A stretch of 64,000 nt of DNA from an uncultured bacterium (lineage in GTDB: Bacteria > Methylomirabilota > Methylomirabilia > Methylomirabilales > CSP1-5). Both the position numbers and the translations under genes were made by a program. The notes beneath the pieces were generated by a model. It did not search any database, was not told where the DNA came from, and saw only the letters and a list, made by a program, of their open reading frames with translations. Location of the stretch: assembly GCA_964348275.1 (NCBI GenBank), contig CAYGBT010000010.1:21424-85423 (forward strand), in the 5' to 3' direction. Below, piece by piece: positions 1-64,000 of this stretch; positions within the stretch are counted from its first letter, which is position 1; the number at the start of each line of letters is the position of its first letter.

Positions 1-1
1 T

Positions 2-238
2 CTTTTCGGCGCCTGGCAACAGATCTTTTGGAGGGAAGCGAGCGGCCGTCCCCTTCATGCAGCCCCTCGTGTCATGACGGGATCGGGCCTCGTTATGGCC
101 GGGCTCATTTTGGTCGGCACGATATTGCTCAATCCCCTGGTCGATTTTTTGACCGCCGTGGAGGCTCAGCTGAGGCAGCCGGGGGCCTATGTGACGGCCG
201 TGTTTCGGGAGGTGCCGCGTTTGACCAGCCTGCCCTGA
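2..238 (+). CDS. C-terminal fragment of a polytopic membrane protein, probably Mrp/Mnh antiporter subunit D (5' end outside window)
   Basis: My own frame-2 translation is open from the window edge to TGA 236-238 (...GLVMAGLILVGTILLNPLVDFLTAVEAQL...). It is hydrophobic and lies directly upstream of mrpE-F-G. Not in the ORF track. Confidence 0.4.
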   Translation, partial: LFGAWQQIFWREASGRPLHAAPRVMTGSGLVMAGLILVGTILLNPLVDFLTAVEAQLRQPGAYVTAVFREVPRLTSLP

Positions 239-289
239 GCGCGTCGAATGTGCCTGCCCTGAGCCCCTCGACTAAGCTCGGGGCCGGGC

Positions 290-802
290 TTGTCGAAGGG
301 AGGCGGCGTGGAAAAGTATAGACCCTGGACCCTCATCCCGGTGCTCGCCCTGATCTGGTGTTTCCTGAGCGGGGCCGTCAGCTTGGCGAATTTCCTCCTG
401 GGGCTCATTATGGGGACGGGAACCCTCTGGCTGTTTCGGCCTTTCTTTCCCTGGCGCGCGTCCCTCCCCCGTCTTTTCCGAAAGATCCCGGCCTTCCTTC
501 GCTACACACCACACTTCGTCTTTGAGGTGGTCAAGGCGAATCTCCAGGTGGCCTATCTGGCGCTTCACCCCAAGACGCCGATTCGCCCCGGGATCATTGC
601 CCTGGCGACCCGGCATCGGAGTCCCCTCGGGACCACGATGCTCGCCAACAGCATCACGCTCACCCCCGGGACCCTCACCATGGATGTCTCGGACGATGGG
701 CGAACCCTCTATATCCATACGCTGGACATTTCCGATCCCGAGGAGGTGCGGGAGGGGATTCGTCGGGGGCTTGAGGATTACACGCTAGGGGTGGCACAGT
801 GA
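290..802 (+). CDS. mrpE: Na+/H+ antiporter Mrp/Mnh subunit E
   Basis: 170 aa; MnhE-like core (...EVVKANLQVAYLALHP...TMLANSITLTPGTLT...); 4-nt overlap with the next gene. Confidence 0.85.
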   Translation: MSKGGGVEKYRPWTLIPVLALIWCFLSGAVSLANFLLGLIMGTGTLWLFRPFFPWRASLPRLFRKIPAFLRYTPHFVFEVVKANLQVAYLALHPKTPIRPGIIALATRHRSPLGTTMLANSITLTPGTLTMDVSDDGRTLYIHTLDISDPEEVREGIRRGLEDYTLGVAQ

Positions 803-1068
803 TGAGCGTCCTCGTGAACAGTGTGCTCTTCGTGGTGGCCTGCGCGACCCTGCTGAGTCTCTACCGCGTCGTGGTGGGACCTTCCATCGCCGATCGCGTC
901 GTTGCCTTTGATGCCTTCTCTACGAACCTGGCCGCCGTGGTGGTCCTCTTGGTGATTCGGGACGGCCTGGCGGACCTGATCGATGTGGTCCTGGTGCTGG
1001 CGATCCTGGGATTCGTTGGAACCATGGCGATAGCCAAGTTCCTGAAGAAGGGGGATATCGTTGGTTGA
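799..1068 (+). CDS. mrpF: Na+/H+ antiporter Mrp/Mnh subunit F
   Basis: 89 aa, three hydrophobic helices, ...LYRVVVGPSIADRVVAFD... typical of MnhF/PhaF; overlaps both neighbours. Confidence 0.85.
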   Translation: MMSVLVNSVLFVVACATLLSLYRVVVGPSIADRVVAFDAFSTNLAAVVVLLVIRDGLADLIDVVLVLAILGFVGTMAIAKFLKKGDIVG

Positions 1069-1438
1069 CATCCTTGCCGGGTTATTGATTCTGATCGGCA
1101 CCTTCTTTACGGTGGTCGGCTCCATCGGTCTCATTCGGTTTCCCGATGTGCTCTGCCGGATGCATGCCACCACGAAGACGACCACACTCGGGGCCGGAAC
1201 CATCCTGCTGGCCGCAACCCTCAAGTACGGGCACTCTCCCATTGGCCTCAAGTCCCTCCTGGCCGTGGCCTTTCTCTTCCTCACCGCTCCGGTCGGCGCG
1301 CATATGATTGCTCGGGCCGCCTACCGCGCGCGGACTCCCCTGGCGACCCAACGGATGGTGGCAGATGAACTGAAGGAGGTCGCAGACCGAAACGCCTACC
1401 TCTTCGAACTCGATGAAGGTCGCCCGGAGGGTGGGTAA
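1061..1438 (+). CDS. mrpG: Na+/H+ antiporter Mrp/Mnh subunit G
   Basis: 125 aa; ...GSIGLIRFPDVLCRMHATTKTTTLG... is the MnhG signature region. Confidence 0.85.
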   Translation: MVDILAGLLILIGTFFTVVGSIGLIRFPDVLCRMHATTKTTTLGAGTILLAATLKYGHSPIGLKSLLAVAFLFLTAPVGAHMIARAAYRARTPLATQRMVADELKEVADRNAYLFELDEGRPEGG

Positions 1439-1645
1439 GTCCGTGAAATTGGGAACGGCGTTTGGAAAATGGACGTTTCAAGAGCATGGCATTGTGGGTT
1501 TCCTCTTGACAGCGTAGGGCAGACTCGGTAGGCTACCTTCCCGCCTCCGTCCCCCGACCTGTGTCGTAAAAGAGAGAGTGAGCGATCGTCATAACATCGC
1601 GATCGAATAGGGAACCGCGTTTTACAAATGGCAAGGAGGTGCCGC

Positions 1646-3268
1646 ATGCGCATCACACGGTTTATCCGCCTCATCCGATCCTTAGCTGTTGTATCCGCAG
1701 GTGTGGTTGTTCTTGGCGCGGTGATAGCTCCGGGGGCGCTGGCAGCGGAACAACCGAAGACGGGTGGCACCCTGACCTTTGCCGTCGCCGCCGAGCCGCC
1801 GTCGTATGATCTGCACCGGGAGACGAGTTTCGCGGCGATGCATCCGCTGGCCCCCCACTACAGCCTTTTGATCAAGTTCAATCAGTGGAAGTACCCCGAG
1901 GTTGAAGGGGATGTTGCGGAAAGTTGGGATACCTCCAAGGATGGGCTAACGTATACCTTTAAGATCCGGAAGGGGATTAAGTTTCACGATGGGAGCGTTC
2001 TCACGGCGAAGGACGTCAAGGCAACGTACGACAAGATCATCTTTCCGCCCGAGGGGGTACGCAGCGTTCGGAAGGCGTCCTACGCCATGGTCAAATCCGT
2101 GGAGGCGCCCGACGATCACACCGTCGTCTTCCGCCTCAAGTGGCCGGCGGCCTCGCTCCTCGCCAACCTGGCGTCCCCGTGGAATCCGATCTACAAGGCG
2201 GACATCCTGGCCAAAGACCCCCACTGGTACGAAAAGAACGTCGTGGGGACCGGCCCCTTCAAATTCGTTGAACACGTGAAGGGGTCCCACTGGGTCGGCA
2301 AGAAGAACGAGGACTACTTCATGAAGGGGCGGCCCTATCTGGATGGCTACCGGGCGATCTTCATCCGGGATACCTCAGCCCGCGTGGCGACCGTGCGGGG
2401 TGGACGAGCACTGATCGAGTTCCGGGGTTTCTCACCCGCCGCCCGCGACGACCTCGTTCGTTCCCTCGGGCCCAAGATCAAGGTCCAGGAAAGCCCCTGG
2501 CTCTGCGTCCTGACGGTGGCGCTGAATACGCAGCAAAAGCCGTTTGATGACGTGCGGGTCCGCCGGGCGTTGAGCTTGGCCGTCGACCGCTGGGGCGGGT
2601 CCAAGCACCTCTCGCAGATCTCCATCATCAAATCGGTCGGTGGGGTCATCCGTCCGGGTTACGAGGCCTATCAGGCGACCGAGGCCGAGCTCAGCAAGCT
2701 GCCCGGCTTTAGCAAGGACATCGAGGCGTCGCGCAAGGAGGCCCGGCGGCTGCTCAAGGAGGCGGGCTACGGCGGGGGATTTGGGTTTACCTTTAAGAAT
2801 CGCGATGTGAAGGAGCCCTATGAGGTCGTGGGGGTCTGGCTCATTGATCAGTGGCGCCAGATCGGGGTGGCCGCGAGCCACGGCGTGCAGGAGACTGCCG
2901 CGTTTTCCAAGGACCGCCGCGCCGGAAACTTCCAAGGCACCATGGACTGGGCGTGCGATTTCATGGACGAGCCGGATCTGCAGCTCTTCAAATATGTCTC
3001 AACGAGTAAGAGCCCTATCAACTATGCCAAGTACGAAAATTCAAAGCTCGATCAGCTTTATGAACAGCAGAGCAAAGCCACGGACCCGGCAGCCCGGCGA
3101 AAGCTCGTTCGGGAATTTGAGCGGATCGTTCTCAACGAGGCGTACACCTTCCCCACCCTCTGGTGGCAGAAGATCAACCCCCACTGGGCCAAGGTGAAAG
3201 GGTGGAAGCAGCTCCCCAGCCACTACTTGAATCAGGACCTGCGAGACGTCTGGCTGGAGGAGGGTTAG
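1646..3268 (+). CDS. ABC transporter substrate-binding protein, family 5 (peptide/nickel type)
   Basis: The ORF track gives 1628-3268. I prefer ATG 1646, which is preceded by AAGGAGG at 1633-1639. Signal peptide ending ...GALAAEQ; length and motifs (...TLTFAVAAEPPSYD..., ...VGTGPFKFVEH...) fit the DppA/OppA family. Confidence 0.85.
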   Translation: MRITRFIRLIRSLAVVSAGVVVLGAVIAPGALAAEQPKTGGTLTFAVAAEPPSYDLHRETSFAAMHPLAPHYSLLIKFNQWKYPEVEGDVAESWDTSKDGLTYTFKIRKGIKFHDGSVLTAKDVKATYDKIIFPPEGVRSVRKASYAMVKSVEAPDDHTVVFRLKWPAASLLANLASPWNPIYKADILAKDPHWYEKNVVGTGPFKFVEHVKGSHWVGKKNEDYFMKGRPYLDGYRAIFIRDTSARVATVRGGRALIEFRGFSPAARDDLVRSLGPKIKVQESPWLCVLTVALNTQQKPFDDVRVRRALSLAVDRWGGSKHLSQISIIKSVGGVIRPGYEAYQATEAELSKLPGFSKDIEASRKEARRLLKEAGYGGGFGFTFKNRDVKEPYEVVGVWLIDQWRQIGVAASHGVQETAAFSKDRRAGNFQGTMDWACDFMDEPDLQLFKYVSTSKSPINYAKYENSKLDQLYEQQSKATDPAARRKLVREFERIVLNEAYTFPTLWWQKINPHWAKVKGWKQLPSHYLNQDLRDVWLEEG

Positions 3269-3358
3269 GCCGCGTAGGAGGTTTGTAGGAGTCGATGGGT
3301 TGTGTGGCGGCGGCCCGCCGGATCAAGAGTGACGGTGGGCCGCCCCTTTTGATAGGCG

Positions 3359-4312
3359 ATGCAGGGATACATCATCAAGCGGTTCCTTTTGATGATTCCG
3401 ACGCTCTTGGGGGTGGCGATCCTCGTCTTCGTCCTGATGCGGGTGGTCCCTGGAGATGTCGTGGAGCTCAGATATACCCTCGAGGGGACGGCCGTCTCCG
3501 AGGAGCTTTTGGCCAAGGAGCGGGCCCGCCTTGGTCTCGACAAGCCACTCGTGCAGCAGTTTGGGGAATGGATGTGGGGAATTGTCCGGCTCGACTTTGG
3601 GAAGTCGATGTGGACGGAGAACCCCGTCACGGAGGAGATCGCGCTGCGTCTCCACCTGAGCCTGCAGGTAGCCATCATGGCGACGATCTTTGCCACGCTC
3701 CTGTCCGTCCCCCTCGGGATCCTGGCGGCCCTGAGACAAGATACCTGGGTCGATTACGCCATCCGAGTTTTCAGCATTGCTGGATTGGCCATGCCCTCCT
3801 TCTGGTTGGGAATCCTGATCATCCTCGGCCTGCTGATCTTCTTTCGGTGGATCCCACCGATGTTCTTTACCCCGATATGGGTGGATCCGTGGGCGAATCT
3901 ATCACAGCTGATCTGGCCGGCCGTTGCGGTTGGGTACCGCTATTCCGCCGTCGCCACCCGGATGACCCGTTCCTCCACCCTCGAGGTCCTGCGCGAGGAT
4001 TACATCCGCACGGCCCGGGCTAAAGGGCTGTGGGAGAAGGTGGTCATTGTCCGTCACGCCATGAAGAATGCCATGCTCCCGGTCATCACGGTGCTCGGCC
4101 TCGAATTTGCGTTCTTGGTGGGGGGCCTCGTGGTGACCGAGCAGGTCTTCAACCTGAACGGGCTCGGAATGCTCTTTGTGGAGTCGGTGGCGCGGCGGGA
4201 TTACACTATGACTCAAGCCCTGGTGGTGCTGGTCGGGTTTACCTTTATTGTGGTGAACTTTTTTGTGGATCTCATGTACGCGTGGTTCGATCCCCGGATC
4301 CGGTATCGGTAG
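3359..4312 (+). CDS. ABC transporter permease (DppB/OppB-like)
   Basis: 317 aa, 6 TM; begins MQGYIIKRFLLMIPTLLGV; EAA-like loop ...EDYIRTARAKGL... Confidence 0.9.
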   Translation: MQGYIIKRFLLMIPTLLGVAILVFVLMRVVPGDVVELRYTLEGTAVSEELLAKERARLGLDKPLVQQFGEWMWGIVRLDFGKSMWTENPVTEEIALRLHLSLQVAIMATIFATLLSVPLGILAALRQDTWVDYAIRVFSIAGLAMPSFWLGILIILGLLIFFRWIPPMFFTPIWVDPWANLSQLIWPAVAVGYRYSAVATRMTRSSTLEVLREDYIRTARAKGLWEKVVIVRHAMKNAMLPVITVLGLEFAFLVGGLVVTEQVFNLNGLGMLFVESVARRDYTMTQALVVLVGFTFIVVNFFVDLMYAWFDPRIRYR

Positions 4313-4324
4313 CAGGGGTGAAAA

Positions 4325-5236
4325 ATGAGCACGACACCGTCCCAGTTGGATACCGCGCTCCCCCGGATCGAAGTATCTCGCGCGGGTCCACCAAAGTGGA
4401 TCGTGGCGGTCCTCCGGTTTGTTCGAAAGAAGCCGCTTGGGACTGCGGGTGCTGTCGTGATCGTCGTCATGGTCACTGGAGCGCTCTTTGCCGAGGTGCT
4501 GGCCCCCTTCGATCCCCTGGACACCGATTATGCCGCCATGCTACGCCCCCCCAGTGCTCAACACTGGCTGGGGACCGATACCTTCGGACGCGATATTCTG
4601 AGCCGGATTATCTACGGCTCCCGGACGGCCCTCCTGGTCGGGTTTGGGGCGTCGTTCCTGGGCGCGACTGTTGGGGCTGTCATCGGCGTCGCGAGCGCCT
4701 ATTTCGGGGGAAAGGTTGACCTGTTTGTCCAGCGGCTCATCGATGTCGTGATGTCCTTCCCGATCATCGTGCTCGCTTTGGCGGTGGTGGCTGTCCTCGG
4801 CTCCGGCATCGTGAATCTGGTCCTCGCCATTGCCATTCCCTTTATGCCCCGGATTGCGCGGGTCGTCCGTTCCAGCGCCCTGGCGATCCGCGAGACCCCG
4901 TATGTGGACGCGGCGCGGGCGATGGGCTTTAGCCACATGCGGATCATCTTTCGCCACATGCTGCCGAATGTTGTTGCCCCCTACCTCATCATGCTTACGG
5001 CCTTTCTGGGCCAGGCCATCCTCCTGGAGGCCTCGCTGAGCTTCCTCGGCCTCGGCGTGACCGAGCCGACGCCTGCGTGGGGTCTGATGCTGAAGGGGGC
5101 GGCCGTGGAGTTTGCGGAGCGAGCGCCGTGGATGGGGATCTTCCCCGGGCTCGCGATCAGCGCCGCCGTCTTCGGTTTCAATCTGTTTGGCGACTCCCTC
5201 CGGGACGTGCTCGACCCGAAACTCCGCACCTCCTGA
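4325..5236 (+). CDS. ABC transporter permease (DppC/OppC-like)
   Basis: 303 aa; ...HWLGTDTFGRDILSRIIYGSR... and ...PYVDAARAMGFS... are typical of DppC/OppC. Confidence 0.9.
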   Translation: MSTTPSQLDTALPRIEVSRAGPPKWIVAVLRFVRKKPLGTAGAVVIVVMVTGALFAEVLAPFDPLDTDYAAMLRPPSAQHWLGTDTFGRDILSRIIYGSRTALLVGFGASFLGATVGAVIGVASAYFGGKVDLFVQRLIDVVMSFPIIVLALAVVAVLGSGIVNLVLAIAIPFMPRIARVVRSSALAIRETPYVDAARAMGFSHMRIIFRHMLPNVVAPYLIMLTAFLGQAILLEASLSFLGLGVTEPTPAWGLMLKGAAVEFAERAPWMGIFPGLAISAAVFGFNLFGDSLRDVLDPKLRTS

Positions 5237-5252
5237 GGCACTTCCAGACTGC

Positions 5253-5332
5253 GGGGGAAAAAAGGGGGGAAAAAGGGGATAAGAGGGGGAAAAAGGGGAT
5301 AAGTTCAATTATCTGTAAGTTCAATTATCTGT
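5253..5332. repeat. Purine-rich G-run array (GGGGGAAAAAGGGGATAAG x2 plus partial units) followed by a perfect tandem 16-mer AAGTTCAATTATCTGT x2
   Basis: Read directly: the 19-nt unit is at 5265-5283 and 5285-5303; the 16-mer is at 5301-5316 and 5317-5332. An inverted copy of the 19-mer lies at 6058-6075. Confidence 0.8.
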
Positions 5333-5366
5333 TGACGTAACCAAGGCCTTCTAATACCGTCCTCAT

Positions 5367-6053
5367 ATGCCTCGTACGGCCCGTACCGCTCCTGGTGGCG
5401 TGATCTTCCATGTGCTCAACCGTGCCAATGCGCGGATTCGGATCTTTGACGACGCCTCCGATTATCAGGCGTTCGAATGGCTATTGGCCGAGACGGTGGT
5501 GCGGGTGCCGATGCATCTCCTGGCCTACTGCATCATGCCAAACCACTGGCATTTGGTAGTCAGGCCCGAGCGGGACGGACAGCTCGGGAGATTCATGCAG
5601 CGACTGACCACCACGCATGCGCGCCGATGGCATCGGACCCGGGGAAGCGTCGGGAGCGGACACCTCTATCAGGGTACGTACAAATCATTCCCCGTTCAGG
5701 ATGACGAGCACTTTCTCACGGTGTGCCGGTACGTGGAGCAGAACGCCCTGCGGGCGGGCTTGGTCGAGCGGGCGGAGGACTGGCGATGGTCGAGCCTCTG
5801 GGCGCGGCTCCAAGGAGAGGCCGTTCAACAGAAGCCGATGCTGTCGATATGGCCAGTGCCCCTCCCGGACGATTGGCTTGCATTGCTGAACGAGTCCCTA
5901 TCATCGAAGGGGCTCGAGACCTTGAGGCTGTCGGTTCGGCGAGGCCGGCCGTACGGCAACGAGGCTTGGCAACAACGGATGGCTAAACGTCTGGGCTTGG
6001 AGTCTGCCTTCCGCCCCCGGGGTCGTCCCGGTAAAGAAGGGCGCGGTCAATAA
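5367..6053 (+). CDS. IS200/IS605-family Y1 (HUH) transposase, REP-associated tyrosine transposase (RAYT)-like
   Basis: HUH motif ...MPNHWHLVVRP...; catalytic-Tyr region ...CRYVEQNALRAGLVERAEDWRWSS..., as in RAYT/TnpA-REP proteins; single-gene unit flanked by inverted repeat arrays. Confidence 0.8.
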   Translation: MPRTARTAPGGVIFHVLNRANARIRIFDDASDYQAFEWLLAETVVRVPMHLLAYCIMPNHWHLVVRPERDGQLGRFMQRLTTTHARRWHRTRGSVGSGHLYQGTYKSFPVQDDEHFLTVCRYVEQNALRAGLVERAEDWRWSSLWARLQGEAVQQKPMLSIWPVPLPDDWLALLNESLSSKGLETLRLSVRRGRPYGNEAWQQRMAKRLGLESAFRPRGRPGKEGRGQ

Positions 6054-6056
6054 TGT

Positions 6057-6110
6057 ACTTATCCCCTTTTCCCCCTTCCCCTTTTCCCCCTTTTCCCCTT
6101 CGTACCTAGG
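6057..6110. repeat. Pyrimidine-rich array, inverted counterpart of the 5253-5303 G-run array
   Basis: CTTATCCCCTTTTCCCCC (6058-6075) is the reverse complement of GGGGGAAAAGGGGATAAG. It is followed by degenerate TTCCCC/TTTTCCCCC units. Confidence 0.8.
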
Positions 6111-6144
6111 CCCTCGGATGCCAGTGCAGATGAGACTTCATCAG

Positions 6145-7332
6145 CTACTCGTTGCCCCGACGATTTGGGGCCCCCTTCTTGCTCTTTCCCGCTTCCACCA
6201 AACGGCTGCCCAGAAGGTTCAGCTTGAATCTCCTCACCGTGTCAGGCGTCACAACCTCTCCCCTCGGGCTCCGGAAGTAAAGCGCGTCGAACGGACACTG
6301 CACGATGCACGCACCACACTGCACGCATTGCTCCGCCTTCGGTAGAGTCGCCAACTGCTGACGGTGGTCCACCTCGAAGACGTCCGTGGGGCACACCTGT
6401 TCACAGAAGCCGGCTCCCTTGCATCGCTCCGTGTCTAGACCGATCCGAAACCGGCGGTCTTCGTGCAAGCCACTCTTGTAAACCGGAGTGCTCCCCATCA
6501 GGTCCAGACTCAAAACCAGGACTACGACCAGGGAGCTCAGGCCCCAACGGAAAATCAGCGCCCAGGAAAAATAGCCGGCCAGGACTTCATAGCCAACGAG
6601 ACCAAGCAGGAAGAACAACCATAGGAGCAGCGGAATGCGTCGCTGACCGAAGTCGAAAAAAACGACGCCGACGCTCTTCCCTGTGCTACGGAGGCGTCCT
6701 TCGTAGAGGGGAAAGCTCAGGAAGATGAGAAGGGACAACCCCCAGACCAGACCCACAAGCGGGAGCACTCCCTCCCTCCAAAGTGGAAAGACGACGAGCG
6801 CACCAACAAGGGAAATTGGAAACGCCCAGGCGACGGCCATCTCGAGCCGCTGCGGCCACGGGAAACTCACCGTGCGCATTTCTACGGTTTTCTCGAGACC
6901 GCCACTCACGAAGGCGGGAATCGCAGCCGCGTAGACCGGTCCCCAGATGACCCTCCACCCGGCCTTCTTATGGATGACCTTGCCGTCAATGCCCGTTGCG
7001 GCGAGTTGCGGCAGGATCACGTGCCGGTGGTCCACGAGGTCTTCGATACCACTCGTCTTCAGGATCGAGACGACGTCGTGATTAGTCAATAGCCCCCCCG
7101 TCGCTGCACACCACACGTTGTGTCCGCGGCTGTTGGCAACGAGTAAGTATGTATCGATCCCTTCGAGGGCGCGCTTGACGCGTTCCACCGTGAGTCGGAA
7201 GTTGCAGGTGAGTAGGACCGGCGAATTACGGCCAGGGTTTCCGATCTTGACGAGACCCGTCTTACATGGAAACGGGAGAACACGGAGCAGGGTTTGGAGG
7301 ACATTCACCCAAACGAAACTGAGATGCCTCAC
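6145..7332 (-). CDS. Fused HgcA-like corrinoid/transmembrane protein with a C-terminal HgcB-like 2x[4Fe-4S] ferredoxin domain
   Basis: N-terminal domain with ...SRGHNVWCAATGG... (compare the HgcA cap-helix motif N(V/I)WCA(A/G)GK); about 4 hydrophobic helices; C-terminal CKGAGFCEQVCP and CVQCGACIVQCP. The GTG start overlaps the TGA of the upstream methyltransferase gene. Confidence 0.6.
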   Translation of the reverse strand: MRHLSFVWVNVLQTLLRVLPFPCKTGLVKIGNPGRNSPVLLTCNFRLTVERVKRALEGIDTYLLVANSRGHNVWCAATGGLLTNHDVVSILKTSGIEDLVDHRHVILPQLAATGIDGKVIHKKAGWRVIWGPVYAAAIPAFVSGGLEKTVEMRTVSFPWPQRLEMAVAWAFPISLVGALVVFPLWREGVLPLVGLVWGLSLLIFLSFPLYEGRLRSTGKSVGVVFFDFGQRRIPLLLWLFFLLGLVGYEVLAGYFSWALIFRWGLSSLVVVLVLSLDLMGSTPVYKSGLHEDRRFRIGLDTERCKGAGFCEQVCPTDVFEVDHRQQLATLPKAEQCVQCGACIVQCPFDALYFRSPRGEVVTPDTVRRFKLNLLGSRLVEAGKSKKGAPNRRGNE

Positions 7333-8027
7333 AGTGCTACTCCAGCGGGCTCTTGCGCCACGATTTCGATAAAGCTGCGCAGTGTGCTCCAGTTGACCGA
7401 TAGGATCGTTAGACCTGCGTTGGTCAGTCTATCCGGCAACTCCGCGATGGGATGCGTCGTTTGTTGAGTGATGATGTACGTAAGGGCCGCCAGAGGCACC
7501 TTGACCAACGACTGAACCACCCGGGTGGCAACGCTTCGAGGCTTGACCTCATCTGCGACGAGCAGAAGGCCTCCGGGCCTCAGGATTCGCCCCACCTGCT
7601 TAAGGGCGTACGCGAGCTCATCCTCGCTTAACTCAGAGAAGCAGAGGCCGCTCATCACTGCGTCGTAGCTCTGCGGCTCCTCGCCGTCCAGCTCGGCGAC
7701 GCCCATTTCTACGAGGTCGACGCGTTCCGCAAGGCCCGCCTCCCTCGCCCGCTGGGCAGCGATCTCGAGCATCTGGGAGTTGACATCTATCCCTTTCACC
7801 TTCGCGCCACGTCGGGCGGCTCGGAGCGTCAACGCGCCGGTGCCGCAGCCGAGATCCAGCACTCGCTGCCCGTGCTCAACGTGGCCCGCAAGGCGATCGT
7901 ACGCTCTCTCAAGGCGCCCGAGCGTGAGGAGGCGGATGCCGAGATCGTATCGGCCTGGGCTGGATTCTAGGATTCGCATCAGGACGTACGTGCTCATCTC
8001 GGGATCCGTTCTGCTGGTACCAACCAA
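7329..8027 (-). CDS. Class I SAM-dependent methyltransferase
   Basis: Motif I ...RVLDLGCGTGALT...; post-I ...KGIDVNSQML...; ...ILRPGGLLLVAD...; 232 aa. The true start may be the internal MSTYVLM. Confidence 0.85.
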   Translation of the reverse strand: MVGTSRTDPEMSTYVLMRILESSPGRYDLGIRLLTLGRLERAYDRLAGHVEHGQRVLDLGCGTGALTLRAARRGAKVKGIDVNSQMLEIAAQRAREAGLAERVDLVEMGVAELDGEEPQSYDAVMSGLCFSELSEDELAYALKQVGRILRPGGLLLVADEVKPRSVATRVVQSLVKVPLAALTYIITQQTTHPIAELPDRLTNAGLTILSVNWSTLRSFIEIVAQEPAGVAL

Positions 8028-9018
8028 CGCGCCTAGGTATCGCTAAATGCTCATTGACACTAAGGTAAATCAGCAAGCCGGGTGCCATCGGAAGGAGGGT
8101 TCTCCTACCAAGATCTAATTCCCGAATTCTTAAGCAAAAGAGCGGCCAGAGAGGGACGAAAAGAGGCAAATCCTCCGGGCCAACTGAGACACGGGTGCCT
8201 CAGCGCGGTCAGGGATACTACTCCCGAGAAACTGGGGAGCTAGGCACAAGCCCCCTGCATTCACCTGGGACAATCGTGTCCCCAGGTCACGAGGTTGTCC
8301 CAGGGGAGAGGGCCTAACTTTGCCGTCAGCAGCGCACGCGATCTTGGGACACCCGGGGGTGAATTGAGGCGGATAGGTAACCTGAGGACTGATAGACTTC
8401 TACTCCGATTCCATCCCCGATTCCCCTCTGCAGGGATCGATTATTGCCTAACCGTGGCCGGCTTCAGGGGCCTGGGGCAATCCCCCTGGTTGCGGGCAGG
8501 CCTTCAAACGCCCTGGCAGATTACTACCACAAATCAACTACAAATCAACAGTGGGAGGTGTGCTGATTTGCGCATTGCTGGACGCAGCGGTGACCTGCTG
8601 ATTGGTAATTCAGATGCAGCCTTCCGAACCCAAGAAAAACGGCTTGTTACAGGACGCTGCTACCAGAGTGCTACCAGCATGACCTCTACCCGGTGCTCAC
8701 CCAACCCAAAGGCTGACTAACATCTCTAGGAGTTTCCCAGCACCGAAACCCTTGCCCTTGACACCCCTGCCACATGAGGGGACATTTGAGGTCATCTCAG
8801 GTTTTGCATGGATGGAGCCGTGGTGAAGAAAAACTGTAACACTAGGAAACGGCAGCCCTCGCGGCGTCATGCTGCAGGGGCTTTTCTGTTGGGCGCAGTG
8901 ATCTGGCTCTTGCTGCTCAACCCTGCCGTGGCCAACCTTGACGCTTTGCCCCTTTTCCGATAGCATACCACCGCGTTTCAGCGTTTTCTTTTCAGAATAC
9001 TCATCGGTGGGTCGTGTC

Positions 9019-9312
9019 ATGACGCAGTTTTACTTCATGGTGGCCTTATTGTTGGCGACACTGGTGGCGATCTTTGCCGTCCAGAATGCCGAGGAGGTTA
9101 CGGTCCGCTTCCTCGTGTGGACATTCCAGACCTCGGTGGTCATCGTAATCCTCGTGTCCGCAGGCATGGGGGCTTTGTTGGCCGCCCTCATCAGCCTTCC
9201 GCAGACCATCAAGGCAAGGCGTCGACTCAGGCAGAGCGAAAGGAAACTCGAGCGTCTGGCCGTGGAGCTTGGCGGACCGGAAGGGTGGGGGGCGCCTCAC
9301 GAGGAGAAATAA
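9019..9312 (+). CDS. LapA-domain (DUF1049-like) small inner-membrane protein
   Basis: The ORF track gives 8938-9312. I prefer ATG 9019 (MTQFYFMVALLLATLVAIFAVQNAEEVTVRFLVW...), giving two TM helices and a basic coiled tail. Confidence 0.6.
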   Translation: MTQFYFMVALLLATLVAIFAVQNAEEVTVRFLVWTFQTSVVIVILVSAGMGALLAALISLPQTIKARRRLRQSERKLERLAVELGGPEGWGAPHEEK

Positions 9313-9360
9313 AAGGAGTCGGGTGAGTCAGGTCGCTACCAGCTCCATCGAGATCCGCGG

Positions 9361-9894
9361 ATGATCCGGTGTGGTTCCGGGTTGGGCACTGCTGTTGCCG
9401 GGGTGGGCTTCGTTTGCGTTCTGCTGGCCGGGTGTGCCACTACCGGACGAACCCTGGATGGTTTCTACGTAAACGAGGCGAAGGCTTTTCGGGTCCGGCT
9501 CCCTCAAGACGGGTGGCTGGTCATGGAATCGCCTCCTGGGGCCGACCTGGCCGTTCGGGATACGCGATCTGATGCGCGCATGGCGGTCTCGGCCAGTTGT
9601 CCCGGCCGAGAGACGGGTCCACTGCCTGCCCTGGTCCAGCATCTCTTGTTCGGGCTCCGTGACGTGGAACGCCTGCGACAAGAGCGCATCATGGTGGACG
9701 GGGCGGTCGGGATTGACGCGGTGATCAAAGCGAGGTGGGAGGGGACGCCCGTCCAGATCCGGAGTGTCGTGATCCGGCGGAAGGGATGCCTCTACGATCT
9801 CCTCTTTGTTGCGCCCCCAGAAACGTTTAGGGCCCGGAGCGCCGATTTTGACGCCTTCCTCGAAGGGTGGCAGTTTCTGTTGGAGGGGCCGTGA
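9361..9894 (+). CDS. Hypothetical lipoprotein
   Basis: Lipobox ...VLLAGCATTG; 177 aa; no domain recognised. Confidence 0.5.
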   Translation: MIRCGSGLGTAVAGVGFVCVLLAGCATTGRTLDGFYVNEAKAFRVRLPQDGWLVMESPPGADLAVRDTRSDARMAVSASCPGRETGPLPALVQHLLFGLRDVERLRQERIMVDGAVGIDAVIKARWEGTPVQIRSVVIRRKGCLYDLLFVAPPETFRARSADFDAFLEGWQFLLEGP

Positions 9895-10697
9895 GGCGTG
9901 CTGATGTCACACATCGCTTCTTCCTGATGCTCGGCGGCAGGGCCACCGAGTTGCTCGGGCAGCTCGGTGACGTGGCCATACTGGCCGGCCGGACCTTTTA
10001 CCAGGCGCTGAAGCCCCCCTACGAGATTCGGAGCCTGATTGTTCAGATGGACCACATTGGGGTCAAGTCGATCTCGATCTGTGGCATTGCGGCCGTCTTC
10101 ACCGGTCTTGTCCTCGCGCTGCAGACCACGTACGGGCTCGCCCGCTTTGGGGCCAAGGCCTACGTCGGGATCGTGGTTTCCCTGTCGATGGTGCGGGAGC
10201 TCGGGCCAGTGCTCACCGCCCTATTGGTGGGGGGACGGGTGGGATCTGGGATTACCGCCGAGCTCGGTGCCATGACGGTGACCGAGCAGATCGATGCCAT
10301 GCGAGCCATGGGGGCGAATCACATCAAGAAGCTGGTGGTCCCCCGCGTTTTGAGCGCCATGCTGGTACTGCCCCTGCTCACGGTCATGGCCGATGCGTTG
10401 GGGATCTTCGGAGGCATGGTGATCTCCCAATACGAGTTTCACGTGGACTCGCATCTGTACATGAGCACCATTTGGCGGAATCTCGCGCTGGCGGATCTCT
10501 TGAGTGGCCTGGGCAAGACGGTCGTCTTCGGCTTCCTCATTGGAATCATTGGTTGCTACAATGGCCTGGAGGTCTCGGGGGGGACCGAGGGTCTGGGGCG
10601 GGCGACCACGGCGACGGTCGTGACGTCGGCGATCCTCGTCCTGATCTCCGATTTCTTCCTGACCAAGTTCTTTTGGTGGCTGGAGATGCTTGCCTGA
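9867..10697 (+). CDS. mlaE: Phospholipid/lipid ABC transporter permease MlaE
   Basis: 276 aa; ...IVQMDHIGVKSISICGIAAVFTGLVLALQT... and ...ELGAMTVTEQIDAMRAMG... are MlaE/Ttg2B signatures. Confidence 0.9.
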   Translation: MAVSVGGAVRRADVTHRFFLMLGGRATELLGQLGDVAILAGRTFYQALKPPYEIRSLIVQMDHIGVKSISICGIAAVFTGLVLALQTTYGLARFGAKAYVGIVVSLSMVRELGPVLTALLVGGRVGSGITAELGAMTVTEQIDAMRAMGANHIKKLVVPRVLSAMLVLPLLTVMADALGIFGGMVISQYEFHVDSHLYMSTIWRNLALADLLSGLGKTVVFGFLIGIIGCYNGLEVSGGTEGLGRATTATVVTSAILVLISDFFLTKFFWWLEMLA

Positions 10698-11431
10698 TGA
10701 GCGAGGCCATCGAGCTTGTTCAATTGTACAAGGCCTTCGAGGGGAACGAGGTCCTCCAGGGATTAGATCTCGGGATCGAGGCGGGAGAGATCCTGACCAT
10801 CCTGGGAGGGAGCGGGACCGGCAAGAGTGTCCTCCTGAAGCTGATGATCGGACTCCTGAAGCCGGATGCAGGCCAGATCCTGGTTGAAGGGGACGACATC
10901 GTCCCGCTCAAGGAGGAGGAGCTGCTGAAGCTCAGGCGAAAGGTGGGCATGCTGTTTCAGGGCGCGGCCCTCTTTGACTCGTTGAGTGTGAAGGAAAACG
11001 TTGCCTTTCCCTTGAGGGAGCACACCCGGATGACCGAGAATGAGATCCGGGATCGGGTGGCGGAGGTCTTGTCGCTTGTGGGGATGAGCGGCACGGAGGC
11101 AAAATTTCCGGTGGAGCTCTCGGGAGGCATGCGGAAACGTGTGGGACTGGCCCGGGCGGTTGCCTTGACGCCGCGGATCGTCCTGTATGATGAACCGACG
11201 ACGGGCCTCGATCCCCGCAATGTGGACAAGATCAATGAACTGATCACCGACCTCCGCGCGAAACTCCATGTCACCTCGGTGGTGGTCACCCACGACCTGC
11301 AGAGCGCCTTTCGGATCTCGGACAGAGTCTCACTCCTTTCCGAGGGGCGGATCGCTGCCACCGGGACACCGGCAGAGATGGGCAGAGTTGAAAACGCGGC
11401 GGTTCAGGAATTTTTGGCTGGCCACCTGTGA
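10697..11431 (+). CDS. mlaF: ABC transporter ATP-binding protein MlaF
   Basis: I place the start at ATG 10697 (MSEAIELVQLYKAF), overlapping the mlaE TGA. Walker A GGSGTGKS, signature LSGGMRKR, Walker B IVLYDEPT. The track ORF 10472-11431 carries a spurious N-terminal extension. Confidence 0.9.
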   Translation: MSEAIELVQLYKAFEGNEVLQGLDLGIEAGEILTILGGSGTGKSVLLKLMIGLLKPDAGQILVEGDDIVPLKEEELLKLRRKVGMLFQGAALFDSLSVKENVAFPLREHTRMTENEIRDRVAEVLSLVGMSGTEAKFPVELSGGMRKRVGLARAVALTPRIVLYDEPTTGLDPRNVDKINELITDLRAKLHVTSVVVTHDLQSAFRISDRVSLLSEGRIAATGTPAEMGRVENAAVQEFLAGHL

Positions 11432-11585
11432 GAGTTCATAGTTCAGGGTTAAGGGTTCAGAGTAGAGAGTTCAGGGAAGATCGTGCAGGGTTCAGGGTCA
11501 AGAGTTGAGCATGTAGAGTTCAGAGGAACAAATCTTGCTGATCCATGAGCCATGAACCGTGAACTGTGAACAGTGAACGGAGAAC
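11432..11585. repeat. Heptamer-arm hairpin element filling the mlaF-mlaD spacer
   Basis: Left arm 11432-11522: 13 consecutive 7-nt units (GAGTTCA TAGTTCA GGGTTAA GGGTTCA ...). Right arm 11544-11585: CATGAGC CATGAAC CGTGAAC TGTGAAC AGTGAAC GGAGAAC, the complement of GTTCAnn. Confidence 0.8.
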
Positions 11586-11588
11586 TAG

Positions 11589-12701
11589 ATGCGGGATCGG
11601 GAGTTACAGATCAAACTTCGGGTCGGGATCTTCGTCCTCCTTCTCCTCATCCTCTTTGTAGCCTTTGTCCTGACGATCGGAGTGCAAACCCGCCTCTTCG
11701 AAGAACGGTACACCCTCCGATCCGCCTTTGGGGACGTGCAGGGACTGATCGTGGGGGCTCCCGTCCGTCTGGCCGGATTGACCGTGGGCACCGTGCAGCA
11801 GATCACCTTTGGTCCGGATATCGCCGATCCCCGCATCCATGTGGAGGTGACCATTGACGTGGACTTTCAGTCCCGCATCCGGGAGGACTCGGTGGCAAGC
11901 ATCGGGACCATCGGATTGGTTGGAGATAAGGTGTTCGAGATCACTGTGGGGAGCGAGAGCGCAAGGATCCTGCAGCCAGGGGAGGTTCTGCAGAGTGCAG
12001 AGCCGCTCGATTTTGCCCGTCTCGTGGGCCTCGGTGGAGACGTGTTGGAGAGTTTGGCGGATGCCAGCGGGGCCCTGAAAAAGATCCTCGGGAGTATGGA
12101 GGAAGGTCAGGGACTCCTTCCCACTTTACTTTCGGACGAAGTGGGTCGGGAACTGATCCGCGATCTGGCCGTCGTCGCAAGGAACCTCCGCACGCTTAGC
12201 GAGCGGGCGGAGAAAGGAGAGGGGCTTCTTGGCGCGTTGATGGCGAAGAAAGATGTTCCTTTAGTCGAGAACCTGAACCGCAGCGCCGTGCATTTGGAGC
12301 GCACGCTGAAAGAAATCCGCGAAGGGGAGGGGCTCCTCCATGCCCTCATCTTTGAGAAGGGCGGGGCGGACGTGGTGGAGGACCTCAAGCGGACCGCCGA
12401 GGGGTTGGACAAGGTGGTGGGGCGCCTGCGGGGCGGCGAGGGCCTCTTGGGAGCTCTACTCACCGAGGAGAGCAAGCGGCAGGTTCTTCAGGACCTTGGG
12501 GGGATCGTGGCTGACCTCAAGCGGATCACGAGGGCTCTGGCAGAGGGGAAGGGCACATTGGGGGCACTCATCCAGGACCCGACCGTATACGAAGACCTCT
12601 CAAGCCTCCTCCGAGGGGCGGAGCGGAGCTGGATCCTCCGGGGCCTCATTCGCTCCAGTGTCCGCGGGGGGGAGGATACGGTGGAAGAAGAAGAAAAGTG
12701 A
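11589..12701 (+). CDS. mlaD: MCE-domain protein MlaD with an extended helical C-terminus
   Basis: N-terminal TM plus MCE domain (...GLIVGAPVRLAGLTVGTVQQI...GLVGDKVFEI...). The C-terminal region carries five G-x-G-L-L-x-A-L repeats. Confidence 0.85.
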   Translation: MRDRELQIKLRVGIFVLLLLILFVAFVLTIGVQTRLFEERYTLRSAFGDVQGLIVGAPVRLAGLTVGTVQQITFGPDIADPRIHVEVTIDVDFQSRIREDSVASIGTIGLVGDKVFEITVGSESARILQPGEVLQSAEPLDFARLVGLGGDVLESLADASGALKKILGSMEEGQGLLPTLLSDEVGRELIRDLAVVARNLRTLSERAEKGEGLLGALMAKKDVPLVENLNRSAVHLERTLKEIREGEGLLHALIFEKGGADVVEDLKRTAEGLDKVVGRLRGGEGLLGALLTEESKRQVLQDLGGIVADLKRITRALAEGKGTLGALIQDPTVYEDLSSLLRGAERSWILRGLIRSSVRGGEDTVEEEEK

Positions 12702-12932
12702 GACAAGTAGTCAGATCAATCCGGCCGTGGCAGTTTCCCTTAGCGTAAGCCTATCTGGCCTTCACCAGTCAAGAGCGTTTGCGGACCCGCCAAGCTTTCC
12801 CTTTCTCACGGATCGATTTTTGCACGTTGCCTCTACTGGATTTCCTCTTTCTGTTCAGTGGACGATTCGCGGCCACGGATATCCGATAGTCCGTCAAGCA
12901 GGTGAAGGCTTGGGGAGATCGGGAAGGCCGCT

Positions 12933-15900
12933 GTGGTCCGTAGGGGGTATTTGGTGAAGCGAAAACTCCGGATTGCGAGACGAATTCTCCTGGGCCTGCT
13001 CGTCGTCGTTCTCCTCGTTGTCGCCGGGGTTCAAGTTGCCCTTTCAACTGAGGCGGTTCAACGGGTTCTCCGGACCCGCCTTGAAGGTCTGCTCAGTGGG
13101 CGGCTGCGGCAGGAGGTCCGGATCGGCGAGGTCTGGTTGAGCCCGTGGCTCAACTTTCTTGAGCTGCGTCAACTCGCCGTCAGCGGCCCAGGGCAAGCCC
13201 CTCTCCTCGAGATTTGGCGTGTCCGGTTTTACCCGGATCACAGTCGCCTTCTCCATCGGGTGCTGGCCTTTAAGAACGTAGTCCTGCTGCGTCCCGTCAT
13301 CCAGCTTCCCGAAGGACTCGAGGTCCCGGAAAGACCGCCAGGAGGGCTGGACGTCTCCCCGATTACTCTTGATGTCGATCGTCTTCAGATCCGGGAGGGG
13401 AAATTTATCTACGGCGGGGAGAAACGGATCTGGAACGCTCAGGGTCTTGATGCTGATCTCTGGAGAGAAGAGGCGCGGGTGCGAGGTGAAATTCGCGTCG
13501 CCGAGGGAGTGGTGCATCTGTCCGCGGAACCCCTGCACTGGGGAAAGCTCGAGGCAATTGTGGCCTTGGAGGAACAGGACCTGACCTTTACGCGTCTCGG
13601 GGTCGATGTGGGGCGAGGAGACTTCGGAGTGACCGGGCGGGTCCGGAACCTGATCGGTGGACCAAGCCTGGACGTCGAGCTGACCGCGCAATTTCCCTTT
13701 ACGTTTCGGCACTCCAGGCTGGGGACTCTCCGAATTGACGGCCAACTCACGGGGCCGGCACGTGCTCCCTCCTTTCAGGGGGTTGCCTGGATGCGCGGTG
13801 GCCCATGGCCTGACATGAGGATCATACTTTCCGGCGACCGAGAGGGGATCCAGGGCAAGGACCTGGCCCTGCGTCCCGCCTCAGGCGAGGTATCGGGGAG
13901 TTTCCACCTTGCGTGGAAAGACCTGAGCTACACCGCCGAAGTCCGAGGGCAGGGACTTGCTCTCGATCTGCTTATGGCTCCGAGTCTGGGGAACCTCCCG
14001 GTGACCGGGGCGGTCGCTGTCCAGGCCCTCGTGGAAGGCCGGGGTCTCACGGCTGCCGGTGTCGCGGCTCAGGCAACCTTTCAGGTCCGCTCGCTCCAGC
14101 GCCGAGATCAGCCCTCGATTGCGGGGAGCGCGGAGGGATACGTGAAGGCTACTGGGGGGCGCGTTTCTCTCGAACGCCTTCAGGTAGACCTTCCGCCCAA
14201 TCGTCTGACCGTGAAGGGATCGTTGTGGGAGGAGTTGAATCTCGAGGTGGCGGCAATCTCCCCGCGTGTTGATCGAGTCGGGCGACTCCTCGGGACAAAC
14301 GGGCTGAGGGGAAATGGCAAGGTGGTGGGTCGTGTGATGGGGACACTCACGGCTCCCACGTTTCAGGGGACCCTTACGTGGGACTCCGCCCGTCTCCTGA
14401 AGCGGGATTTCAAAAGCATTCATGGAAAGATCCAGCTCGAGCGGCGGCATCTGAGAGCCCCTCGCCTCGTTGTCACCAGAGGAAAAAGCACCGGGACGAT
14501 CCATCTCCGCTTGACCCTACCGGACAAGCCGGGGGTGCGTGACTTGAACGAGGATCTCCGGATCAACGCAAAGGGGCAGGTCAGTGGAGCCCCCGGAGAT
14601 TTTTTGTCCCTCTTTGTTCGGGAGAAGATCCCCGTCAGAGGGAGAATGACGCTGGAGGCGAGTGTGGACGGCGTTCCGGCCCAGCTTGAAGGACACGGGC
14701 ATGTATTAATCAAGGATGCCACCGTGCTCGGCGAACCGTGGCAAGCAATAGAGGCAGGCCTTGAATTGGAGCCTAAGCGTCTTCTTTTCGAAGAGGTCCG
14801 CCTGGCCCGCGGCGGCGAGCACGTGACGGGGAAAGGTCTCGTGCGACTCGAGGACGGCGGGATTAGTTTTCGCCTGGCCACGGCGGGGCTTTCGCTTGAG
14901 GGATTTCGGCTCTTCGAAGGAACAGACCTCCAAGGGAAGATGCACGGCGAGATGCACGGGGAAGGTCATCTTGAGAACCCGAGGATCCAGATGGACTACA
15001 CACTGAAGGGCCTCCGGTATAGCACGATTCCTCTAGGGAGTGGTCGCGGGAGCCTTTTGCTCGAGGACCAGGCGATGACCGCTCAATTGGCGCTCCCGGA
15101 ACGGGGCTATTCCGCAACGGGAAGGCTGCAGGCCGTCCGCCCGTATGCCTACAATGTGCGGGTCAGCATGAAGCAGGCGGACTTGACTCCCCTCTTTGGC
15201 CTGGCAGGCCTTTCTCTCCTGAAGGGGGGTGGGGGGACCGGTTCCGGAACAGGCCAGGTGCGCGGAAATCTCACGGCGCCCCGTCCATCCGAGAGGACCC
15301 TCCACCTCGAGGCTCCCTCGCTGCGCCTCCACGGAGTGACATTTCACACCGTCCGACCGATCCGTCTCGGGATGCAGGGAGACACGTTGACGATTGCTTC
15401 CCTTGCGGTGAGCGGAAAGCAGGGGTGGCTGAACGCTCGGGGAAACATTGCTCTTCACGGGAAGGCGGACGTCGATATTCGGGGGAAGATCCCGGTAGCG
15501 CTCCTGCGAGGGCTTGGGGCGGTTGCCGGAGGGAGTGGGGCCGCTGACCTGAAACTGAAGGTCTCCGGGCTCTGGGCCTCGCCCCGGTACGAGGGAGACA
15601 TGCAGTTGAAAGGGGCCCGCCTCCGACTGAAGGGACATCCAGAGGATTTTCAACGTATTGCCGGGCGCATGGATTTTCAGAAGACAGAAATTCGTATCCC
15701 GAGCCTGATTGGGAGGTGGGCCGGGGGGGAGGTGAAAATCTCAGGGACCGCATCCCGGACCCGGGGAAAGGAATGGCGGTGGGATCTCGATCTCATCCTT
15801 GATAAAGCAGACGGAGAGCGGGTCTTTGCCTGGGGAGACAGGAGGGGCAGGAGGAGAGTAACCGGTCGGACCTATCTTCAGGGGAAGCTTGCTGCCAGGG

Positions 15901-16442
15901 GGAGGTCTTGGCAAGAGTTGCAACACTCGCTGAGAGGAAAGCTCAGATTAGCCTTGAGGGATGGAACGTTCCGGCGATACACCGTGCTGGCCAACATCCT
16001 GCAAATCCTCAATCTCAATCCAGACCCTGTGAAAGGCGTTCCCTACGATTCCCTTGACGCGGACTTTCATCTGAAGCGGTGGGTTGCAAAGACCGAGGAT
16101 CTCAGGTTCGTCTCCGACACCGTGAAGATCAGCGGGGTGGGTACGATTGACCTGGGTCGCCGAAAAGTCGATATGCTCCTGGGGGTGCAACCCCTCCGCA
16201 CCGTGGACAAGGCCGTCCAATTTCTCAAACTGGGGAAGATCCCAGTCTTGGGCCGGCTCCTCTTCGGGAAGGAGCAGAGTGTCCTGGTAGTGGCAGTGGA
16301 GGTCAAGGGACCCCTGGACGGACCCAAGGTTGCCGCCGTGCCTGAGGAATCCCTCGGGCGGGGGGTCCTCGGTGTCATCCGCCGCGTGTTCGAGCTACCT
16401 GCGAAGCTAGTACCCTCCGGGAAATCGAGCAAATATCAGTGA
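12933..16442 (+). CDS. AsmA-family (TamB/AsmA-like) large envelope protein
   Basis: 1169 aa; N-terminal anchor ...RILLGLLVVVLLVVAGV...; beta-rich repetitive body; AsmA-like C-terminal region (...RYTVLANILQILNL...ISGVGTIDLGRRKVDMLLGVQPL...). GTG start at 12933; 12954 is also possible. Confidence 0.75.
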   Translation: MVRRGYLVKRKLRIARRILLGLLVVVLLVVAGVQVALSTEAVQRVLRTRLEGLLSGRLRQEVRIGEVWLSPWLNFLELRQLAVSGPGQAPLLEIWRVRFYPDHSRLLHRVLAFKNVVLLRPVIQLPEGLEVPERPPGGLDVSPITLDVDRLQIREGKFIYGGEKRIWNAQGLDADLWREEARVRGEIRVAEGVVHLSAEPLHWGKLEAIVALEEQDLTFTRLGVDVGRGDFGVTGRVRNLIGGPSLDVELTAQFPFTFRHSRLGTLRIDGQLTGPARAPSFQGVAWMRGGPWPDMRIILSGDREGIQGKDLALRPASGEVSGSFHLAWKDLSYTAEVRGQGLALDLLMAPSLGNLPVTGAVAVQALVEGRGLTAAGVAAQATFQVRSLQRRDQPSIAGSAEGYVKATGGRVSLERLQVDLPPNRLTVKGSLWEELNLEVAAISPRVDRVGRLLGTNGLRGNGKVVGRVMGTLTAPTFQGTLTWDSARLLKRDFKSIHGKIQLERRHLRAPRLVVTRGKSTGTIHLRLTLPDKPGVRDLNEDLRINAKGQVSGAPGDFLSLFVREKIPVRGRMTLEASVDGVPAQLEGHGHVLIKDATVLGEPWQAIEAGLELEPKRLLFEEVRLARGGEHVTGKGLVRLEDGGISFRLATAGLSLEGFRLFEGTDLQGKMHGEMHGEGHLENPRIQMDYTLKGLRYSTIPLGSGRGSLLLEDQAMTAQLALPERGYSATGRLQAVRPYAYNVRVSMKQADLTPLFGLAGLSLLKGGGGTGSGTGQVRGNLTAPRPSERTLHLEAPSLRLHGVTFHTVRPIRLGMQGDTLTIASLAVSGKQGWLNARGNIALHGKADVDIRGKIPVALLRGLGAVAGGSGAADLKLKVSGLWASPRYEGDMQLKGARLRLKGHPEDFQRIAGRMDFQKTEIRIPSLIGRWAGGEVKISGTASRTRGKEWRWDLDLILDKADGERVFAWGDRRGRRRVTGRTYLQGKLAARGRSWQELQHSLRGKLRLALRDGTFRRYTVLANILQILNLNPDPVKGVPYDSLDADFHLKRWVAKTEDLRFVSDTVKISGVGTIDLGRRKVDMLLGVQPLRTVDKAVQFLKLGKIPVLGRLLFGKEQSVLVVAVEVKGPLDGPKVAAVPEESLGRGVLGVIRRVFELPAKLVPSGKSSKYQ

Positions 16443-16662
16443 TCCGTCCGACGGGATTGACCCTCGACAGGTTTTTTGGTAGAAAAGGGGCCAAGAAAAT
16501 TGACGGTCCGCATAGTGCCTGCCTTCGTCCGCCCAGCTGTCCGGCAGCGTTGTCGTGGATGACGTGCATGGGTGCACTTCCGAGTGGTCTCGCCTCCTGC
16601 GAGCGCATTGAGTCGCAGGGAGATACCAGGAAAGGCACCCTCTTCAATAGTGGGGGATGTAA

Positions 16663-18144
16663 ATGGGTCACCGCACAGCCTTACAGGATTTTGTGAAGTC
16701 GAGGATGAGGGCCTCCCGGGTGGTGGTGGTCTCCAATCGGGCGCCGTATATGCATGTCTATGAGGGAGACCAGATCATCTCGCGACGACCGGCCGGCGGG
16801 GTCGTGGTGGCACTCGATCCGGTGCTGCGAGTGGCCAAGGGGAGCTGGGTGGCCGCCGGGCAGACCGAAGCGGACCGGAATGTCGCGGATGAGGAGGGGC
16901 GGGTCCGTGTTCCACCGGAGGATCCCCAGTACACCTTACGACGTGTGTGGCTGACCAAAGAGCAGGAGGAGGGGTACTATTACGGCTTCTCCAATGAGAC
17001 CCTCTGGCCGCTCTGCCATGCGGCCTTTATCCGACCGTTGTTTCGCGCCGCCGACTGGCAGCACTACCAGGCGGTCAATCAGATCTTCGCCGACGCGGCC
17101 CTCAAAGAGGCTGGGTCCGGACGAGCGGTCATCTGGACTCAGGATTACCATCTTGCCCTCTGCCCGCGCCTTCTGAAGGAGGCGCGGCCGGAGTTGAGCG
17201 TGGCGCATTTCTGGCATACCCCCTGGCCGAACCCCGAGGTCTTTCGGATCTGCCCGTGGAGACGGGAGCTGTTAGAGGGGCTTTTGGGAAGTGATCTCCT
17301 CGGGTTTCACATCCGCTACCATTGCGATAATTTTCTGGCCACAGTGGCCAACGAACTGGAAGCCAAGATCATCACCGAACAGTCGGCTGTGCAGTACCGA
17401 GGACGCACGACACTGGTCAGACCCTTCCCCATTAGCATCGATTATCATCGGATCGTCCAGGATGTGGACTCACCCGAAGTGAAGGAAGAGACCCGTCGGA
17501 TCGAAGGGCTGCTGGGGGGGCGGCCGGAGTTCTTGGCGGTGGGGGTAGACCGGATTGACTACACCAAAGGGATCGTGGAACGGTTGGAGGCCATTGATCG
17601 GTTCCTCGAGCGGTACCCGCAATATTTGGGTCGGTTCATCTACCTGGGGATTGGCGCCCCCAGCCGGATTCATATCCCAGCGTACAAGCAACTTCGAGGA
17701 GAGATCGCCCAGCTGGTAGAAGAGATCAACTGGAAGCATGGAATGGAAACCTGGCAGCCGGTAATTTTTGTGGACCAACAGGTCAGTTACCCCAGGCTGC
17801 TGGCCTATCTGGCGATGGCAGATCTCTGCCTCGTGACGGCGCTCCATGACGGCATGAATTTGGTCGCCAAGGAGTTTATTGCGTCACAGCAACAGGAAAA
17901 CCCGGGCGTTCTCATCCTGAGCCGGTTTACCGGTGCGGCCCGCGAGCTGGTCGAGGCCTTGCCGATTAACCCGTATGACATCGAGGGGGCTGCCGAGACG
18001 ATTCGCCAGGGACTGGAGATGCCCCGGGACGAACGGATGAGACGCTTCCGGTGGCTCCAGGAGCAGATCCAGGACCACGATATCTACCGGTGGTCCCTGG
18101 AGATGCTCAGCGAGCTGAGACGGGTACGCCGCGGCCGGCTATGA
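16663..18144 (+). CDS. otsA: Trehalose-6-phosphate synthase
   Basis: GT20 motifs: ...VVVSNRAPY..., ...YYYGFSNETLWPLCH..., ...IWTQDYHL..., ...DGMNLVAKEF... Confidence 0.9.
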   Translation: MGHRTALQDFVKSRMRASRVVVVSNRAPYMHVYEGDQIISRRPAGGVVVALDPVLRVAKGSWVAAGQTEADRNVADEEGRVRVPPEDPQYTLRRVWLTKEQEEGYYYGFSNETLWPLCHAAFIRPLFRAADWQHYQAVNQIFADAALKEAGSGRAVIWTQDYHLALCPRLLKEARPELSVAHFWHTPWPNPEVFRICPWRRELLEGLLGSDLLGFHIRYHCDNFLATVANELEAKIITEQSAVQYRGRTTLVRPFPISIDYHRIVQDVDSPEVKEETRRIEGLLGGRPEFLAVGVDRIDYTKGIVERLEAIDRFLERYPQYLGRFIYLGIGAPSRIHIPAYKQLRGEIAQLVEEINWKHGMETWQPVIFVDQQVSYPRLLAYLAMADLCLVTALHDGMNLVAKEFIASQQQENPGVLILSRFTGAARELVEALPINPYDIEGAAETIRQGLEMPRDERMRRFRWLQEQIQDHDIYRWSLEMLSELRRVRRGRL

Positions 18145-18944
18145 CCCATCTCTTCCGGATTTGGGACCGCTGTGCCGTGCGGATCCGGCAGGCCGAACAG
18201 GTCGGTCTCTTGTTCGATTTCGATGGGACCTTGAGCCCCATTGCTAGCCGCCCAGAGGTTCCCCGCCTTTCGCCATCCTCCCGAAAGATGTTGCAGGCGC
18301 TTGCACAGGATAGCCGGGTGGCCGTGGGGATCGTGAGTGGTCGTGGGCTGAGGGACCTCCGAGGCCGCGTCAGGCTCCGCGGGATCTATTATGCGGGAAA
18401 CCATGGCCTGGAGCTGGAGGGGCCCGGGATCCGCTTTCTTCATCCTGGGGCTCGAGCGGCGCGACCGGTACTACTCCGACTCACTCAAGAGCTCCGGAGG
18501 CGCTTGCTGGGGGTGCCGGGCGTCCTCGTGGAAGATAAGACCTTAAGCCTGAGCCTCCACCTGCGACGCATTCCTGGCGCGAGACGCGCCTATGTTCGGA
18601 GCGTCTTCGCGCGGACAGTGAGGCCGCATCTGAAGGAGGGGGCGGTTCGGGTGACCCGAGGAAAGTTGGTCTTGGAGGTTCGCCCCGCTGTCGACTGGGA
18701 TAAGGGGAGTGCCGTGGGACTCATCCGGAAGGCGATTGGGAGAGGGCGGTCGTCTCGAAAGATTTTCCTGTGCTACGTCGGGGATGACGAGACCGACGAA
18801 GCGGCCTTCCAGGCCTTGGGAGAGGAGGACCTGGCGGTCTTCGTGGGAGGTCGGAAGCGGAGCAGTGCCGCTCCCTATTATCTTCGCGATCCTGGGGAGG
18901 TGGCGGATTTCTTGAAGCGTCTCAGGCGTTCGGTGGCCGCCTGA
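18141..18944 (+). CDS. otsB: Trehalose-6-phosphate phosphatase
   Basis: I place the start at ATG 18141 (MTHLFRIW...), overlapping the otsA stop. HAD motif I ...LLFDFDGTLSPIA...; ...YVGDDETDE... Confidence 0.85.
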   Translation: MTHLFRIWDRCAVRIRQAEQVGLLFDFDGTLSPIASRPEVPRLSPSSRKMLQALAQDSRVAVGIVSGRGLRDLRGRVRLRGIYYAGNHGLELEGPGIRFLHPGARAARPVLLRLTQELRRRLLGVPGVLVEDKTLSLSLHLRRIPGARRAYVRSVFARTVRPHLKEGAVRVTRGKLVLEVRPAVDWDKGSAVGLIRKAIGRGRSSRKIFLCYVGDDETDEAAFQALGEEDLAVFVGGRKRSSAAPYYLRDPGEVADFLKRLRRSVAA

Positions 18945-19001
18945 GGAGCAAGGAAAGATCGCTGGTATACCTCGGGTACAGATCGGCTGGCGGGATGAGA
19001 C

Positions 19002-19976
19002 ATGGACGAAACGCTGAAGCCCATTGATCTCCGAGGAGTAAAGACTTATCCCCTGGGGGGGCGGCCGAGTAAAGTCACCGCTGCCGCCCTGGCACGGGTC
19101 TGGCAGAAAGGGGGGGCCTTTCGGGACTTCCTGGCGAGCCTTCCCGATGTCTTGGGAGCACACGACTTTCGGGCGGTGGTGGCCGCCATCGTTGCCGCCC
19201 GGCGGGCCGGCAAGCCGGTAATCCTTGGGTTGGGTGCCCATGTCATCAAGGTCGGGCTCTCCCCGGTCGTGATCGATCTCTTGGAGCGGGGAATCGTGAC
19301 CGCTCTTGCCATGAACGGGGCTGGCCCCATTCACGATTTTGAACTCGCCTATGCCGGTTTTACCTCCGAGGAGGTCGAGCCGATGCTTCGGACCGGAGAG
19401 TTCGGGATGGCGGAGGAGACGGGGAAGATCCTGAACGAGGCGATACGAGACGGAAGGGACAAGGGGTGGGGTCTCGGACGGGCCGTGGGCGAGAAGCTGC
19501 TAGCCCTGAACCCGCCGCATCTCGTGTTGAGCCTTTGTGCCGCCGCGGTTCGTCTTCACCTTCCGGTGACCGTTCACGTCGCGGTGGGGACGGATATCAT
19601 TCACATGCACCCCTCGTGCGATGGGGCCGCCATCGGCCAGGCGAGTCACATCGACTTTCGGCTTCTCACGGCCGCGGTCGCTGAACTGGGGGGAGGGGGT
19701 GTCTATCTCAACGTGGGTTCCGCGGTTCTCCTTCCCGAGGTCTTCATGAAGGCGGTGGCGGTGGCTCGAAATCTGGGACACGCGGTGAAAGACTTTACCA
19801 CCGTGAATATGGATTTTCTGCAGCACTACCGACCGATGCAGAATGTCGTGCTCCGGCCGGTGGCAGGAGGTGGCCAGGGGTATGCCCTCACCGGTCACCA
19901 CGAGATCCTTTTCCCGCTTCTGGCCGCCGCCGTGATCGAGCAGTGGGAAGAACCAGAGGCGGGAAAAGCGAAGTAA
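19002..19976 (+). CDS. Conserved hypothetical protein, possibly a deoxyhypusine-synthase-like fold
   Basis: A clear 324-aa ORF. ...GKPVILGLGAHVIKVGLSPVVIDLLERGIVTALAMNGAGPIHDFE... resembles DHS-like NAD-binding proteins. The functional call is weak. Confidence 0.5.
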   Translation: MDETLKPIDLRGVKTYPLGGRPSKVTAAALARVWQKGGAFRDFLASLPDVLGAHDFRAVVAAIVAARRAGKPVILGLGAHVIKVGLSPVVIDLLERGIVTALAMNGAGPIHDFELAYAGFTSEEVEPMLRTGEFGMAEETGKILNEAIRDGRDKGWGLGRAVGEKLLALNPPHLVLSLCAAAVRLHLPVTVHVAVGTDIIHMHPSCDGAAIGQASHIDFRLLTAAVAELGGGGVYLNVGSAVLLPEVFMKAVAVARNLGHAVKDFTTVNMDFLQHYRPMQNVVLRPVAGGGQGYALTGHHEILFPLLAAAVIEQWEEPEAGKAK

Positions 19977-20024
19977 CCGCATCGGAGCGTCCCGGCCCTA
20001 CATCCCGTCTCCGGGAAGAGTGAA

Positions 20025-20516
20025 ATGCTGCCGCACTATGCGGGGAAACTGAAGACGCTCACCGAGCTCGTCTCCACTGTGCAGGAGCTCCGCCGACAGG
20101 GAAAGCGGGTGGTCTTCACCAATGGGTGCTTCGACCTGCTCCATCGAGGGCACGTTCGGTATCTGGATGAGGCCAAGGGTCTAGGCGATGTACTCGTCGT
20201 CGCCATCAACAGCGACGCCTCGGTCCGCGCCCTCAAGGGACCGGATCGACCCGTGATGTCCCACGAGGAGCGAGCCGAGCTTGTGGCTGCCTTGGCCGCG
20301 GTGGACTATGTTCTTATTTTTGAGGAGCTCGATCCCGAGAAGGTCATCGGGGCGCTCGAGCCGGACCTGCTGGTAAAGGGAGGGGATTGGCAGGAGGAGC
20401 AGGTGATCGGGCGACAGATCGTCGAGGGTCGGGGAGGACGCGTCTGTACCCTTCCGTATGTAGAGGGAGCTTCGAGTAGCCAGCTCCTCCGGCGCATCCG
20501 GGAAGGCAAGGGATGA
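20025..20516 (+). CDS. D-glycero-beta-D-manno-heptose-1-phosphate adenylyltransferase (RfaE domain II type)
   Basis: 163 aa cytidylyltransferase fold: ...VVFTNGCFDLLHRGHVRYL...INSDASV... Confidence 0.85.
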   Translation: MLPHYAGKLKTLTELVSTVQELRRQGKRVVFTNGCFDLLHRGHVRYLDEAKGLGDVLVVAINSDASVRALKGPDRPVMSHEERAELVAALAAVDYVLIFEELDPEKVIGALEPDLLVKGGDWQEEQVIGRQIVEGRGGRVCTLPYVEGASSSQLLRRIREGKG

Positions 20517-23500
20517 TCACGGGACGATTTGGTGAGCTTCAGCTCCTCGGCCTTCAGGAGGCACTTTCAGATCTCGCCGCCGGCGGCGCACTCTCCCTGC
20601 ATGGCCTCTGGGGAGGTGCCCGGGCACTCGTGTTGGGGAAAGTTGCCAGGGTGCTTAAGCGTCCTCTCGTCGTCGTGACGGCCACCCTGAAGGAAGGAGA
20701 GGAGCTCACGGCGGATCTCCGCTTCTTCCTCGATCGGGACCGGGTGAACCTCTTTCCGGAGCGAGAGGTTCCACCATTTCAGCCGGTCTCGCCGCCACTC
20801 GAGGTCCGGGCGGAGCGGATCCAGCGCCTGCGAGAGCTCCGGGACGACGAGCTCAAGGCGCTCGTGGTCCCCATCCGTGCCCTCTTCCGACGCCTCCTCC
20901 CCCCCGACGCCCTGGACTTGGCGACGTTGCACCTCTATCCCCATCGGATTGTCCCGCCCGAGCAGGTCGTGGCGCTGCTCGAGGTGGGGGGGTATCGGTT
21001 GGTCCCCCAGGTGGAGCAATCGGGAGAGTACAGCCGTCGGGGGGGTATCCTCGATATCGGTCTACCACATTTGCTGCATCCGGTTCGGATCGAGTTCTTC
21101 GGGGACGAGATCGAATCTATCCGGACCTTTGATGTCAGGACGCAACGCTCTCTGTCGAGCCTGCCCACTACGGATGGGGTGACCATCCTTCCCCTCTCAG
21201 AGATTCTTCTGAGCGCGGAGTCTCGGGAGTTCGCCAGGCAGTGGATGGGGCGGGAACGTCCTGCTGCCGTGAAGGAAGCAGTTGAATCGGGGAGGCCCGG
21301 CCCAGGGCTCGAGCGGTATCTTCCCTCCTTTTATCGTCGCATCGTCCCCCTGTGGGAATACTTTAGCGCGGGGACGATTCTCGTCTGGGACGACCCGGAC
21401 CAACTGAAGGCCCAGGCGGAGAGGACTGAGCATCTCCTGGTTGAAGAGTACGCGCGGCATCAAGCGGAAGGCCTCCCCCCCCTGACCGCCACTCACCTCC
21501 GGTGGAAGGAAATTCACGTGCGCCTCGCCTCAAGGCCGAGGGTCGACGTTTTCCCGTTCTCGCCCGCCCCGCAGCGTGAGAGGAGTACCTCCGGGTTCGA
21601 GACCAAGCAGATTCCTTCGTATCAGGGGCGTATGATGCCCCTCGTGCGCGATCTCGAAAACTGGCGTCGAGAGGGTCGCGCGATTACCCTCGTGGCGAGG
21701 GGGACGACCCAGGCCCATCGCCTTTGCGAAGTCCTTCGCGAACACGACCTGGGGGCGACGGTCACGGATGGGCCTCCCGGACCCGGAAGCATCCATATTC
21801 TGGAAGGGGGACTCAGCGCTGGATTTTACTTTGCGCCGCTCAAGCAGACGTATCTCACGGAGGCCGAGATCTTTGGCCCGCGTCGGGCAGTTTCTGTCCG
21901 TCGGCCGAAGATCCGAGAAGACCGTGCCTTGGCAGCATTCGAGGATGTGAAGTCTGGAGATGTGGTCGTTCACGTGGATCATGGCATCGGCCGGTTTCAC
22001 GGACTGCAGAAGCTCACGGTGGGCGAGGTCGAGGGAGATTACCTTTTGCTGGAGTATGCGGGCGGCGATAAGCTCTACGTCCCGGTGGACAAACTCCACC
22101 TGGTCCAGCGCTATGTTCGTGCCGACACCACCGTAAGCGGACCTCCCCTGGATCGTTTGGGATCGAGCTCGTGGGCGAGGGCCAAGGACCGGGTGCGGGC
22201 GTCCATTCGCGAAATGGCCCAAGGGCTCTTGAAGCTCTACGCCGCCCGGCAGCTGGCCGGGGGTCATGCGTACTCTCCGGATACTCCCTGGCAGCGGGAG
22301 TTTGAGGTTGCCTTTCCCTTTGAGGAAACGGAAGACCAGATGGGGGCCATCCAGCAGGTCAAGGTGGATATGGAGCGGCCTCAGCCGATGGACCGCCTGA
22401 TCTGTGGCGATGTCGGCTACGGCAAGACCGAGGTAGCCATGCGCGCCGCTTTCAAGACCGTCATGGACGGGAAACAAGTGGCGGTGCTCGTCCCCACGAC
22501 CGTGTTAGCGCTGCAACACTTTCAATCGTTCGCGGATCGCTTTGCCCCTTTTCCGATCGTGGTGGAGATGCTCTCGCGATTTCGGACTCGCGGAGAACAG
22601 CACAAGGTCCTGCGGGGGTTGCGGGACGGGACGGTAGATGTTGTCATCGGGACCCATCGGCTTTTGCAGAGGGATGTCCGCTTTCGGGACCTGGGACTCC
22701 TTGTCGTAGATGAGGAGCAGCGGTTTGGCGTGGCTGCCAAAGAACGCCTGAAGCAGTTTCGCACCGAGGTCGATGTCCTCACCCTTACGGCTACTCCCAT
22801 CCCCCGAACCCTTCACATGGCGATGTTGGGGGTTCGAGATGTCTCCACCATCGAGACGCCTCCCGAGGATCGGTTGAGCATTCGCACCTACGTCACACGC
22901 TTCGACCCCGAGGTGATCCGGCAGGCGGTGGAGGAAGAGATCGGCCGAGGTGGCCAGGTCTTTTTTGTCCACAACCGGATCGAGAGCATCCATTCGATGG
23001 CGCGGTTCCTCAAACGCCTGCTCCCCCATGTGAAGCTCGCGGTGGCCCATGGGCAGATGACGGAGGAGACGCTGGAACGGGTCATGTGCGACTTTTACGC
23101 AAAGCGGTATCAGCTCCTCTGCTCGACGGCCATCATCGAGTCGGGTCTCGATATTCCGACCGCCAATACCATCATCATTAATCGCGCGGACCGGTTTGGA
23201 TTGGCCCAGCTCTATCAGCTGCGAGGGCGAGTCGGTCGGGACCGGTTCCGAGCGCATGCCTACCTCCTCATTCCCCGAGAGGAGGCCCTCAGTGAGAGTG
23301 CACGAAAGCGACTGCAGGTCATCGCGGAGCTGACGGAACTGGGGTCCGGCTTCAAGATTGCCACCAGGGACCTGGAAATCCGGGGAGCGGGAAATCTCCT
23401 CGGCGTGGAACAGCATGGGCATATCAATGCGGTCGGGTTTGATCTCTACTGTCAGCTGATCGAGGAGACGGTACGGGAACTCAAAGGAGTGGACCGCGAG

Positions 23501-23980
23501 GTGGTAGTGGATCCGGTGCTCCGTCTCCCCATCGAGGCCTACATCCCCGAGGCGTACGTGTCGGATGCCGTTGTCCGCCTCGGCTTATACCGGCGCCTGT
23601 CGGGGGCCACCTCCGTAAAAGAACGGGAGGATTTTATCGGAGAACTTCAGGACCGGTTTGGTCCCCTCCCCTCGCCGGTGGAGCATCTCTTGATAGCCCT
23701 CGATCTGAAGGCCAAGGCCCGGTTCCTCCGGATTAAGGAGATCGACGCCCGTGACGACGTCGTGCGGATTGCCTTCGGGCCAGCGCCGGCCGTCCCGCCC
23801 GAGCGAATCGTGGGGCTTCTCCACACGATGGGGGGAGAGCTCCGTTATTTGCCCCAAGATACCTTGGAGCTTCGGTGTGGGAAGACCTCCGCTCTCGAGC
23901 GGATTGAGCGGCTCCGGACCCTGCTCGACCGGATGGGGGAGCCGAGTACAGAGTCAACCGGGGCCGCAGGAAGGTCATGA
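20513..23980 (+). CDS. mfd: Transcription-repair coupling factor
   Basis: 1155 aa; CarD-like ...GDVVVHVDHGIGRF...; helicase motifs ...GDVGYGKTEVAMRAAF..., ...VVDEEQRFGV..., ...QLRGRVGR... Confidence 0.95.
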   Translation: MITGRFGELQLLGLQEALSDLAAGGALSLHGLWGGARALVLGKVARVLKRPLVVVTATLKEGEELTADLRFFLDRDRVNLFPEREVPPFQPVSPPLEVRAERIQRLRELRDDELKALVVPIRALFRRLLPPDALDLATLHLYPHRIVPPEQVVALLEVGGYRLVPQVEQSGEYSRRGGILDIGLPHLLHPVRIEFFGDEIESIRTFDVRTQRSLSSLPTTDGVTILPLSEILLSAESREFARQWMGRERPAAVKEAVESGRPGPGLERYLPSFYRRIVPLWEYFSAGTILVWDDPDQLKAQAERTEHLLVEEYARHQAEGLPPLTATHLRWKEIHVRLASRPRVDVFPFSPAPQRERSTSGFETKQIPSYQGRMMPLVRDLENWRREGRAITLVARGTTQAHRLCEVLREHDLGATVTDGPPGPGSIHILEGGLSAGFYFAPLKQTYLTEAEIFGPRRAVSVRRPKIREDRALAAFEDVKSGDVVVHVDHGIGRFHGLQKLTVGEVEGDYLLLEYAGGDKLYVPVDKLHLVQRYVRADTTVSGPPLDRLGSSSWARAKDRVRASIREMAQGLLKLYAARQLAGGHAYSPDTPWQREFEVAFPFEETEDQMGAIQQVKVDMERPQPMDRLICGDVGYGKTEVAMRAAFKTVMDGKQVAVLVPTTVLALQHFQSFADRFAPFPIVVEMLSRFRTRGEQHKVLRGLRDGTVDVVIGTHRLLQRDVRFRDLGLLVVDEEQRFGVAAKERLKQFRTEVDVLTLTATPIPRTLHMAMLGVRDVSTIETPPEDRLSIRTYVTRFDPEVIRQAVEEEIGRGGQVFFVHNRIESIHSMARFLKRLLPHVKLAVAHGQMTEETLERVMCDFYAKRYQLLCSTAIIESGLDIPTANTIIINRADRFGLAQLYQLRGRVGRDRFRAHAYLLIPREEALSESARKRLQVIAELTELGSGFKIATRDLEIRGAGNLLGVEQHGHINAVGFDLYCQLIEETVRELKGVDREVVVDPVLRLPIEAYIPEAYVSDAVVRLGLYRRLSGATSVKEREDFIGELQDRFGPLPSPVEHLLIALDLKAKARFLRIKEIDARDDVVRIAFGPAPAVPPERIVGLLHTMGGELRYLPQDTLELRCGKTSALERIERLRTLLDRMGEPSTESTGAAGRS

Positions 23981-24957
23981 TACGTCACTCCCGAAACTTT
24001 TTGCTCGTTGTACTCATCGTCTGGGGGGGAACCGCGGCGGCCGCGGAGCCGATCCTCATTGACAAGGTAGCCGCCGTGGTGAACGACGAAGTGATTACCC
24101 TCAGCGAGGTCCAGAAGGAGGGGAAACCCCTCATTCAGCGAATTCGCCAGGAGTTGAGCGAGGACGTTTGGGCGAGTCAGATATCGATTACCCAACGGCA
24201 GGTCCTCGACGCGCTCATCCTTCGCCGATTGCAGTTACAGGAGGCCCAAAAAGAGAATGTCATCGTGGATCAGGCCCAGGTGACGGCGACCATAAACGAG
24301 ATCAAAGTGCGGAACGGATTCAGGAGCGACGCCGAGCTCGCCGAAGCCCTGGCGCAGGAGAATCTCACCCTGGAGGAGTTCAGAACCAAGATCTGGGAGC
24401 AGCTGGTTGTCGATTCGCTTCTCAGCGTGAAAGTGCGAACGAGTGTTGTCTTATCTGAAGAGGAGATTACGGAATATTACCAGGTCCACCTCGCTGAATA
24501 CCAACAGTCCCCCTCGGTGCGGATCCGGCATGTGCTCGTCCGTCTGCCCGAGACTGCGTCCTCTGAGGATGTAGAGAAGGCCCAGAACCGTGCAGCTGAG
24601 GCGCTCGAGGCGCTTCGAAATGGGGGGGATTTTGCAAAAGTGGCCGCACAGTATTCGGATGGCGCGGCGGCCCAGGATGGGGGCGACTTGGGCGTCATCC
24701 GAAAGGGGGAACTGGACCCGACTCTGGAGTCGGTTGCTTTTTCCCTAGAACCCGGGAGCCTCAGCGATATCATCCGGACCGCGGCGGGATTCAATATCAT
24801 TAAGGTGGAGGAACGGACGGCCGGCGATGTGCCAATTGCTGAGGTCCGAGATCGGATGCGCGAACGCCTTTTCGCCGAAAAGGTGGAGAAACGAATGAAC
24901 GAGTATTTTGGGGAACTCAAAGAGAGGGCCTACATCGAGATCCGCCTCACCGAGTAA
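23977..24957 (+). CDS. SurA-like periplasmic chaperone / parvulin-type peptidyl-prolyl isomerase
   Basis: Signal peptide; SurA_N-like region; parvulin domain ...VRIRHVLV...GGDLGVIRKGEL...GFNIIKVEER... Confidence 0.85.
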   Translation: MIRHSRNFLLVVLIVWGGTAAAAEPILIDKVAAVVNDEVITLSEVQKEGKPLIQRIRQELSEDVWASQISITQRQVLDALILRRLQLQEAQKENVIVDQAQVTATINEIKVRNGFRSDAELAEALAQENLTLEEFRTKIWEQLVVDSLLSVKVRTSVVLSEEEITEYYQVHLAEYQQSPSVRIRHVLVRLPETASSEDVEKAQNRAAEALEALRNGGDFAKVAAQYSDGAAAQDGGDLGVIRKGELDPTLESVAFSLEPGSLSDIIRTAAGFNIIKVEERTAGDVPIAEVRDRMRERLFAEKVEKRMNEYFGELKERAYIEIRLTE

Positions 24958-24962
24958 CTTCC

Positions 24963-25050
24963 GCTGAGAGCTAAGAGTCGAGAGTTGAGAGTCAGGGGCT
25001 TACTCCTCTGTTCTGGAACCCCTCGACTCTGGGCACTCGACTCTCGACTA
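24963..25050. repeat. Heptamer-arm hairpin between convergent genes (probable bidirectional terminator)
   Basis: Left arm: GCTGAGA GCTAAGA GTCGAGA GTTGAGA GTCAGGG. Right arm: TCGACTC TGGGCAC TCGACTC TCGACTA (complementary). It fills the 97-nt gap between the stops at 24957 and 25055. Confidence 0.75.
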
Positions 25051-25054
25051 TTCA

Positions 25055-26122
25055 CTAACACAGGGGAAGGTCTGCGGCCGCATTGAGGTCCAGGGATGCG
25101 ACCTCTCCTTGAGCAAGACGGGCGGAGCCGGCCGCGGCGATCATGGCAGCGTTGTCGGTGCACAGCTCGGGCCGGGGCCAATAGACTTCGATCCCGTCAC
25201 GGCCTGCCTTGCTCGCCAGGTGTTGCCGAAGCGAGTGGTTGCAGGCGACCCCACCCGTGATCAGAATCCGAGGGGCGTTCACGCGCTTCGCGGCCTTGAT
25301 GGCATTGCGCGTGAGGACATCCACGACCGCCTGCTGGAAGCTGGCGGCGATGTCCGCCACCAGTTGCGGATTGAGAGGGGCGGGTTCGGAGTTGAAGGTC
25401 CTCGCTCCTGTGGCACCGCGTCTCCGGGGTGTCCGGTACCCCCTGTGCTCGAGATAATGAATTACCGCGGTCTTGAGCCCGCTGAAACTGAAGTCTAACG
25501 AACCATGACCCAGGATTGGTCGCGGGAGGGGTACTGCTCGGGGATCGGCGGTCCTCGCCACGTGTTCGATGTGGGGGCCTCCGGGAAAGGGGAGACCGAG
25601 AAGCTTCGCGACCTTATCAAAAGCCTCTCCCGCCGCGTCATCTCGAGTACAACCCAGCAAGCGATACTTCCTGGGAGCCTCTGCGTGGTACAGGTGTGTG
25701 TGTCCCCCCGAAGCCACCAGGGCGACATAGGGGCACTCGAGGCGCGGATGGTCGAGCAGACCGGCGGCCAGATGCCCCTCAATATGGTTGATCGCCACCA
25801 GGGGCTTCCCAAGCGTGTACGCTAACGCCTTGGCTGCGGACAGCCCCACGAGCAGGGATCCTACCAGGCCGGGACCCACCGTCACGGCGAGGCCCGTCAG
25901 ATCACCAAAATCCATCCCGGCCTCCCGGACCGCCAACCGCATGACCGGCCCGATCATCTCCAGGTGGCGGCGGGAGGCAAGCTCTGGCACGATCCCCCCG
26001 TAGGGAGCATGCACCCTTACCTGCGATGCCACGATGTTGGACCGGATCTTTTCTCCCCCTTCCAACACCGCAGCAGCGGTTTCATCACACGAGGTCTCGA
26101 TGCCCAGGATAAAGTCAACCAT
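25055..26122 (-). CDS. tsaD: tRNA N6-adenosine threonylcarbamoyltransferase
   Basis: ...ILGIETSCDETAAAV..., ...INHIEGHL..., ...LVASGGHTHLY..., ...TGGVACN... Confidence 0.95.
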   Translation of the reverse strand: MVDFILGIETSCDETAAAVLEGGEKIRSNIVASQVRVHAPYGGIVPELASRRHLEMIGPVMRLAVREAGMDFGDLTGLAVTVGPGLVGSLLVGLSAAKALAYTLGKPLVAINHIEGHLAAGLLDHPRLECPYVALVASGGHTHLYHAEAPRKYRLLGCTRDDAAGEAFDKVAKLLGLPFPGGPHIEHVARTADPRAVPLPRPILGHGSLDFSFSGLKTAVIHYLEHRGYRTPRRRGATGARTFNSEPAPLNPQLVADIAASFQQAVVDVLTRNAIKAAKRVNAPRILITGGVACNHSLRQHLASKAGRDGIEVYWPRPELCTDNAAMIAAAGSARLAQGEVASLDLNAAADLPLC

Positions 26123-26137
26123 ATCTTTAAGTTGTTA

Positions 26138-26302
26138 GCTATCAGCGATCAGCTGTCATCAATGACATACAGCGGTCGGCTGTCAGCAGTCGGCTATCAG
26201 CTTCTCCATGGCCTCTCATACTGAGAAGTGAAGCCTGCTACGAGTCTGACGGCTGAGTGCTGAATGCTACTTAGTGATTGCTGATGGCGGGTAGCTGACA
26301 GC
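26138..26302. repeat. Heptamer-arm hairpin element upstream of tsaD
   Basis: Left arm 26138-26200: GCTATCA GCGATCA GCTGTCA TCAATGA CATACAG CGGTCGG CTGTCAG CAGTCGG CTATCAG. Right arm 26252-26302: GCTGAGT GCTGAAT GCTACTT AGTGATT GCTGATG GCGGGTA GCTGACA (complement of TGTCAGC). Confidence 0.75.
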
Positions 26303-26428
26303 TTTCTTCGCTTTCCGACTGGTACCGTTCCACCTATTCTTGTCTGGCCAATCTTCTCACTGCACCCGCTCACGAGTGTTGAAAGAAATCCCGCCCCCTC
26401 GAATTCGGCGTATCAAGTTGGAACGGCA

Positions 26429-27721
26429 CTAGCTGGAGGCCAAGGCCTCCGGGGTCCGTTCGTAGATCAGGATCGCCTTCAGGACCTCCACCGCTCGTCC
26501 AAGTTGAGGGTCCTTCTTGGGGTCAGGGGTGCGCCGGCCCAGGGGCTGGGTCGTATCCCCTTCTTGCTCGCCGATGGTCTGCTGGCGCCGATCGATCGGG
26601 CCCTGAGGCGCGGCCGTCGTCGCCGGCTTGGGAGGCTCGACGACGATATCCGGCGTCACGCCGGCGCCCTCGATGGCGCGCTGGCTCGGAGTGAAGTATC
26701 GGGCGGTCGTCAGCCTGAGGCCAGAGCCGTCGTCGAGCGGAATCACCGTCTGGACCGTCCCCTTGCCAAAGGTCTGGGTGCCCAGGAGGACCGCCCGCTG
26801 GTGGTCCTTCAGTGCTCCAGCCACAATCTCAGAGGCGCTGGCGGAACCCTTATTGACCACCACCACCATAGGGAAGCTCTGGGAATTGTCATGTTCGTCC
26901 ACAAACCGCAGATTCTGATTCTTTGCGCGTCCCTCGGTATATACGATGAGCTTCCCCTTGTCCAGAAAGAGATCAGCCACTTGGACCGCCCGACTCAGGA
27001 GCCCTCCGGGGTTGTTCCGAAGGTCGAGGATGAGGCCGCGCATCCCTTTCTCCACCAGCTCGTCAAGCGCCCCCTCCAGGTCCCGGTGGGTCCGTTCCTG
27101 GAACGAGACCACGCGAATGTAACCGATGCCTTCTCCGAGATCCGAAGCGCGAACGCTATGCACTTCGATGATGTCGCGGACAATGGACACCTCGAAGGGT
27201 TGTTGTCCGTCACGGAGGATGGTCACCGTCACCTGGGTTCCCTTGGGCCCCCGCAGCTTTCGAACCGCCTCGACAAGTGTCATGTCCTTGGTTGGCTCAC
27301 CGTCGATCTGGGCGATACGATCCCCAGCCTGGATCCCGGCCCGATCCGCGGGGGTCCCTTCGATGGGGGCGACCACCGTGAGATACCGGTCCCGCACCGT
27401 GATCTCGATCCCTAACCCCGCGAAGCTACCCTGGGTTTCAATCTGCATTTCCTTGTAGACGTCGGGTGGCATAAAGGAGCTGTGGGGGTCCAAGGTGGTC
27501 AGCATTCCCTGGATTGCCCCGTAGATCAGGTCCTTGGACTCGGTGGATTCGACGTAGTTGTTCCGCACGAGCGTGAGGACCTCGGTGAAGACCTTCAGCG
27601 TGTCGTAGGCTTCGTCCGTGGCCACGACCCGTTGGTGGACACCACTGGTCACGATCAGCACCATTAATAGTGCGATCATCAGTATGACTCGTATCCGGCC
27701 AGTCTGCTTACTGGAGAGCAT
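26429..27721 (-). CDS. Carboxy-terminal processing protease (S41 family)
   Basis: PDZ region ...GLGIEITVRD...GTPADRAGIQAGDRI...; S41 core ...LDLRNNPGGLL...VVVNKGSASASEIV...GTQTFGKGTVQ... Confidence 0.9.
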   Translation of the reverse strand: MLSSKQTGRIRVILMIALLMVLIVTSGVHQRVVATDEAYDTLKVFTEVLTLVRNNYVESTESKDLIYGAIQGMLTTLDPHSSFMPPDVYKEMQIETQGSFAGLGIEITVRDRYLTVVAPIEGTPADRAGIQAGDRIAQIDGEPTKDMTLVEAVRKLRGPKGTQVTVTILRDGQQPFEVSIVRDIIEVHSVRASDLGEGIGYIRVVSFQERTHRDLEGALDELVEKGMRGLILDLRNNPGGLLSRAVQVADLFLDKGKLIVYTEGRAKNQNLRFVDEHDNSQSFPMVVVVNKGSASASEIVAGALKDHQRAVLLGTQTFGKGTVQTVIPLDDGSGLRLTTARYFTPSQRAIEGAGVTPDIVVEPPKPATTAAPQGPIDRRQQTIGEQEGDTTQPLGRRTPDPKKDPQLGRAVEVLKAILIYERTPEALASS

Positions 27722-27820
27722 TGTGGGAACCTCCTCTGTGCCCGCGTCTCGATGTCCTTAGGGTCACCCCTCGGATGTACAAGAAGTATACCATAGTGCG
27801 GGATGTCAGGGCGGAAATTC

Positions 27821-29002
27821 TCAGGGCCGAGCAGCGAGCCAAACCAGGGGGTCCTGTGGTTCACCCTTGAAACGCAATTCAAAATAGAGCTGCGGACCCT
27901 CGAGCGAGCCGGTCTCCCCCACCCGCGCGATGACCTGGCCCGCCCGGACCGCATCGCCCGTCTCGACCAGGAATTCCGACGCATGGGCGTAGAGTGAGTA
28001 GAAACCCTGGCCGTGATCGACGATGATCAGTTTGCCGTAACCCCGGAACCAATCGGCAAAGAGGACCGTGCCGTTATGGATCGCCTTGATCTGCTGGCCC
28101 AGGGGGGCGCGAATGCCGATCCCCTTATTGAAGATCACGGTGTTAAAGTTCGGATTCTTCTGGCGCCCGAAACGGAAGGCGACCTTTCCTTTCGTGGGCC
28201 AAGGGAGCTTGCCCTTGCGGGCCGTAAATGGGCCCCTCGGAAGACGGGGGGAAGGTTTCGCCCGGGCCTTCGCGCGCTTTCTGAGCTCCTTGATGAGACT
28301 CTGCAGGCGGGCGGAGGCCTTCTCAAGCTCCCGAATGGCACTCAGGTAGCCCTCTTTCTCCTCTCGAAGTCGGGCCAGCAGGATCCGCTGTCGCCATTTC
28401 TCATCGGCAATCGTCGCCTGCGTCGCTTCGATACGTTGTCGCCTTTTGGCGAGGGTCGCCCGGTGGGACTTGAGCGCCGCCTGCTTCTTGCTCAGCCCCC
28501 TCACCGTGGTGGCGTACCGTTCGCTCAGGGTCTGATCCTGGGCCGTGATGGTCTTGAGATACTTCACCCGACGCGCCATGTCGGTGAGGTTTTCGGCAGA
28601 GAAGAGGAGGCGGAAGACGCCGAACTGGCCCTGCTTATACAGGGCCCGGAGGCGGGAGGCCCAACGCTCCTGAATGGCTTGCAACTCGCGCTCACTGTGG
28701 CTGGTCTCCCGCTTCAGCTTTCGGAGGGCCCGCTCATCGGCACGCAGTTTCTTCTCCAGCGATTTAAGCTCCCGGGTGTTGTGCTGCAGCTGCTGCTGAA
28801 TCCTTTTGAGGGTGGCTTGGACCGCCGCCTCCTTGGCGGTGGTTTTCTGGACTTTTTTCCGCTCCGTTGCGATCTCCTTTTTCAGTTTTTCGAGCTTGTG
28901 CCTCTTTTCACGCAGAGTTTTCGGCTCGCGGGCCTGAAGGCCCCCGGTCAACAGCAGCGAGGTGGCTATTGCGATCGTTACCGCGGCGCGCACGGGTCTC
29001 AT
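27821..29002 (-). CDS. EnvC-like murein hydrolase activator (coiled coil + M23 domain)
   Basis: Signal peptide; long coiled coil; C-terminal M23 ...GIGIRAPLGQQIKAIHNGTVLFADWFRGYGKLIIVDHGQGFYSLYAH...; adjacent to ftsEX. Confidence 0.85.
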   Translation of the reverse strand: MRPVRAAVTIAIATSLLLTGGLQAREPKTLREKRHKLEKLKKEIATERKKVQKTTAKEAAVQATLKRIQQQLQHNTRELKSLEKKLRADERALRKLKRETSHSERELQAIQERWASRLRALYKQGQFGVFRLLFSAENLTDMARRVKYLKTITAQDQTLSERYATTVRGLSKKQAALKSHRATLAKRRQRIEATQATIADEKWRQRILLARLREEKEGYLSAIRELEKASARLQSLIKELRKRAKARAKPSPRLPRGPFTARKGKLPWPTKGKVAFRFGRQKNPNFNTVIFNKGIGIRAPLGQQIKAIHNGTVLFADWFRGYGKLIIVDHGQGFYSLYAHASEFLVETGDAVRAGQVIARVGETGSLEGPQLYFELRFKGEPQDPLVWLAARP

Positions 29003-29026
29003 TGCTTCCTCTTGTTACACCTTTTA

Positions 29027-29929
29027 TTACACCTTGAGAAATCGGCGAACGGCCACCAGGCTGCCCACGCCCCCCAGAAGGACACCGATGCCGATCATGG
29101 CCACCCCGTACTGGGTTGCGAGGAACTGAGCCAGTTCAGGCCCAGAGAGGATAATGCGGGCGGACGTTCCCAATTGCCACAGGGTTGCTCTGAACAAGGC
29201 GTACAGAAGACCCAGCGCCAAGGCGGCGCCCAGTCCCCCTTGGAGGGTTCCTTCAAGGATGAGGGGAATCTGAATGTAGGTCCGAGTCGCCCCGACCAGG
29301 CGCATGATCTCGATTTCCTGGGCCCGGGCATACACCGCCAATCGGATGGTGTTCGCCACGATAAAAAGCGAGGCAACGCCCAGCACGGCACCGATCACGA
29401 TCGCCAGGATTTTCATCACCTCGACGACACTCGTCAGGCGCTCGACCCATTCCTGGCCGTACAGGACATCCTCGACGCCTTCCATTCGCTTCATCGAGGC
29501 GGCCAGTTGGGCTAAGGCGTCGGCCGTCTGGTATTTCTCACGAATCCGAAGCTGAAAGGAAGCCGGGAGGGGGTTGGCCTTTAACCCCTCCAGCAGGCTT
29601 TCCTGGCCTCGGATCTGTTTCCGGAAGTCGGCCAGAGCTTCCTCCTTGGAGACGTAGGTCACCTCGCGGATCCCCATCTCCGCGTCCAGGCGTTTCCGGA
29701 CGAGCTTCCGCTGCTGAGGAGTAATGTTGTCGTGGAGAAAGACGATGACCTGAAAGTCCTCCGCCCACCGAGCCACCACGGTGCTCAGATTCAGGGTCAG
29801 GAGGAGGAAGATTCCCGAGACGAGGAAGGCGACGGTAATGGCCCCGATGGAGGCCATCACCCCCCACCCCCCTCGTCGAAAATTGAGGAAGGTCTCGTCT
29901 AGGAGGTGCCGGAGGCGCTCCCAGAACAT
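29027..29929 (-). CDS. ftsX: Cell division ABC transporter permease FtsX
   Basis: 300 aa, 4 TM with a large periplasmic loop; immediately downstream of ftsE. Confidence 0.85.
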   Translation of the reverse strand: MFWERLRHLLDETFLNFRRGGWGVMASIGAITVAFLVSGIFLLLTLNLSTVVARWAEDFQVIVFLHDNITPQQRKLVRKRLDAEMGIREVTYVSKEEALADFRKQIRGQESLLEGLKANPLPASFQLRIREKYQTADALAQLAASMKRMEGVEDVLYGQEWVERLTSVVEVMKILAIVIGAVLGVASLFIVANTIRLAVYARAQEIEIMRLVGATRTYIQIPLILEGTLQGGLGAALALGLLYALFRATLWQLGTSARIILSGPELAQFLATQYGVAMIGIGVLLGGVGSLVAVRRFLKV

Positions 29930-29932
29930 GGG

Positions 29933-30595
29933 CTAAGTAATCTCCTCGACCAGGCGTCCGTGCTTCAGGATGAGGGTACGGTGGCCCATCTCGGACACCA
30001 ACTTCGGGTTGTGGGTTGCCACCACCACCGTGGTCCCTCGGATGTTCACCTCGGCCAGGAGGCGCATGACGTCGAGAGCCAGATCGGGGTCGAGGTTGCC
30101 AGTCGGCTCATCCGCCAGCAGAATCGCGGGATCGCTGATAAGGGCTCTCGCGATGGCGATTCGCTGCTGTTCGCCTCCTGAGAGACTGTAGGGAATCTGG
30201 TCGGCTTTCTGTAAGAGGCCGACTTCTTTTAGGAGACGGCCGATCTTACGCCGGCTGATGGCCTCGGGGATCCCCAGGACACGGGTAACCAGGTGGAGAT
30301 TGTCGTACACGGTCCGGTCCATGAGGAGTTTGAAGTCCTGGAAGATCACGCCGATACTGCGACGCAGCGCGGGAAGCTTGTTTTCCCGAAGCCGGACGAC
30401 ATTGCGACCGTTCACGAGGATCTGGCCAGTGCTCGGCAAATCATCTCGGAAGATGAGGCGCAAGAAAGTGGTTTTTCCAGCCCCGCTTGGGCCGGAGAGA
30501 AAGACGAATTCCCCTTTCTGGATGTGGAGGTTGATGTCGGAAAGGGCCACCACATCCTTCGGATAGGTCTTGGAGACATGAAACATCTGAATCAT
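29933..30595 (-). CDS. ftsE: Cell division ATP-binding protein FtsE
   Basis: Walker A GPSGAGKTT, signature LSGGEQQR, Walker B ILLADEPTGNLD; 220 aa. Confidence 0.9.
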   Translation of the reverse strand: MIQMFHVSKTYPKDVVALSDINLHIQKGEFVFLSGPSGAGKTTFLRLIFRDDLPSTGQILVNGRNVVRLRENKLPALRRSIGVIFQDFKLLMDRTVYDNLHLVTRVLGIPEAISRRKIGRLLKEVGLLQKADQIPYSLSGGEQQRIAIARALISDPAILLADEPTGNLDPDLALDVMRLLAEVNIRGTTVVVATHNPKLVSEMGHRTLILKHGRLVEEIT

Positions 30596-30762
30596 GATGT
30601 CTTCCTAATTCCTCGCCGTCCCGCTTCCGCTGCAGGCTAGCGTGTTTAATGCGACTTTGCAACCCCAAACTGGCCCAGAGCATAGCCAGATGGTGGCGTT
30701 GACAAGACTCGTAGGCTTCTTTAGCATGGGGATACCACCCGTTCTCGGGAAGAGTCACAACC

Positions 30763-31197
30763 ATGTCCAAAGACCCACAACCCTCCGTGCCGCGCGGGCG
30801 TCGCATTCCGCTCTCTCGATTCTGGCTCGATTGGCGGATCAGCTTCTTCCTGGTGACGGTCTGCGTTGTGGTCATCGGGATCGCCATCGTGGCGCTGTGG
30901 GGTAGACCTGAAATCGTCCCCTCGGGGGCGGGGTCTTCGCCTGCGAACCATCGCGAGCTGGCGCAATTTTATGAAGGGCTAGGCAAGACTGAGGAAGCGA
31001 TTGGCGAATATCAGACCGCGATTCGTCTGAGCCCCGACGATCCAGTGCTGTATGAGGCCCTTGCCCTCCTTTTTGAAAAGGAGGGCAGGTTCAGTGAGGC
31101 CATCGCACTGTACGAGCGATCGCTCGAACTGGAAGCGGCGTCGGCGAAGGCCTCCGCCATTCAGATGCGAATCGAGCAGCTCCGGCAGCGGTACTGA
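30763..31197 (+). CDS. Membrane-anchored TPR-repeat protein
   Basis: One TM (...FFLVTVCVVVIGIAIVAL...) then TPR-like repeats (...AEFYEGLGKTEEAIGEYQTAIRLSPDD...). Confidence 0.7.
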   Translation: MSKDPQPSVPRGRRIPLSRFWLDWRISFFLVTVCVVVIGIAIVALWGRPEIVPSGAGSSPANHRELAQFYEGLGKTEEAIGEYQTAIRLSPDDPVLYEALALLFEKEGRFSEAIALYERSLELEAASAKASAIQMRIEQLRQRY

Positions 31198-31277
31198 CTC
31201 AACCCCATTCCTGGATTCTGCCTGCTCGACGGCTTCGGAAACCCCCACCGGTGTTCTGCAAAGGAGGAGACTTCCCC

Positions 31278-31943
31278 ATGGAACAGAGCTTAGACCGGAG
31301 GACGTTCCTTTCTGTACTGGGAGTTGGAAGTCTCTCCGTTTTACTGGCTCCCCGCTTGACCGGGGCGGCAGAAAAACCGCCAATGGCAGGAGCGTTGCTC
31401 ATCGCGAAGATCAGGACGCCGCCGTTCCGCGACTCGGTGGTGCTTCTGTTCGAGTACGGGAAGCGGGGTGCCCAGGGTCTGATCATCAACAAGCCGGATC
31501 ACCGGAGCCTGGGTCGTCTCATGGCAAGGTTGAACATCCGCTTCCAGGACCGGGCCACCTTCGAGCGATACACCGAGTTAGAGGTGCTGTACGGGGGGCC
31601 CGTCGGCCGGGGCCGCCTCCTCACTCTCGTCCATATGCCTCCGGGGAAATGGGCTCGGTCGTGGAACTTGGGCATTCTCGCGGTCACGCAGGATCCTAAC
31701 CTGCTGCGCGAAATGGCTGCTGGGACGGCAGAGGTCAAGCAGGTGGTTGCATGTCTGGGGGTCTCGGGCTGGGCGCCCGGCCAGCTCGAGGGCGAGATCG
31801 CCAGGGGGGATTGGCGGGTCGTGTACCCCGACCCCAACGCATTGCCCGGTTTGCTGTTCGACACACCGCCGTGCGGCCGGCTCGATATGGCCCGGAGCAT
31901 GCCCGAGGGGCTACCGGTCAGCTTCCCGTGGCAGACTATTTGA
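31278..31943 (+). CDS. YqgE/AlgH-family (UPF0301) protein with an apparent twin-arginine signal peptide
   Basis: I prefer ATG 31278 (MEQSLDRRTFLSVLGVGSLSVLLAPRLTGAAE). AlgH core: ...GALLIAKIRTPPFRDSVVLLFEYGKRGAQGLIINKP...GGPV... Confidence 0.7.
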   Translation: MEQSLDRRTFLSVLGVGSLSVLLAPRLTGAAEKPPMAGALLIAKIRTPPFRDSVVLLFEYGKRGAQGLIINKPDHRSLGRLMARLNIRFQDRATFERYTELEVLYGGPVGRGRLLTLVHMPPGKWARSWNLGILAVTQDPNLLREMAAGTAEVKQVVACLGVSGWAPGQLEGEIARGDWRVVYPDPNALPGLLFDTPPCGRLDMARSMPEGLPVSFPWQTI

Positions 31944-31960
31944 GCTTGGCGACCGCTGTG

Positions 31961-32704
31961 CTAATCGCCACCGGAGGGGCGGCGCCGATCGTAAGCCCGG
32001 TGGTACCGCTCGATGAGGCCGGCATCCGCAAAGCTAAAATAGCGATTGTCCCCGACAATGAGGTGGTCCAAAACCTCCACCCGCATGATCTTCCCGGCGA
32101 AGACCAGCTCTTCGGTGATCGCCTTGTCAGTGGCGCTTGGCTTTGGATTGCCTGACGGATGGTTGTGGGCAAAGATAAGGGCCGCGGCATGGTGGCGATT
32201 GGCCAGCTGCATAATGTCGCGCGGATAGACCGGACTTTCCGCAAGGGACCCTTCACTCGCAGTAACAATCTCCAGGATCTCGTTCTGGCCATTGAGCAGC
32301 AGCACGTGGAAAGTCTCCCGCTTGAGATCCCGCATCTGCGGCAACAGAAATACATACACGTCCTGTGAGGACTCCACTTTTCCTTTGATTCTTTTCGCCT
32401 CGCCCAGAGTCCGGCGGCCTAATTCCAGGGCGGCCTGCAGTTGCGCGATCTTGGCCTTTCCCAGGCCTTTGATGGCCCGAAGGTCTTCGAGGTCAGCGGC
32501 ACTGAGTCCCCGCAAGCCACCGAAATTTTGCAGCAGCTGTCGTCCCAGATCGACGGCGCTTCGCCCTTTGACACCCGTCCGGCAAACGATGGCGAGGAGC
32601 TCGGCGGTCGTGAGGTTCTGCGGGCCGTATTTGAGAAGGCGTTCTCGTGGTCTCTCGCCTTCCGGCCACTGACTGATTGCCCGCGGATACCGTTTGTGGC
32701 GCAT
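31961..32704 (-). CDS. radC: RadC-family JAB-domain protein
   Basis: HhH region ...ELLAIVCRTGVKG...; JAMM ...FAHNHPSGNPKPSATD... Confidence 0.9.
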   Translation of the reverse strand: MRHKRYPRAISQWPEGERPRERLLKYGPQNLTTAELLAIVCRTGVKGRSAVDLGRQLLQNFGGLRGLSAADLEDLRAIKGLGKAKIAQLQAALELGRRTLGEAKRIKGKVESSQDVYVFLLPQMRDLKRETFHVLLLNGQNEILEIVTASEGSLAESPVYPRDIMQLANRHHAAALIFAHNHPSGNPKPSATDKAITEELVFAGKIMRVEVLDHLIVGDNRYFSFADAGLIERYHRAYDRRRPSGGD

Positions 32705-32800
32705 CGATTATCCCGTTATGGCGTGTTACCGGGGACTGTCCACTTGTTGCCTTGAGGAAATCACTCGTCACACGGGTGTGGTTTTGGTCCCGCCGTCTCC

Positions 32801-34090
32801 TTAGAGAATGAAGGTGATGAAGAGCAGGACGGTGATGCCCGACAAGAGCAATGCGGTGCCCCAGCCAATAAGGTTCATGAACCAGGGATTGACCGCCTCC
32901 CCCATGATCTCGCGGTCGTTAACGAGTTGGAGCACGATCACCAGCGTGAACGGAAGGAGGATGCCGTTTAGGGTCTGCGAAAGAAACATGATGGGAATGA
33001 GAGGGACATTGGGCCAGAGAATGGTGACGGCCCCAATCCCGATCATGACCAGATAGATGGTGAAGAACCCTGGTGCCTCTCTGGGTCGCCGGTCGACACC
33101 GGTCTCCCAGCCGAGGGCCTCGCACGTGGCATAAGCCGTGCTCAAGGGAAGGACGGCGGCCGAGAAGACCGAGGCATTCAGGAGGCCCAAGGCGAAGAAG
33201 ACACTCGCATAACGTCCGGCGAAGGGCTCGAGGGCCCTGGCGGCATCCACGGCGGTCTCGATGCGGACACCGTGTGCAAAAAGGGTCGCCGAACACGCCA
33301 CGATGATAAAGTAAGCCACGCCGGTGGCCACGAAGGCTCCAAGGATTACATCTAGACGCGCATATCTATAGTCGCGCCACCGGATCCCCTTATCCACGGT
33401 CGAGGATTGCAGGTAAAACTGCATCCAAGGCGCGATGGTGGTTCCGACCAACGTGATCAACATGATCAGATAATCCCGGTCCATGTGAAATGAGGGACGG
33501 ATCGTCTGCCGCAGGACCTCGCCCCAGGGAGGGCTTCCGAGGAAGGCAGAAACCACATAGAGCAGGTACAGGGCGCTCGCGATGAGGAAGACGCGCTCGA
33601 CTCTCGCGTAGGTCCCTTGGACGACGAGCCAGGAGACGAAGAGGGCGGTCAGGGGAACGGAGAGGAACCGGGGAATGCCGAAGATTTCAAAAGCAGCCGC
33701 CGCCCCGGCGAACTCCGCGATGGTGTTGGCCAGGTTGGCGAGGACGAGAATCCCAAGAATCAGAACGGCCGGCCGGACTCCATAGCGCTCCCGGATGAGC
33801 TCCCCCAGTCCCTTGCCGGTGACCACGCCCATCCGGCTGCCCATTTCTTGCACGACGGCGAGACTGATGGCGGTGAAAAAGAGGGCCCAGAGCAGGCTGT
33901 ACCCATAGTGCGCGCCCGCCAGGGAATAGGTGGCGATGCCACCGGCATCCTGGTCCACGCTGGCGGTGATGATGCCAGGCCCCATGATCGACAAAAAGAC
34001 GAGGAGCCGGCGCTTGTGCCACCGCGGCATTCGCATAGCGTGCCTCGCTCCACCGGGACCGTGAGCCTCGACAGCGATCGCGAAGGTCAC
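32801..34090 (-). CDS. Nramp/SLC11-family transporter with NRMT-like (Mg2+-type) binding-site substitutions
   Basis: Nramp fold motifs are present, but TM1 reads ...VDQDAGGIATY... (canonical DPGN) and TM6 reads ...LVGTTIAPWMQFYLQS... (canonical GAxxMPHNLYLHS). The start may be the internal MRMPRW. Confidence 0.8.
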   Translation of the reverse strand: MTFAIAVEAHGPGGARHAMRMPRWHKRRLLVFLSIMGPGIITASVDQDAGGIATYSLAGAHYGYSLLWALFFTAISLAVVQEMGSRMGVVTGKGLGELIRERYGVRPAVLILGILVLANLANTIAEFAGAAAAFEIFGIPRFLSVPLTALFVSWLVVQGTYARVERVFLIASALYLLYVVSAFLGSPPWGEVLRQTIRPSFHMDRDYLIMLITLVGTTIAPWMQFYLQSSTVDKGIRWRDYRYARLDVILGAFVATGVAYFIIVACSATLFAHGVRIETAVDAARALEPFAGRYASVFFALGLLNASVFSAAVLPLSTAYATCEALGWETGVDRRPREAPGFFTIYLVMIGIGAVTILWPNVPLIPIMFLSQTLNGILLPFTLVIVLQLVNDREIMGEAVNPWFMNLIGWGTALLLSGITVLLFITFIL

Positions 34091-34129
34091 CTTCCGGGCG
34101 GTCCGGAGGGTCCTCCAGCCTGGAGCTTC

Positions 34130-35476
34130 CTAAATGTACTTTTTTGCCGCTCGTCGCTTCCATATCATCGGGATCAGATCGTCGAGGACGTCGTCGACGG
34201 TCACGATCCCCTCAAGCCTCGTTTCCGCATCCACCACCGGCAAGGCCGTGAGATTGTACTTCGACAACGTCTCGGCCACCTCTCTCAGGGAGGCCTCGGG
34301 CTTGACGGTGATGAGCTGCGTGGTCATGATGTCGTCCAGCCGCTCCTCAGCTCGGGCCATTATGAGCTCCCGGAGGCTGGCAACCCCCAGCAGCCGCTCC
34401 GAGGGATCGACCACGTAAATATAGTAGATAGTCTCCACCTCATCCGCCATGGCCCGGAGCTTTTCCAGCGTCTGGACTACTGTCGCCTCCGGAGGAAACG
34501 TCACGTACTCGGTCGTCATCAGTCCACCGGCCGTGTCTTCCTCATGTTCCAGCAGTTCCGCCACGTCCTCCGCCTCGGCCGGCTCCATCTCTCCCAAAAG
34601 CTCCTGGGCTTTGGCCTGTGGGAGGTCTCCCAAGATATCCGCGGCTTCATCCGGCTCCATCATCTCCAGCATATCCGAGGCTTTCTCCGGTTCGAGCATC
34701 TGAATGACCCCGGCCTGGACGTCGGGCTCGGTCTCGGTCAGGGCCTCGGCCGCCGTCTCGGGTTCCAAGGCCTCGAGGATGGCCGCTCGCTCGCTGGGGT
34801 TCAGTTCCTCCATGATGTCGGCGATGTCAGCGGGGTGCAGTTTAGCCAGCTTCGTGTAGACGGCCCGCTTTCGCGCCCTGGTCAGTTCAGTCTCAATGGG
34901 TTCCAAATGCTCCCAGGGGACCACCTCGCGGGGCAGCTCGATCCCAAAGCTCGAGACACACCACTGGAGCAGTACTTCGGGAAAAAGTCGGCGCAGCAAG
35001 CTGTGCATCCCGGCGAGCACAGCTACGACCTCGTAGCCATCGTCCCGCCACTCTAACTGCACATCGTTAACGCGGATGACGCGTCGCCGATGCGTATCCA
35101 TTACCTTTTTATCCAGGATGTTGCGCCCCAACGACATCTCGTTTCCCCTGAGATCGGTCGAGGTGAACTCCTCCCGGGGTAGCCCGAGGATGACGCCCGG
35201 CCCTGTCGGCGTCTCGGATATCTCCGCCACCACCTCCCATGGGAGAAGCAGGTCCTGCTCCCCGACGCGCGCGATACTCAACTTGCTCACCCGAGGGTAT
35301 ATCCCCCAGAGGAGCACCACCAAGTCCTTGAGCGTCCCGACCTCCCTGCCGCGACTATCCAGAACCGGCCACGATTGCAGGCGCGTCAGAAATATGGTCC
35401 GTTGTGGAGGTTCGTTCATCATACAAATCGCTCCCAGCAGGGCCTTCATAGTACGAAAGGGACGATGGGGTGTCAA
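34130..35476 (-). CDS. Soluble MgtE-like cytosolic module (PRC-barrel-like + MgtE_N + CBS pair) lacking the MgtE transmembrane pore domain
   Basis: ...LHPADIADIMEELNP...PDEAADILGDLP...EDTAGGLMTTEYVTF...LPVVDAETRLEGIVTVDDVLD... The protein then terminates at ...IPMIWKRRAAKKYI with no hydrophobic segment. It lies 39 nt upstream of the Nramp gene on the same strand. Confidence 0.8.
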   Translation of the reverse strand: MTPHRPFRTMKALLGAICMMNEPPQRTIFLTRLQSWPVLDSRGREVGTLKDLVVLLWGIYPRVSKLSIARVGEQDLLLPWEVVAEISETPTGPGVILGLPREEFTSTDLRGNEMSLGRNILDKKVMDTHRRRVIRVNDVQLEWRDDGYEVVAVLAGMHSLLRRLFPEVLLQWCVSSFGIELPREVVPWEHLEPIETELTRARKRAVYTKLAKLHPADIADIMEELNPSERAAILEALEPETAAEALTETEPDVQAGVIQMLEPEKASDMLEMMEPDEAADILGDLPQAKAQELLGEMEPAEAEDVAELLEHEEDTAGGLMTTEYVTFPPEATVVQTLEKLRAMADEVETIYYIYVVDPSERLLGVASLRELIMARAEERLDDIMTTQLITVKPEASLREVAETLSKYNLTALPVVDAETRLEGIVTVDDVLDDLIPMIWKRRAAKKYI

Positions 35477-35663
35477 TGCGAATCAGCCTCGCGATGGGCG
35501 TCCCGCTCGTCAGCGGACCTCGCCCTCTTGCTTCCTGTCTGCAAGCAGCACCAGCAGGTCCCTCGCGCCGGGCCTCTCCATCGTAGGTCGAGTGCGGAAG
35601 GGGTCGGGGAGTGGGTCTTCCCCGGCGGAAAATTCCATGGGTGGGTTTGGCGTTAGCCCTGCA

Positions 35664-35757
35664 TTCCGAGCCGAATGACGCCTGATGCATCACGACGGCC
35701 ACCCCCACCTACGCTTCGCTGTCCGAACGCTTTCGGACAGGCAAACCAGGTTCCGCC
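35664..35757. repeat. Dispersed repeat R1, copy A (conserved core GACGGCCACCCCCACCT plus hairpin 35719-35740)
   Basis: About 85% identical over about 52 nt to 39669-39720. The hairpin is CTGTCCGAA-CGCT-TTCGGACAG. A related inverted hairpin, CCGAAGGCCTTCGG, lies at 35890-35903. Confidence 0.75.
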
Positions 35758-36077
35758 GGGTCCAGGCCCAGCTCCCCTCGCCCTCCCGACGCCACTCGAC
35801 TCTCCTCGCGCCACCACCCCTCGCCTGGATGACCTCATTTTACTTGAGTTGGGCAGCATCTGCAGGGCCCGAGCGACATTGCCGGGAGCCCGAAGGCCTT
35901 CGGACCGCTCAGTGTCGCCGCGGGCCCAAAGGGTTCCGGGCTCTTGCGGAGAGGCCCGGAGCGAGGGGCCAAAGGTGCTGGTCCACCAGCTACCAACCAC
36001 CGAGCACGAGTCAAGAGCCCTCTGTTCAGCACCGCGGCGGTATGCTATGGTGATATGCTAGTGAGGAGATTCCGATC

Positions 36078-36545
36078 ATGAGTGAGGGGGAGATCCGTTT
36101 CATCGCGGATAGCATGTTGGGCAGGCTGGCCAAATGGCTCCGGATTCTGGGGTACGACACGCTTTATTTCCGAGATGCGCACGACGGTCGCCTGGTCGCC
36201 CTCGCCCGGAAGGAGGGACGAATCCTCCTGACTCGGGATACCCGAATCCTCCTGCGCCGCCGGCTCTGCCCGATACTCTTTATCCGCCATGATCGCGTGT
36301 GGGACCAATTGAAACAGGTGGCGGGTGAGCTTGAACTCAGGATGGGAGAGCGGTTCGGGAGCCGGTGTCTCCGCTGTAATCGATCCCTCGCACCCGTTGC
36401 AAAAGAGGGAGCGGCGGGTCATGTCCCGGAGTATGTCTTTCGTCATCATGATGAGTTCTTTCGATGTGAGGAGTGCGGGCGAATCTTTTGGGGGGGAACA
36501 CACCTACACCATATGGAGGAGACCGTGCGGGCACTATGCGGCTGA
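36078..36545 (+). CDS. Mut7-C/DUF82 PIN-like RNase-domain protein with a C-terminal zinc ribbon
   Basis: ...FIADSMLGRLAKWLRILGYDT...ILLTRD...; C-terminal CLRCN...CEECGRIFWGGTH. Confidence 0.75.
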   Translation: MSEGEIRFIADSMLGRLAKWLRILGYDTLYFRDAHDGRLVALARKEGRILLTRDTRILLRRRLCPILFIRHDRVWDQLKQVAGELELRMGERFGSRCLRCNRSLAPVAKEGAAGHVPEYVFRHHDEFFRCEECGRIFWGGTHLHHMEETVRALCG

Positions 36546-37501
36546 TCATGCTGGGGACGCCGGCGTTCGCAGTGCCTTCACTGCGTCGCCTCATCGAGGT
36601 GGGACACGAGGTGGCCCTGGTGGTGACCCAGCCCGATCGTCCTGCAGGCCGCGGGAAGCAACTCCGCAAGTCTCCTGTCAAGCAGGTAGCCGAAGAGGCA
36701 GGCCTTCCCGTCATCCAACCAGTAAAAATCCAAGACCCAGAGGTCGTGGGTCACCTTCGCCGGACGAAGCCTGAGTTTATTGTGGTGGTGGCCTATGGGC
36801 AGATCCTGTCCCGAGCCATCCTCGAGATCCCTCCAAAGGGGTGCCTCAATGTCCACGCCTCCCTCCTGCCCAAATATCGGGGTGCGGCGCCCATTGCATG
36901 GGCACTCATTCGGGGAGAGACGGTGACGGGCGTCACGATTTTGGAGATCATCGAGGTCATGGATGCTGGCCCCATCCTCTTGCAGCGGGAGATTCCGATC
37001 GCCGCTGAGGATAACGCCGGGACCGTTCACGATCGACTGGCACCCCTAGGTGCAGACGCGCTCATCGAGACGTTGAGCGCCGTGGAGCGCGGAGCGGTGA
37101 CGAAGACGCCGCAGAATGAGGCCCAAGCGAGCTATGCACCGAAGCTTCCGCTGCACATCGGGAGGCTTGAGTGGACTCAGAATGCGGTGGAGCTTTCGAA
37201 CCTCGTGCGTGGCCTTGCTCCACAGCCTGGCGCGTATACATTCTTTGGAGGCCTTCTCGTGAGAGTCCTCGGCGCACAGCCGTTGCCGGGCGATCACCGA
37301 CAGGTGCCGGGCCGTATCCTCGGCGTGTTGAGGGGGGTGGGGATTCAGGTGGCAACGGGCGAGGGGACTCTGCTACTCACCAGGCTTCAGCCGGAGGGAA
37401 AGCGGGTCATGACGGCCGAGGAGTTTTCACGTGGCTATCGCGCAGAGACGGGGAGAGGCTTTGCCTCCACCCGGGAACAATCCGCGGCGCCTCGCCCTTG
37501 A
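36536..37501 (+). CDS. fmt: Methionyl-tRNA formyltransferase
   Basis: I place the start at ATG 36536 (MRLIMLGTPAFAVPSL). ...NVHASLLPKYRGAAPI...; ...VTGVTI... Confidence 0.9.
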   Translation: MRLIMLGTPAFAVPSLRRLIEVGHEVALVVTQPDRPAGRGKQLRKSPVKQVAEEAGLPVIQPVKIQDPEVVGHLRRTKPEFIVVVAYGQILSRAILEIPPKGCLNVHASLLPKYRGAAPIAWALIRGETVTGVTILEIIEVMDAGPILLQREIPIAAEDNAGTVHDRLAPLGADALIETLSAVERGAVTKTPQNEAQASYAPKLPLHIGRLEWTQNAVELSNLVRGLAPQPGAYTFFGGLLVRVLGAQPLPGDHRQVPGRILGVLRGVGIQVATGEGTLLLTRLQPEGKRVMTAEEFSRGYRAETGRGFASTREQSAAPRP

Positions 37502-38798
37502 GATTCTCGTCCGGGTCGAACGGGATAGAGCGTACGCGAATTTTCTCCTGGACGCCCGGCTCCGCCGGAAAAGGCTCGCCCCCCGCGACCGGGCGCTGGC
37601 AACGGAGCTCTGTTATGGGGTGCTGCGGCATCGAGGGACGATTGACTTTCTGCTCGACACAGTCCTGGATCGTCCGCTCCAGGCGGTGGATCTAGAGGCG
37701 AGGAATCTCGTAAGGCTCGGTGCCTACCAACTCTTTTATCTGGACCGAGTCCCGACCTATGCGGCCGTCGATGAAACAGTTCGGCTGGCCCGGCGGCGTA
37801 GACGAACATTTGTGAATGCCATCCTGCGGGCCTTGGACCGGCGCGGCCCGCTCCGGGAGGAGGAGCTGCCCGAAGACCCGGTCCGGAGATCGTCTGTGCG
37901 GTACTCCCATCCCCCGTGGCTCGTGGAGCGATGGCTGAAACAACTGGGGGATGAAGCGCTCCAGCTCATGGAGGCCAATAATCGGATTCCCCCGGTTTCG
38001 ATCCGGTGGAATCCCCTTCGGGGAAGCGAGGACGAGCTACAGCAGGGCCTCACCCAGGCAGGGGCAGAGTGGGAGACGAGTCCCTGGCTGCCGCACGTGT
38101 ATCGGGTGCGGGATGCAGGCAGCCTGCTGACCGGTCCCGTGAGCGATCGCGGGCTGTTTTGGGTGATGGATGAGGCATCAGATTTGGTCGTGCGCCTTTT
38201 GGATCCACATGCGGGGGAGCGTATCCTGGATGTCTGTGCAGGTGGCGGGGGAAAGGCCGCTTTGGCTGCCGTGTTGATGGAGAACCGGGGTGCGATCGCG
38301 GCCCTTGATGTCAGCGGACGGGCCTTGAGACGACTCCAGGAGGCACGCCAACGTTTGGGTGCCACGATCGTGAGCCCGGTGAAGGGGGATGCCCGGCACG
38401 GGCCGGGAAGGTTCCGCGGATGGGCTGATCGGGTCTTGGTGGATGCCCCGTGTACAGGGTTGGGGACAGTGCGAAGGCGACCGGAGATCCGATGGCACCG
38501 GGAGCCCGAGGAAATCGCTCGGATGACCAATTTGCAGGGGGCGATCTTAGACGGGATGGCAGACAGTGTTCGCTCTGGGGGTTGTCTGGTCTATGCGGTG
38601 TGCAGCAGGGAGCCGGAAGAAGGGGAAGGAGTTATTGTGAGCTTCTTGGCCCGGCATCCCGAGTATTCACGAGAAGAGAGCCTACCGCCATTTTTTGTGG
38701 GGGATCGGGGCGCTCTCGCAGCTGGGGGGTGTCTTGCCACCTGGCCTCACCGACATGATACTGATGGGTTTTTTGGCGCCCGGCTCCGGCGACATTAA
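37431..38798 (+). CDS. rsmB: 16S rRNA (cytosine967-C5)-methyltransferase
   Basis: NusB-like N-terminus; ...ILDVCAGGGGKA...; ...VLVDAPCTGLGTVRRRPEIRW...; ...LVYAVCS... The start is uncertain because it overlaps the fmt 3' end. Confidence 0.9.
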   Translation: MAIAQRRGEALPPPGNNPRRLALEILVRVERDRAYANFLLDARLRRKRLAPRDRALATELCYGVLRHRGTIDFLLDTVLDRPLQAVDLEARNLVRLGAYQLFYLDRVPTYAAVDETVRLARRRRRTFVNAILRALDRRGPLREEELPEDPVRRSSVRYSHPPWLVERWLKQLGDEALQLMEANNRIPPVSIRWNPLRGSEDELQQGLTQAGAEWETSPWLPHVYRVRDAGSLLTGPVSDRGLFWVMDEASDLVVRLLDPHAGERILDVCAGGGGKAALAAVLMENRGAIAALDVSGRALRRLQEARQRLGATIVSPVKGDARHGPGRFRGWADRVLVDAPCTGLGTVRRRPEIRWHREPEEIARMTNLQGAILDGMADSVRSGGCLVYAVCSREPEEGEGVIVSFLARHPEYSREESLPPFFVGDRGALAAGGCLATWPHRHDTDGFFGARLRRH

Positions 38799-38813
38799 AG
38801 GGTTTAGGGACTC

Positions 38814-39524
38814 ATGAGTTGGCTGAACACCGCATTGAAAATCTCAGGTTTTGTGGTCGGGCTCGTCCTGTTGTCCGTCCTCTCCGGATATATCGCCATG
38901 AAGCTCTCTTTGGAGCGAGACAGGATTGACGTCCCAGTCGTGATTGGCTTGGAGCTGAAGGAAGCAGCACGTCAGATCCGGGAGGTGGGACTCAAGCCGC
39001 GGATGTCCGGCGAGGAGTACCACGTTGCCTTCCCCAAGGGAACTGTGATCCGTCAGAGCCCAACAGGCGGGTCCCGCATCCGAAAAAACAAAGAGGTCCG
39101 TCTTACCATTAGCAAAGGCAGCGACGAGACGTTAGCCCCGGATCTAGTGGGTCAACCCCTCGCTCGGGCCCAGCGTGTGATGGCCGAGCAGGGTCTGGGC
39201 CTTGGACATACGGCGAGAGTACATACCCAGCTGCCGGAGGGGGTGGTCATCGCCCAGAACCCTCCTGCGGGTTTTCCGGTCCGCCGAGGGACTCCGTTGA
39301 GTCTGCTGGTCAGTCTTGGAGAGGAAGAGCGATTTTATGTGATGCCGAATCTCGTCGGACAGCGCGAGGAAGAAGCCATCACGATCCTCAAGGAAATGGG
39401 CCTGACACCCAGCGTGACGTACCAGCCCTTCGCTGGTCCGGCCCGCCGGGTAGTTCTGCAAGATCCCTCCTTCGGGACTCGAATCAAGGAGAAAGAGCAG
39501 GTGACTCTAGTGGTCGGCCAATAA
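38814..39524 (+). CDS. Membrane-anchored triple-PASTA-domain protein (no kinase domain)
   Basis: N-terminal TM plus three PASTA-like repeats (...VPVVIGLELKEAARQIREVGL..., ...APDLVGQPLARAQRVMAEQGL..., ...MPNLVGQREEEAITILKEMGL...). Confidence 0.75.
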   Translation: MSWLNTALKISGFVVGLVLLSVLSGYIAMKLSLERDRIDVPVVIGLELKEAARQIREVGLKPRMSGEEYHVAFPKGTVIRQSPTGGSRIRKNKEVRLTISKGSDETLAPDLVGQPLARAQRVMAEQGLGLGHTARVHTQLPEGVVIAQNPPAGFPVRRGTPLSLLVSLGEEERFYVMPNLVGQREEEAITILKEMGLTPSVTYQPFAGPARRVVLQDPSFGTRIKEKEQVTLVVGQ

Positions 39525-39644
39525 GAGCCGCTGCTAGCATTGATTGGTTTTTGGTGTTCGGTGTTGAGTCTTGGGTGGAGCCGGCACGGAAAGCATCCTT
39601 CGTCGGCGGAAAACTCCAGTGGTTGCTTTGGAGAAGAATTTATG

Positions 39645-39776
39645 TTCCGCGCCGAACGAATCGTGATACATCAGGACGGCCACCCCCACCTGCGCTGCGC
39701 TCTCCGAAAGCCTTCGGAGCCGTCCCGGTCCGGGAGCCCGTCCCGGGATCTCGGACCCGCAAACCGGATTCCGCCT
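39645..39776. repeat. Dispersed repeat R1, copy B (hairpin 39702-39719), flanked by heptamer arrays at 39546-39580 and 39827-39854
   Basis: Shares TTCCGnGCCGAA...CATCAnGACGGCCACCCCCACCTnCGCTnCGCT...TCCGAAnGCnTTCGGA...TTCCGCC with copy A. Flanking arrays: GGTTTTT GGTGTTC GGTGTTG AGTCTTG GGTGGAG, and GTCATCG x3 followed by GTCGACG. Confidence 0.75.
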
Positions 39777-39867
39777 TCCTCAGGATCTGCTTCCCTTGCC
39801 GGCTCGCGGGTTTTAGAAATTCTGCTGTCATCGGTCATCGGTCATCGGTCGACGGCCCGGAGGGCCT

Positions 39868-40527
39868 GTGGTTAAGATTGCGCCGGCGGTGCTCATGGTG
39901 GATTATGGTCGTCTTGCCGAAGAGGTCCTCGCTGTGGAAAAGGAGGCCGACCTCCTGCATTTCGACGTGATGGACGGCCATTTCGTCCCCGTGATCAGCT
40001 ATGGAGCCGACCTGATTCGATCCCTGCGGCCCCGGACGGCGGTCCCTTTTGATGTCCACTTGATGGTGCAATACCCCGAGCGCTACATTCCCGAATTTGC
40101 CAAGGCCGGCAGCGACTGTCTGACCGTCCATGCCGAGGTCTGTCCCCATCTGGACCGTACCATTCGGCAGATCAAGGAGAGAGGGATAAAGGCGGGGGTA
40201 GCTTTGAACCCTTCCACCCCCCTCGAGACTGTCGATTCGGTGATCCGCGATATCGATACCGTCCTCCTGATGTCAGTGAACCCCGGGTTCGGGGGTCAGG
40301 GCTTTATCGCCGAAGTGGAGCAGAAGGTGGAGCAGATGCGGCGGCGTCTGGATGCGCTTCGGCTCCGCTGCGAGCTCGAAGTCGATGGAGGGATCAAAGC
40401 CGAAAACTGCGCTCGGGTCGCCAAGGCTGGGGCTTCCATTCTGGTAGCCGGCTCGGCCGTTTTTCAGAGTCCTGTGCCGGCTGAAGCCATCCGCGAGATG
40501 AAACGTCTGACGACCCCGTCGGCCTAA
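39868..40527 (+). CDS. rpe: Ribulose-phosphate 3-epimerase
   Basis: GTG start; ...LHFDVMDGHFVP...; ...DVHLMV...; ...MSVNPGFGGQ...; ...VDGGI... Confidence 0.95.
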   Translation: MVKIAPAVLMVDYGRLAEEVLAVEKEADLLHFDVMDGHFVPVISYGADLIRSLRPRTAVPFDVHLMVQYPERYIPEFAKAGSDCLTVHAEVCPHLDRTIRQIKERGIKAGVALNPSTPLETVDSVIRDIDTVLLMSVNPGFGGQGFIAEVEQKVEQMRRRLDALRLRCELEVDGGIKAENCARVAKAGASILVAGSAVFQSPVPAEAIREMKRLTTPSA

Positions 40528-40593
40528 GGAAGCAGGGATGAGAATCGTGTGGAAACTTGCACGGCCGTACTCACCTGCGAGTGAGGGACATTA

Positions 40594-41463
40594 GTGAAAC
40601 GGGTGAGGATGGAGCTATCTCTGGGGCTCCTGCTTCTGACAAGCCCGCTAGCAAAGGGGGCGGAGTTAGAAGTTCAGCTCCCCAAGGACCCCGTTCTCCA
40701 AGGCGATCTTCGCTCCCTCCATGTGACCGCTCCGGAGCCACTCGTTCGGCTCGCCGCCCGCTTTCGAGGGATGAACCTTCCCGTGCGTCCCGGAGAAGGA
40801 GCATATACCGTCCTCTTGGCGGTGGATCTCGAAGCCCCCACTGGCCCGCACCTGGTGGAAATTGAGGCCGAGGGGATGTCAGGCGCGCGATATCACCTCG
40901 AGGACCGGGTCCGCATCGTGGACGGGCGGTTTCCCGTTCAGCACCTGAAGCTTCCCAAGGCTATGGTGGATCTCGATGTGGAGACGCTGGATCGTGTCCG
41001 CCAGGAGCGCGCGGTGCTTGCTGCAATCTGGAGAAAGTGGAAGGATGGCCCGTATTGGTGGGAGGAATTCATTTCGCCCCTCGAGGAAACCGTTGGGGTC
41101 AGCAGCGAATTCGGGCTCCGGCGGATCATCAATGGTCAACCCCGGAGCCCCCACGGCGGCATCGATTTCGGGACCTCCGCCGGGACGTCGGTGTTGGCCA
41201 GCAACCATGGAGTGGTGGTTTACACCGGCGAGATGTTCTTCAGTGGAAATTCGGTGATCCTGCATCACGGAGGCGGCCTCTTCACAATGTACTTTCACCT
41301 GCAGAAATATCGCGTGGAACGGGGGCAGGAGGTCGCCAAGGGAGAAGTCCTCGGGTGGGTGGGGGCGACGGGTCGGGTTACCGGTCCCCATCTCCATTGG
41401 GGCGCGCGCCTTCAGCAGGCGCGTTTCGATCCGCGACGATTGCTCGAGCTCTCTCTTCCCTAG
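40594..41463 (+). CDS. M23-family metallopeptidase
   Basis: Signal peptide; ...PHGGIDFGTSAGTSVLASNHGVVVYTGEMFFSGNSVILHHGGGLFTMYFHL...GATGRVTGPHLHW... Confidence 0.85.
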   Translation: MKRVRMELSLGLLLLTSPLAKGAELEVQLPKDPVLQGDLRSLHVTAPEPLVRLAARFRGMNLPVRPGEGAYTVLLAVDLEAPTGPHLVEIEAEGMSGARYHLEDRVRIVDGRFPVQHLKLPKAMVDLDVETLDRVRQERAVLAAIWRKWKDGPYWWEEFISPLEETVGVSSEFGLRRIINGQPRSPHGGIDFGTSAGTSVLASNHGVVVYTGEMFFSGNSVILHHGGGLFTMYFHLQKYRVERGQEVAKGEVLGWVGATGRVTGPHLHWGARLQQARFDPRRLLELSLP

Positions 41464-41480
41464 GAGATGCAACGGATTCG

Positions 41481-42407
41481 ATGCGACTCAGGCTCCTCCT
41501 GGCCTTACTCACCGTATGCCTCGTCTGGGGCGGCGTGGCCGTGGCTTTCAAGGTTGGGCTATGGGACGCGCCTGTTCTAGGTTATGTGGCCGTCCGGTTC
41601 TGGTTGGGCGGGATCGGGCTCTGGCTCTGGGCCAGGTGGCGGGGCTCCTCGCTCGAGATTCCCGCTCCGCTCATCCCCCAGTTCATCAGGGTAGGCGTGT
41701 TGTTCACCCTCGCACTGATCTTGGTCACCTGGGGGACGGGGATGACAGCCGCGAGTCGGTCGGCTGTCTTTATGAACACGCAGCCGATCCAGGTGGCGAT
41801 CCTCGCGCACTTTCTCCTACCAGGGGATCGACTGAATCCCCGCAAGATGGCAGGACTCACGGCGGCCTTTCTCGGGGTGCTGGTGATCCTGATGATGAAG
41901 ACCGATCTCCCGGAGGCCGCCTCGTGGAGGCGGGGAGATTTCATTGTTCTCCTGGCAGCGCTCTCTTGGGCCTTTCAGACGATTTATGCCAAGCGACTCG
42001 TGATCAGAGTTTCGCCGCTGGCTCTCACCCTTTGGCAGGTTGTGCTCTGCGCGTTCGTCACTTCCATTCTCAGTCTCATTCTGGAGCCCTGGACTGCATG
42101 GCACGTGACGGGTCGTCTCGCCCTGGCTTTGCTGTACCTGGCCTTTGGGGTCACGATGGCCGGATGGGGACTGTGGATCTACGTTCTGCGGGAAGTGGAC
42201 GCCTCGGTAGCCACAAGCTTTCTCTTCACCGTTCCGATTTTCGGTGTTCTGGCCGGATGGATGCTCCTCAGTGAACCATTGGGTCCGAACATGATCGGCG
42301 GTGCGATATTGGTGGCGACCGGGATCCTCCTGGTCAGTGCTCCGACTGGCAAGCGCCGGCCGGCGCCTGTCCCGAGCGACTCCCCCCGAATGTTCTCTCC
42401 CCCCTGA
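41481..42407 (+). CDS. EamA/DMT-family transporter
   Basis: I place the start at ATG 41481 (MRLRLLLALLTVCLVWGG...). About 10 TM with a duplicated EamA pattern. The track ORF 41037-42407 has a non-coding-looking extension. Confidence 0.8.
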   Translation: MRLRLLLALLTVCLVWGGVAVAFKVGLWDAPVLGYVAVRFWLGGIGLWLWARWRGSSLEIPAPLIPQFIRVGVLFTLALILVTWGTGMTAASRSAVFMNTQPIQVAILAHFLLPGDRLNPRKMAGLTAAFLGVLVILMMKTDLPEAASWRRGDFIVLLAALSWAFQTIYAKRLVIRVSPLALTLWQVVLCAFVTSILSLILEPWTAWHVTGRLALALLYLAFGVTMAGWGLWIYVLREVDASVATSFLFTVPIFGVLAGWMLLSEPLGPNMIGGAILVATGILLVSAPTGKRRPAPVPSDSPRMFSPP

Positions 42408-42440
42408 CCAACGCGAGATACAGAGGGGCCGTCAAAGTAA

Positions 42441-42469
42441 AGGCCCTCCCGGGTTACCCGGGAGGGCCT
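42441..42469. terminator. Perfect 13-bp stem / 3-nt loop hairpin between convergent genes
   Basis: AGGCCCTCCCGGG-TTA-CCCGGGAGGGCCT, read directly. It sits between the stop at 42407 (+) and the stop at 42490 (-). Confidence 0.7.
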
Positions 42470-42489
42470 CTGCGCTTCCGAGGACTTGG

Positions 42490-42819
42490 TTACTTCGTTC
42501 GCTTAGCGAGCATCTGCGCCGCGATCGCGAAACCGTAGGCGGCATTCGCCTTGGCGATTGCCCGAGCATGATCAAGTTTTCCGGCCGCGGGCTTCTCGTG
42601 GTTGTGCTTGGCCGAGCCCAAAAACATCTTGGCGTCGTCGACCAGGGTGTGGACTTCTCCCTGCTTCTCCTTGGGGAGCTTCGCCATGGCCGCCGCAGCC
42701 TGATCGATGGCGTCCTCGGCTTTTTCAAAATGCTTCGGACACTCGAAGGCCGAGACGACGGGCGCTGCAAAGAATACGACTAACGGAAAGACCATCAGAG
42801 AAGCGAGTATTTTTCGCAT
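42490..42819 (-). CDS. Small secreted helical protein, unknown function (His-rich; one Cys directly after the signal peptide)
   Basis: Signal peptide MRKILASLMVFPLVVFFAAPVVSAFE; 109 aa; first gene of the metal cluster. Confidence 0.5.
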   Translation of the reverse strand: MRKILASLMVFPLVVFFAAPVVSAFECPKHFEKAEDAIDQAAAAMAKLPKEKQGEVHTLVDDAKMFLGSAKHNHEKPAAGKLDHARAIAKANAAYGFAIAAQMLAKRTK

Positions 42820-42948
42820 GACTGGCTCCTCCTAACTAATAGAAACGGTTAACGAGTGACGGCTCGACTCCCGAAACCTGTGAAGCGGAGCCCATAGCTA
42901 ACATGTTTGGGGAAATCATGTCAAGGGAATCAAGCGCGGAGATCCAGG

Positions 42949-43695
42949 CTACTTCACTGGCGAGATCTCGATAATCACCTCCTTTTCGGCATCGATTTTG
43001 AACTTAATCCTGTCCCCCTTCTTGAGCCCCTTCAGGAGATCCACTGAACTGACCGGATAGCCCATCGTCATGGCCCCCATGAACCCCTCAATCTCCCCGT
43101 GCTTCACCACGAGGAGGTTCTCCGTCGGGTCCACGATCCGAACCTCCCCCTCCCCTTTGTAGAATTTGGGCTTCGTTGTGTGGGCATGGCCCGGGGTGAG
43201 GCCTTTCAGGTACGCCACGAGGCTGGTCCATTCCTCAAGGGTGAGGAGATCCGCGTAGCTGGGATGGATCGAGAGGCCATCCTCACCAGTGAAGCCCGGA
43301 GCTGTGACGATCACGGCGTTCGGATCAAGGATGGACTCGGCAAGGTACTCGACAGGGTGGTGGGCCCCCATCCCGGTGAGGTCGGGTCCGGGCCGCTGCT
43401 CTGTCATGCTGGCGGGGAATCTTTCCCCCTGTACTTGGTGACAGGAATAGCATTCCAGCTTGATGAAGACCGCACGTCCAGCCTCGGGGTCACCGGCGGG
43501 CATGGTGAACTTCCATCCCGGTGGGGTCCCCCCATGTCTGTGTAGCTCCTCCATCGTGATACGCACAGGCCCTTTCGGTTTCTGTGGGGACTGAGCGGGA
43601 TGGTGATGGCCAGGCGGCTCGTCGGCTGCTCCAGAGTTGCATAACAAGAATCCGCCAAGCAGGATCATCAAAGGGATCTTTCCTCTGAATTTCAT
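42949..43695 (-). CDS. Periplasmic c-type cytochrome fused to a CusF-like copper-binding domain
   Basis: Signal peptide; HHHP stretch; heme motif ...LECYSCHQV...; C-terminal CusF-like ...GEGEVRIVDPTENLLVVKHGEIEGFMGAMTMGYPV...GDRIKFKI... Confidence 0.7.
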   Translation of the reverse strand: MKFRGKIPLMILLGGFLLCNSGAADEPPGHHHPAQSPQKPKGPVRITMEELHRHGGTPPGWKFTMPAGDPEAGRAVFIKLECYSCHQVQGERFPASMTEQRPGPDLTGMGAHHPVEYLAESILDPNAVIVTAPGFTGEDGLSIHPSYADLLTLEEWTSLVAYLKGLTPGHAHTTKPKFYKGEGEVRIVDPTENLLVVKHGEIEGFMGAMTMGYPVSSVDLLKGLKKGDRIKFKIDAEKEVIIEISPVK

Positions 43696-43725
43696 GGATG
43701 CATTCTCCCTCCGTCGAAGCGGTCG

Positions 43726-44178
43726 CTACGGCTTCACCACCCACCACCGATCCCCGGCCCCATGCCCTTCAGTATCTCCCCGCTTCTTGTCTCTTCGAAA
43801 GTAATACAACGGCTTGCCCTTGTACCCGTACTGCTTGGAGCCGTCGTCTCGAGTGATAATGCTAAGCGGAGCGGCAGGCGTAGGGTCACCGGTTTTTGGG
43901 GCGTAAGGAGGCCATGCTCGGGCGCAGCCCCCGGCACACGTGCTCTTCCCGGGCTCGGTGTCGTTGTCGAAGATGTACAGCGTCATGCCACTCCCATCCA
44001 CGAGAAAGGTGCCGAGTTTATCCTTCGTCGCAGTCTTGAGCGGTGCGGGGGGGCTCTGCTGGGCAAAACTGGACGACAGAACCAAGAACGAGAGGGCGAA
44101 GGCCACTCCCGTGAGCATACTGAACAATCTTCCGCGGGTTGTGAGATACATGGTTACCTCCTTGAGGTTTGAGAACAT
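43726..44178 (-). CDS. Secreted protein with repeated Y-x-(F/W/Y)-x-x-D motifs (COG4315-like)
   Basis: ...GMTLYIFDNDT...CAGGCARAWPP...GKPLYYFRRDKKRGDTEGHG... The start may be the internal MYLTTRG. Confidence 0.65.
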   Translation of the reverse strand: MFSNLKEVTMYLTTRGRLFSMLTGVAFALSFLVLSSSFAQQSPPAPLKTATKDKLGTFLVDGSGMTLYIFDNDTEPGKSTCAGGCARAWPPYAPKTGDPTPAAPLSIITRDDGSKQYGYKGKPLYYFRRDKKRGDTEGHGAGDRWWVVKP

Positions 44179-44248
44179 GCGTTGCCGATGCGGGGTTGTC
44201 GAGCACGTCCGAATAAGTAGCCCCCGTAACGAGTGACTGAAGTTCTGG

Positions 44249-44641
44249 CTATTTTGGCATACCGATCAGGCTGAGGGCAAGTAGGGCGAGTCCCCAGCCG
44301 GGGAGCATCGCTGCAACCCCGAGGAACCAATACGTCATCGAGCCGTGGTTACGGCTTGACTGTCGCAGGTGCCTGACCACGGTGTCTGTGATGATGACGC
44401 CGAGGAGGGGGGCCGACGATGAAGTGATCAGCACAATCTTGGGTATTGATCCTCCCGAAGGCGCCAAGAGACCAAGAAAGGCGATGAGCCAAGCAGGAAA
44501 AAGAGCCGCCATCCCTAAAAACCAACACCGCTCCGGGCTATAGTGCCGCCACGGGCTGCTCGGGTCTGCGACCAACGCGCCGGTTCCGCACAGGCCCAAG
44601 GCCGCCGCCACGACCGACCAGGTGATCATCACTTCTCCCAT
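44249..44641 (-). CDS. Hypothetical 4-TM membrane protein with an internal duplication
   Basis: ...WFLGMAALFPAWLIAFLGLLAP... and ...YWFLGVAAMLPGWGLALLALSL... are repeated halves. Confidence 0.5.
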   Translation of the reverse strand: MGEVMITWSVVAAALGLCGTGALVADPSSPWRHYSPERCWFLGMAALFPAWLIAFLGLLAPSGGSIPKIVLITSSSAPLLGVIITDTVVRHLRQSSRNHGSMTYWFLGVAAMLPGWGLALLALSLIGMPK

Positions 44642-44671
44642 GGACTGAAAGGAGAATCTCAGTGGGAGCCT

Positions 44672-45250
44672 TCAACCTCGGAGGAGCGCCTTGATGTCAT
44701 GGGCCAGCTCGCTAGGCTTGAAGCTGCTCCCATGGACGACGCGAATCTTTCCTTGTCGGTCGACGAGGTGGACGGGCGACTGGTGCATCACCTCTCCGTT
44801 TTCGTCTTTCCAGACCCTCCCTACCCAGTAGTGCTCCCAAATCGGCCGGAGATCCCTCTTGTCTCCGATCAAAAAATGCCACCGTTCGAGCATCTGCTGC
44901 TCCTGGGAATAGGCATACACACGGTCCTTCGTGTCACGTGCGGGATCCACAGTCACGACCAGCACGGCGACCTTCGGCATGAGTTCCCCGAGGGACTCGA
45001 CGGTTTCCCGAAGTTTACCCGCAATGAGGGGACACAAGTCAGGGCAGGACGTATACATGAATGTGAGAACCACGACCCGTCCCTCGAAGTCGGATGGGCG
45101 CACCAGCTTCCCGAATTGATCGGAGAGAGAAAAATCACGCGTGGGTCGGGGTGGGTCAAGCGCCGTTCCTCGATAAGTTGCCTCCTGTGTGCAGCCGATC
45201 AGAAGGCTTGCCACCAGAGTCAAGGTAGCCACGGATCGAGATGCGTTCAC
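44672..45250 (-). CDS. SCO1/SenC-family copper chaperone
   Basis: Lipobox ...LLIGCTQ; thioredoxin-fold motif ...FMYTSCPDLCP...; conserved His ...VMHQSPVHLVD... Confidence 0.85.
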   Translation of the reverse strand: MNASRSVATLTLVASLLIGCTQEATYRGTALDPPRPTRDFSLSDQFGKLVRPSDFEGRVVVLTFMYTSCPDLCPLIAGKLRETVESLGELMPKVAVLVVTVDPARDTKDRVYAYSQEQQMLERWHFLIGDKRDLRPIWEHYWVGRVWKDENGEVMHQSPVHLVDRQGKIRVVHGSSFKPSELAHDIKALLRG

Positions 45251-45262
45251 CGGATTATCCTC

Positions 45263-47656
45263 TTAGGTTTTTGTTTGTAGGAGGCGCAGACCGTTGAAGA
45301 TAACCAAAAGAGAGGCACCCATGTCCGCCCCGACCGCCATCCACAAGGTGGCATAGCCGGGGATGGCTAAGGCAAGGAACAGGGCCTTGATAGCGAGAGC
45401 AAGTGTAATATTTTGCTTCACAACGCGGACCGCACGGTGCCCGAGAGCAATCGCGAACGGGAGCTTCGTGAGGTCGTCAGCCATCAGGGCGACATCTGCC
45501 GTCTCCAGAGCCTGGTCGGTCCCGGCCGCTCCCATAGCGATGCCGATCGTGGCGGCCGCGAGTGCCGGGGCGTCGTTCACCCCGTCGCCCACCATTCCTA
45601 CAGTGCGGTATCGTCGCCTCAGTTCCCGGACCTGCTCCACCTTGTCCTCGGGTAAAAGATCTGCCAGGTATTCCTCGATGCCCAAGCGCTTTGCGACCGC
45701 TTCGGCAGTCCCCCAGTTATCGCCGGTGAGCATGACAAGCTTCCGCATGCCCGTCGCCCTCAATCCTCGGAGGACCTCAGCAACCTGTCCTCGCAACTGG
45801 TCGGCGATGGCGATAATCCCGACCGCCCCCGCTTGGGTTCCCAAGATAACGGTGGTCTTCCCCTCCGCTTCGAGTTCGTCCAGATTTGCTTCCACGTCCG
45901 AACTGCAAAAGCCCATCTCCTCGGCGAATCGGTGGTTCCCGATGAAAAAGCTCCGTCCCTCGATACGGGCTTGCGCCCCTCGTCCGGTTTGAGCCAGGAA
46001 CTCCTCCACCTCCGGCCACTCGATCCCGAGTTCACGCGCCTTCTGGACAATGGCCTGTCCGAGATGGTGCTCTGATCGGGCTTCGATGGCCGCCGCGATC
46101 CGCAACAGCTCCCGTTGGTCGCGGTTCACGGTTGACGGTTCACGGTTCACGGCAGGAGCAAGATCTTTCTGTGAACTGTGAACGGTGAACTGTGAACAGG
46201 TGAGGATGTCGGTCACGGCGGGAAAGCCGCGGGTGAGGGTCCCGGTCTTATCAAAAGCGATAGCCTTGAGCGCCCCAAGGCCTTCGAGGAAGCGTCCCCC
46301 CTTGATTAGGACGCCATTGCGGGCCGCTGTCGCCAGGCCGGAGACGATGGTCACTGGCGTGGAAATGACTAAGGCACAGGGACAGGAGATCACCAGAAGC
46401 ACGAGGGCTCGATAGAACCAGGAATCAAAGGGCTGGGCCAAAAAGAGAGGGGGGATGATGGCGATCAAAAACGCACCCGTAATGACCGAGGGGGTATAGT
46501 ATTTCGCAAACTGATCAACGAAACGCTGCGAGGGGGCCTTCTGGGCTTGTGCCTCTTGAACCAAATGGATGATTCGGGCGAGCGTCGTATCCGCAGCCAG
46601 ATGGGTAACCTCGATCTCAAGAGCCCCCTGCTGGTTAATGGTCCCGGCAAACACTTCGTCTCCTTCCCGCTTTTGTACCGGCATCGACTCGCCAGTGATG
46701 GGGGCCTGGTTTACCGCCGAGGCGCCCTTGATCACCTTTCCGTCGAGGGGAACCTTTTCGCCGGGCCTCACAATGAGCATGTCACCAAGTCGGATCTCTT
46801 CCACCGATAGTGTTTGCTCGTCTCCATTGCGACGAACGAGGGCCTGCGGCGGGGCCAGCTCCATCAAGGAACGAATGGCGGTCCGGGCGCGGTCCATACT
46901 GTAGGACTCCAAGAGTTCCGCGAGCGCGAAAAGGAAGGTGACGGTGGCTGCCTCGGCCCATTCGCCGATATACATGGCGCCGAGGATGGCGATGCTCATC
47001 AGGAAGTTGATATCCAGATTGAGTTGCCGCGCCGCCAAAAGGCCAGTCCGTGCGATGCGGTATCCTCCCGTCACCACAGCGGCCAGGTAAATCGGGACGG
47101 TGGTCTTCTGCGGAAACCCGAAGAGTGTGAGGGCCATTGCGGTCCCGGTGAGGCATCCTGAGGTCACGGTCAGGATGAGCTTCTTGTACCGTGTCCAGAA
47201 AGGATCGGGCGGTCTCCTCATTCGGCCGTCACCCACGGCCCGCGCGGTCATTCCCGTCTCGGCGACCGCTTCCAGGAGTTCATGGCGTGAGGTCTGCGTG
47301 GGGTCATGTTTGACCCGCAAACGCTGACCCACGACGTCGGCGGTGATTCCTTCAACCCCCGGCAGCGGGGATAGTTTTCTCTCTAGGGCCGCTACTTCGT
47401 CGGCGCAGTGCATCCCTTCGACCTCGAGGACCGAAGTGAGAGGGCCGGTGGCATCACCAAGTTGGTAGCCGAGAGCCTCCATCCGCTGGCGGATAACGGC
47501 CAGGTCCGCCTCCCGGTCACCCGGCTCGACGTGGAGCTTTCCTGACCCAAGGTCCACCTGTGCTGCCTTGATGCCGGGGAGGCTGGCGATGGCCTGCTCG
47601 GCCAGCGTAGCACAGGCAGCGCAGTGTATCCCGTTGATCGACAGCTCAATGTGCAT
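45263..47656 (-). CDS. P1B-type heavy-metal ATPase, ZntA/CadA-like (Zn/Cd/Pb type)
   Basis: HMA ...INGIHCAACA...; TM6 ...ISCPCALVISTP...; ...DKTGTLT...; ...GDGVNDAPAL... I prefer ATG 47656 (MHIELSING). The track ORF extends to a TTG at 47953, past a promoter-like site. It contains a 75-nt repeat insertion. Confidence 0.9.
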   Translation of the reverse strand: MHIELSINGIHCAACATLAEQAIASLPGIKAAQVDLGSGKLHVEPGDREADLAVIRQRMEALGYQLGDATGPLTSVLEVEGMHCADEVAALERKLSPLPGVEGITADVVGQRLRVKHDPTQTSRHELLEAVAETGMTARAVGDGRMRRPPDPFWTRYKKLILTVTSGCLTGTAMALTLFGFPQKTTVPIYLAAVVTGGYRIARTGLLAARQLNLDINFLMSIAILGAMYIGEWAEAATVTFLFALAELLESYSMDRARTAIRSLMELAPPQALVRRNGDEQTLSVEEIRLGDMLIVRPGEKVPLDGKVIKGASAVNQAPITGESMPVQKREGDEVFAGTINQQGALEIEVTHLAADTTLARIIHLVQEAQAQKAPSQRFVDQFAKYYTPSVITGAFLIAIIPPLFLAQPFDSWFYRALVLLVISCPCALVISTPVTIVSGLATAARNGVLIKGGRFLEGLGALKAIAFDKTGTLTRGFPAVTDILTCSQFTVHSSQKDLAPAVNREPSTVNRDQRELLRIAAAIEARSEHHLGQAIVQKARELGIEWPEVEEFLAQTGRGAQARIEGRSFFIGNHRFAEEMGFCSSDVEANLDELEAEGKTTVILGTQAGAVGIIAIADQLRGQVAEVLRGLRATGMRKLVMLTGDNWGTAEAVAKRLGIEEYLADLLPEDKVEQVRELRRRYRTVGMVGDGVNDAPALAAATIGIAMGAAGTDQALETADVALMADDLTKLPFAIALGHRAVRVVKQNITLALAIKALFLALAIPGYATLWMAVGADMGASLLVIFNGLRLLQTKT
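46124..46198. repeat. Heptamer-arm hairpin inserted in frame within the ATPase coding sequence
   Basis: GTTCACG GTTGACG GTTCACG GTTCACG, a 19-nt loop, then GTGAACT GTGAACG GTGAACT GTGAACA. That is 75 nt, or 25 codons (CSQFTVHSSQKDLAPAVNREPSTVN on the coding strand). Confidence 0.85.
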
Positions 47657-47791
47657 GGTCCGTTTCACGCCGAGTTTCCTGATGGATGTAATCTGGTCAA
47701 TGAGTTGCAAGAACAGGGCCCAGTTGTCCCGCGGATTCTGCGCCGCCCTTCCGTGGGGTTCAAGAGCCCTGAGGCATCCCGCTCTCCACTC

Positions 47792-47820
47792 ATTATCGAG
47801 AATAGTCGAAAAAATATCAA
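47792..47820 (-). promoter_or_regulatory. Sigma70-like promoter for the ATPase gene (TTGATA-N17-GATAAT)
   Basis: On the minus strand, TTGATA (47820-47815), a 17-nt spacer, then GATAAT (47797-47792), in a locally AT-rich patch about 135 nt upstream of ATG 47656. Confidence 0.35.
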
Positions 47821-47965
47821 TCAGCGTGGGGGGAGTCAAGGAGGGGCATCGTCGAGCATTGAGTGGGGACCCATCAGGGTTATGCCAACAAAGGCGTGAC
47901 TCTGGGCCGGTGAGGGAAGGGTGGGGTGCACGGCGCAAAGACATACTTGACAAACTTAATTATTA

Positions 47966-47983
47966 GATGTATCTAAATACATC
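47966..47983. promoter_or_regulatory. AT-rich palindrome GATGTAT-CTAA-ATACATC in the divergent ATPase / multicopper-oxidase control region
   Basis: Read directly. It lies next to TTGACA at 47947-47952 and 43 nt upstream of ATG 48026. A DtxR/MntR-family regulator is encoded in the downstream operon. Confidence 0.35.
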
Positions 47984-48025
47984 ATTCAGTGACGCTGTGT
48001 ATTTTGGCGTGATGGGGCTTGCGGT

Positions 48026-49117
48026 ATGGACGAACAAGGTCAGAGACCAAAAGAGCCATCCCTCTTTGCGGCAGGTTTGAGCCGTCGCCGGTTTCTGGGG
48101 AGCCTCGTCGGTTTAGGCTTTCTGGGAACAGCCACGGCGTCCCTGGCAGACCCGGCAAAGAGGCCCCCCGGTCAGGGGGAGGAATCTGGAGCCACATCTT
48201 CGGCTCCTCCGCCCTATTCGACGAGCACCGTTGAGGCCGCTCAGGTCCCCGTGGCCGACCTTCCCCCCCCTCTTCAGGTGTCGGATCCAATGACCTTTCT
48301 GAGTAGCTTTGACTACGGACGGGTAAAACAACTCTCCGGAGGTCAGGCCCAGCGAGAATACACCGTCATTGCTCAGGACCGCGAGATCGAGGTGGCACCG
48401 GGCGTCAAGTTTCCTGGCTGGACCTTCAACGGGTATGTCCCGGGGCCCACCCTCCGCTGTCGCGAAGGGGATCTCATCAGACTTCACTTCCTGAACGCCT
48501 CCAGCATGCCGCACACCATACACTTCCACGGCTTTCATCCGGCCAATATGGATGGGGTGTTCGAGGTTGTCCCGCCGGGTGGCCGATTTTGCTACGAGTT
48601 CACCGCCGATCCCTTTGGCGTTCATCTGTATCACTGTCATGTCATGCCGCTTAAGAAGCACATCCACAAGGGACTCTATGGAGCCTTCATCATTGATCCG
48701 GCGCAGCCGAGACCACCGGCAAAAGAAATGGTCATGGTGATGAACGGCTTCGACACCGATTTCGACGGTGAGAACGAGTTCTACACCGTGAATGGCGTGG
48801 CCAACTACTTCCTGGAACATCCCATCGAGGTGCTGCAGCACGAGCCACTTCGCATCTATCTGGTGAACATGACCGAGTTTGATCTCGTCAACTCCATTCA
48901 CACCCACGCGACATTCTTTAAGTTCTTCCGGACCGGGACCAGGCTGGATCAGTACGAGTACACCGACACGGTGATGCTCTGCCAGGGCGAACGCGGGGTC
49001 ATGGAGTTTAACTATAAGTTCCCGGGAACGTTCCTGTTTCACGCACATCAGACCGAGTTTGCGGAGCTCGGGTGGATTGGGGTCTTCAAGGTCCTGTCCA
49101 CCGAGGAGGGGGCATGA
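48026..49117 (+). CDS. Tat-exported two-domain multicopper oxidase / cupredoxin protein
   Basis: Tat signal ...LSRRRFLGSLVGLG...; Cu ligand motifs ...MPHTIHFHGFHP..., ...LYHCHVMPLKKHIHKGLYG..., ...FLFHAHQ... Confidence 0.75.
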   Translation: MDEQGQRPKEPSLFAAGLSRRRFLGSLVGLGFLGTATASLADPAKRPPGQGEESGATSSAPPPYSTSTVEAAQVPVADLPPPLQVSDPMTFLSSFDYGRVKQLSGGQAQREYTVIAQDREIEVAPGVKFPGWTFNGYVPGPTLRCREGDLIRLHFLNASSMPHTIHFHGFHPANMDGVFEVVPPGGRFCYEFTADPFGVHLYHCHVMPLKKHIHKGLYGAFIIDPAQPRPPAKEMVMVMNGFDTDFDGENEFYTVNGVANYFLEHPIEVLQHEPLRIYLVNMTEFDLVNSIHTHATFFKFFRTGTRLDQYEYTDTVMLCQGERGVMEFNYKFPGTFLFHAHQTEFAELGWIGVFKVLSTEEGA

Positions 49118-50328
49118 ACCGGACCGAGGGAGGAACGTTTCAGACCGCTCCACGCGGCGTACGTCTCGTCCTCTTCGCCCTGCTCCCCCTGGTGCTCCTC
49201 GGGGCGATGATCTTCGTCTTTCTGTCGTCGGAGACGTTGCTCCTGGGTCCGTCTCCCGTCCCTCCCGAGGCGCTCCAGCGGCTCACGATCGAACGGATGG
49301 CTTTTTACCCTGGCAAGTTTGTCGTGTGGGTCCGCAATACCGGGCCGGGCCCATTGCGAATCGGCCAGGTGCTGGTCAACGACGCCATCTGGGCGTTTAC
49401 GGCGACACCCGGACCCGAGCTCGGCCGCCTCGCCCAGGCGACTGTTACCATTCCCTACGAATGGGTGGAGGGAGAACCGCACGAGGTGACGGTGATCACC
49501 GATGCGGGAATCGTCTTCACGAAGGGGGTCGATGTCACCACGTTGACCCCTGTCCCCGGCTGGCGCTACTTCCTCCTTTTTGCCCTCCTCGGAACGTACG
49601 TCGGCGTGATTCCGGTGTTCCTCGGCCTGCTGTGGTTTCCTTTTCTCACGGCCGTGAAGGGGCAGTGGATCGAGGGTCTCTTGAGCTTTACCGTCGGCCT
49701 GCTCGCCTTCCTTGGTCTCGATGCCCTCAGGGAGGCCTTCGAGGCAGTTGGGCAGATTGGGCCGGTCTTCAAGGGCGAGGCCTTGATCGCAATGGGCCTC
49801 ATTGGAAGCTTCCTCGGTCTGATGGCGCTGGGGCAGCGCAGGAAAGAGGGGGGCGGTCACACGTCGGCCAACGGCTTGCGATTGGCCTATCTCATCGCCC
49901 TCGGCATCGGACTCCATAACCTCGGTGAGGGATTAGCCATCGGGGCGGCCTACCAGCTCGGGGAGGTCGCCCTGGGGGCCTTTCTGGTTCTCGGCTTTAC
50001 GATCCACAATACGACCGAGGGGCTGGCTATTGTCTCGCCAATGCTTCGGGGCGCCCCGGCTCGGTATCATTTTTTATTCCTAGGACTATTGGCTGGGGCC
50101 CCCACCATCGCCGGCACCTGGCTCGGCGGCCTGACATATTCGGTCCCGATGGCGATCCTCTTTCTGGCGATTGGAGCCGGCGCAATTTGGCAGGTGGTCT
50201 ACGAGGTTGTGCGGTTCCAGGCTAAAGAGAAGCCGGTGCTTGAATTCTTAACCATGCGCCACAATCTTGCGGGGCTCTTGGCGGGCTTTCTGGTCATGTA
50301 CCTTACCGGATTGTTGGTGGCCATGTAG
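49114..50328 (+). CDS. ZIP-family metal transporter with an N-terminal extracytoplasmic domain
   Basis: I place the start at ATG 49114 (MNRTEGG), overlapping the upstream TGA. ZIP motifs ...GIGLHNLGEGLAIGAAY... and ...FTIHNTTEGLAIVSP... Confidence 0.8.
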   Translation: MNRTEGGTFQTAPRGVRLVLFALLPLVLLGAMIFVFLSSETLLLGPSPVPPEALQRLTIERMAFYPGKFVVWVRNTGPGPLRIGQVLVNDAIWAFTATPGPELGRLAQATVTIPYEWVEGEPHEVTVITDAGIVFTKGVDVTTLTPVPGWRYFLLFALLGTYVGVIPVFLGLLWFPFLTAVKGQWIEGLLSFTVGLLAFLGLDALREAFEAVGQIGPVFKGEALIAMGLIGSFLGLMALGQRRKEGGGHTSANGLRLAYLIALGIGLHNLGEGLAIGAAYQLGEVALGAFLVLGFTIHNTTEGLAIVSPMLRGAPARYHFLFLGLLAGAPTIAGTWLGGLTYSVPMAILFLAIGAGAIWQVVYEVVRFQAKEKPVLEFLTMRHNLAGLLAGFLVMYLTGLLVAM

Positions 50329-50336
50329 GAGGAAGG

Positions 50337-51014
50337 ATGATGGAGCCTCGCCCGGTGAGCCAGGCCATTGAGGATTATCTCAAGGCGATCTACGTCCTGG
50401 AGCAGCAAGAGGGCAAGGTGATGACGAAGGCGTTAGCCGTCGCGCTGGATGTGGCGGCCCCGTCGGTCACTGCGATGATCAAGCGACTTCACGCCATGCG
50501 CCTGGTTCGCTACACCCGGTACAGAGGAGTGGCCTTGACACCTGCCGGCAGGCGGATGGCTCTTGAGGTGATCCGTCACCATCGGCTCCTGGAGCTGTAT
50601 CTGGTGGAGGCACTGGGCCTGCCGTGGGATCAAGTTCACGAGGAAGCGGATCGGCTGGAACACGTGATCTCTGAAGAACTGGAGGAACGGATCGCTGAGC
50701 GCCTCGGCCATCCCGTGACCGATCCTCACGGGGACCCGATCCCTACAAAAGGAGGGGAAGTCGACGATCCTCTCGGCTTCCCCCTCAGCGAGCTGAGTCC
50801 AGGGACGGCCGCCGTCATCAAGCGGGTTGCGGATCAGGAACCGGCCAAGCTTCGGTACCTCGCAACGTTAGGCCTTTTCCCCGATGTCCGGGTGACGCTC
50901 TTGGAGAAAGCCCCGTTTGGTGGACCTATGTCGCTGGAAGTGGGGGAGGCCCGGTGTACGTTGGGAGGGGAACTGGCCCGCCAGATCTATGTCCTCCCCA
51001 TTGAGTCCCTGTGA
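50337..51014 (+). CDS. DtxR/MntR-family metal-dependent transcriptional regulator with a FeoA-like C-terminal domain
   Basis: ...IEDYLKAIYVLEQQEGKV...VAAPSVTAMIKRL...; metal-site region ...HHRLLELYL...EADRLEHVIS...DPHGDPIP... Confidence 0.9.
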   Translation: MMEPRPVSQAIEDYLKAIYVLEQQEGKVMTKALAVALDVAAPSVTAMIKRLHAMRLVRYTRYRGVALTPAGRRMALEVIRHHRLLELYLVEALGLPWDQVHEEADRLEHVISEELEERIAERLGHPVTDPHGDPIPTKGGEVDDPLGFPLSELSPGTAAVIKRVADQEPAKLRYLATLGLFPDVRVTLLEKAPFGGPMSLEVGEARCTLGGELARQIYVLPIESL

Positions 51015-51018
51015 GGCA

Positions 51019-51423
51019 ATGGTGCGCCTGTTTCGCCAGTTGGCCTGGAAGACGATGTGGGGGACCCTTCTTTGGCTCTCCTGTGTTCTCTCCGCATGTG
51101 GAAGCGCGGACGGCATGAAGGAGGGACGGCAGATTTACGCCAGGCGCTGCTACACCTGCCATGGAGAGACAGGCACAGGGGACGGTCCCACGGCCAAACT
51201 GATGGGGATCAATCCGGCAAATCTCCAGATGGCGGTCCGGGAGAAGTCGAAGGCGGAGCTTCTTGGAGTCATCGCCCGGGGCAGACAGGCCATGCCCGCC
51301 TTCGGTCCGAGCCTGACGGAGGTGGAGCGCGAGGCGGTGTATCAATACCTGCGCGCCCTGCCGGAGAAAAGGGCGGCGATCTCCCGGGGGCTCGATCCCG
51401 CAGGAGTGCAGGGTCTCAGGTAG
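51019..51423 (+). CDS. Class I c-type cytochrome (lipoprotein)
   Basis: I place the start at ATG 51019 (MVRLFRQLAW...LSACGS). Heme motif ...RRCYTCHGETG...; distal ...RGRQAMPAFG... Confidence 0.8.
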   Translation: MVRLFRQLAWKTMWGTLLWLSCVLSACGSADGMKEGRQIYARRCYTCHGETGTGDGPTAKLMGINPANLQMAVREKSKAELLGVIARGRQAMPAFGPSLTEVEREAVYQYLRALPEKRAAISRGLDPAGVQGLR

Positions 51424-51434
51424 GAGCAGGAAGG

Positions 51435-52046
51435 ATGTCTCGTCTGATCGTTCGCGCAGGGCTCGTCGGTCTCGCCCTGCTGTGTGGTGGGGCCGACGGC
51501 CTGGCCCATGAGCCTCTGCAACGCGGGACACCACCGTTGAGGCAGCAGGCGATCTATCACCGCGCCCCTCGCTTTACGCTGATCACTCAAGGGGGAAAAC
51601 AGCTTGCCCTTAAGGACCTGTCGGGCAAGGTCGTCTTGGTCAATTTTATCTATACGAGTTGTCCTGACGTCTGCCCGCTCGCCACGGCCAAGTTTCGACG
51701 GATTCAACAGCTCCTCGAGGCGCGAGGCCTTCAGACACAGGTCTACCTTTTGAGCATTAGCACCGATCCGACGGTCGACACCCCTGCGGCCCTGAGGACC
51801 TATGGCCGTCGGTACGGCGCCGACTTTTCCTTCTGGGCTTTTCTCACCGGCACACCGGGGGAGTTGGCCCGGATCTGGGATCGGTTCGGCGTGGTGACTG
51901 TTGCGCAAGGGCGGGGGGACATTGACCATACGAACATGACTTTCTTGCTGGACCGGACGGGCAGAATCCGTCTGATCTATCTCGGGTACGGTTGGCGCGA
52001 AGAGGACGTGGCAGGAGATATTGCAACGTGGCTCAAACGGGGATGA
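51435..52046 (+). CDS. SCO1/SenC-family copper chaperone (second paralog)
   Basis: I place the start at ATG 51435 (MSRLIVRAGLVG...). ...FIYTSCPDVCP...; ...DIDHTNMTFLLD... Confidence 0.85.
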   Translation: MSRLIVRAGLVGLALLCGGADGLAHEPLQRGTPPLRQQAIYHRAPRFTLITQGGKQLALKDLSGKVVLVNFIYTSCPDVCPLATAKFRRIQQLLEARGLQTQVYLLSISTDPTVDTPAALRTYGRRYGADFSFWAFLTGTPGELARIWDRFGVVTVAQGRGDIDHTNMTFLLDRTGRIRLIYLGYGWREEDVAGDIATWLKRG

Positions 52047-52070
52047 GTCTGCAATACCGGCGGTCTCTAG

Positions 52071-52679
52071 TTATGAGGCGCGCTCGCCGAGCAAGTCCTT
52101 GATAAGCTTTGTCGATTCCGGATCGGTCCAGTCACGGTAGCCGAGTTCTCGCCATCGGATGATTCCGCGGCGGTCGATCACGACGGTGGTCGGGAGCGCG
52201 GAACTTCGAAACGTCCGCAGCGTTTCCATGTGGGGGTCTCGGAGGACCTGGAAACTCAGATCGAGCTCTTGCAGAAAGTGCTGGATGGCGCTCTTCGGAC
52301 CGGCGTCAACGCTGACCGCGACCACCTCGAATCCTTTCGTCTTGTAGTTCCGGTAGGCTTCCTCCATGGTCGGCATCTCGAGGCGGCAGGGGGGACACCA
52401 GGTCGCCCAAAAGTTGAGGAGGACCACTTTTCCCTTGTAGTGTGAGAGGCTCACCTGTGTGCCATTCAGATCGGGGAGGGTAAAATCCGGGGCAAGGGTC
52501 TCCGACTCGAGGGTGATGTGTTCCGCCTCGGCGGTGACTTGCTTCGCCGCGGGACCGGAGTCCTGTCCACAGGCGGCGAAGATCATGAGGAAGAGGAGAA
52601 GGGTTGCTAGAGTCAACCATGAAGGGTCGATGCGAAAATTTCTGTCGTTGCGGCTGTCGGTCATCTCCAAGGTGTTCAT
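52071..52679 (-). CDS. TlpA/ResA-like periplasmic thiol:disulfide oxidoreductase
   Basis: ...VVLLNFWATWCPPCRLEMP...; membrane anchor ...WLTLATLLLFLMIFAAC... The start is uncertain; the ORF is open to 52832. Confidence 0.8.
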   Translation of the reverse strand: MNTLEMTDSRNDRNFRIDPSWLTLATLLLFLMIFAACGQDSGPAAKQVTAEAEHITLESETLAPDFTLPDLNGTQVSLSHYKGKVVLLNFWATWCPPCRLEMPTMEEAYRNYKTKGFEVVAVSVDAGPKSAIQHFLQELDLSFQVLRDPHMETLRTFRSSALPTTVVIDRRGIIRWRELGYRDWTDPESTKLIKDLLGERAS

Positions 52680-52913
52680 CTCCTGAACCTGCTGATTTCG
52701 CTTATGAAGTATGGGGCGGTTCCGGTCCATATGAGGTATAAACGCAGAAGCCCCCCCTTTGTTCCCGGTCCTCGTCTTATAGGCGAGACTGAAGAGAAAT
52801 TCAAGGCAATTTGCTTGTCCCTCCCTTTCCATCTTTTTCCTTGACAGCCACCGGCGGGCGGGAGTATCAAGAATCTCGTGGGAGCTGGGTGTCTCTCAGC
52901 TCCTTGATTTTTC

Positions 52914-52989
52914 GGGGCTGTGGCGCAGTTGGGAGCGCGCTTGACTGGCAGTCAAGAGGTCGGGGGTTCGAATCCCCTCAGCTCCACCA
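52914..52989 (+). tRNA. tRNA-Ala (anticodon GGC)
   Basis: Folded by hand: acceptor GGGGCTG/CAGCTCC with G3:U70; D arm GCGC-AGTTGGGA-GCGC; anticodon arm CTTGA-CTGGCAG-TCAAG; T arm with GGTTCGAATCC; encoded CCA. Confidence 0.9.
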
Positions 52990-53003
52990 GAAATTTCGAG
53001 GGC

Positions 53004-54188
53004 TTACGGCGTCGTGCCGTGAGCCCTTTTTGTTTCGGTTGCGTATAGGTTGCGTTTGGTTGCAGTCAAAATCGGGTCCAACCGGTCCACCGCCGCCTTG
53101 TTCGCGCCAGGGATCAGGTGGCCGTAGGTATCGACCGTGACCTTGATCGAGTGATGCCCCATCTGCTCCTTGACGTACACCAGAGATTCGCCCCGTCCCA
53201 GCAAGATGCTGGCGTAGGAATGGCGGAGGTCGTGGAGGCGGATCCTCCGAAGGCCTGCCCGGGCCAAGCAGCGGTGGAACACGCGCCGCCGAAGATTGCT
53301 CTCGTCCAATGGCCCGCCAACCTCATTCGTGAAAACCCATGCCTCCGGTGAAAGCTCCTGCCCAGTCAACGCCGCCTCGGCCTCCCTAAGCGTTCGGAGC
53401 TGTTTTAGCGTGTCTGCAAGATGGAGGGACATGTCCACGCGGCGGATCTTTCCGTTCTTCGGCGGCTCGATCCGGCCGCGCGTATAGCTCTGCCGTACTT
53501 CGATGAAGCGCCCCTGAAAGTCGAGATCCCCCCACTGCAGCCCGAAGGCCTCTCCGATGCGGAGGCCAGTCCGAACGAGACAGAGGAACAGCGCGTAATA
53601 ATGGGGAGCGTAATCCTGCACGGCTTGCAGGAATCGGCCCGCCTCCTCCTCCGTCAGAGGATTGCTCTTCAGGCGGGAGTCGGCCTTCGCCTTCAAGTAC
53701 TTCCCTAGACGGGCAGCTGGATTGGTGAGCTGTAAGTCGTCCTCGATTGCGTGGTTATAGATTTCCCGGATCACGGCCACCACCTGCCGGACGGTGCTAC
53801 GACTCAACGGCTTGCCCCGAAGACCCCGCTTGAGCATTTCCGCGATGAGGCACTTGAGGTCCCCTCGGCTAACGTCTGAGAGGGCTTTGACTCCGAAGCG
53901 AGGGAAAGCATACTGCCGCAGAAGCGTACCGTACGTGGTGTAGGTGCTCACACGGCATTGGCCTTTGGCGTAAGTCTCAAGCCACCGGTCGGCATGGTCC
54001 TGGAATGTGGGTCGCCGCTCCGAGGCTTCGTCTAAAATGGCCAGCTTCCCTAGCGCCAGCCGCGCCTCCAGCTTCCTCGCCACCTCCAGGGCAGCCTTGC
54101 GATCGCCGATCTTTTTCGCCTTCCGCTTGCCTTGGTGGTTGATAAACACCCACCAGCTGCCGTCTTTCTCTCTGACCCGCACGCCCAT
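53004..54188 (-). CDS. Tyrosine-type site-specific integrase
   Basis: 394 aa; SAM-like N-domain; catalytic region ...RTGLRIGEA...HDLRHSYASILL...GHHSIKVTVDTYGHL... Confidence 0.9.
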   Translation of the reverse strand: MGVRVREKDGSWWVFINHQGKRKAKKIGDRKAALEVARKLEARLALGKLAILDEASERRPTFQDHADRWLETYAKGQCRVSTYTTYGTLLRQYAFPRFGVKALSDVSRGDLKCLIAEMLKRGLRGKPLSRSTVRQVVAVIREIYNHAIEDDLQLTNPAARLGKYLKAKADSRLKSNPLTEEEAGRFLQAVQDYAPHYYALFLCLVRTGLRIGEAFGLQWGDLDFQGRFIEVRQSYTRGRIEPPKNGKIRRVDMSLHLADTLKQLRTLREAEAALTGQELSPEAWVFTNEVGGPLDESNLRRRVFHRCLARAGLRRIRLHDLRHSYASILLGRGESLVYVKEQMGHHSIKVTVDTYGHLIPGANKAAVDRLDPILTATKRNLYATETKRAHGTTP

Positions 54189-54275
54189 TGCATCACCTCC
54201 CCGGGCGTACAGGACGCGGCGGCGTCACTGTACCACAAACAAGATCTGAGGCAAACGAGGCTAGGCTTACAGTCA

Positions 54276-54602
54276 TCACGCCAACCTCCCCTCGTCTTGG
54301 CCGCCATGTAAAGCCGGCGTGGTGGAGGGAGCACCCGCGCACGGGTCCCGTCGGCGACGCCAGGCCCTGGTACGGCAAGCGGGTGTTGCGTATTTTCGGG
54401 CCTCGCCGCGACCTGGGGAATCCAGGGGCCTCCCACATCCGCACTGGCATGGCAACAAAGGCGTCACGTGACGGCTTTCCTGGGCCGTGGAGGGACGATC
54501 CTGGGCAATCGTGCACTCCCTCCCAGCATTGGCATCTACAACCCCTTCTTGGGTCTCCTCCGGCTGCTCGGGTGAGTTTGTACTGCGTTCGATCGAACTC
54601 AT
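54276..54602 (-). CDS. Small zinc-ribbon/Arg-rich protein (paralog of 59611-59802)
   Basis: ...CQCGCGRPLDSPGRGEARKYATPACRTRAWRRRRD... aligns with CLNCKQPFEAQREDATYCGGRCRAEASRRRRD. Its start overlaps the xis stop by 4 nt. Confidence 0.45.
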   Translation of the reverse strand: MSSIERSTNSPEQPEETQEGVVDANAGRECTIAQDRPSTAQESRHVTPLLPCQCGCGRPLDSPGRGEARKYATPACRTRAWRRRRDPCAGAPSTTPALHGGQDEGRLA

Positions 54603-54880
54603 TGTGCTACCTCCTTTATGATGTGAGAGACCAACCGATTCAAATCAGCACCATCGCGTCGGAATTGAGCCATCCAGCCGTCGAACTCGGACCGGCGGAC
54701 CAAGACCTTGCCCTCCAGGCGGTAGTGGGGAAGCGGGTGCGCTGGGTCGGCCAAGGCCTTTCGCAATGTCCTGACGGACAGCCCCGAGTAGTCGGAGAGC
54801 GCCTTCAGCGAGAGGTACGGATCTAGGTCCGTCTGAATTGCGATGCTGTCAACAACACTCATTCCCTGAGTTACATGCAT
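54599..54880 (-). CDS. Excisionase-family HTH DNA-binding protein
   Basis: ...YLSLKALSDYSGLSVRTLRKALADPAHPLPHYRLEGKVLVRRSEFDGWM... is typical of AlpA/Xis (HTH_17-like) proteins; located upstream of int. Confidence 0.7.
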   Translation of the reverse strand: MHVTQGMSVVDSIAIQTDLDPYLSLKALSDYSGLSVRTLRKALADPAHPLPHYRLEGKVLVRRSEFDGWMAQFRRDGADLNRLVSHIIKEVAQ

Positions 54881-54964
54881 TCTCCGGAAAGGCTCCCGGT
54901 TAGTCTAAGTGCCCGCTTCCTCAGCTTATTGCGCTTCATTAATCGGATAGGCATTTAATGCCGG

Positions 54965-55567
54965 TCAATCATCCGGCCCCCCGGTCATTCTCGAAATATG
55001 GGTCTCGGTTCGTCGCTGATTCTGCTCCACCCATTGGCGAGCTGCCGCCATCTCTTCTTCCGTCAGGGTGGCCTGTAAGCCCTTCACATCGCAGCGATCG
55101 TCCGCTTGGCCACTTGCCGGATCGCATGTGCTGCAGTAGCCATCAGGGATATGTGGGTCTGCGTAGTCGTAGTAATTTCGTTGTGCCCCACAACGCTTGC
55201 ACGGTTCCAGGTTGCTTTCGATCTCCTCCGCCTCAGCGAACACCTTATTCCACTCTTCCTCAGTGCTGGCGATCGCGTTTTGAAATCTCTGTTCGCCTAA
55301 GGCGCTTTCGATGGTCGCCAGCCTTCGAGATGCAAATGGACGCATCCTTATCTGATAGCTGCCGGTCGTACGATAGAACCTCTCCCAAAACTCTATGTCC
55401 CGGATCTTTTCCAGATAATGTCTCGCTAGAACTTCCAGTTCATAAACTGTGGGTTTGAAGTTCTCAACAAGGCATGCTGATTTGTCGTTTACTCCTCTTA
55501 TACCTCCACCTACGACCCCTGCCAGTGGTCCTAAGCCGTCAGATTCGACTGCGATCTGGTTTTGCAT
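54965..55567 (-). CDS. Hypothetical protein (Cys cluster CKRCG...CSTCD)
   Basis: 200-aa ORF in the same orientation as the element operon; no domain recognised. Confidence 0.5.
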   Translation of the reverse strand: MQNQIAVESDGLGPLAGVVGGGIRGVNDKSACLVENFKPTVYELEVLARHYLEKIRDIEFWERFYRTTGSYQIRMRPFASRRLATIESALGEQRFQNAIASTEEEWNKVFAEAEEIESNLEPCKRCGAQRNYYDYADPHIPDGYCSTCDPASGQADDRCDVKGLQATLTEEEMAAARQWVEQNQRRTETHISRMTGGPDD

Positions 55568-55883
55568 GTTTGCTCCTTTCTTTTAGCGCGTGTTCTTCTG
55601 TCCCGACCGTTGTCTTTCTTTCACTAGGCCCAAGGTTGGGTGCTGTCCGAAAACCTCCCTGTGAAGGACGCATTACGCGTTCAATAGTTTCGTGGCGTTT
55701 CTTCTGCCTTTTCTCCGTCTCAAAAGGAACCTCTTTTGGACCAAGGGGCCGAGAAATGCACCTTTCCAAGTCGTCGATCTGCTGTGACTTTGATGGAAGC
55801 ATTTTGACAAGATGTCGCATGGGTACTCCTTTTGCCTGCCGAGTTAACTTGTGTGCATATCTGCCAGGTAGCGTCTGGCACAT
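55539..55883 (-). CDS. Hypothetical basic protein
   Basis: 114-aa ORF between the helicase gene and 54965-55567. The start is uncertain (internal MRHLVKM). Confidence 0.35.
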   Translation of the reverse strand: MCQTLPGRYAHKLTRQAKGVPMRHLVKMLPSKSQQIDDLERCISRPLGPKEVPFETEKRQKKRHETIERVMRPSQGGFRTAPNLGPSERKTTVGTEEHALKERSKHAKPDRSRI

Positions 55884-55902
55884 CGTGTGCCGCTGGTTCT
55901 GT

Positions 55903-57060
55903 TTACCCTCGCTTTTCTGTAAAGCGGCGCTTCGGCCGGTCGAAAATAACTTCTACGTTGCCTGTCGGCCCGTACCGGTTCTTGTCCACTCGGAGCACTA
56001 ACCGCACTTGAGCCTTCGTAAGCTCCTCTTTTTCGCCAAACAGGAAGTTTACTGTGTCCGCCTGTTGCTCTATCTCGCCCGATTCCCTGATGTCTGCCAG
56101 CGTTGGTTGTTCGGACCGGCGCCCCTCCACGTTCCGGTTCAACTGACAGACCAAAAGGCAGGCCGTTCCGGTCTGTTGCAGTAAACTCCGAAGACTCTGG
56201 AGGATCTCCCGGATCTCCTCCACACGGGTCTGATCCTTGCGGCGGGGCATCCTGATGAAGCCCAGGTGATCGATAAAGAGTGCCTTAATACCGCCAGCTT
56301 GGATCGCCCATCTCAGGTCGAGGGCCAGCGTGGGCCAGCAGCACGGTGAATCCTGCAGGACGTAGACTTCCTCGTCAGATAAACAGCCTTGCGCCGCCGC
56401 CAGCTCCGCCGTCTCCGAGGCCCCGATCTCAAGCGGGACGACGAGGGTTGGCATACCCGCCTTTGCCATATTGGTCGCCCACTGAACCATCAGCGTGGTT
56501 TTTCCCCGGCTGGGTCTTCCGGCGAGCACGTTGATCCTTCCAGGGGCCAATCCCTTGGTCAGCATCTCCCACATGGGAAAGCCCACGGGACGAAACTCGA
56601 TGGTACTTCTCTCCTCGTGAACCGCTCGTAGGCGAACCATCCGGCTCAGCTCTGCACCTTCACCTATGGCCTGGTCCCATATCCGCTGCGCCTCAAGCCT
56701 CTTTACACCGTACGGACGCTGGTCTTTCAGGAGCAAGTCGGCAATCTGCTTGGAAGCCCGGATCAAGCGCTGCTCACTCGCACACTCTTTCAGGCGGCGG
56801 ACCCAATACTCCTGATCCGTCCCGACCGTCTCCTCGATGACGTAATCAATCACCCGATCCTTCAGTTCTGGCTTCACGTCTTGAAGGATTTCGACACTGA
56901 CCTCCCGGCCCTCCATCGCCGCCTCACGGATTGACAGAAACACTGGCTTGAGGTCATCAGGGAAATCCTCGGGGTCGCACTGCCTGATCATGGGCAGGAC
57001 CGCCTGGGAATCAAATAAAGCCTTGGAGAGCACTTTGCGAGCGATGTCCTGCTGTCTCAT
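55903..57060 (-). CDS. DnaB-like replicative helicase (C-terminal RecA-like domain)
   Basis: Walker A ...LAGRPSRGKTTLMVQ...; Walker B-like ...ALFIDHLGFI...; ...LLVCQLNR...IRESGEIEQQADTV... Confidence 0.8.
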   Translation of the reverse strand: MRQQDIARKVLSKALFDSQAVLPMIRQCDPEDFPDDLKPVFLSIREAAMEGREVSVEILQDVKPELKDRVIDYVIEETVGTDQEYWVRRLKECASEQRLIRASKQIADLLLKDQRPYGVKRLEAQRIWDQAIGEGAELSRMVRLRAVHEERSTIEFRPVGFPMWEMLTKGLAPGRINVLAGRPSRGKTTLMVQWATNMAKAGMPTLVVPLEIGASETAELAAAQGCLSDEEVYVLQDSPCCWPTLALDLRWAIQAGGIKALFIDHLGFIRMPRRKDQTRVEEIREILQSLRSLLQQTGTACLLVCQLNRNVEGRRSEQPTLADIRESGEIEQQADTVNFLFGEKEELTKAQVRLVLRVDKNRYGPTGNVEVIFDRPKRRFTEKRG

Positions 57061-57070
57061 AGGGCTTTCC

Positions 57071-57850
57071 TCAATAGTCGGGGCCTATCCGCATTTCCCC
57101 CCGCATTTCCGTCTTCTTCGCCTCATTCAAATATGCCTCGAAGTTCTCACTACTAAAGAGCGTCTTCGGCCTGAGGAATCGGGACATCTTGGCATCGTTC
57201 AGCCACTCGTCTGCCTTGCAGGCGATCACGGCCTTGAAGTCCTCCACTGTAAAGCCCTCACTGAAGCGGGCACGGATGTGCTGACGGGTTTTCTGCGTTG
57301 AAGTCCTGAATGCCGTGTCAGCCTTCTGGTTCAAGTACGAGACGATTTCCCTGATGGCACCGAGATCGTTAGAACTCGACAATATCTCTTTCTTACATTC
57401 TTCCATTCTCACGTTATGGCCCTTACTTGGCCCTCGCTTGGCCCCTACTTGGCCCTCCTCTTGGCCCTCAGTCTGCTCTGATGATTGATAAGCGTTGAAA
57501 TTCAGTACTGTTATCTCCGTATATCTCTTGGCCCTCCTCTTGGCCCGAATTGAACCGATTCGTTCGAGGTTGACCAAAGCGCCCCTGACGACCTTTCTGG
57601 AGACCTTAGCCATCTCTGCGAGCTTCGGCTCGCTAGTCACGAAGCTGCCCCGAGCAATTTCCACCTTACCGGTCCCGTCGAACCATTTCCGGCTGATGTT
57701 GTTCGCCATCAGGAGGCACGTGGCCCAGACTTTAAACTGTCCAGGAGACAGACCCCAGACCGTGCTCTCCATCGTCTTGCGGTGAAATTTGATCCAGCCA
57801 GCAATAGTCATCAGAGATTCATGACCTTGGTCTAAGGCGCCGTTTGGCAT
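57071..57850 (-). CDS. Phage-type replisome organizer / replication initiator-like protein
   Basis: The C-terminal region ...TQKTRQHIRARFSEGFTVEDFKAVIACKADEWLNDAKMSRFLRPKTLFS..ENFEAYLNE... matches the conserved phage C-terminus (Phg_2220_C-like). It lies directly upstream of the helicase gene. Confidence 0.7.
   Translation of the reverse strand: MPNGALDQGHESLMTIAGWIKFHRKTMESTVWGLSPGQFKVWATCLLMANNISRKWFDGTGKVEIARGSFVTSEPKLAEMAKVSRKVVRGALVNLERIGSIRAKRRAKRYTEITVLNFNAYQSSEQTEGQEEGQVGAKRGPSKGHNVRMEECKKEILSSSNDLGAIREIVSYLNQKADTAFRTSTQKTRQHIRARFSEGFTVEDFKAVIACKADEWLNDAKMSRFLRPKTLFSSENFEAYLNEAKKTEMRGEMRIGPDY
57426..57546. repeat. Iteron-like array: CTTGGCCC x4 (starts 57426, 57437, 57448, 57460), a 59-nt AT-rich spacer, then CTTGGCCC x2 (57527, 57539)
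   Basis: Read directly; 11-12-nt phasing. It is embedded in the replisome-organizer coding sequence. Confidence 0.7.
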
Positions 57851-58095
57851 TAACCAATGTCATCTCCGTTTTTTAACCCTAATGTCGCTAGAAACGCTTG
57901 AATGCGTTCCTGCTCTTCCAATGTGGCGACGTGGATCTCGATATGGGAGGGCACAAATTTGCCATTGATAACTTCCCCCACGCATGTGAAGGAAGCCGGC
58001 GAAGAATGTGTCCGCTCCAAATGAACAGCCATGTCCTCAAGTTGTTGTCGCTCCATATCCCCCTGCCTCCCACTTAAATGAGATCGGCACATCAT
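57850..58095 (-). CDS. Hypothetical small protein
   Basis: 81-aa ORF whose stop abuts the start of 57071-57850; co-oriented. Confidence 0.4.
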   Translation of the reverse strand: MMCRSHLSGRQGDMERQQLEDMAVHLERTHSSPASFTCVGEVINGKFVPSHIEIHVATLEEQERIQAFLATLGLKNGDDIG

Positions 58096-58128
58096 GTGCC
58101 AAACCGGTCTCGCCTGTGGAAGTGAAGG

Positions 58129-58332
58129 TCATAGCTCACTTCTCATCTCCCGGCGGACCGCCTGGTCTAATTTTCGAATCGCTGGAACTAGCCGTTCATA
58201 CAGCGCCGTAGCGGCCATTTGCGCTTCAAGTTTCTCGGCGGCAACTTGGACCTTCAACACCCCGTTCGGACCAACGATGATCCGCATCTCAAACTCGCTA
58301 CGCATGCCCACCTCCTCCTCTCCTGGATACAC
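58129..58332 (-). CDS. Hypothetical small protein
   Basis: 67-aa ORF, co-oriented; no domain recognised. Confidence 0.35.
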   Translation of the reverse strand: MYPGEEEVGMRSEFEMRIIVGPNGVLKVQVAAEKLEAQMAATALYERLVPAIRKLDQAVRREMRSEL

Positions 58333-58444
58333 CTAGGTATCCGGCATGAGGGGCGGAAAAGCGGAACTGGATCGGAAAAAATCGTGAATGCTGGAATGCG
58401 TAGGGGGGCTAGAAAGATGGTGCAAAGAAAAAGCGGAGACCAGC

Positions 58445-59638
58445 CTACTTGTGGCGTTTCCTGGGATTCAAGTCGAAGCCAAAAATTTCAATGAGTTCGT
58501 CCGGTCGTGACTCTATCTTTTTGAGATATTTTCGCACTTGCCGGTCGGTCAGGCCAACCTGCCGGGCGATCTCAGCCTGGCTCGGTGGCCTTATGACCTG
58601 ACCGCTCTCCGTCCCTTCCGTTCCCCAAACCTCGGGGTTCAATATGATTTCTAGGATATCGGGGGCCTTTGGGCCGAAAGCCTTCTCCAATTGTTGGGCC
58701 TGATGGCGGGTTGGCAGACGCTCCTCCGACTTAATATACTCGAAAGGGAAGACAGGCGGTCTCTTTCGGATGGTTACGACTTGTTCTGGCGGCTCCTCGG
58801 GGGCCGATCGATATTTTGGACGATTTTTTTTGCGGGGAGACGGGGGCATGATGATTGTTTCGTTCTCCCTGTCCTTGGTAATCCATCTTGGACCCCGCTG
58901 GAGGCTGGCTTTCCGATCTTTCAGCCGCTTGGGGAGGTATTCCAGCTCCGCATCCAACACGTTGGCCATAAAGTCGTCGTGTGGAAGGCATCGGATCTTC
59001 TCCAATTCTTCATAGAAGACCAAAGCCCGCTGTGCTACATATTCCCGTTTTTTTTCCGGATCGTGTAGAAAAGGAATTACGTTAAATGGCTTCAGGAGTT
59101 CCCTTTCTGGCTCCAGACCCCTGAATTTAACAAGCAGTAAGATATTGAGAGTAAGGGGAAGCCGTGTAGAGCGCCTGGCGATCTCTTCTCCGATCCAATA
59201 AAAAACCGCAATGTCGATGCAGGCATCAATCCAGCAGTCCAATGCTTCCCGGACAGTGGAGCACTGTATGAGAAGCAGGAACAGGAAGAATAGCCTATCA
59301 TCGGCCTCCGAAGTGGTTCGGTACCTTTCCGGGATGCTGGTATGAATTAAGTACAGCCATTTCCAGCCCGGTGACCGGAGTTCAAGTATATCCTTACCGG
59401 AAAAAACAGAAAGATCGAGATCGAGGTCGACTATGCGCCTGGAGATCGATTCCCACACCCGTCGACAGCGAGAGATGTAGGCCCGACCTTCCTCAGTCTG
59501 AGACAGGGAGATAATAGTAGACATGATCTGTTCCGTTGATGCATGCGGAATCGCTTGGTGTGCAGACATGTGCTCCCCCCTCGACGCCTCCCTAGCGGCA
59601 AGAAAGTCCATCATCTTCCATCTGCTTCCTCGCCCCAC
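58445..59638 (-). CDS. Hypothetical protein with a C-terminal HTH (sigma-70 region-4-like)
   Basis: 397 aa; ...SQAEIARQVGLTDRQVRKYLKKI... near the C-terminus; the remainder is unrecognised. Confidence 0.55.
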   Translation of the reverse strand: MGRGSRWKMMDFLAAREASRGEHMSAHQAIPHASTEQIMSTIISLSQTEEGRAYISRCRRVWESISRRIVDLDLDLSVFSGKDILELRSPGWKWLYLIHTSIPERYRTTSEADDRLFFLFLLLIQCSTVREALDCWIDACIDIAVFYWIGEEIARRSTRLPLTLNILLLVKFRGLEPERELLKPFNVIPFLHDPEKKREYVAQRALVFYEELEKIRCLPHDDFMANVLDAELEYLPKRLKDRKASLQRGPRWITKDRENETIIMPPSPRKKNRPKYRSAPEEPPEQVVTIRKRPPVFPFEYIKSEERLPTRHQAQQLEKAFGPKAPDILEIILNPEVWGTEGTESGQVIRPPSQAEIARQVGLTDRQVRKYLKKIESRPDELIEIFGFDLNPRKRHK

Positions 59639-59802
59639 ATGACCCGCCGGATCTTCCCCAAGGCTCTCTCCGCCTCGTCCAGCGCAGCCGCCAGTTCCCG
59701 GTCCCGGCGCCTTCGGGATGCCTCGGCCCTACATCGCCCGCCGCAGTATGTCGCATCCTCTCTCTGCGCCTCGAAGGGCTGTTTGCAGTTCAGACAAATC
59801 AT
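59611..59802 (-). CDS. Small zinc-ribbon/Arg-rich protein
   Basis: MICLNCKQPFEAQREDATYCGGRCRAEASRRRRDRE...; first gene of the leftward operon; paralog of 54276-54602. Confidence 0.5.
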   Translation of the reverse strand: MICLNCKQPFEAQREDATYCGGRCRAEASRRRRDRELAAALDEAERALGKIRRVMWGEEADGR

Positions 59803-60025
59803 CCGTCGTTTCTCTTCCGAATCTCCCGCACGTGCGGCTGCTGGGCTAAAAAAAAGAGCCGTTCAGGGCCGGTCCCGTCTTATTATGAGCCGCCGCTTTG
59901 ACTTTACACACTACATACAGAGCAAAATTTATACCATCCTCAAAAAAGTTCGCACGTTTTTACCGCCTTTTTTCTTATGGGACATCGCCACAATGAAATT
60001 CCCGATGTGGTCACTGGCGCGCTCA

Positions 60026-60115
60026 TCACCCCAGCACATCACCAAGATCCCGGAGCGGCAGGCCGATCTGACGCGCCACCTCAGATTGTGTCAAACCAAG
60101 CGCCTGGCGAGCCAA
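60026..60115 (-). pseudogene. Possible remnant of an XRE-family HTH regulator
   Basis: My own minus-strand translation gives (TTG)ARQALGLTQSEVARQIGLPLRDLGDVLG*. This is a textbook HTH helix 2-3 segment, but only 29 codons are open. The palindrome at 60133-60149 lies just upstream. Confidence 0.3.
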
Positions 60116-60325
60116 TAAATTACGGAAATTTTCTGCACATCATGTGCAGGAGAGATTGGGGGTGCTCTCAATGCGGGAGGGGGGAAATCGGACGCGATAG
60201 CATGCCGAACGAACCTATTCACGAGGCGCAGTGCAAGCTGCCGAATGCCGTTTGTGCGATCTTTGTCTCAGTGCGCAGACCAATATGAGCTAACCATTCA
60301 ATTTCACTGTCTCGTTCCAAAAAGC

Positions 60326-60366
60326 AGACACTATTGAGACACTATGTAGACACCAACAGCAGACAC
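60326..60366. repeat. Four direct AGACAC repeats phased 11/11/13 nt
   Basis: AGACAC at 60326, 60337, 60348 and 60361, read directly, in the non-coding region upstream of the GIY-YIG gene. Confidence 0.6.
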
Positions 60367-60434
60367 CCCCGTTCCTGGTCAGCCGGACGAAGACTTGCTG
60401 ATCCCCCAATTTCAATCGGCTATAATGGTCGGGT

Positions 60435-60743
60435 ATGAAGCCGAAGTACTTGAGGATGCTCCAGCGGATGGCGGAGGACCCCCGGCGGCAGGCGACCACA
60501 TGGTCGGTCTACATCCTGCGCTGCCGGGACGGGACCTACTACACGGGGATCGCCAAGGACGTGCAGGAGCGCCTGAGGAAGCACCAGGCGGGAAAGGGCG
60601 CCGCTTACACCCGGACCCGCCTGCCGGTCGAACTACTTTATGAGGAAAACGGCCTGCCCCGGTCCGAGGCCCTGGTCCGGGAGGCGCGGATCAAGGCTAT
60701 GCCGCGCGCAAAAAAAGGGCGGCTTGCTCGGAAGAAAGTTTAA
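60435..60743 (+). CDS. GIY-YIG nuclease-family protein (UPF0213-like)
   Basis: ...WSVYILRCRDGTYYTGIAKDVQERLRKHQAGKGAAYTR...LLYEE... The start may be internal. Confidence 0.8.
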   Translation: MKPKYLRMLQRMAEDPRRQATTWSVYILRCRDGTYYTGIAKDVQERLRKHQAGKGAAYTRTRLPVELLYEENGLPRSEALVREARIKAMPRAKKGRLARKKV

Positions 60744-61238
60744 TTTCACGCGTGCAACCCCTAGCACGCCCGCGTCCCCTCCAACTCCCGCCGCACCGCC
60801 TTGATCTCCTCTCTACCTATATATCGCAGGGTGTTTCACCGCCAGGGACATAAGTTAGATATAGATAGGTAATATATGACGTGGGGGTCAGAGCTAGATG
60901 CGTGCGTGACGGGCCGGTGGGCGTGTGATGGTGGATGGGCCAACCGTATCACCTCGATCAGCCTGGAACTATGTGGGATGGTACGGGCACCGTCTTATAA
61001 CAGTCTTGAAAGCCAGAGACGAACCGGCACCACCCTATAAATGTTTGTCGCCTCGTAGTGACTGGGTTCATCGCGCCGCCCCTGAGAGCACTGGGCAGGC
61101 GCGAGTGATCGTGAACCCGCCTGCTTGCAAGGCCCTCCTACGGTGCGCTCCAGATGACCTTGTCAACCTTGTAGAGCATGCCCATCGCTCAGCCCTCCCC
61201 TATCAGTACGACATGCCGCGATAACCTACCTGCCCCAG

Positions 61239-61682
61239 TTATGGATTGCTAGGGCCACTACTGGGGAAATGTCTTGCTGTCCAGGGATTCACCTGGCGCC
61301 ATCGACTAACGATTTCTCCCCGCTTGGCCATCTCAACGATAGGAGACATGATAAAATCAAAGTCATCAGACATATAGGGGAGGATTAGATCTGGCCTTTC
61401 CTTGGAGAGAATGTAGAGGCCAAGGGCGATTGGTGGCTGAGGAGCTTTACTCGTCATAGACGCTAGCGAGAAAGGCGCTGTCTCAGAATAGTACCAGACT
61501 TCAGGCTGACCGCCCCATGTCCCACGGGACTGAAGCGTCATAGCTAACCAAGCGTTGGGGTCGCGCTCAGCATGTTCTAACATAAATTTCGCAAAGCACT
61601 TAACCTGAGTCTCAACAACGCTCTCAGCAAGAGCTTGCGGGTTCCCAAAAACCCCCCTAAGCATTTTCCAGAATCCCATCAC
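61239..61682 (-). CDS. Hypothetical protein
   Basis: 147 aa; 4-nt overlap with the upstream ORF; no domain recognised. Confidence 0.5.
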   Translation of the reverse strand: MMGFWKMLRGVFGNPQALAESVVETQVKCFAKFMLEHAERDPNAWLAMTLQSRGTWGGQPEVWYYSETAPFSLASMTSKAPQPPIALGLYILSKERPDLILPYMSDDFDFIMSPIVEMAKRGEIVSRWRQVNPWTARHFPSSGPSNP

Positions 61683-61942
61683 TCACCCTTTTTTTCGCCG
61701 CCACTTAATTGCTTGTCATGCTCCAAACGCTTCTTCTCCCATTTGCGAAGAGTTTCGCCTTTCTTCTGCTGTTTTTCCTTGATCCTTCTAACGGCCCGCC
61801 GATGGTCCCGTGCGTATGTCACCCCTGACCCCTCCTTCCTCCTGTGTTCGCGTTCGATCTCGGTGCATCTATTTACGGTGCGCTCCAGAGGACCTTGCCG
61901 GCCTTTACCGGCGCAGGACATTGCCGGCTGTTGGTCAGCCAT
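61679..61942 (-). CDS. Hypothetical highly basic small protein
   Basis: 87 aa, Lys/Arg/Glu-rich. It contains one copy of a 24-nt direct repeat (61874-61897). Confidence 0.4.
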   Translation of the reverse strand: MADQQPAMSCAGKGRQGPLERTVNRCTEIEREHRRKEGSGVTYARDHRRAVRRIKEKQQKKGETLRKWEKKRLEHDKQLSGGEKKGE

Positions 61943-61962
61943 TCCCCGCTCCGGTAAGAAAA

Positions 61963-62967
61963 TTACTGCCTCACCATCAGGGGTGTGAACCCTTCCTTCT
62001 TCAGAGCCTCAACGGCCTTCTGGGCCTCCGCTCGGTTCTCATACTCGCCAATCCGCACTTGGTGCACTGGGGTGGGGGCAGTCTCGGAGTCGATCTTGGA
62101 CGTGTAATTCTTCTTTCGTAGACTGCGGGCCAAATCGATGGCCTCGTTCAGATGAAACGATGACCCGACCTCCAGACGGAATTTCCCTCCCTCGATTTCG
62201 ACTAGGTTGGATGGAAACCCATCAACGTTCAGACTCCGCGCCGTCTTTTCTGCTTCCTCACGGCTGCTAAATTCCCCGGCATAGACTCGATGGCGAGTAA
62301 TGGGGACCGTGGTCATGCGGATGACCGGATTATATCCGAGTCCTTCTAGCTGCTTCTTGAGGGTGAGGGCATTCCGCTCGACGCCCAGACTGGCGACTTG
62401 GAGGGTATATCGCTTCTCCCTCTTGATCTCGGGCTCGGTCACCTTCGCCATCGGTTTTGGGACCGGTTTCTCCGCGACAGCCGGGGCTCGTGGTGGCTTG
62501 GGGCTTGCCTGCGGAACCTCGGGGGGCCCGACTACTACTGGAGGAGCCTCTTCCTTAGGACGACCTGTCACCGTGGGAGGTGCGGGGGTTGGAGGCCACT
62601 CTCCCGTTAGGTTTTTGCAGTGTACGTAGCCTAATCTCCCCCCGGACGCGACCTCTTTGATCTTGCACCAGAGCACCTGTCCTGCTTCGACAACAACTCT
62701 GATCTCCACGAGGTCCCCCCGCGCGAGCGTGAACACCATGTTGCTGGTTGTGTCCATCCGAGGGAACACGGGCACCGAGTCGCTCTCTACAACCACCTGG
62801 TTAAGCGGGGCTTTCTCCTCAGCCGCCTTACCGGGCACAGCTAGCCCCAATAGCACCACAGCGGCAATCGCGGCAAAGGCGATGACTCCCGCCCTCTTCA
62901 ACCGCCGATTCTCTCGCTCCACCCGCTCCAGCCGTTGTATTAGGGTTTCCATCGTTGGCTGATTCAT
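61963..62967 (-). CDS. Membrane-anchored SH3b-like + Pro-rich linker + double SPOR-domain peptidoglycan-binding protein
   Basis: N-terminal coiled coil and TM (...VIAFAAIAAVVLLGLAV...); SH3-like ...ARGDLVEIRVVVEAGQVLWCKIK...; two SPOR-like units (...YTLQVASLGVERNALTLKKQLEGLGYNP..., ...HQVRIGEYENRAEAQKAVEALKKEGFTP...). Confidence 0.7.
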   Translation of the reverse strand: MNQPTMETLIQRLERVERENRRLKRAGVIAFAAIAAVVLLGLAVPGKAAEEKAPLNQVVVESDSVPVFPRMDTTSNMVFTLARGDLVEIRVVVEAGQVLWCKIKEVASGGRLGYVHCKNLTGEWPPTPAPPTVTGRPKEEAPPVVVGPPEVPQASPKPPRAPAVAEKPVPKPMAKVTEPEIKREKRYTLQVASLGVERNALTLKKQLEGLGYNPVIRMTTVPITRHRVYAGEFSSREEAEKTARSLNVDGFPSNLVEIEGGKFRLEVGSSFHLNEAIDLARSLRKKNYTSKIDSETAPTPVHQVRIGEYENRAEAQKAVEALKKEGFTPLMVRQ

Positions 62968-63965
62968 CGCTTACTTCCCTTTCCCGCTCCACCTGCATTC
63001 GTGAGGAACTGCGCGTATCTCATCTTGTAAAGATCCTCTGCCTCCTCCCAATATTTGATCAGGACGCCCCAGACAAAAGCCAATCGCTCACCCAGGCCGA
63101 ATCGCAGGAGGTGCTCCATCTCGGAGGCCAATGCGAGGAGAACCGTGATCGTCGTACCCATGGCCTGAGATTTCCGTTTGATCAATTGTGCCTCTCGCTC
63201 CTCGCCGGGCTTACGCAATAACGCTGATCCTCGATGGACGAGGCCGGGGAAACTCAGATGAGCTTCTTGTGAAAGCGTCCTGTAGAACCACGCTTCAAGA
63301 TATTCGAGAAAGGCTGGATCTTTTGCTTGGCCCTTCATCTGGCTGGGAATCGGCCAATACTTGATCTTTGTCAAATCTGCGGTCTCTTGCTCGGATAATC
63401 CCCAATCCACCCGAGTCATTTCCAAAAACTTACCGTAAGTTTCTAGCCAATCCGCCCATGCTGGGGTCTCTCCATACTTGGACTTGTATCTGTCATACGT
63501 TTCCTTACTTTCGCGCCAACCACTCTTGTAAAACCATTGCGTCCTTACAGATAGGTCCTCGGAAAGGAATATCACCGAAAAAAGCTGGTCCAGCAGGGAT
63601 CGTGTGAGAGGGGGAATTGATAAGGCAAACTCCAACGGCGGCGCACTTTCTTTCGGAAAACCTCCCGCAAGGAATAGGATGCTCTGGTACGTGTTGACCG
63701 CGACCTTGACCATGGTCAGGAAGAGCACTTGTGCTCCAGGAATGTCTACAAGTTCCTTGGGCCACTCGCGATCAATGAGGTTCTTTAGGGCTTCCAGCCC
63801 TTCGTCCAACGGGTCCCTTAAGATTTTGAAATCCAACACCCTATCAGGCGGAACATCGTCTTTGTTCACCGTAATGCGCTCCCTTACCCATCTCCCTACC
63901 GCCCCTGTTTCCCGTCCGACTCCCGCCTCTTTTCTCACTTTGCCTTGCTTGCCATCTCTCGGCAA
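62964..63965 (-). CDS. Hypothetical helical protein
   Basis: 333 aa; 4-nt overlap with the SPOR gene; Trp/Tyr-rich (...WFYKSGWRESKETYDRYKSKYGETPAWADWLETYGKF...); no domain recognised. Confidence 0.55.
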   Translation of the reverse strand: MPRDGKQGKVRKEAGVGRETGAVGRWVRERITVNKDDVPPDRVLDFKILRDPLDEGLEALKNLIDREWPKELVDIPGAQVLFLTMVKVAVNTYQSILFLAGGFPKESAPPLEFALSIPPLTRSLLDQLFSVIFLSEDLSVRTQWFYKSGWRESKETYDRYKSKYGETPAWADWLETYGKFLEMTRVDWGLSEQETADLTKIKYWPIPSQMKGQAKDPAFLEYLEAWFYRTLSQEAHLSFPGLVHRGSALLRKPGEEREAQLIKRKSQAMGTTITVLLALASEMEHLLRFGLGERLAFVWGVLIKYWEEAEDLYKMRYAQFLTNAGGAGKGSKR

Positions 63966-64000
63966 ACGTTGTCCTTGTCTTTCAAAGCAAGCGCAAGCGT

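Follow-up and report, generated by a model that had tools for sequence, protein, structure and literature searches.

We consider it about an even call that the 75-nt hairpin lying in frame within a P1B-type ATPase gene of an uncultured bacterium of the Methylomirabilales (NC10) is one allele of an ancient, position-fixed and hypervariable cassette of heptamers, an old DNA-level repeat that is tolerated in a permissive loop of the protein. The cassette keeps its position and its antiquity is evident across the clade; it has a recurrent architecture, arms that co-vary, lengths that change in steps, a patched stop codon, a history decoupled from that of its gene, an asymmetry between strands, and kin between genes. 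It is translated, and the encoded segment is predicted to form a disordered surface loop.

The cassette and its host gene

The window, by which we mean the whole 64,000-nt stretch of DNA analysed, contains the gene and its insert as follows:

45263–47656, minus strand: host gene, Zn/Cd-type (by subfamily) P1B heavy-metal ATPase, 797 aa from the ATG at 47656
46124–46198, minus strand: heptamer-arm hairpin, 75 nt, cassette allele type A, translated as residues C487–N511
46171–46198, minus strand: coding-strand 5′ arm, TGTTCAC AGTTCAC CGTTCAC AGTTCAC
46152–46170, minus strand: loop or core, coding strand AGAAAGATCTTGCTCCTGC, purine-rich then pyrimidine-rich
46124–46151, minus strand: coding-strand 3′ arm, CGTGAAC CGTGAAC CGTCAAC CGTGAAC
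46131–46137, minus strand: patched unit, coding strand CGTCAAC, plus strand GTTGACG

The sequence is exactly as an earlier note on this DNA had described it: the plus strand reads GTTCACG GTTGACG GTTCACG GTTCACG (46124–46151), a 19-nt loop, GCAGGAGCAAGATCTTTCT (46152–46170), and GTGAACT GTGAACG GTGAACT GTGAACA (46171–46198), all in frame within the P1B ATPase. Its minus-strand translation, CSQFTVHSSQKDLAPAVNREPSTVN, is bordered by ...DKTGTLTRGFPAVTDILT on one side and RDQRELLRIAAAIEARSEHH on the other, the 25 encoded residues sitting between the DKTGT strand and the first helix of the N-domain. In the AlphaFold2 model, residues 487–511 are coil (pLDDT ~40) between a confident strand (480–486) and helix (512–525), in agreement with the 25-aa surface loop anticipated earlier. 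The element folds with a z of −4.6 as RNA and −6.3 as DNA. At one mismatch or fewer, GTGAACNGTGAAC occurs 10 times in the window against 0.17 expected, a count reached in none of 100 shuffles, and all 10 matches fall at the ATPase element or at 11552–11585. Period 7 alone gives strong tandem arrays in the window (five regions, against 0–1 for periods 4–12). We detected no direct repeat flanking the element as a target-site duplication (CCTCACC before it, GCGACCA after it) and no promoter-like or terminator-like signal at it, the lone terminator-like site in 45800–46500 lying at 46262–46282. An Rfam scan of the window returned tRNA alone, with no family at the element, which has the features neither of an intrinsic terminator nor of a known RNA family.

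The host open reading frame spans 45263–47953, remaining open upstream as far as 47953, and the N-terminus of the product gives two HMA domain matches. CPC, DKTGT (residues 469–473), the HP-type N-domain motif SEHH (528–531) and the GDGxNDxP hinge complete the features of a P1B ATPase, and D469–T473, C425-P426-C427, S528-E529-H530 and G690-D691-G692..N694-D695..P697 do not vary across 62 sequences. The protein scores 614 bits with the TIGR01525 profile (cut-off 346) and 527 bits with TIGR01512, the Cd family (cut-off 313); it falls short of the ZntA equivalog models NF008262 (619 bits, cut-off 1005) and NF033775 (536 bits, cut-off 1240). Its best solved relatives are 7qbz (a Cd ATPase) and 4umv (ZntA). 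Based on these matches, we assign the gene to the Zn/Cd type by subfamily, the level at which substrate assignment stops. With every catalytic motif invariant the enzyme looks functional, as the earlier note had allowed. An exact look-up of the window's ATPase product returned no record elsewhere, and the window allele was seen in one assembly.

An old insert that varies as a unit

An insert is present at this site in 68 of 68 NC10/Methylomirabilales orthologs (71–83% identity) and in none of the outgroups. The distance from DKTGT to SEHH is 54–82 aa in these orthologs and 59 aa in the window, compared with 37 aa in all outgroups, whose loop at the insert site has 6 residues. Counted as the DKTGT..SEH(P/H) span, it is 41 residues in 84 of ~125 loci, 38–44 in most, and 63–99 in NC10, bearing out the expectation that the segment after the phosphorylation motif is normally short. 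The proposed 25-aa insertion holds as 25 encoded residues and as an insertion relative to every outgroup, but the net gain over the outgroups is smaller, ~22 residues (59 versus 37). The single high-scoring match without an insert, P0066, is a fusion protein 43–49% identical, and lineages beyond NC10 carry unrelated small inserts in the same ATPase loop. Because all 68 orthologs, at ≥71% identity, carry the insert, the insertion event predates the radiation of the clade, and the suggestion of a recent, tolerated insertion has to be abandoned. None of the 68, a sample that leans towards intact full-length genes, has lost the insert completely, the shortest being ~17–20 aa; such persistence is unexpected for a deletion-prone neutral repeat at this divergence and hints at maintenance by selection.

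In all 17 alleles for which DNA was available, two period-7 arrays surround a core, and the counter-example that the earlier note had named, a homologous segment lacking the nucleotide repeat, was not seen, every ortholog with DNA having period-7 arrays. The heptamers that make up the cassette differ from lineage to lineage (GTTCACN, GGTTCAT, TCGACTC, GTCCGAC, GTCCAAC, GACCGAT, GAGGACT and GGTCGAG among the alleles), the arrays are short (2–5 units), and the cassette ranges from 66 to 190 nt. In seven clear-hairpin alleles, in a register chosen by the analyst, 91% of arm cells pair, compared with 76±2% in shuffles (0 of 500) and 18–43% when the arms are slid, and both sides have changed in 14 of 24 arm pairs of the hairpin-bearing alleles. 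Pairs were counted on an arms-only, gap-free alignment because MAFFT alignment of whole cassettes put the arms out of register; for a separate multi-site core alignment, on which an RNAalifold consensus gave no pairs, the pairing was set by hand. Arm mismatches are A·C (28) rather than G·U (8), and 1-nt spacers are never complementary in the alleles examined. The arms are non-complementary in about a third of the alleles (L162, L081, L086, L087, L166 and L168); no single rule fits every allele.

How does a repeat of seven nucleotides persist in a reading frame? All 80 alleles (12 NC10 loci and 68 proteins) are in frame and free of stops. Within a flavor, lengths differ by 42, 42 and 63 nt, that is, by 6 and 9 units, and large changes step by ~21 nt (7×3), as expected if only frame-keeping changes in unit number survive; insert sizes cluster at about 20, 25–28, 33–36, 39–40 and 48 aa. 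With at least three tandem 7-nt units and copy-number differences between strains, the arrays qualify as heptanucleotide simple sequence repeats. A perfect GTGAAC array would translate as ...NREP*TVN, with an in-frame TGA. Units in this phase read TCAAC in 5 of 5 cases and off-codon units keep TGAAC in 15 of 21 (p = 0.007), an argument valid for the in-frame TGAAC unit alone. The odd unit GTTGACG is hence not noise, since it takes away an in-frame TGA. GTTCACN arrays have no stop in any of the three frames, and complementary arms are kept best where neither strand has stops. We also considered the non-complementary right arms of type B (CTCGAC/CTCAAC) as a purely coding adaptation; this idea is weakened by the presence of the same units in an intergenic PASTA–rpe element.

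The cassette does not follow the gene that carries it. L160 and L083 are 99/93% identical in their flanks and 53% in the cassette; for L002 and L082 the values are 98/97% and 46%, and for L162 and L164 95/94% and 51%. The converse is seen between the window and L160, with flanks 75/76% and cassettes 88% identical, and the window, L160, L002 and L085 have one and the same coding-strand 3′ arm, in flanks just ~75% identical. Swapped tracts extend 20–40 nt into conserved codons. Unrelated cassettes in genes 95–99% identical, together with these tracts, indicate allelic recombination, with the flanking codons marking the donors as allelic. Slow divergence of one cassette in situ along the gene tree is ruled out by the scatter of flavors over that tree and by the differences between sister genes. 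Most of the alleles have been assembled independently twice or more. Variable sites are enriched in the cassette (8 of 25, versus 75 of 769 elsewhere; p = 0.0025), as under relaxed constraint, and within populations the core is its most variable part. Homologous cores are read in different frames across alleles, and all flavors encode peptides rich in S, T, P, Q, D, E and G that are unrelated between flavors. The hypervariable, co-varying and swapped nature of the cassette lay beyond the view of the earlier note.

Strand asymmetry and related elements

The strand that forms the stable hairpin is the complement of the mRNA. The sense strand folds with −27.7 kcal/mol, ordinary for the gene (−24.8±5.6 elsewhere in it), compared with −48.4 kcal/mol for the antisense strand, beyond all 80 other gene windows; the antisense strand is the more stable in 13 of 17 alleles. 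Across the heptamer sites, the better-folding strand is the plus strand of the window at four of five, whatever the orientation of the gene, a tally of five sites only in DNA of weak GC skew (+0.023). Since the stable hairpin tracks the DNA strand and faces away from the message, the mRNA is not burdened by it. Selection on a hairpin in the sense mRNA is unsupported, given the ordinary sense fold, the excess of A·C over G·U mismatches and an asymmetry that follows the DNA strand.

Four further heptamer elements lie between genes of the window:

11432–11588, plus strand: intergenic heptamer-arm hairpin at the MlaF–MlaD junction, GTTCAGG-type left arm, GTGAACN right arm
24966–25049, no strand assigned: heptamer-arm hairpin of GAGAGTC/GACTCTC units, between convergent SurA-like and TsaD genes
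26130–26302, no strand assigned: heptamer-array inverted repeat of TCAGCNN/CAGCNGT units, in the spacer from TsaD to an S41 peptidase
39820–39858, plus strand: array of GTCATCG ×3.4, in the PASTA–rpe spacer

The kinship earlier proposed between the ATPase element and 11544–11585 is real, in that both a unit and a loop 8-mer are common to them: homology links the core of the ATPase element with those of the intergenic Mla element and of further A and A′ alleles, and the ATPase core and the Mla loop both contain ATCTTGCT. Together with the in-frame alleles, this kinship upholds the description of an otherwise intergenic type of repeat inside a coding sequence with the frame kept. The Mla element fills the MlaF–MlaD gap, has the same sequence in two assemblies made independently (L170, L171), and keeps its position in other NC10 genomes down to 65% MlaD identity. 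PASTA–rpe is a second position-conserved site, with other units in L160, L161, L164, L162, L169 and L001. Exchange between this site and the ATPase site inside one genome would be expected to match flavors genome by genome; what sharing there is tracks flavor, not genome. The right arms of A′ ATPase alleles use the unit class of 24966–25049, and intergenic and ATPase-cassette heptamer classes match exactly in 5 of 9 cases against 0.10 expected. Covariance models run over 314 kb of NC10 DNA found three sites only (ATPase, Mla and PASTA–rpe), with no sign in this DNA of a dispersed multi-copy family with terminal inverted repeats and target-site duplications. Assemblies break at such repeats (L172, L173). 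Heptamer-arm hairpin architecture is also common in anammox Planctomycetota; architecture alone is shared, a proposed overlap in specific heptamers between NC10 and Planctomycetota being not significant (6 of 21 classes, versus 4.4±1.8 by chance).

A RAYT-like Y1 gene lies at 5367–6053 of the window (PF01797, E = 6e-15; NF047646, 70 bits, below the cut-off of 80). It is flanked by G/A-rich arrays (GGGGGAAAAGGGGATAAG) that are confined to its own flanks and unrelated to the heptamer arms; a tie to the heptamer elements through common flanking sequence was sought in the window and none was found. The element itself lacks the features that define REP/REPIN–RAYT families.

Origin, maintenance and relation to known repeats

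We propose the following model, whose molecular mechanisms, like the lack of a function, we infer. A single insertion, in the common ancestor of the Methylomirabilales, would have brought an intergenic-type heptamer-arm hairpin into the ATPase gene, at the first nucleotide-binding-domain loop, which is tolerant of insertions; from then on the hairpin would have been translated into a surface loop that is disordered and serves no particular purpose in the protein. Slippage would add and remove 7-nt units, with only frame-keeping changes surviving, and purging of stops would have turned the lone GTGAAC unit reading TGA in frame into GTCAAC. In many alleles the arms stay complementary while the heptamer changes, most probably through template switching within the hairpin and homogenization within arrays, with or without selection for pairing. 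The pattern of flank and cassette identities points to an exchange of whole cassettes, together with 20–40 nt of flanking codons, among strains and lineages; short-tract homologous recombination would be the route, and the hairpin may be a hotspot for it, as it may be for breaks. Against this model, the co-variation of the arms is equally expected from selection for structure, and pure template switching should make the 1-nt spacers complementary too.

It is conceivable, though distinctly less probable than the model above, that the hairpin is a selected nucleic-acid element, acting as DNA or antisense-RNA structure (a target for a protein that binds hairpins or heptamers, a signal in replication or recombination, an antisense regulator of the ATPase), with the protein loop a tolerated by-product. 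Retention in 68 of 68 orthologs, compensatory two-arm changes across flavors, a right arm 100% identical between flanks ~75% identical, the exceptional fold of the complementary strand (−48.4 kcal/mol), the deep conservation of the Mla (to 65% MlaD identity) and PASTA–rpe positions and the prevalence of the architecture in anammox Planctomycetota all fit such a role. However, about a third of the alleles have no significant sense-strand hairpin, and some are hairpin-free on both strands (L081, −15.0/−13.3; L166, −27.7/−26.3); the element coincides with no promoter- or terminator-like signal and no Rfam family, a binding factor is hypothetical, and the asymmetry could be mere replication-strand mutation bias. 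Selection might instead act on the peptide, as a flexible hydrophilic linker or a regulatory disordered loop of the N-domain whose length is needed or whose sequence is diversifying, and an insert near the hinge of the P- and N-domains that is always in frame, stop-free, at least about 17 residues long, of like composition in every flavor and raised in variability would accord with this. We think it unlikely: the flavors encode unrelated peptides from cores read in different frames, outgroups function with a 6-residue loop, and period 7, complementary arms and arms identical despite free synonymous sites have no rationale at the protein level. By P-type ATPase topology this loop is cytoplasmic, which makes it implausible that the sequence diversifies under the kind of selection seen in antigens or receptors.

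Non-triplet tandem repeats within an open reading frame are a classic device of phase variation, and the cassette might be a contingency switch in which slippage by one unit shifts the frame and turns the pump off or on, the alleles seen being ON states. Differences in unit number show that slippage happens, and two arrays could offset each other, as cores read in different frames would fit. We rate this a little lower still: out-of-frame alleles number 0 in 12 loci and 68 proteins (a sample biased to intact genes), arrays of 2–5 units should slip at low rates, and the host gene encodes a housekeeping transporter, with the loop in the cytoplasm, rather than a surface or restriction function (for background on phase-variation repeats, see PMC4679880). 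That a MITE- or REPIN-like element still mobile today inserted here recently, perhaps with the help of a RAYT-like Y1 protein, or that the insert is an assembly artifact, is largely refuted and very improbable. A related element with matching unit and loop 8-mer does occur elsewhere in the genome, and the RAYT-like gene is in the window; Y1/HUH enzymes act on single-stranded hairpins, and assemblers do break at these repeats. Yet every ortholog has the insert, the repeat flanking the RAYT-like gene differs, and many independent assemblies reproduce the cassettes. With no target-site duplication and three sites in 314 kb, the mobile element of the earlier note shows no sign of current mobility. 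Going further, we speculate, at rather long range, that heptamer-arm hairpins, in which ~4+4 heptamers in tandem enclose a core of ~20 nt, might form an undescribed class of single-strand-active DNA elements in at least Methylomirabilota and anammox Planctomycetota, held at fixed sites by a dedicated mechanism, for instance an enzyme of the HUH/Y1 type, or a process coupled to replication that works on the lagging-strand template. In that case the ATPase cassette would be their one domesticated or trapped copy within a gene, serving as a programmed hotspot where strains exchange alleles.

Among known systems, the cassette resembles the Rickettsia palindromic elements (RPEs), and other MITEs lying in frame within genes, in being an in-frame palindromic insertion at a structurally permissive surface position. 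We know of no RPE described with arm co-variation, ~21-nt steps or allelic swapping of cassettes. As far as PMC10969869 describes them, RPEs (Ogata et al. 2000, 2002) are dispersed families of ~100–150 bp with conserved sequence and peptide, and the likeness extends to translation in a conserved enzyme gene at a fold-compatible position, a functional host and related copies between genes. Unlike RPEs, the present cassette consists of 66–190 nt of 7-nt tandem units, has its sequence replaced between lineages, and keeps to one gene and one fixed site across a whole order. The cyanobacterial STRR and the Beggiatoaceae/cyanobacterial TAACTGA repeats, in the account of PMC4679880 (summarizing Mrazek et al. 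2007), share 7-nt units, arrays of 2–6 copies, a mostly intergenic placement near gene ends or starts and variable copy number, and stop codons within TAACTGA likewise restrict its placement in open reading frames. By the same account they are direct arrays of one fixed heptamer, inverted TAACTGA arrays being one case among 170 sets in BOGUAY; here, in contrast, a core is enclosed by two inverted arrays that pair as a hairpin, heptamers vary by site and lineage, and one copy is translated.

REP/REPIN elements, which RAYT (Y1) transposases mobilize (PMC3116915, PMC3733652), are also short extragenic hairpins of low complexity at gene ends, with doublets giving long looped hairpins, and a RAYT-like gene is in the window. 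The heptamer elements differ from them in having no conserved GTAG or CGTC head, arms of tandem 7-mers, low copy number, one intragenic copy and no relation to the flanks of the RAYT-like gene. By template switching at quasipalindromes, a mutation in either arm of an imperfect inverted repeat is copied across to its partner (PMC7202029, PMC3820800), which can produce both-arm changes without selection; template switching is a mutational mechanism that heads to perfect palindromes, unlike the never-complementary 1-nt spacers seen here. A last comparison is with translational bypass inserts, known from phage T4 gene 60 and, as byps, from Magnusiomyces mitochondria: they too form hairpins within coding sequence without destroying the function of the protein. 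The ribosome skips them, and they need no frame and carry stops. Here the alleles are in frame and stop-free (80 of 80), without the freedom from frame and stops and the matched take-off and landing codons of bypass, and the would-be TGA is patched in 5 of 5 cases, from which we conclude that the cassette is read through.

What is the relevance of such a cassette? It offers a natural case of a non-triplet, 7-nt repeat hairpin surviving in a conserved catalytic domain throughout the history of a bacterial order, with the conflict between repeat and frame legible in the ~21-nt steps, the patched stop and arms that are complementary where the strands are stop-free. The literature searched gave no description of heptamer hairpins in NC10 or anammox bacteria, and this low-copy family, found at intergenic positions that are conserved in NC10 and, built from different units, also in anammox, appears to be undescribed there; clues to its mechanism may come from the strand bias and the RAYT-like gene nearby. 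The cassette calls for caution from assemblers and in phylogenies built on the host ATPase gene. Because it changes independently of that gene, it is sensitive as a marker of how Methylomirabilis populations recombine and are structured into strains.

The hairpin and its host ATPase

The cassette is contained in a long minus-strand open reading frame and is translated as CSQFTVHSSQKDLAPAVNREPSTVN:

46124-46198, + strand, heptamer-arm hairpin: GTTCACG GTTGACG GTTCACG GTTCACG, then GCAGGAGCAAGATCTTTCT, then GTGAACT GTGAACG GTGAACT GTGAACA

Sequence, reading frame and translation bear out the earlier note's description of an in-frame hairpin with heptamer arms in a P1B-ATPase gene. Folding z-scores of the 93-nt cassette region are -4.6 for RNA and -6.3 for DNA. 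When periods of 4 to 12 were compared, strong tandem arrays occupied five regions of the window at period 7 and none or one at the others, and GTGAACNGTGAAC with at most one mismatch matched ten times (0.17 expected), always at the cassette or at 11552-11585.

By subfamily, the product of the host gene is a Zn/Cd heavy-metal P1B ATPase (TIGR01525, 614 bits versus a cut-off of 346); ZntA equivalog models scored against it stayed below their cut-offs. The protein collection contained no match above 83% and no exact record, and the gene may be called differently or broken in public assemblies of its strain. Its neighborhood (42949-49117) is a metal-homeostasis region conserved between the window and four related loci (L160, L162, L164, L169), which in the window also includes a Lipoprotein_15 gene and a cytochrome c/CusF gene; relatives add an ArsR-type regulator, a ZIP transporter, a DtxR-type repressor and CopC/CopD.

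44672-45250, SCO1/SenC gene
48026-49117, multicopper oxidase gene

Compared with the closest solved structures (7qbz and 4umv), the protein is longer by about 22-25 residues from the post-DKTGT strand to the first N-domain helix. AlphaFold2 modeling on a 62-sequence alignment (mean pLDDT 80.7) predicts coil at residues 487-511 (pLDDT ~40) between strand 480-486 and helix 512-525, in line with the surface loop of the N-domain that the earlier note had envisaged. Peptides of different cassette types are hydrophilic and unrelated, and homologous cores are translated in different frames, which makes a specific function of the inserted peptide unlikely.

How old is the insertion? All 68 ATPase matches of at least 71% identity carry the insert at one common place, so the earlier suggestion of a recent event is not borne out. 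Its premise that this segment is normally short does hold: DKTGT and SEHH lie 54-82 residues apart in these NC10 (Methylomirabilales) proteins versus 37 in every outgroup ATPase (~54% identity or less). Of about 125 fetched loci, 84 have a motif-to-motif span of 41 residues, and spans of 63-99 occur in NC10 only. One high-scoring match without the insert, P0066, is a tandem fusion only 43-49% identical and hence an outgroup. The site is generally permissive, since a few other lineages bear unrelated small inserts, not built from heptamers, in the same loop (L015:4022-4168, L098:4760-4906, L127:11159-11335, L130, L132, L135, L148 and L150). Examples are 8 residues in a Planctomycetes clade, Cys-rich stretches of 9-11 residues (NCKGSNGQASCPAC-like) and 18 residues in L127.

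Allelic turnover within the reading frame

In each of the 17 alleles with DNA, two period-7 arrays flank a short core, but the heptamers differ.

Cassette types (left arm / right arm) and the loci that carry them
Type A, GTTCACN / NGTGAAC: window, L160, L002, L085
Type A', GGTTCAT or GGTTCAG / TCGACTC, TCAACTC or CTGAAC units: L162, L081, L001, L086, L169, L088
Type C, GTCCGAC / GTCGGAC: L003, L164
Type C, GTCCAAC / GTTGGAC: L083, L004
Type D, GACCGAT / ATCGGTC: L167
Type E, GAGGACT / AGTCCTC, nested round a C-type remnant: L082; L087, left arm lost
Mixed arms: L166, L168

Folding is significant in about half of the alleles (z <= -2.5: window, L160, L003, L164, L082, L167 and L169) and not so in about a third. 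With the register chosen by the analyst and hairpin alleles only, arm-to-arm alignment of seven alleles paired 91% of cells versus 76 ± 2% after shuffling (0/500), and versus 18-43% with the partner slid, and 14 of 24 arm pairs had changed on both sides. The 1-nt spacers between hexamer helices are complementary in none.

Coding constraints are imprinted on these arrays. A perfect GTGAACN array has TGA in each of the three frames, and GTTCACN has no stop in any. Five alleles have TGAAC-type right arms, and each of them reads TCAAC at the unit whose TGA would fall in frame; of 21 off-codon units, 15 retain TGAAC (p = 0.007 versus in-frame units). The odd GTTGACG unit at 46131-46137 thus reflects replacement of the in-frame TGA at that unit. 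Neither strand of the C-type units has a stop, and C-type alleles retain complementary arms. Large length differences within a type (42, 42 and 63 nt) are all multiples of 21, the least common multiple of 7 and 3, and insert sizes in 68 proteins cluster at about 20, 25-28, 33-36, 39-40 and 48 residues, together the pattern left by 7-nt slippage when only frame-preserving changes persist. Because none of the 80 alleles seen leaves the frame or contains a stop, the cassette is translated rather than bypassed, which also rules out a bypass element.

On a tree built from the insert-free protein the types are scattered, and sister sequences differ in type. Pairwise comparisons separate the history of the cassette from that of its gene.

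Nucleotide identity of flanks (upstream / downstream) and cassette between pairs of loci
L160 and L083: flanks 99 / 93%, cassette 53%
L002 and L082: flanks 98 / 97%, cassette 46%
L162 and L164: flanks 95 / 94%, cassette 51%
Window and L160: flanks 75 / 76%, cassette 88%
L003 and L164: flanks 75 / 74%, cassette 78%

Divergent tracts reach 20-40 nt into the conserved codons flanking the cassette, so the donors would be other alleles of the same gene. These sequence patterns indicate that short-tract homologous recombination between strains or lineages is likely to move cassettes. Most alleles recur in at least two independent assemblies, a point against chimeric assembly. In a single tight population cluster, variable sites are 3.3 times denser in the insert than in the rest of the protein, mostly in the loop.

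Related hairpins in the window and beyond

Comparable elements occupy four intergenic sites of the window:

11432-11588, heptamer-arm hairpin between the MlaF-like gene and MlaD; its 157 nt are the entire spacer, inside the operon
24966-25049, GAGAGTC / GACTCTC hairpin between convergent SurA-like (23977-24957) and TsaD (25055-26122) genes
26123-26428, highly structured spacer of 306 nt from TsaD to an S41 peptidase gene (+ strand, -119.5 kcal/mol)
26130-26302, heptamer-array inverted repeat of TCAGCNN units in that spacer
26314-26335 / 26416-26437, second inverted repeat of that spacer
39820-39858, GTCATCG array between a PASTA-domain gene and rpe

Heptamer hairpins with changing units also occupy the Mla and PASTA-rpe sites of other NC10 genomes, at the former (L174:3889-4000, L175:3896-4000, L172:1-46, L173:1-24) down to 65% MlaD identity. 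The Logan contigs L172 and L173 end within the Mla hairpin, showing that these repeats make assemblers break. The PASTA-rpe spacer is unusually long in the window (39525-39867) and L001 (13443-13815), at 343-373 nt versus 130-145 nt in L160, L164 and L169; it also has several GC-rich hairpins, and the two long versions align at both ends.

ATPase, Mla and rpe cores align as two GTTCA-type units, a purine-rich and a pyrimidine-rich segment, and two TGAAC-type units. This architecture, together with ATCTTGCT, common to the window's ATPase and Mla loops, upholds the proposed kinship with the intergenic element at 11544-11585. Of the nine heptamer classes at other NC10 sites, five match ATPase-cassette classes exactly (0.10 expected). 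Within 314 kb of NC10 DNA, core covariance models matched at the ATPase, Mla and rpe sites only, with copies outside the training set among the matches, a distribution that does not bear out a currently mobile element; in 1.46 Mb of control DNA they gave one marginal match, a real heptamer hairpin from an anammox MAG. The cassette is the sole intragenic copy in the ~2.2 Mb examined. The earlier interpretation was thus half right: a repeat of non-coding type does lie in frame in a permissive loop, but its supposed age and mobility did not stand.

Outside NC10, 25 of 36 period-7 arrays have an inverted partner, nearly all on Brocadiales/Planctomycetota contigs, all intergenic and some nested; specific heptamers common to NC10 and Planctomycetota were not significant. 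These hairpins are frequent (L018, ~7 sites in 22 kb; L014-L016, L098, L099, L157, L005:3417-3475, L033:2150-2222), dominated by GGGAGTA / TACTCCC and often directly past gene ends, some with two-deep nesting or a loop T-run. Our literature search found no description of heptamer hairpins in NC10 or anammox bacteria.

The window also contains other repeats and genes:

5253-5303 (GGGGGAAAAAGGGGATAAG) and 6058-6100 (CTTATCCCCTTTTCCCCC), inverted G/A-rich unit arrays flanking the RAYT-like gene
5300-5332, 16-nt direct repeat TAAGTTCAATTATCTG, two copies
5367-6053, RAYT-like Y1 tyrosine transposase gene (PF01797, E = 6e-15)
52914-52986, tRNA gene, the only Rfam match in the window
57417-57470, 11-nt tandem repeat TGGCCCTCACT, 4.8 copies, also a 22-mer, 2.3 copies

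The NCBIfam REP-associated tyrosine transposase model scored the RAYT-like gene at 70 bits, below its cut-off of 80. The syntenic OppC-LapA intervals of L174 and L175 are without this gene and its two neighbors, a CdhD-like gene and a methyltransferase gene. An entry 100% identical to the window's MlaD exists in the protein collection (GCA_012974945.1), on four contigs up to 93.5 kb; this identity and the names of the best matches place the window in the NC10/Methylomirabilales lineage. The window is not identical to the same-strain NCBI contig L170, given an 18-nt indel (window ~8510-8550, L170 ~6319) near the 11-nt tandem repeat ACAAATCAACT (8529-8549) and two substitutions.

Strand asymmetry and maintenance of the cassette

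The mRNA strand of the cassette has a folding energy of -27.7 kcal/mol, unremarkable among 81-nt windows of the gene (-24.8 ± 5.6); the complementary strand reaches -48.4 kcal/mol, beyond all 80 other windows (minimum -41.1). Across the ATPase gene as a whole there is no strand asymmetry of folding. Of the 17 alleles, 13 have their more stable fold on the complementary strand (mean difference 9 kcal/mol), because A·C mismatches of the sense arms become G·T or G·U opposite (28 versus 8). The + strand folds better at four of five heptamer sites in the window, whether local genes lie on + (Mla, PASTA-rpe) or - (ATPase, 26.1-26.4 kb spacer), so the asymmetry tracks DNA strand rather than transcription, which speaks against an mRNA-level role; both strands of the 24966-25049 hairpin fold equally (-41 kcal/mol). 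The window has a small positive GC skew, and L160 and L164 are in agreement. The asymmetry is compatible with either replication-strand mutation bias or structure on single-stranded DNA.

Among known systems, the nearest analogue is the palindromic elements of Rickettsia, which, to our knowledge, do not act as exchangeable cassettes. They are likewise palindromes translated in frame at tolerant sites (PMC10969869), but longer, sequence-conserved and dispersed. Heptanucleotide repeats (STRR, TAACTGA; PMC4679880) resemble the cassette in their 7-nt unit and in the stop-codon argument but consist of one fixed unit in direct array. REP/REPIN-RAYT systems share the hairpin-doublet idea, and the window has a RAYT-like gene; the repeat flanking that gene, compared with the heptamer arms, is unrelated. 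At contingency loci out-of-frame variants are expected, versus 0 of 80 alleles here in a sample that favors intact genes.

The hairpin may instead be a functional DNA or antisense element, a less likely reading that nevertheless deserves real weight because loss of the insert is wholly absent, the arms co-vary and the hairpin is strand-specific. Changes in both arms have a known route in quasipalindrome template switching (PMC7202029). The best-supported account, which we hold with middling confidence, is that the cassette is an old DNA-level repeat in dynamic equilibrium under frame and stop constraints. Slippage would alter the number of 7-nt units, with the frame filter retaining in-frame lengths; copying from arm to arm would carry changes into both arms; and allelic recombination would exchange cassettes between strains or lineages.

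What the first reader, a model, noticed from the sequence alone, without database searches (positions are those of the whole stretch)
57426..57546. Candidate replication origin embedded in the replisome-organizer gene
Seen: CTTGGCCC occurs four times at 11/11/12-nt phasing (57426-57467). A 59-nt AT-rich stretch follows (TCAGTCTGCTCTGATGATTGATAAGCGTTGAAATTCAGTACTGTTATCTCCGTATAT). Two more copies follow at 12-nt phasing (57527-57546). A 20-mer, CTTGGCCCTCCTCTTGGCCC, is repeated exactly (57448 and 57527). All of this lies inside the coding sequence of 57071-57850, in a low-complexity linker (...QTEGQEEGQVGAKRGPSKG...). Established: the phage lambda origin consists of phased iterons plus an AT-rich region located inside the O (initiator) gene. 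Many phage and plasmid initiators bind iterons with helical phasing. Inference: this is the origin of the element and is bound by its own organizer protein.
Basis: partly seen in the sequence, partly recalled or inferred. Interest (0 to 1): 0.55.

Follow-up and report, generated by a model that had tools for sequence, protein, structure and literature searches.

The report
Replication origin inside its initiator gene
A row of short DNA repeats spaced one helical turn apart inside a phage-type replication-initiator gene is very probably the element's replication origin, built like the proven origin of Bacillus phage SPP1, so it is a new example of a known design.

Summary
Six exact CTTGGCCC copies (four at 11/11/12 nt, two at 12 nt), plus a degenerate fifth array copy, flank a 59-nt A+T-rich spacer inside gene 57071-57850(-). 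This is the only phased run of four or more copies in the 64-kb window.

The gene is an end-to-end homologue of SPP1 G38P, the replisome organizer whose proven origin oriL lies inside its own gene. SPP1 gene 38 has the same layout at the same place.

Selection acts on the DNA, not the peptide:
- The 8-mer is read in all three frames.
- A close relative keeps the repeats but reads two of them in another frame, after an 11-nt unit deletion and a 1-nt deletion.
- Third codon positions are more conserved here than in the N-terminal domain.
- A 46%-identical relative has the same geometry with a different iteron (GAACACAG).
- 76 of 86 related loci carry a phased run at this spot, about 150 times the flanking density.

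One correction: across the family the most A+T-rich segment lies just after the array (here about 57355-57414), so that segment, not only the spacer, is a candidate unwinding element.

Binding and origin firing are inferred, not shown. This is a new member of a known kind. This scan has recorded the same design on other DNA (27 notes).

The parts
57071..57850 (-). Replisome-organizer (initiator) gene, 259-aa ORF. The real start is probably M14 (ATG at 57809-57811), where the relatives begin.
   Evidence: PF09524 Phg_2220_C, E 8.2e-29, residues 169-242. phrog_428 'replication initiation protein', E 7.5e-39, and DnaD-like loader PHROGs. Aligns with SPP1 G38P over 240 aa, 26% identity, E 8e-20.
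57485..57781 (-). Codes for the N-terminal winged-helix domain (residues 24-122): recognition helix 85-98, wing strands 101-106 and 110-115, short helix 118-122.
   Evidence: AlphaFold2 model, mean pLDDT 81.2, blocks covering residues 31-120 at 87-98. Weak GntR match below cut-off. The best Foldseek rows are winged-helix DNA-binding domains, none at E <= 0.001.
57527..57546 (+). Upstream iteron pair (upstream in gene orientation): 2 x CTTGGCCC, 12 nt apart, read as RAKRRAKR in the wing of the winged-helix domain.
   Evidence: The pair is conserved in L007 and partly in L008/L009. Equivalent pairs 66-68 or 78-79 nt before the array occur in many relatives.
57468..57526 (+). 59-nt A+T-rich spacer. 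It encodes the second wing strand and the conserved NF.AYQ helix. Second-least stable DNA of the gene.
   Evidence: GC 0.367. AT 0.63 against 0.42 in the N-terminal coding part. A 19-nt stretch is invariant among four relatives. The first-to-first iteron distance of 67/79 nt keeps the two blocks roughly in helical phase.
57415..57467 (+). Iteron array: 4 exact CTTGGCCC plus 1 degenerate copy (TATGGCCC), steps 11/11/11/12 nt, read in all three frames (EGQ, EGQ, GAK, GPS, KGH).
   Evidence: It lies in the predicted disordered linker 126-158.
57355..57414 (+). A+T-rich segment just after the array in gene orientation: candidate DNA-unwinding element by analogy with SPP1 and the family.
   Evidence: Least stable 30-mers of the gene start at 57369-57383. 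GC 0.417. The 60 nt after the array are more AT-rich than the N-terminal coding part in 73 of 75 arrays; SPP1 0.73 AT.
57125..57346 (-). Codes for the C-terminal Phg_2220_C (DnaD-like) domain, presumed to recruit the helicase.
   Evidence: This domain is replaced by an unrelated one in the closest relatives, which sit next to a different helicase type.
55903..57060 (-). DnaB-like replicative helicase gene, starting 10 nt after the organizer's stop codon.
   Evidence: PF03796 DnaB_C, E 2.3e-40. phrog_19 DnaB-like replicative helicase, E 3.5e-49.
52914..54880 (.). Integration module of the island: tRNA-Ala(GGC) 52914-52989 (+), tyrosine integrase 53004-54188 (-), HTH_17 excisionase-like gene 54599-54880 (-).
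   Evidence: A 46-nt exact copy of the tRNA 3' half lies on G000:C67:985-1030. In the same-genus genome G027 the tRNA is followed directly by sequence matching the C67 flank.

Best explanation
This is most likely an SPP1-oriL-type replication origin written inside the gene of its own initiator. It belongs to a mobile island integrated at tRNA-Ala of an NC10/Methylomirabilales bacterium.

Shown here:
- Seven GGGCCA-core repeats (gene orientation) form two blocks: a pair 12 nt apart and an array at 11-12-nt steps.
- Both blocks lie on roughly the same face of the helix.
- A+T-rich DNA lies between the blocks and after the array.
- The gene encodes a winged-helix N-domain, a disordered linker and a DnaD-like C-domain, and is followed by a DnaB-like helicase gene.

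Inferred mechanism, by homology with SPP1 G38P:
1. Several copies of the organizer bind the iterons through the winged-helix domain and form a nucleoprotein complex.
2. The complex distorts and melts the adjacent A+T-rich DNA. The segment after the array (about 57355-57414) is the likelier site; the spacer is possible.
3. The C-terminal domain brings in the element's DnaB-like helicase, which recruits the host replisome for theta replication after excision.

The N-domain plus iterons form the specificity module. The C-domain is an exchangeable helicase-recruitment module.
For: 1. Homology. tblastn hits SPP1 gene 38 over 90% of the query (25.6% identity, E 1e-10). BLASTP gives 26% over 240 aa, E 8e-20. 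PF09524 is present, the family to which PMC5737612 assigns G38P.
2. Same layout in the proven case. SPP1 gene 38 has AAAGACA-type repeats at residues 98 and 102 (12 nt apart), then four at 11-nt steps at residues 121-132, then a 73% AT tract. The papers state that oriL lies within gene 38, that G38P binds its repeats, and that a 356-bp oriL fragment suffices in vitro.
3. DNA-level selection.
- The 8-mer is read in all three frames.
- L007 lacks one 11-nt unit and one further base, so two iterons are read as RAK and GAK instead of EGQ and EGQ while the DNA is kept.
- Third-position identity is 82/74/80% in the origin against 57/44/65% in the N-domain, for three pairs. Fisher p = 0.006, 0.0016, 0.11.
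4. Co-variation. L087/L002 (46-47% identical N-domain) have the same geometry with GAACACAG: a pair 12 nt apart, then about 67 nt to an array at 12/12/11/11/11.
5. Family-wide pattern.
- 76 of 86 related loci have a strict run of 3 or more copies in the 255-nt linker window, and 59 of 86 have 4 or more.
- There are 77 runs in 21.9 kb inside against 10 in 429.9 kb outside (3.51 against 0.023 per kb).
- 78 arrays show 50 different majority 8-mers.
6. Modularity. The closest relatives share the N-domain and iterons, but have a different C-domain and a Toprim primase-helicase neighbour.
Against: - No experiment: binding, melting and firing are all inferred.
- No G39P-like helicase loader was found among the 9 neighbouring ORFs scanned with Pfam, so the helicase-loading step may differ from SPP1.
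- The Foldseek search gave no match at E <= 0.001; the winged-helix assignment rests on the model and on weak rows.
- The 86 loci are not independent: many are near-identical, and they were collected through the N-domain itself. The family count therefore overstates the number of independent observations.
- 10 of 86 loci lack a strict run.
- The right end of the island is on another contig and no phage structural genes were seen, so whether this copy still replicates is unknown.
- The iterons could also, or instead, serve autoregulation or copy control.
Confidence: 0.85

Rival explanations
1. The repeats are binding sites of the organizer or of another regulator, but they serve autorepression, copy control (handcuffing) or partition rather than initiation. 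The true origin lies elsewhere in the island.
For: Iterons of plasmids often have both roles (established knowledge, recalled). SPP1 has a second G38P-bound site, oriR, outside gene 38 (PMC6316719). L087 and L082 carry a second phased cluster outside the gene.
Against: The layout matches the SPP1 site that is sufficient for replication in vitro. No second cluster of this 8-mer exists in the window: single copies only, at 53261 and 63326. An AT-rich tract directly after the array is near-universal, 73 of 75 arrays, which fits an unwinding element better than an operator.
Confidence: 0.07
2. The repeats reflect selection on a repetitive low-complexity peptide linker, or are a chance or slippage by-product, with no function as DNA.
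For: The array encodes a disordered, hydrophilic linker. Such linkers are often repetitive.
Against: An 11-nt period cannot encode a peptide repeat, and the same 8-mer is read in three frames. L007 keeps the DNA but changes the peptide. Synonymous positions are more conserved than in the folded domain. The upstream pair lies in a structured wing, not in the linker. The geometry is kept with 50 different majority 8-mers.
Confidence: 0.02
3. It is a genuine origin by descent, but the island copy in this genome is a defunct remnant that no longer excises or replicates.
For: No attR within the contig and no structural or packaging genes in the 16 kb seen. The island looks composite.
Against: The organizer, helicase and integrase ORFs are intact. 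All six iterons are exact. A perfect 46-nt attR-like tRNA copy exists on C67.
Confidence: 0.2

Closest known systems
oriL of Bacillus phage SPP1 inside gene 38 (replisome organizer G38P, PF09524)
   Same: The initiator is homologous end to end. Repeats sit at the same place in the gene: a pair 12 nt apart, then a gap of about 57-69 nt, then an array at 11-nt steps, then AT-rich DNA. A DnaB-type helicase gene lies downstream. For SPP1, origin function and G38P binding are experimentally shown (PMC5737612 and PMC6316719, passages).
   Different: Only about 26% identity. The iteron differs (GGGCCAAG against AAAGACA/AAACGACA). No G39P-like loader gene lies between organizer and helicase. The host is a GC-rich NC10 bacterium, and the element is an integrated island rather than a lytic phage. 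No second (oriR-like) cluster was seen.
ori-lambda inside gene O of lambdoid phages
   Same: Works alike: phased initiator-binding repeats plus an AT-rich region inside the initiator gene, at the junction between a DNA-binding N-domain and a helicase-recruiting C-domain, with specificity co-varying between relatives (lambda facts recalled, not read here).
   Different: Not the same protein family: no Phage_rep_O (PF04492) match at E <= 0.01. The repeats here are 8-mers at 11-12-nt steps, with no larger dyad-symmetric unit noted.
Iteron-controlled plasmid and phage initiators with winged-helix domains (Rep_3-type RepA/pi; DnaD-like RepA of staphylococcal plasmids)
   Same: Winged-helix reader and directly repeated, helically phased sites next to AT-rich DNA. 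Foldseek listed 'Structure of initiator' 4pt7_B and 4pql_B among the weak rows. That these are plasmid RepA N-domains is recalled, not checked.
   Different: No Rep_3 match. The matches are weak (E 0.06-0.07). Plasmid iterons are usually intergenic, about 17-22 bp long and spaced about 22 bp apart (recalled).

Membership tests
SPP1 G38P / oriL-type intragenic origin (PF09524 replisome organizers) | Initiator homologous to G38P, with the C-terminal PF09524 domain | tested here: met
   PF09524, E 8.2e-29. tblastn to SPP1 gene 38 covers 90% of the query, E 1e-10. BLASTP over 240 aa, E 8e-20.
SPP1 G38P / oriL-type intragenic origin (PF09524 replisome organizers) | Direct repeats inside the initiator's own coding sequence, at the N-domain/linker boundary | tested here: met
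   Same position and geometry in SPP1 gene 38 and in 76 of 86 related loci.
SPP1 G38P / oriL-type intragenic origin (PF09524 replisome organizers) | AT-rich DNA-unwinding element adjacent to the repeats | tested here: met
   By composition only. Spacer AT 0.63 and the 60 nt after the array AT 0.58, against 0.42 in the N-domain coding part. These hold the least stable 30-mers of the gene. Melting was not tested.
SPP1 G38P / oriL-type intragenic origin (PF09524 replisome organizers) | The initiator binds the repeats specifically | not testable with these tools
   Indirect only: the iteron changes together with the N-domain in L087/L002, and the closest relatives keep both the N-domain and the iteron.
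SPP1 G38P / oriL-type intragenic origin (PF09524 replisome organizers) | Module of organizer + G39P-type loader + DnaB-type helicase | tested here: inconclusive
   The helicase is present. No loader family was found in the 9 ORFs scanned, and only 10 nt separate organizer and helicase. Two small ORFs and a 200-aa ORF have no family match.
SPP1 G38P / oriL-type intragenic origin (PF09524 replisome organizers) | The fragment supports initiator-dependent replication | not testable with these tools
   Contig-level depth from public runs cannot show it.
Lambda O / ori-lambda (Phage_rep_O, PF04492) | Initiator of the Phage_rep_O family | tested here: not met
   No PF04492 match at E <= 0.01. It works like lambda ori but is not a member.
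Rep_3 iteron plasmid initiators (PF01051) | Initiator of the Rep_3 family with intergenic iterons of about 20 bp | tested here: not met
   No Rep_3 match. The repeats are 8-mers at 11-12-nt steps inside the gene.

The most novel reading that the evidence does not exclude
Two readings are not excluded.

1. Reader and binding site are hard-wired together. The upstream iteron pair is written in the codons of the wing (RAKRRAKR) of the very winged-helix domain presumed to read the iterons. Any change of origin specificity therefore changes both reader and site through the same nucleotides. This could explain the 50 different majority 8-mers found on one fixed geometry.

2. Iteron slippage acts as a frame switch. 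Because the unit is 11 nt, gain or loss of one unit flips the reading frame. The truncated N-domain-only genes seen in two lineages (L008/L009 and L062) might then be iteron-binding inhibitors or an on/off switch of replication, rather than dead genes.
Probability: 0.15. Interest if true: 0.6.

Novelty: new member of a known kind. Interest (0 to 1): 0.3.

Why it matters
- It gives a concrete candidate minimal replicon (origin, organizer, helicase; about 2 kb) native to NC10/Methylomirabilales. I recall no genetic tools for this group, but I did not search for them.
- One origin geometry, worked out experimentally only for SPP1, extends across a very wide set of phage and island initiators with many different iteron sequences. 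Origins in this family can therefore be annotated from sequence alone.
- It shows how a coding sequence absorbs an 11-nt periodic DNA signal: the arrays are T-poor and often stop-free in all frames, and they encode a disordered linker.
- It is not a new principle.

Tried and rejected
- Close relatives by single protein: genome contigs and viral contigs gave none. An alignment query was needed.
- attR inside the window or the rest of contig C10: no repeat of 12 nt or more of the tRNA 3' region. A candidate was found on contig C67 instead.
- Nature of the island: Pfam on 9 further ORFs found only GIY-YIG, SPOR, PilZ and a histidine phosphatase, and no phage structural genes. The right boundary stays unresolved.
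- Public runs:
  - Two DNA runs of one study hold the stretch, as Logan contigs only. No RNA holder is listed.
  - Laying them showed no variant, indel or joint in 57.3-57.6 kb and no att junction. Contig depth (about 5 on the island, about 7.5 on the left flank in X1) cannot measure copy number. Nothing can be said on expression or amplification.
- Foldseek against the PDB: no match at E <= 0.001.
- Promoter and terminator scan of 55800-59800: 1 promoter-like and 2 terminator-like sites, no more than in shuffles and none in the origin.
- Literature:
  - Three of the searches run for a family-wide description of 11-nt phased iterons in PF09524 or replisome-organizer genes listed the SPP1 papers, a Francisella phage note (iterons near a Phg_2220_C gene; passages read) and lambda or plasmid work. 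None of the titles or abstract openings listed, nor the passages read, described such a family-wide pattern.
  - The other three searches run added the SPP1 genome paper and nothing else of that kind. One search returned no paper at all.
  - The primary SPP1 papers (Missich 1997, Pedre 1994) are not in the library, and the lactococcal phage work I recall was not found. 'Not described' cannot be claimed.
- The looser repeat count (4 or more copies within 220 nt in 84 of 86 loci) has no control, so I did not rely on it.
- Not run, because none bears on the claim: complex prediction, the search of protein representatives, the Atlas and the RNA tools.

Full report
**Observation**

On the + strand, CTTGGCCC stands at 57426, 57437, 57448 and 57460 (steps 11/11/12) and at 57527 and 57539 (step 12). 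The 20-mer CTTGGCCCTCCTCTTGGCCC is exact at 57448 and 57527. A degenerate fifth copy (TATGGCCC, 57415) extends the array, so the core TGGCCC occurs five times at 11/11/11/12.

The window holds 14 copies of the 8-mer against 3.88 +/- 2.11 in 100 shuffles (none reach 14), and six of them lie within 121 nt. Under a strict definition (8-mer, at most 1 mismatch to the first copy, steps of 10-12 nt), this is the only run of four or more copies in the 64 kb. None of 20 shuffles gave even three copies. The 59-nt spacer 57468-57526 has GC 0.37 against 0.55-0.63 around it.

**The gene**

ORF 57071-57850(-) has a C-terminal Phg_2220_C domain (PF09524, E 8.2e-29, residues 169-242) and a sub-threshold GntR-like match at residues 73-106. 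PHROGs name it replication initiation protein or DnaD-like helicase loader.

An AlphaFold2 model (44-row alignment, mean pLDDT 81.2) shows three parts:
- a winged-helix domain at residues 24-122, with recognition helix 85-98, wing strands 101-106 and 110-115, and helix 118-122;
- a disordered stretch at residues 126-158;
- a helical C-domain at residues 160-252.

Foldseek found no PDB match at E <= 0.001. Its best rows are winged-helix DNA-binding domains.

In gene orientation the upstream iteron pair encodes RAKRRAKR in the wing. The spacer encodes the second wing strand and the conserved NF.AYQ helix. The array encodes part of the disordered linker. Relatives start at the equivalent of M14, so the real start is probably 57811. 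A DnaB-like helicase gene (55903-57060) starts 10 nt after the organizer's stop codon.

**Selection acts on DNA, not on peptide**

- With an 11-nt period, the 8-mer GGGCCAAG is read in all three frames: EGQ, EGQ, GAK, GPS and KGH in the array, and RAK, RAK in the pair.
- The closest relatives with DNA in hand (L007, L008, L009; 52-72% identical best segments) keep GGGCCAAG at the same positions.
- L007 lacks exactly one 11-nt unit plus one base upstream. Two iterons are therefore translated RAK and GAK instead of EGQ and EGQ, while the DNA is kept.
- L008 and L009, identical here but on two contigs, lack the unit without compensation, and the frame ends after 142 codons.
- DNA identity is 87/84/84% in the origin against 74/70/77% in the N-domain coding part.
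- At third codon positions identity is 82/74/80% against 57/44/65%. Fisher p = 0.006, 0.0016, 0.11. The samples are small and only three pairs were compared.

**Co-variation and family-wide layout**

A 46-47%-identical relative from another Methylomirabilales genome (L087 = L002) has, at the same place, GAACACAG-type repeats. Two are 12 nt apart, followed about 67 nt later by an array at 12/12/11/11/11, again read in several frames.

I examined 86 related loci: 80 kept of 401 confirmed metagenome relatives and 6 genome loci.
- 76 have a strict phased run of 3 or more copies inside the 255-nt window equivalent to residues 90-175, and 59 have 4 or more copies.
- Runs number 77 in 21.9 kb inside against 10 in 429.9 kb outside (3.51 against 0.023 per kb).
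- In 75 loci the longest run of the whole locus lies in that window.
- Ten loci fail the strict test: L028, L040, L043, L049, L051, L053, L078, L084, L089 and L092. Some of them have copies that differ from one another by two letters, or that stand at double steps.
- The 78 arrays, including the query and SPP1, show 50 different majority 8-mers.
- Upstream copies typically lie 66-68 or 78-79 nt before the array; the query shows 67 and 79.

The loci are not independent and were collected through the N-domain, so these counts show a family trait, not 76 independent events.

**Link to an experimentally proven origin**

tblastn against 50,697 phage records gave 485 matching records, 14 of which cover 80% or more of the query. 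These include SPP1 gene 38 (25.6% identity, 90% coverage, E 1e-10). BLASTP aligns 240 aa (E 8e-20).

SPP1 gene 38 shows the same layout: AAAGACA-type repeats at residues 98 and 102, four at 11-nt steps at residues 121-132, then a 73% AT tract.

According to passages read in PMC5737612 and PMC6316719:
- oriL is embedded in gene 38;
- it consists of direct repeats bound by G38P plus an AT-rich unwinding element;
- a 356-bp oriL fragment is necessary and sufficient in vitro;
- G38P belongs to pfam09524.

The finding is thus a homologue of a characterised initiator-origin pair.

**Where the DNA melts**

In 75 arrays with enough flank, mean AT is as follows:

| Segment | Mean AT |
|---|---|
| N-domain coding part | 0.60 |
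| Spacer | 0.65 |
| Array | 0.58 |
| 60 nt after the array | 0.70 |
| C-domain coding part | 0.61 |

The post-array segment exceeds the N-domain part in 73 of 75 arrays, and the spacer does so in 56 of 75.

In the query the spacer (0.63) and the post-array segment (0.58) are both well above the N-domain part (0.42). The least stable 30-mers of the gene start at 57369-57383, then at 57495-57498. I therefore extend the candidate origin to about 57355-57546. The post-array segment is the more likely unwinding element, without excluding the spacer, whose fixed length is also explained by the folded peptide it encodes.

**Modularity**

The seven closest proteins (P0001-P0007) are 55-71% identical over 44-63% of the query, carry no PF09524 annotation, and have unrelated C-termini. 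DNA similarity to L007, L008 and L009 drops off shortly after the array. In L008 the downstream genes are Toprim and DnaB_C pieces of a primase-helicase, followed by an integrase. In the prophage-like L087 a full DnaB and a terminase are nearby. This fits an N-domain-plus-iterons specificity module joined to exchangeable helicase-recruitment domains.

**The element**

- tRNA-Ala(GGC) at 52914-52989 is followed by a tyrosine integrase and an HTH_17 excisionase-like gene.
- The organizer was found with this query in 6 of 251 genomes of the phylum, G000 included. It was found in 0 of 13 same-genus genomes. One of these, G034, is unpublished; without it the count is 0 of 12.
- No attR lies on the contig.
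- A 46-nt exact copy of the tRNA 3' half lies on G000:C67:985-1030.
- In the same-genus genome G027 the tRNA is followed directly by sequence matching C67:1031-1085.
- The island therefore spans at least 16 kb of C10 plus about 1 kb of C67 and may be composite. No phage structural genes were seen.

**Verdict**

It works like lambda ori but belongs to the SPP1 G38P/oriL family. Binding, melting and firing remain inferred. A G39P-type loader was not found.

It is a new member of a known kind. This scan has already recorded the same design on other DNA: 27 notes hold the search words, and I read eight of them after forming my reading.

Noticed in passing
L008:1706-2101 and L009:560-955; L062:4001-4450: Loss of iteron units that is not a multiple of three units breaks the organizer frame. 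L008 and L009 lack one 11-nt unit and end at about 142 codons, while the C-terminal part stays readable in another frame. L062 lacks 22 nt relative to L055 and ends at about 151 codons. L044 lacks 33 nt and stays in frame. Short proteins P0005 (152 aa) and P0006 (159 aa) look like the same thing.
   Followed up: partly
78 iteron arrays of the family (query, L007-L092, SPP1): On the coding strand the arrays hold 6.8% T, against 26% in the N-domain coding part. 40 of 78 are free of stop codons in all three frames, against 29 of 440 control 50-nt segments. This is as expected if an 11-nt period must be translated in every frame.
   Followed up: partly
window 57527-57546 (residues 102-110): The upstream iteron pair lies in the codons of the predicted wing of the winged-helix domain. 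The peptide of the presumed DNA reader and its binding site therefore share the same nucleotides.
   Followed up: no
window 52914-52989; G000:C67:985-1030; L102 (G036:C30:1878-7458): tRNA-Ala(GGC) is an integration hot spot. This genome has a 46-nt attR-like tRNA copy on another contig. The same-genus genome G036 carries a different insert of about 5.4 kb between the tRNA and a 47-nt tRNA copy.
   Followed up: partly
L087:5712-5755; L082:94-192: Second phased clusters outside the organizer gene: 4 x AAGGGGTA in L087 and 6 x GTCACTAA in L082. They could be second binding regions, as oriR is in SPP1, or belong to another protein.
   Followed up: no
window 57089-57110: CCGCATTTCC occurs twice, 12 nt apart, at the 3' end of the organizer gene (peptide GEMRGEMR), about 30 nt before the helicase start (family D8).
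   Followed up: no
window 60751-63892: Contigs of runs X1 and X2 join 60751 to 63892 with 30 other letters between. A related strain in the same samples therefore lacks this 3.1-kb stretch, which includes the SPOR-domain gene.
   Followed up: no
window 57809-57850: The listed ORF starts 13 codons upstream of where all close relatives and SPP1 G38P begin. M14 (57811) is the likelier start.
   Followed up: partly
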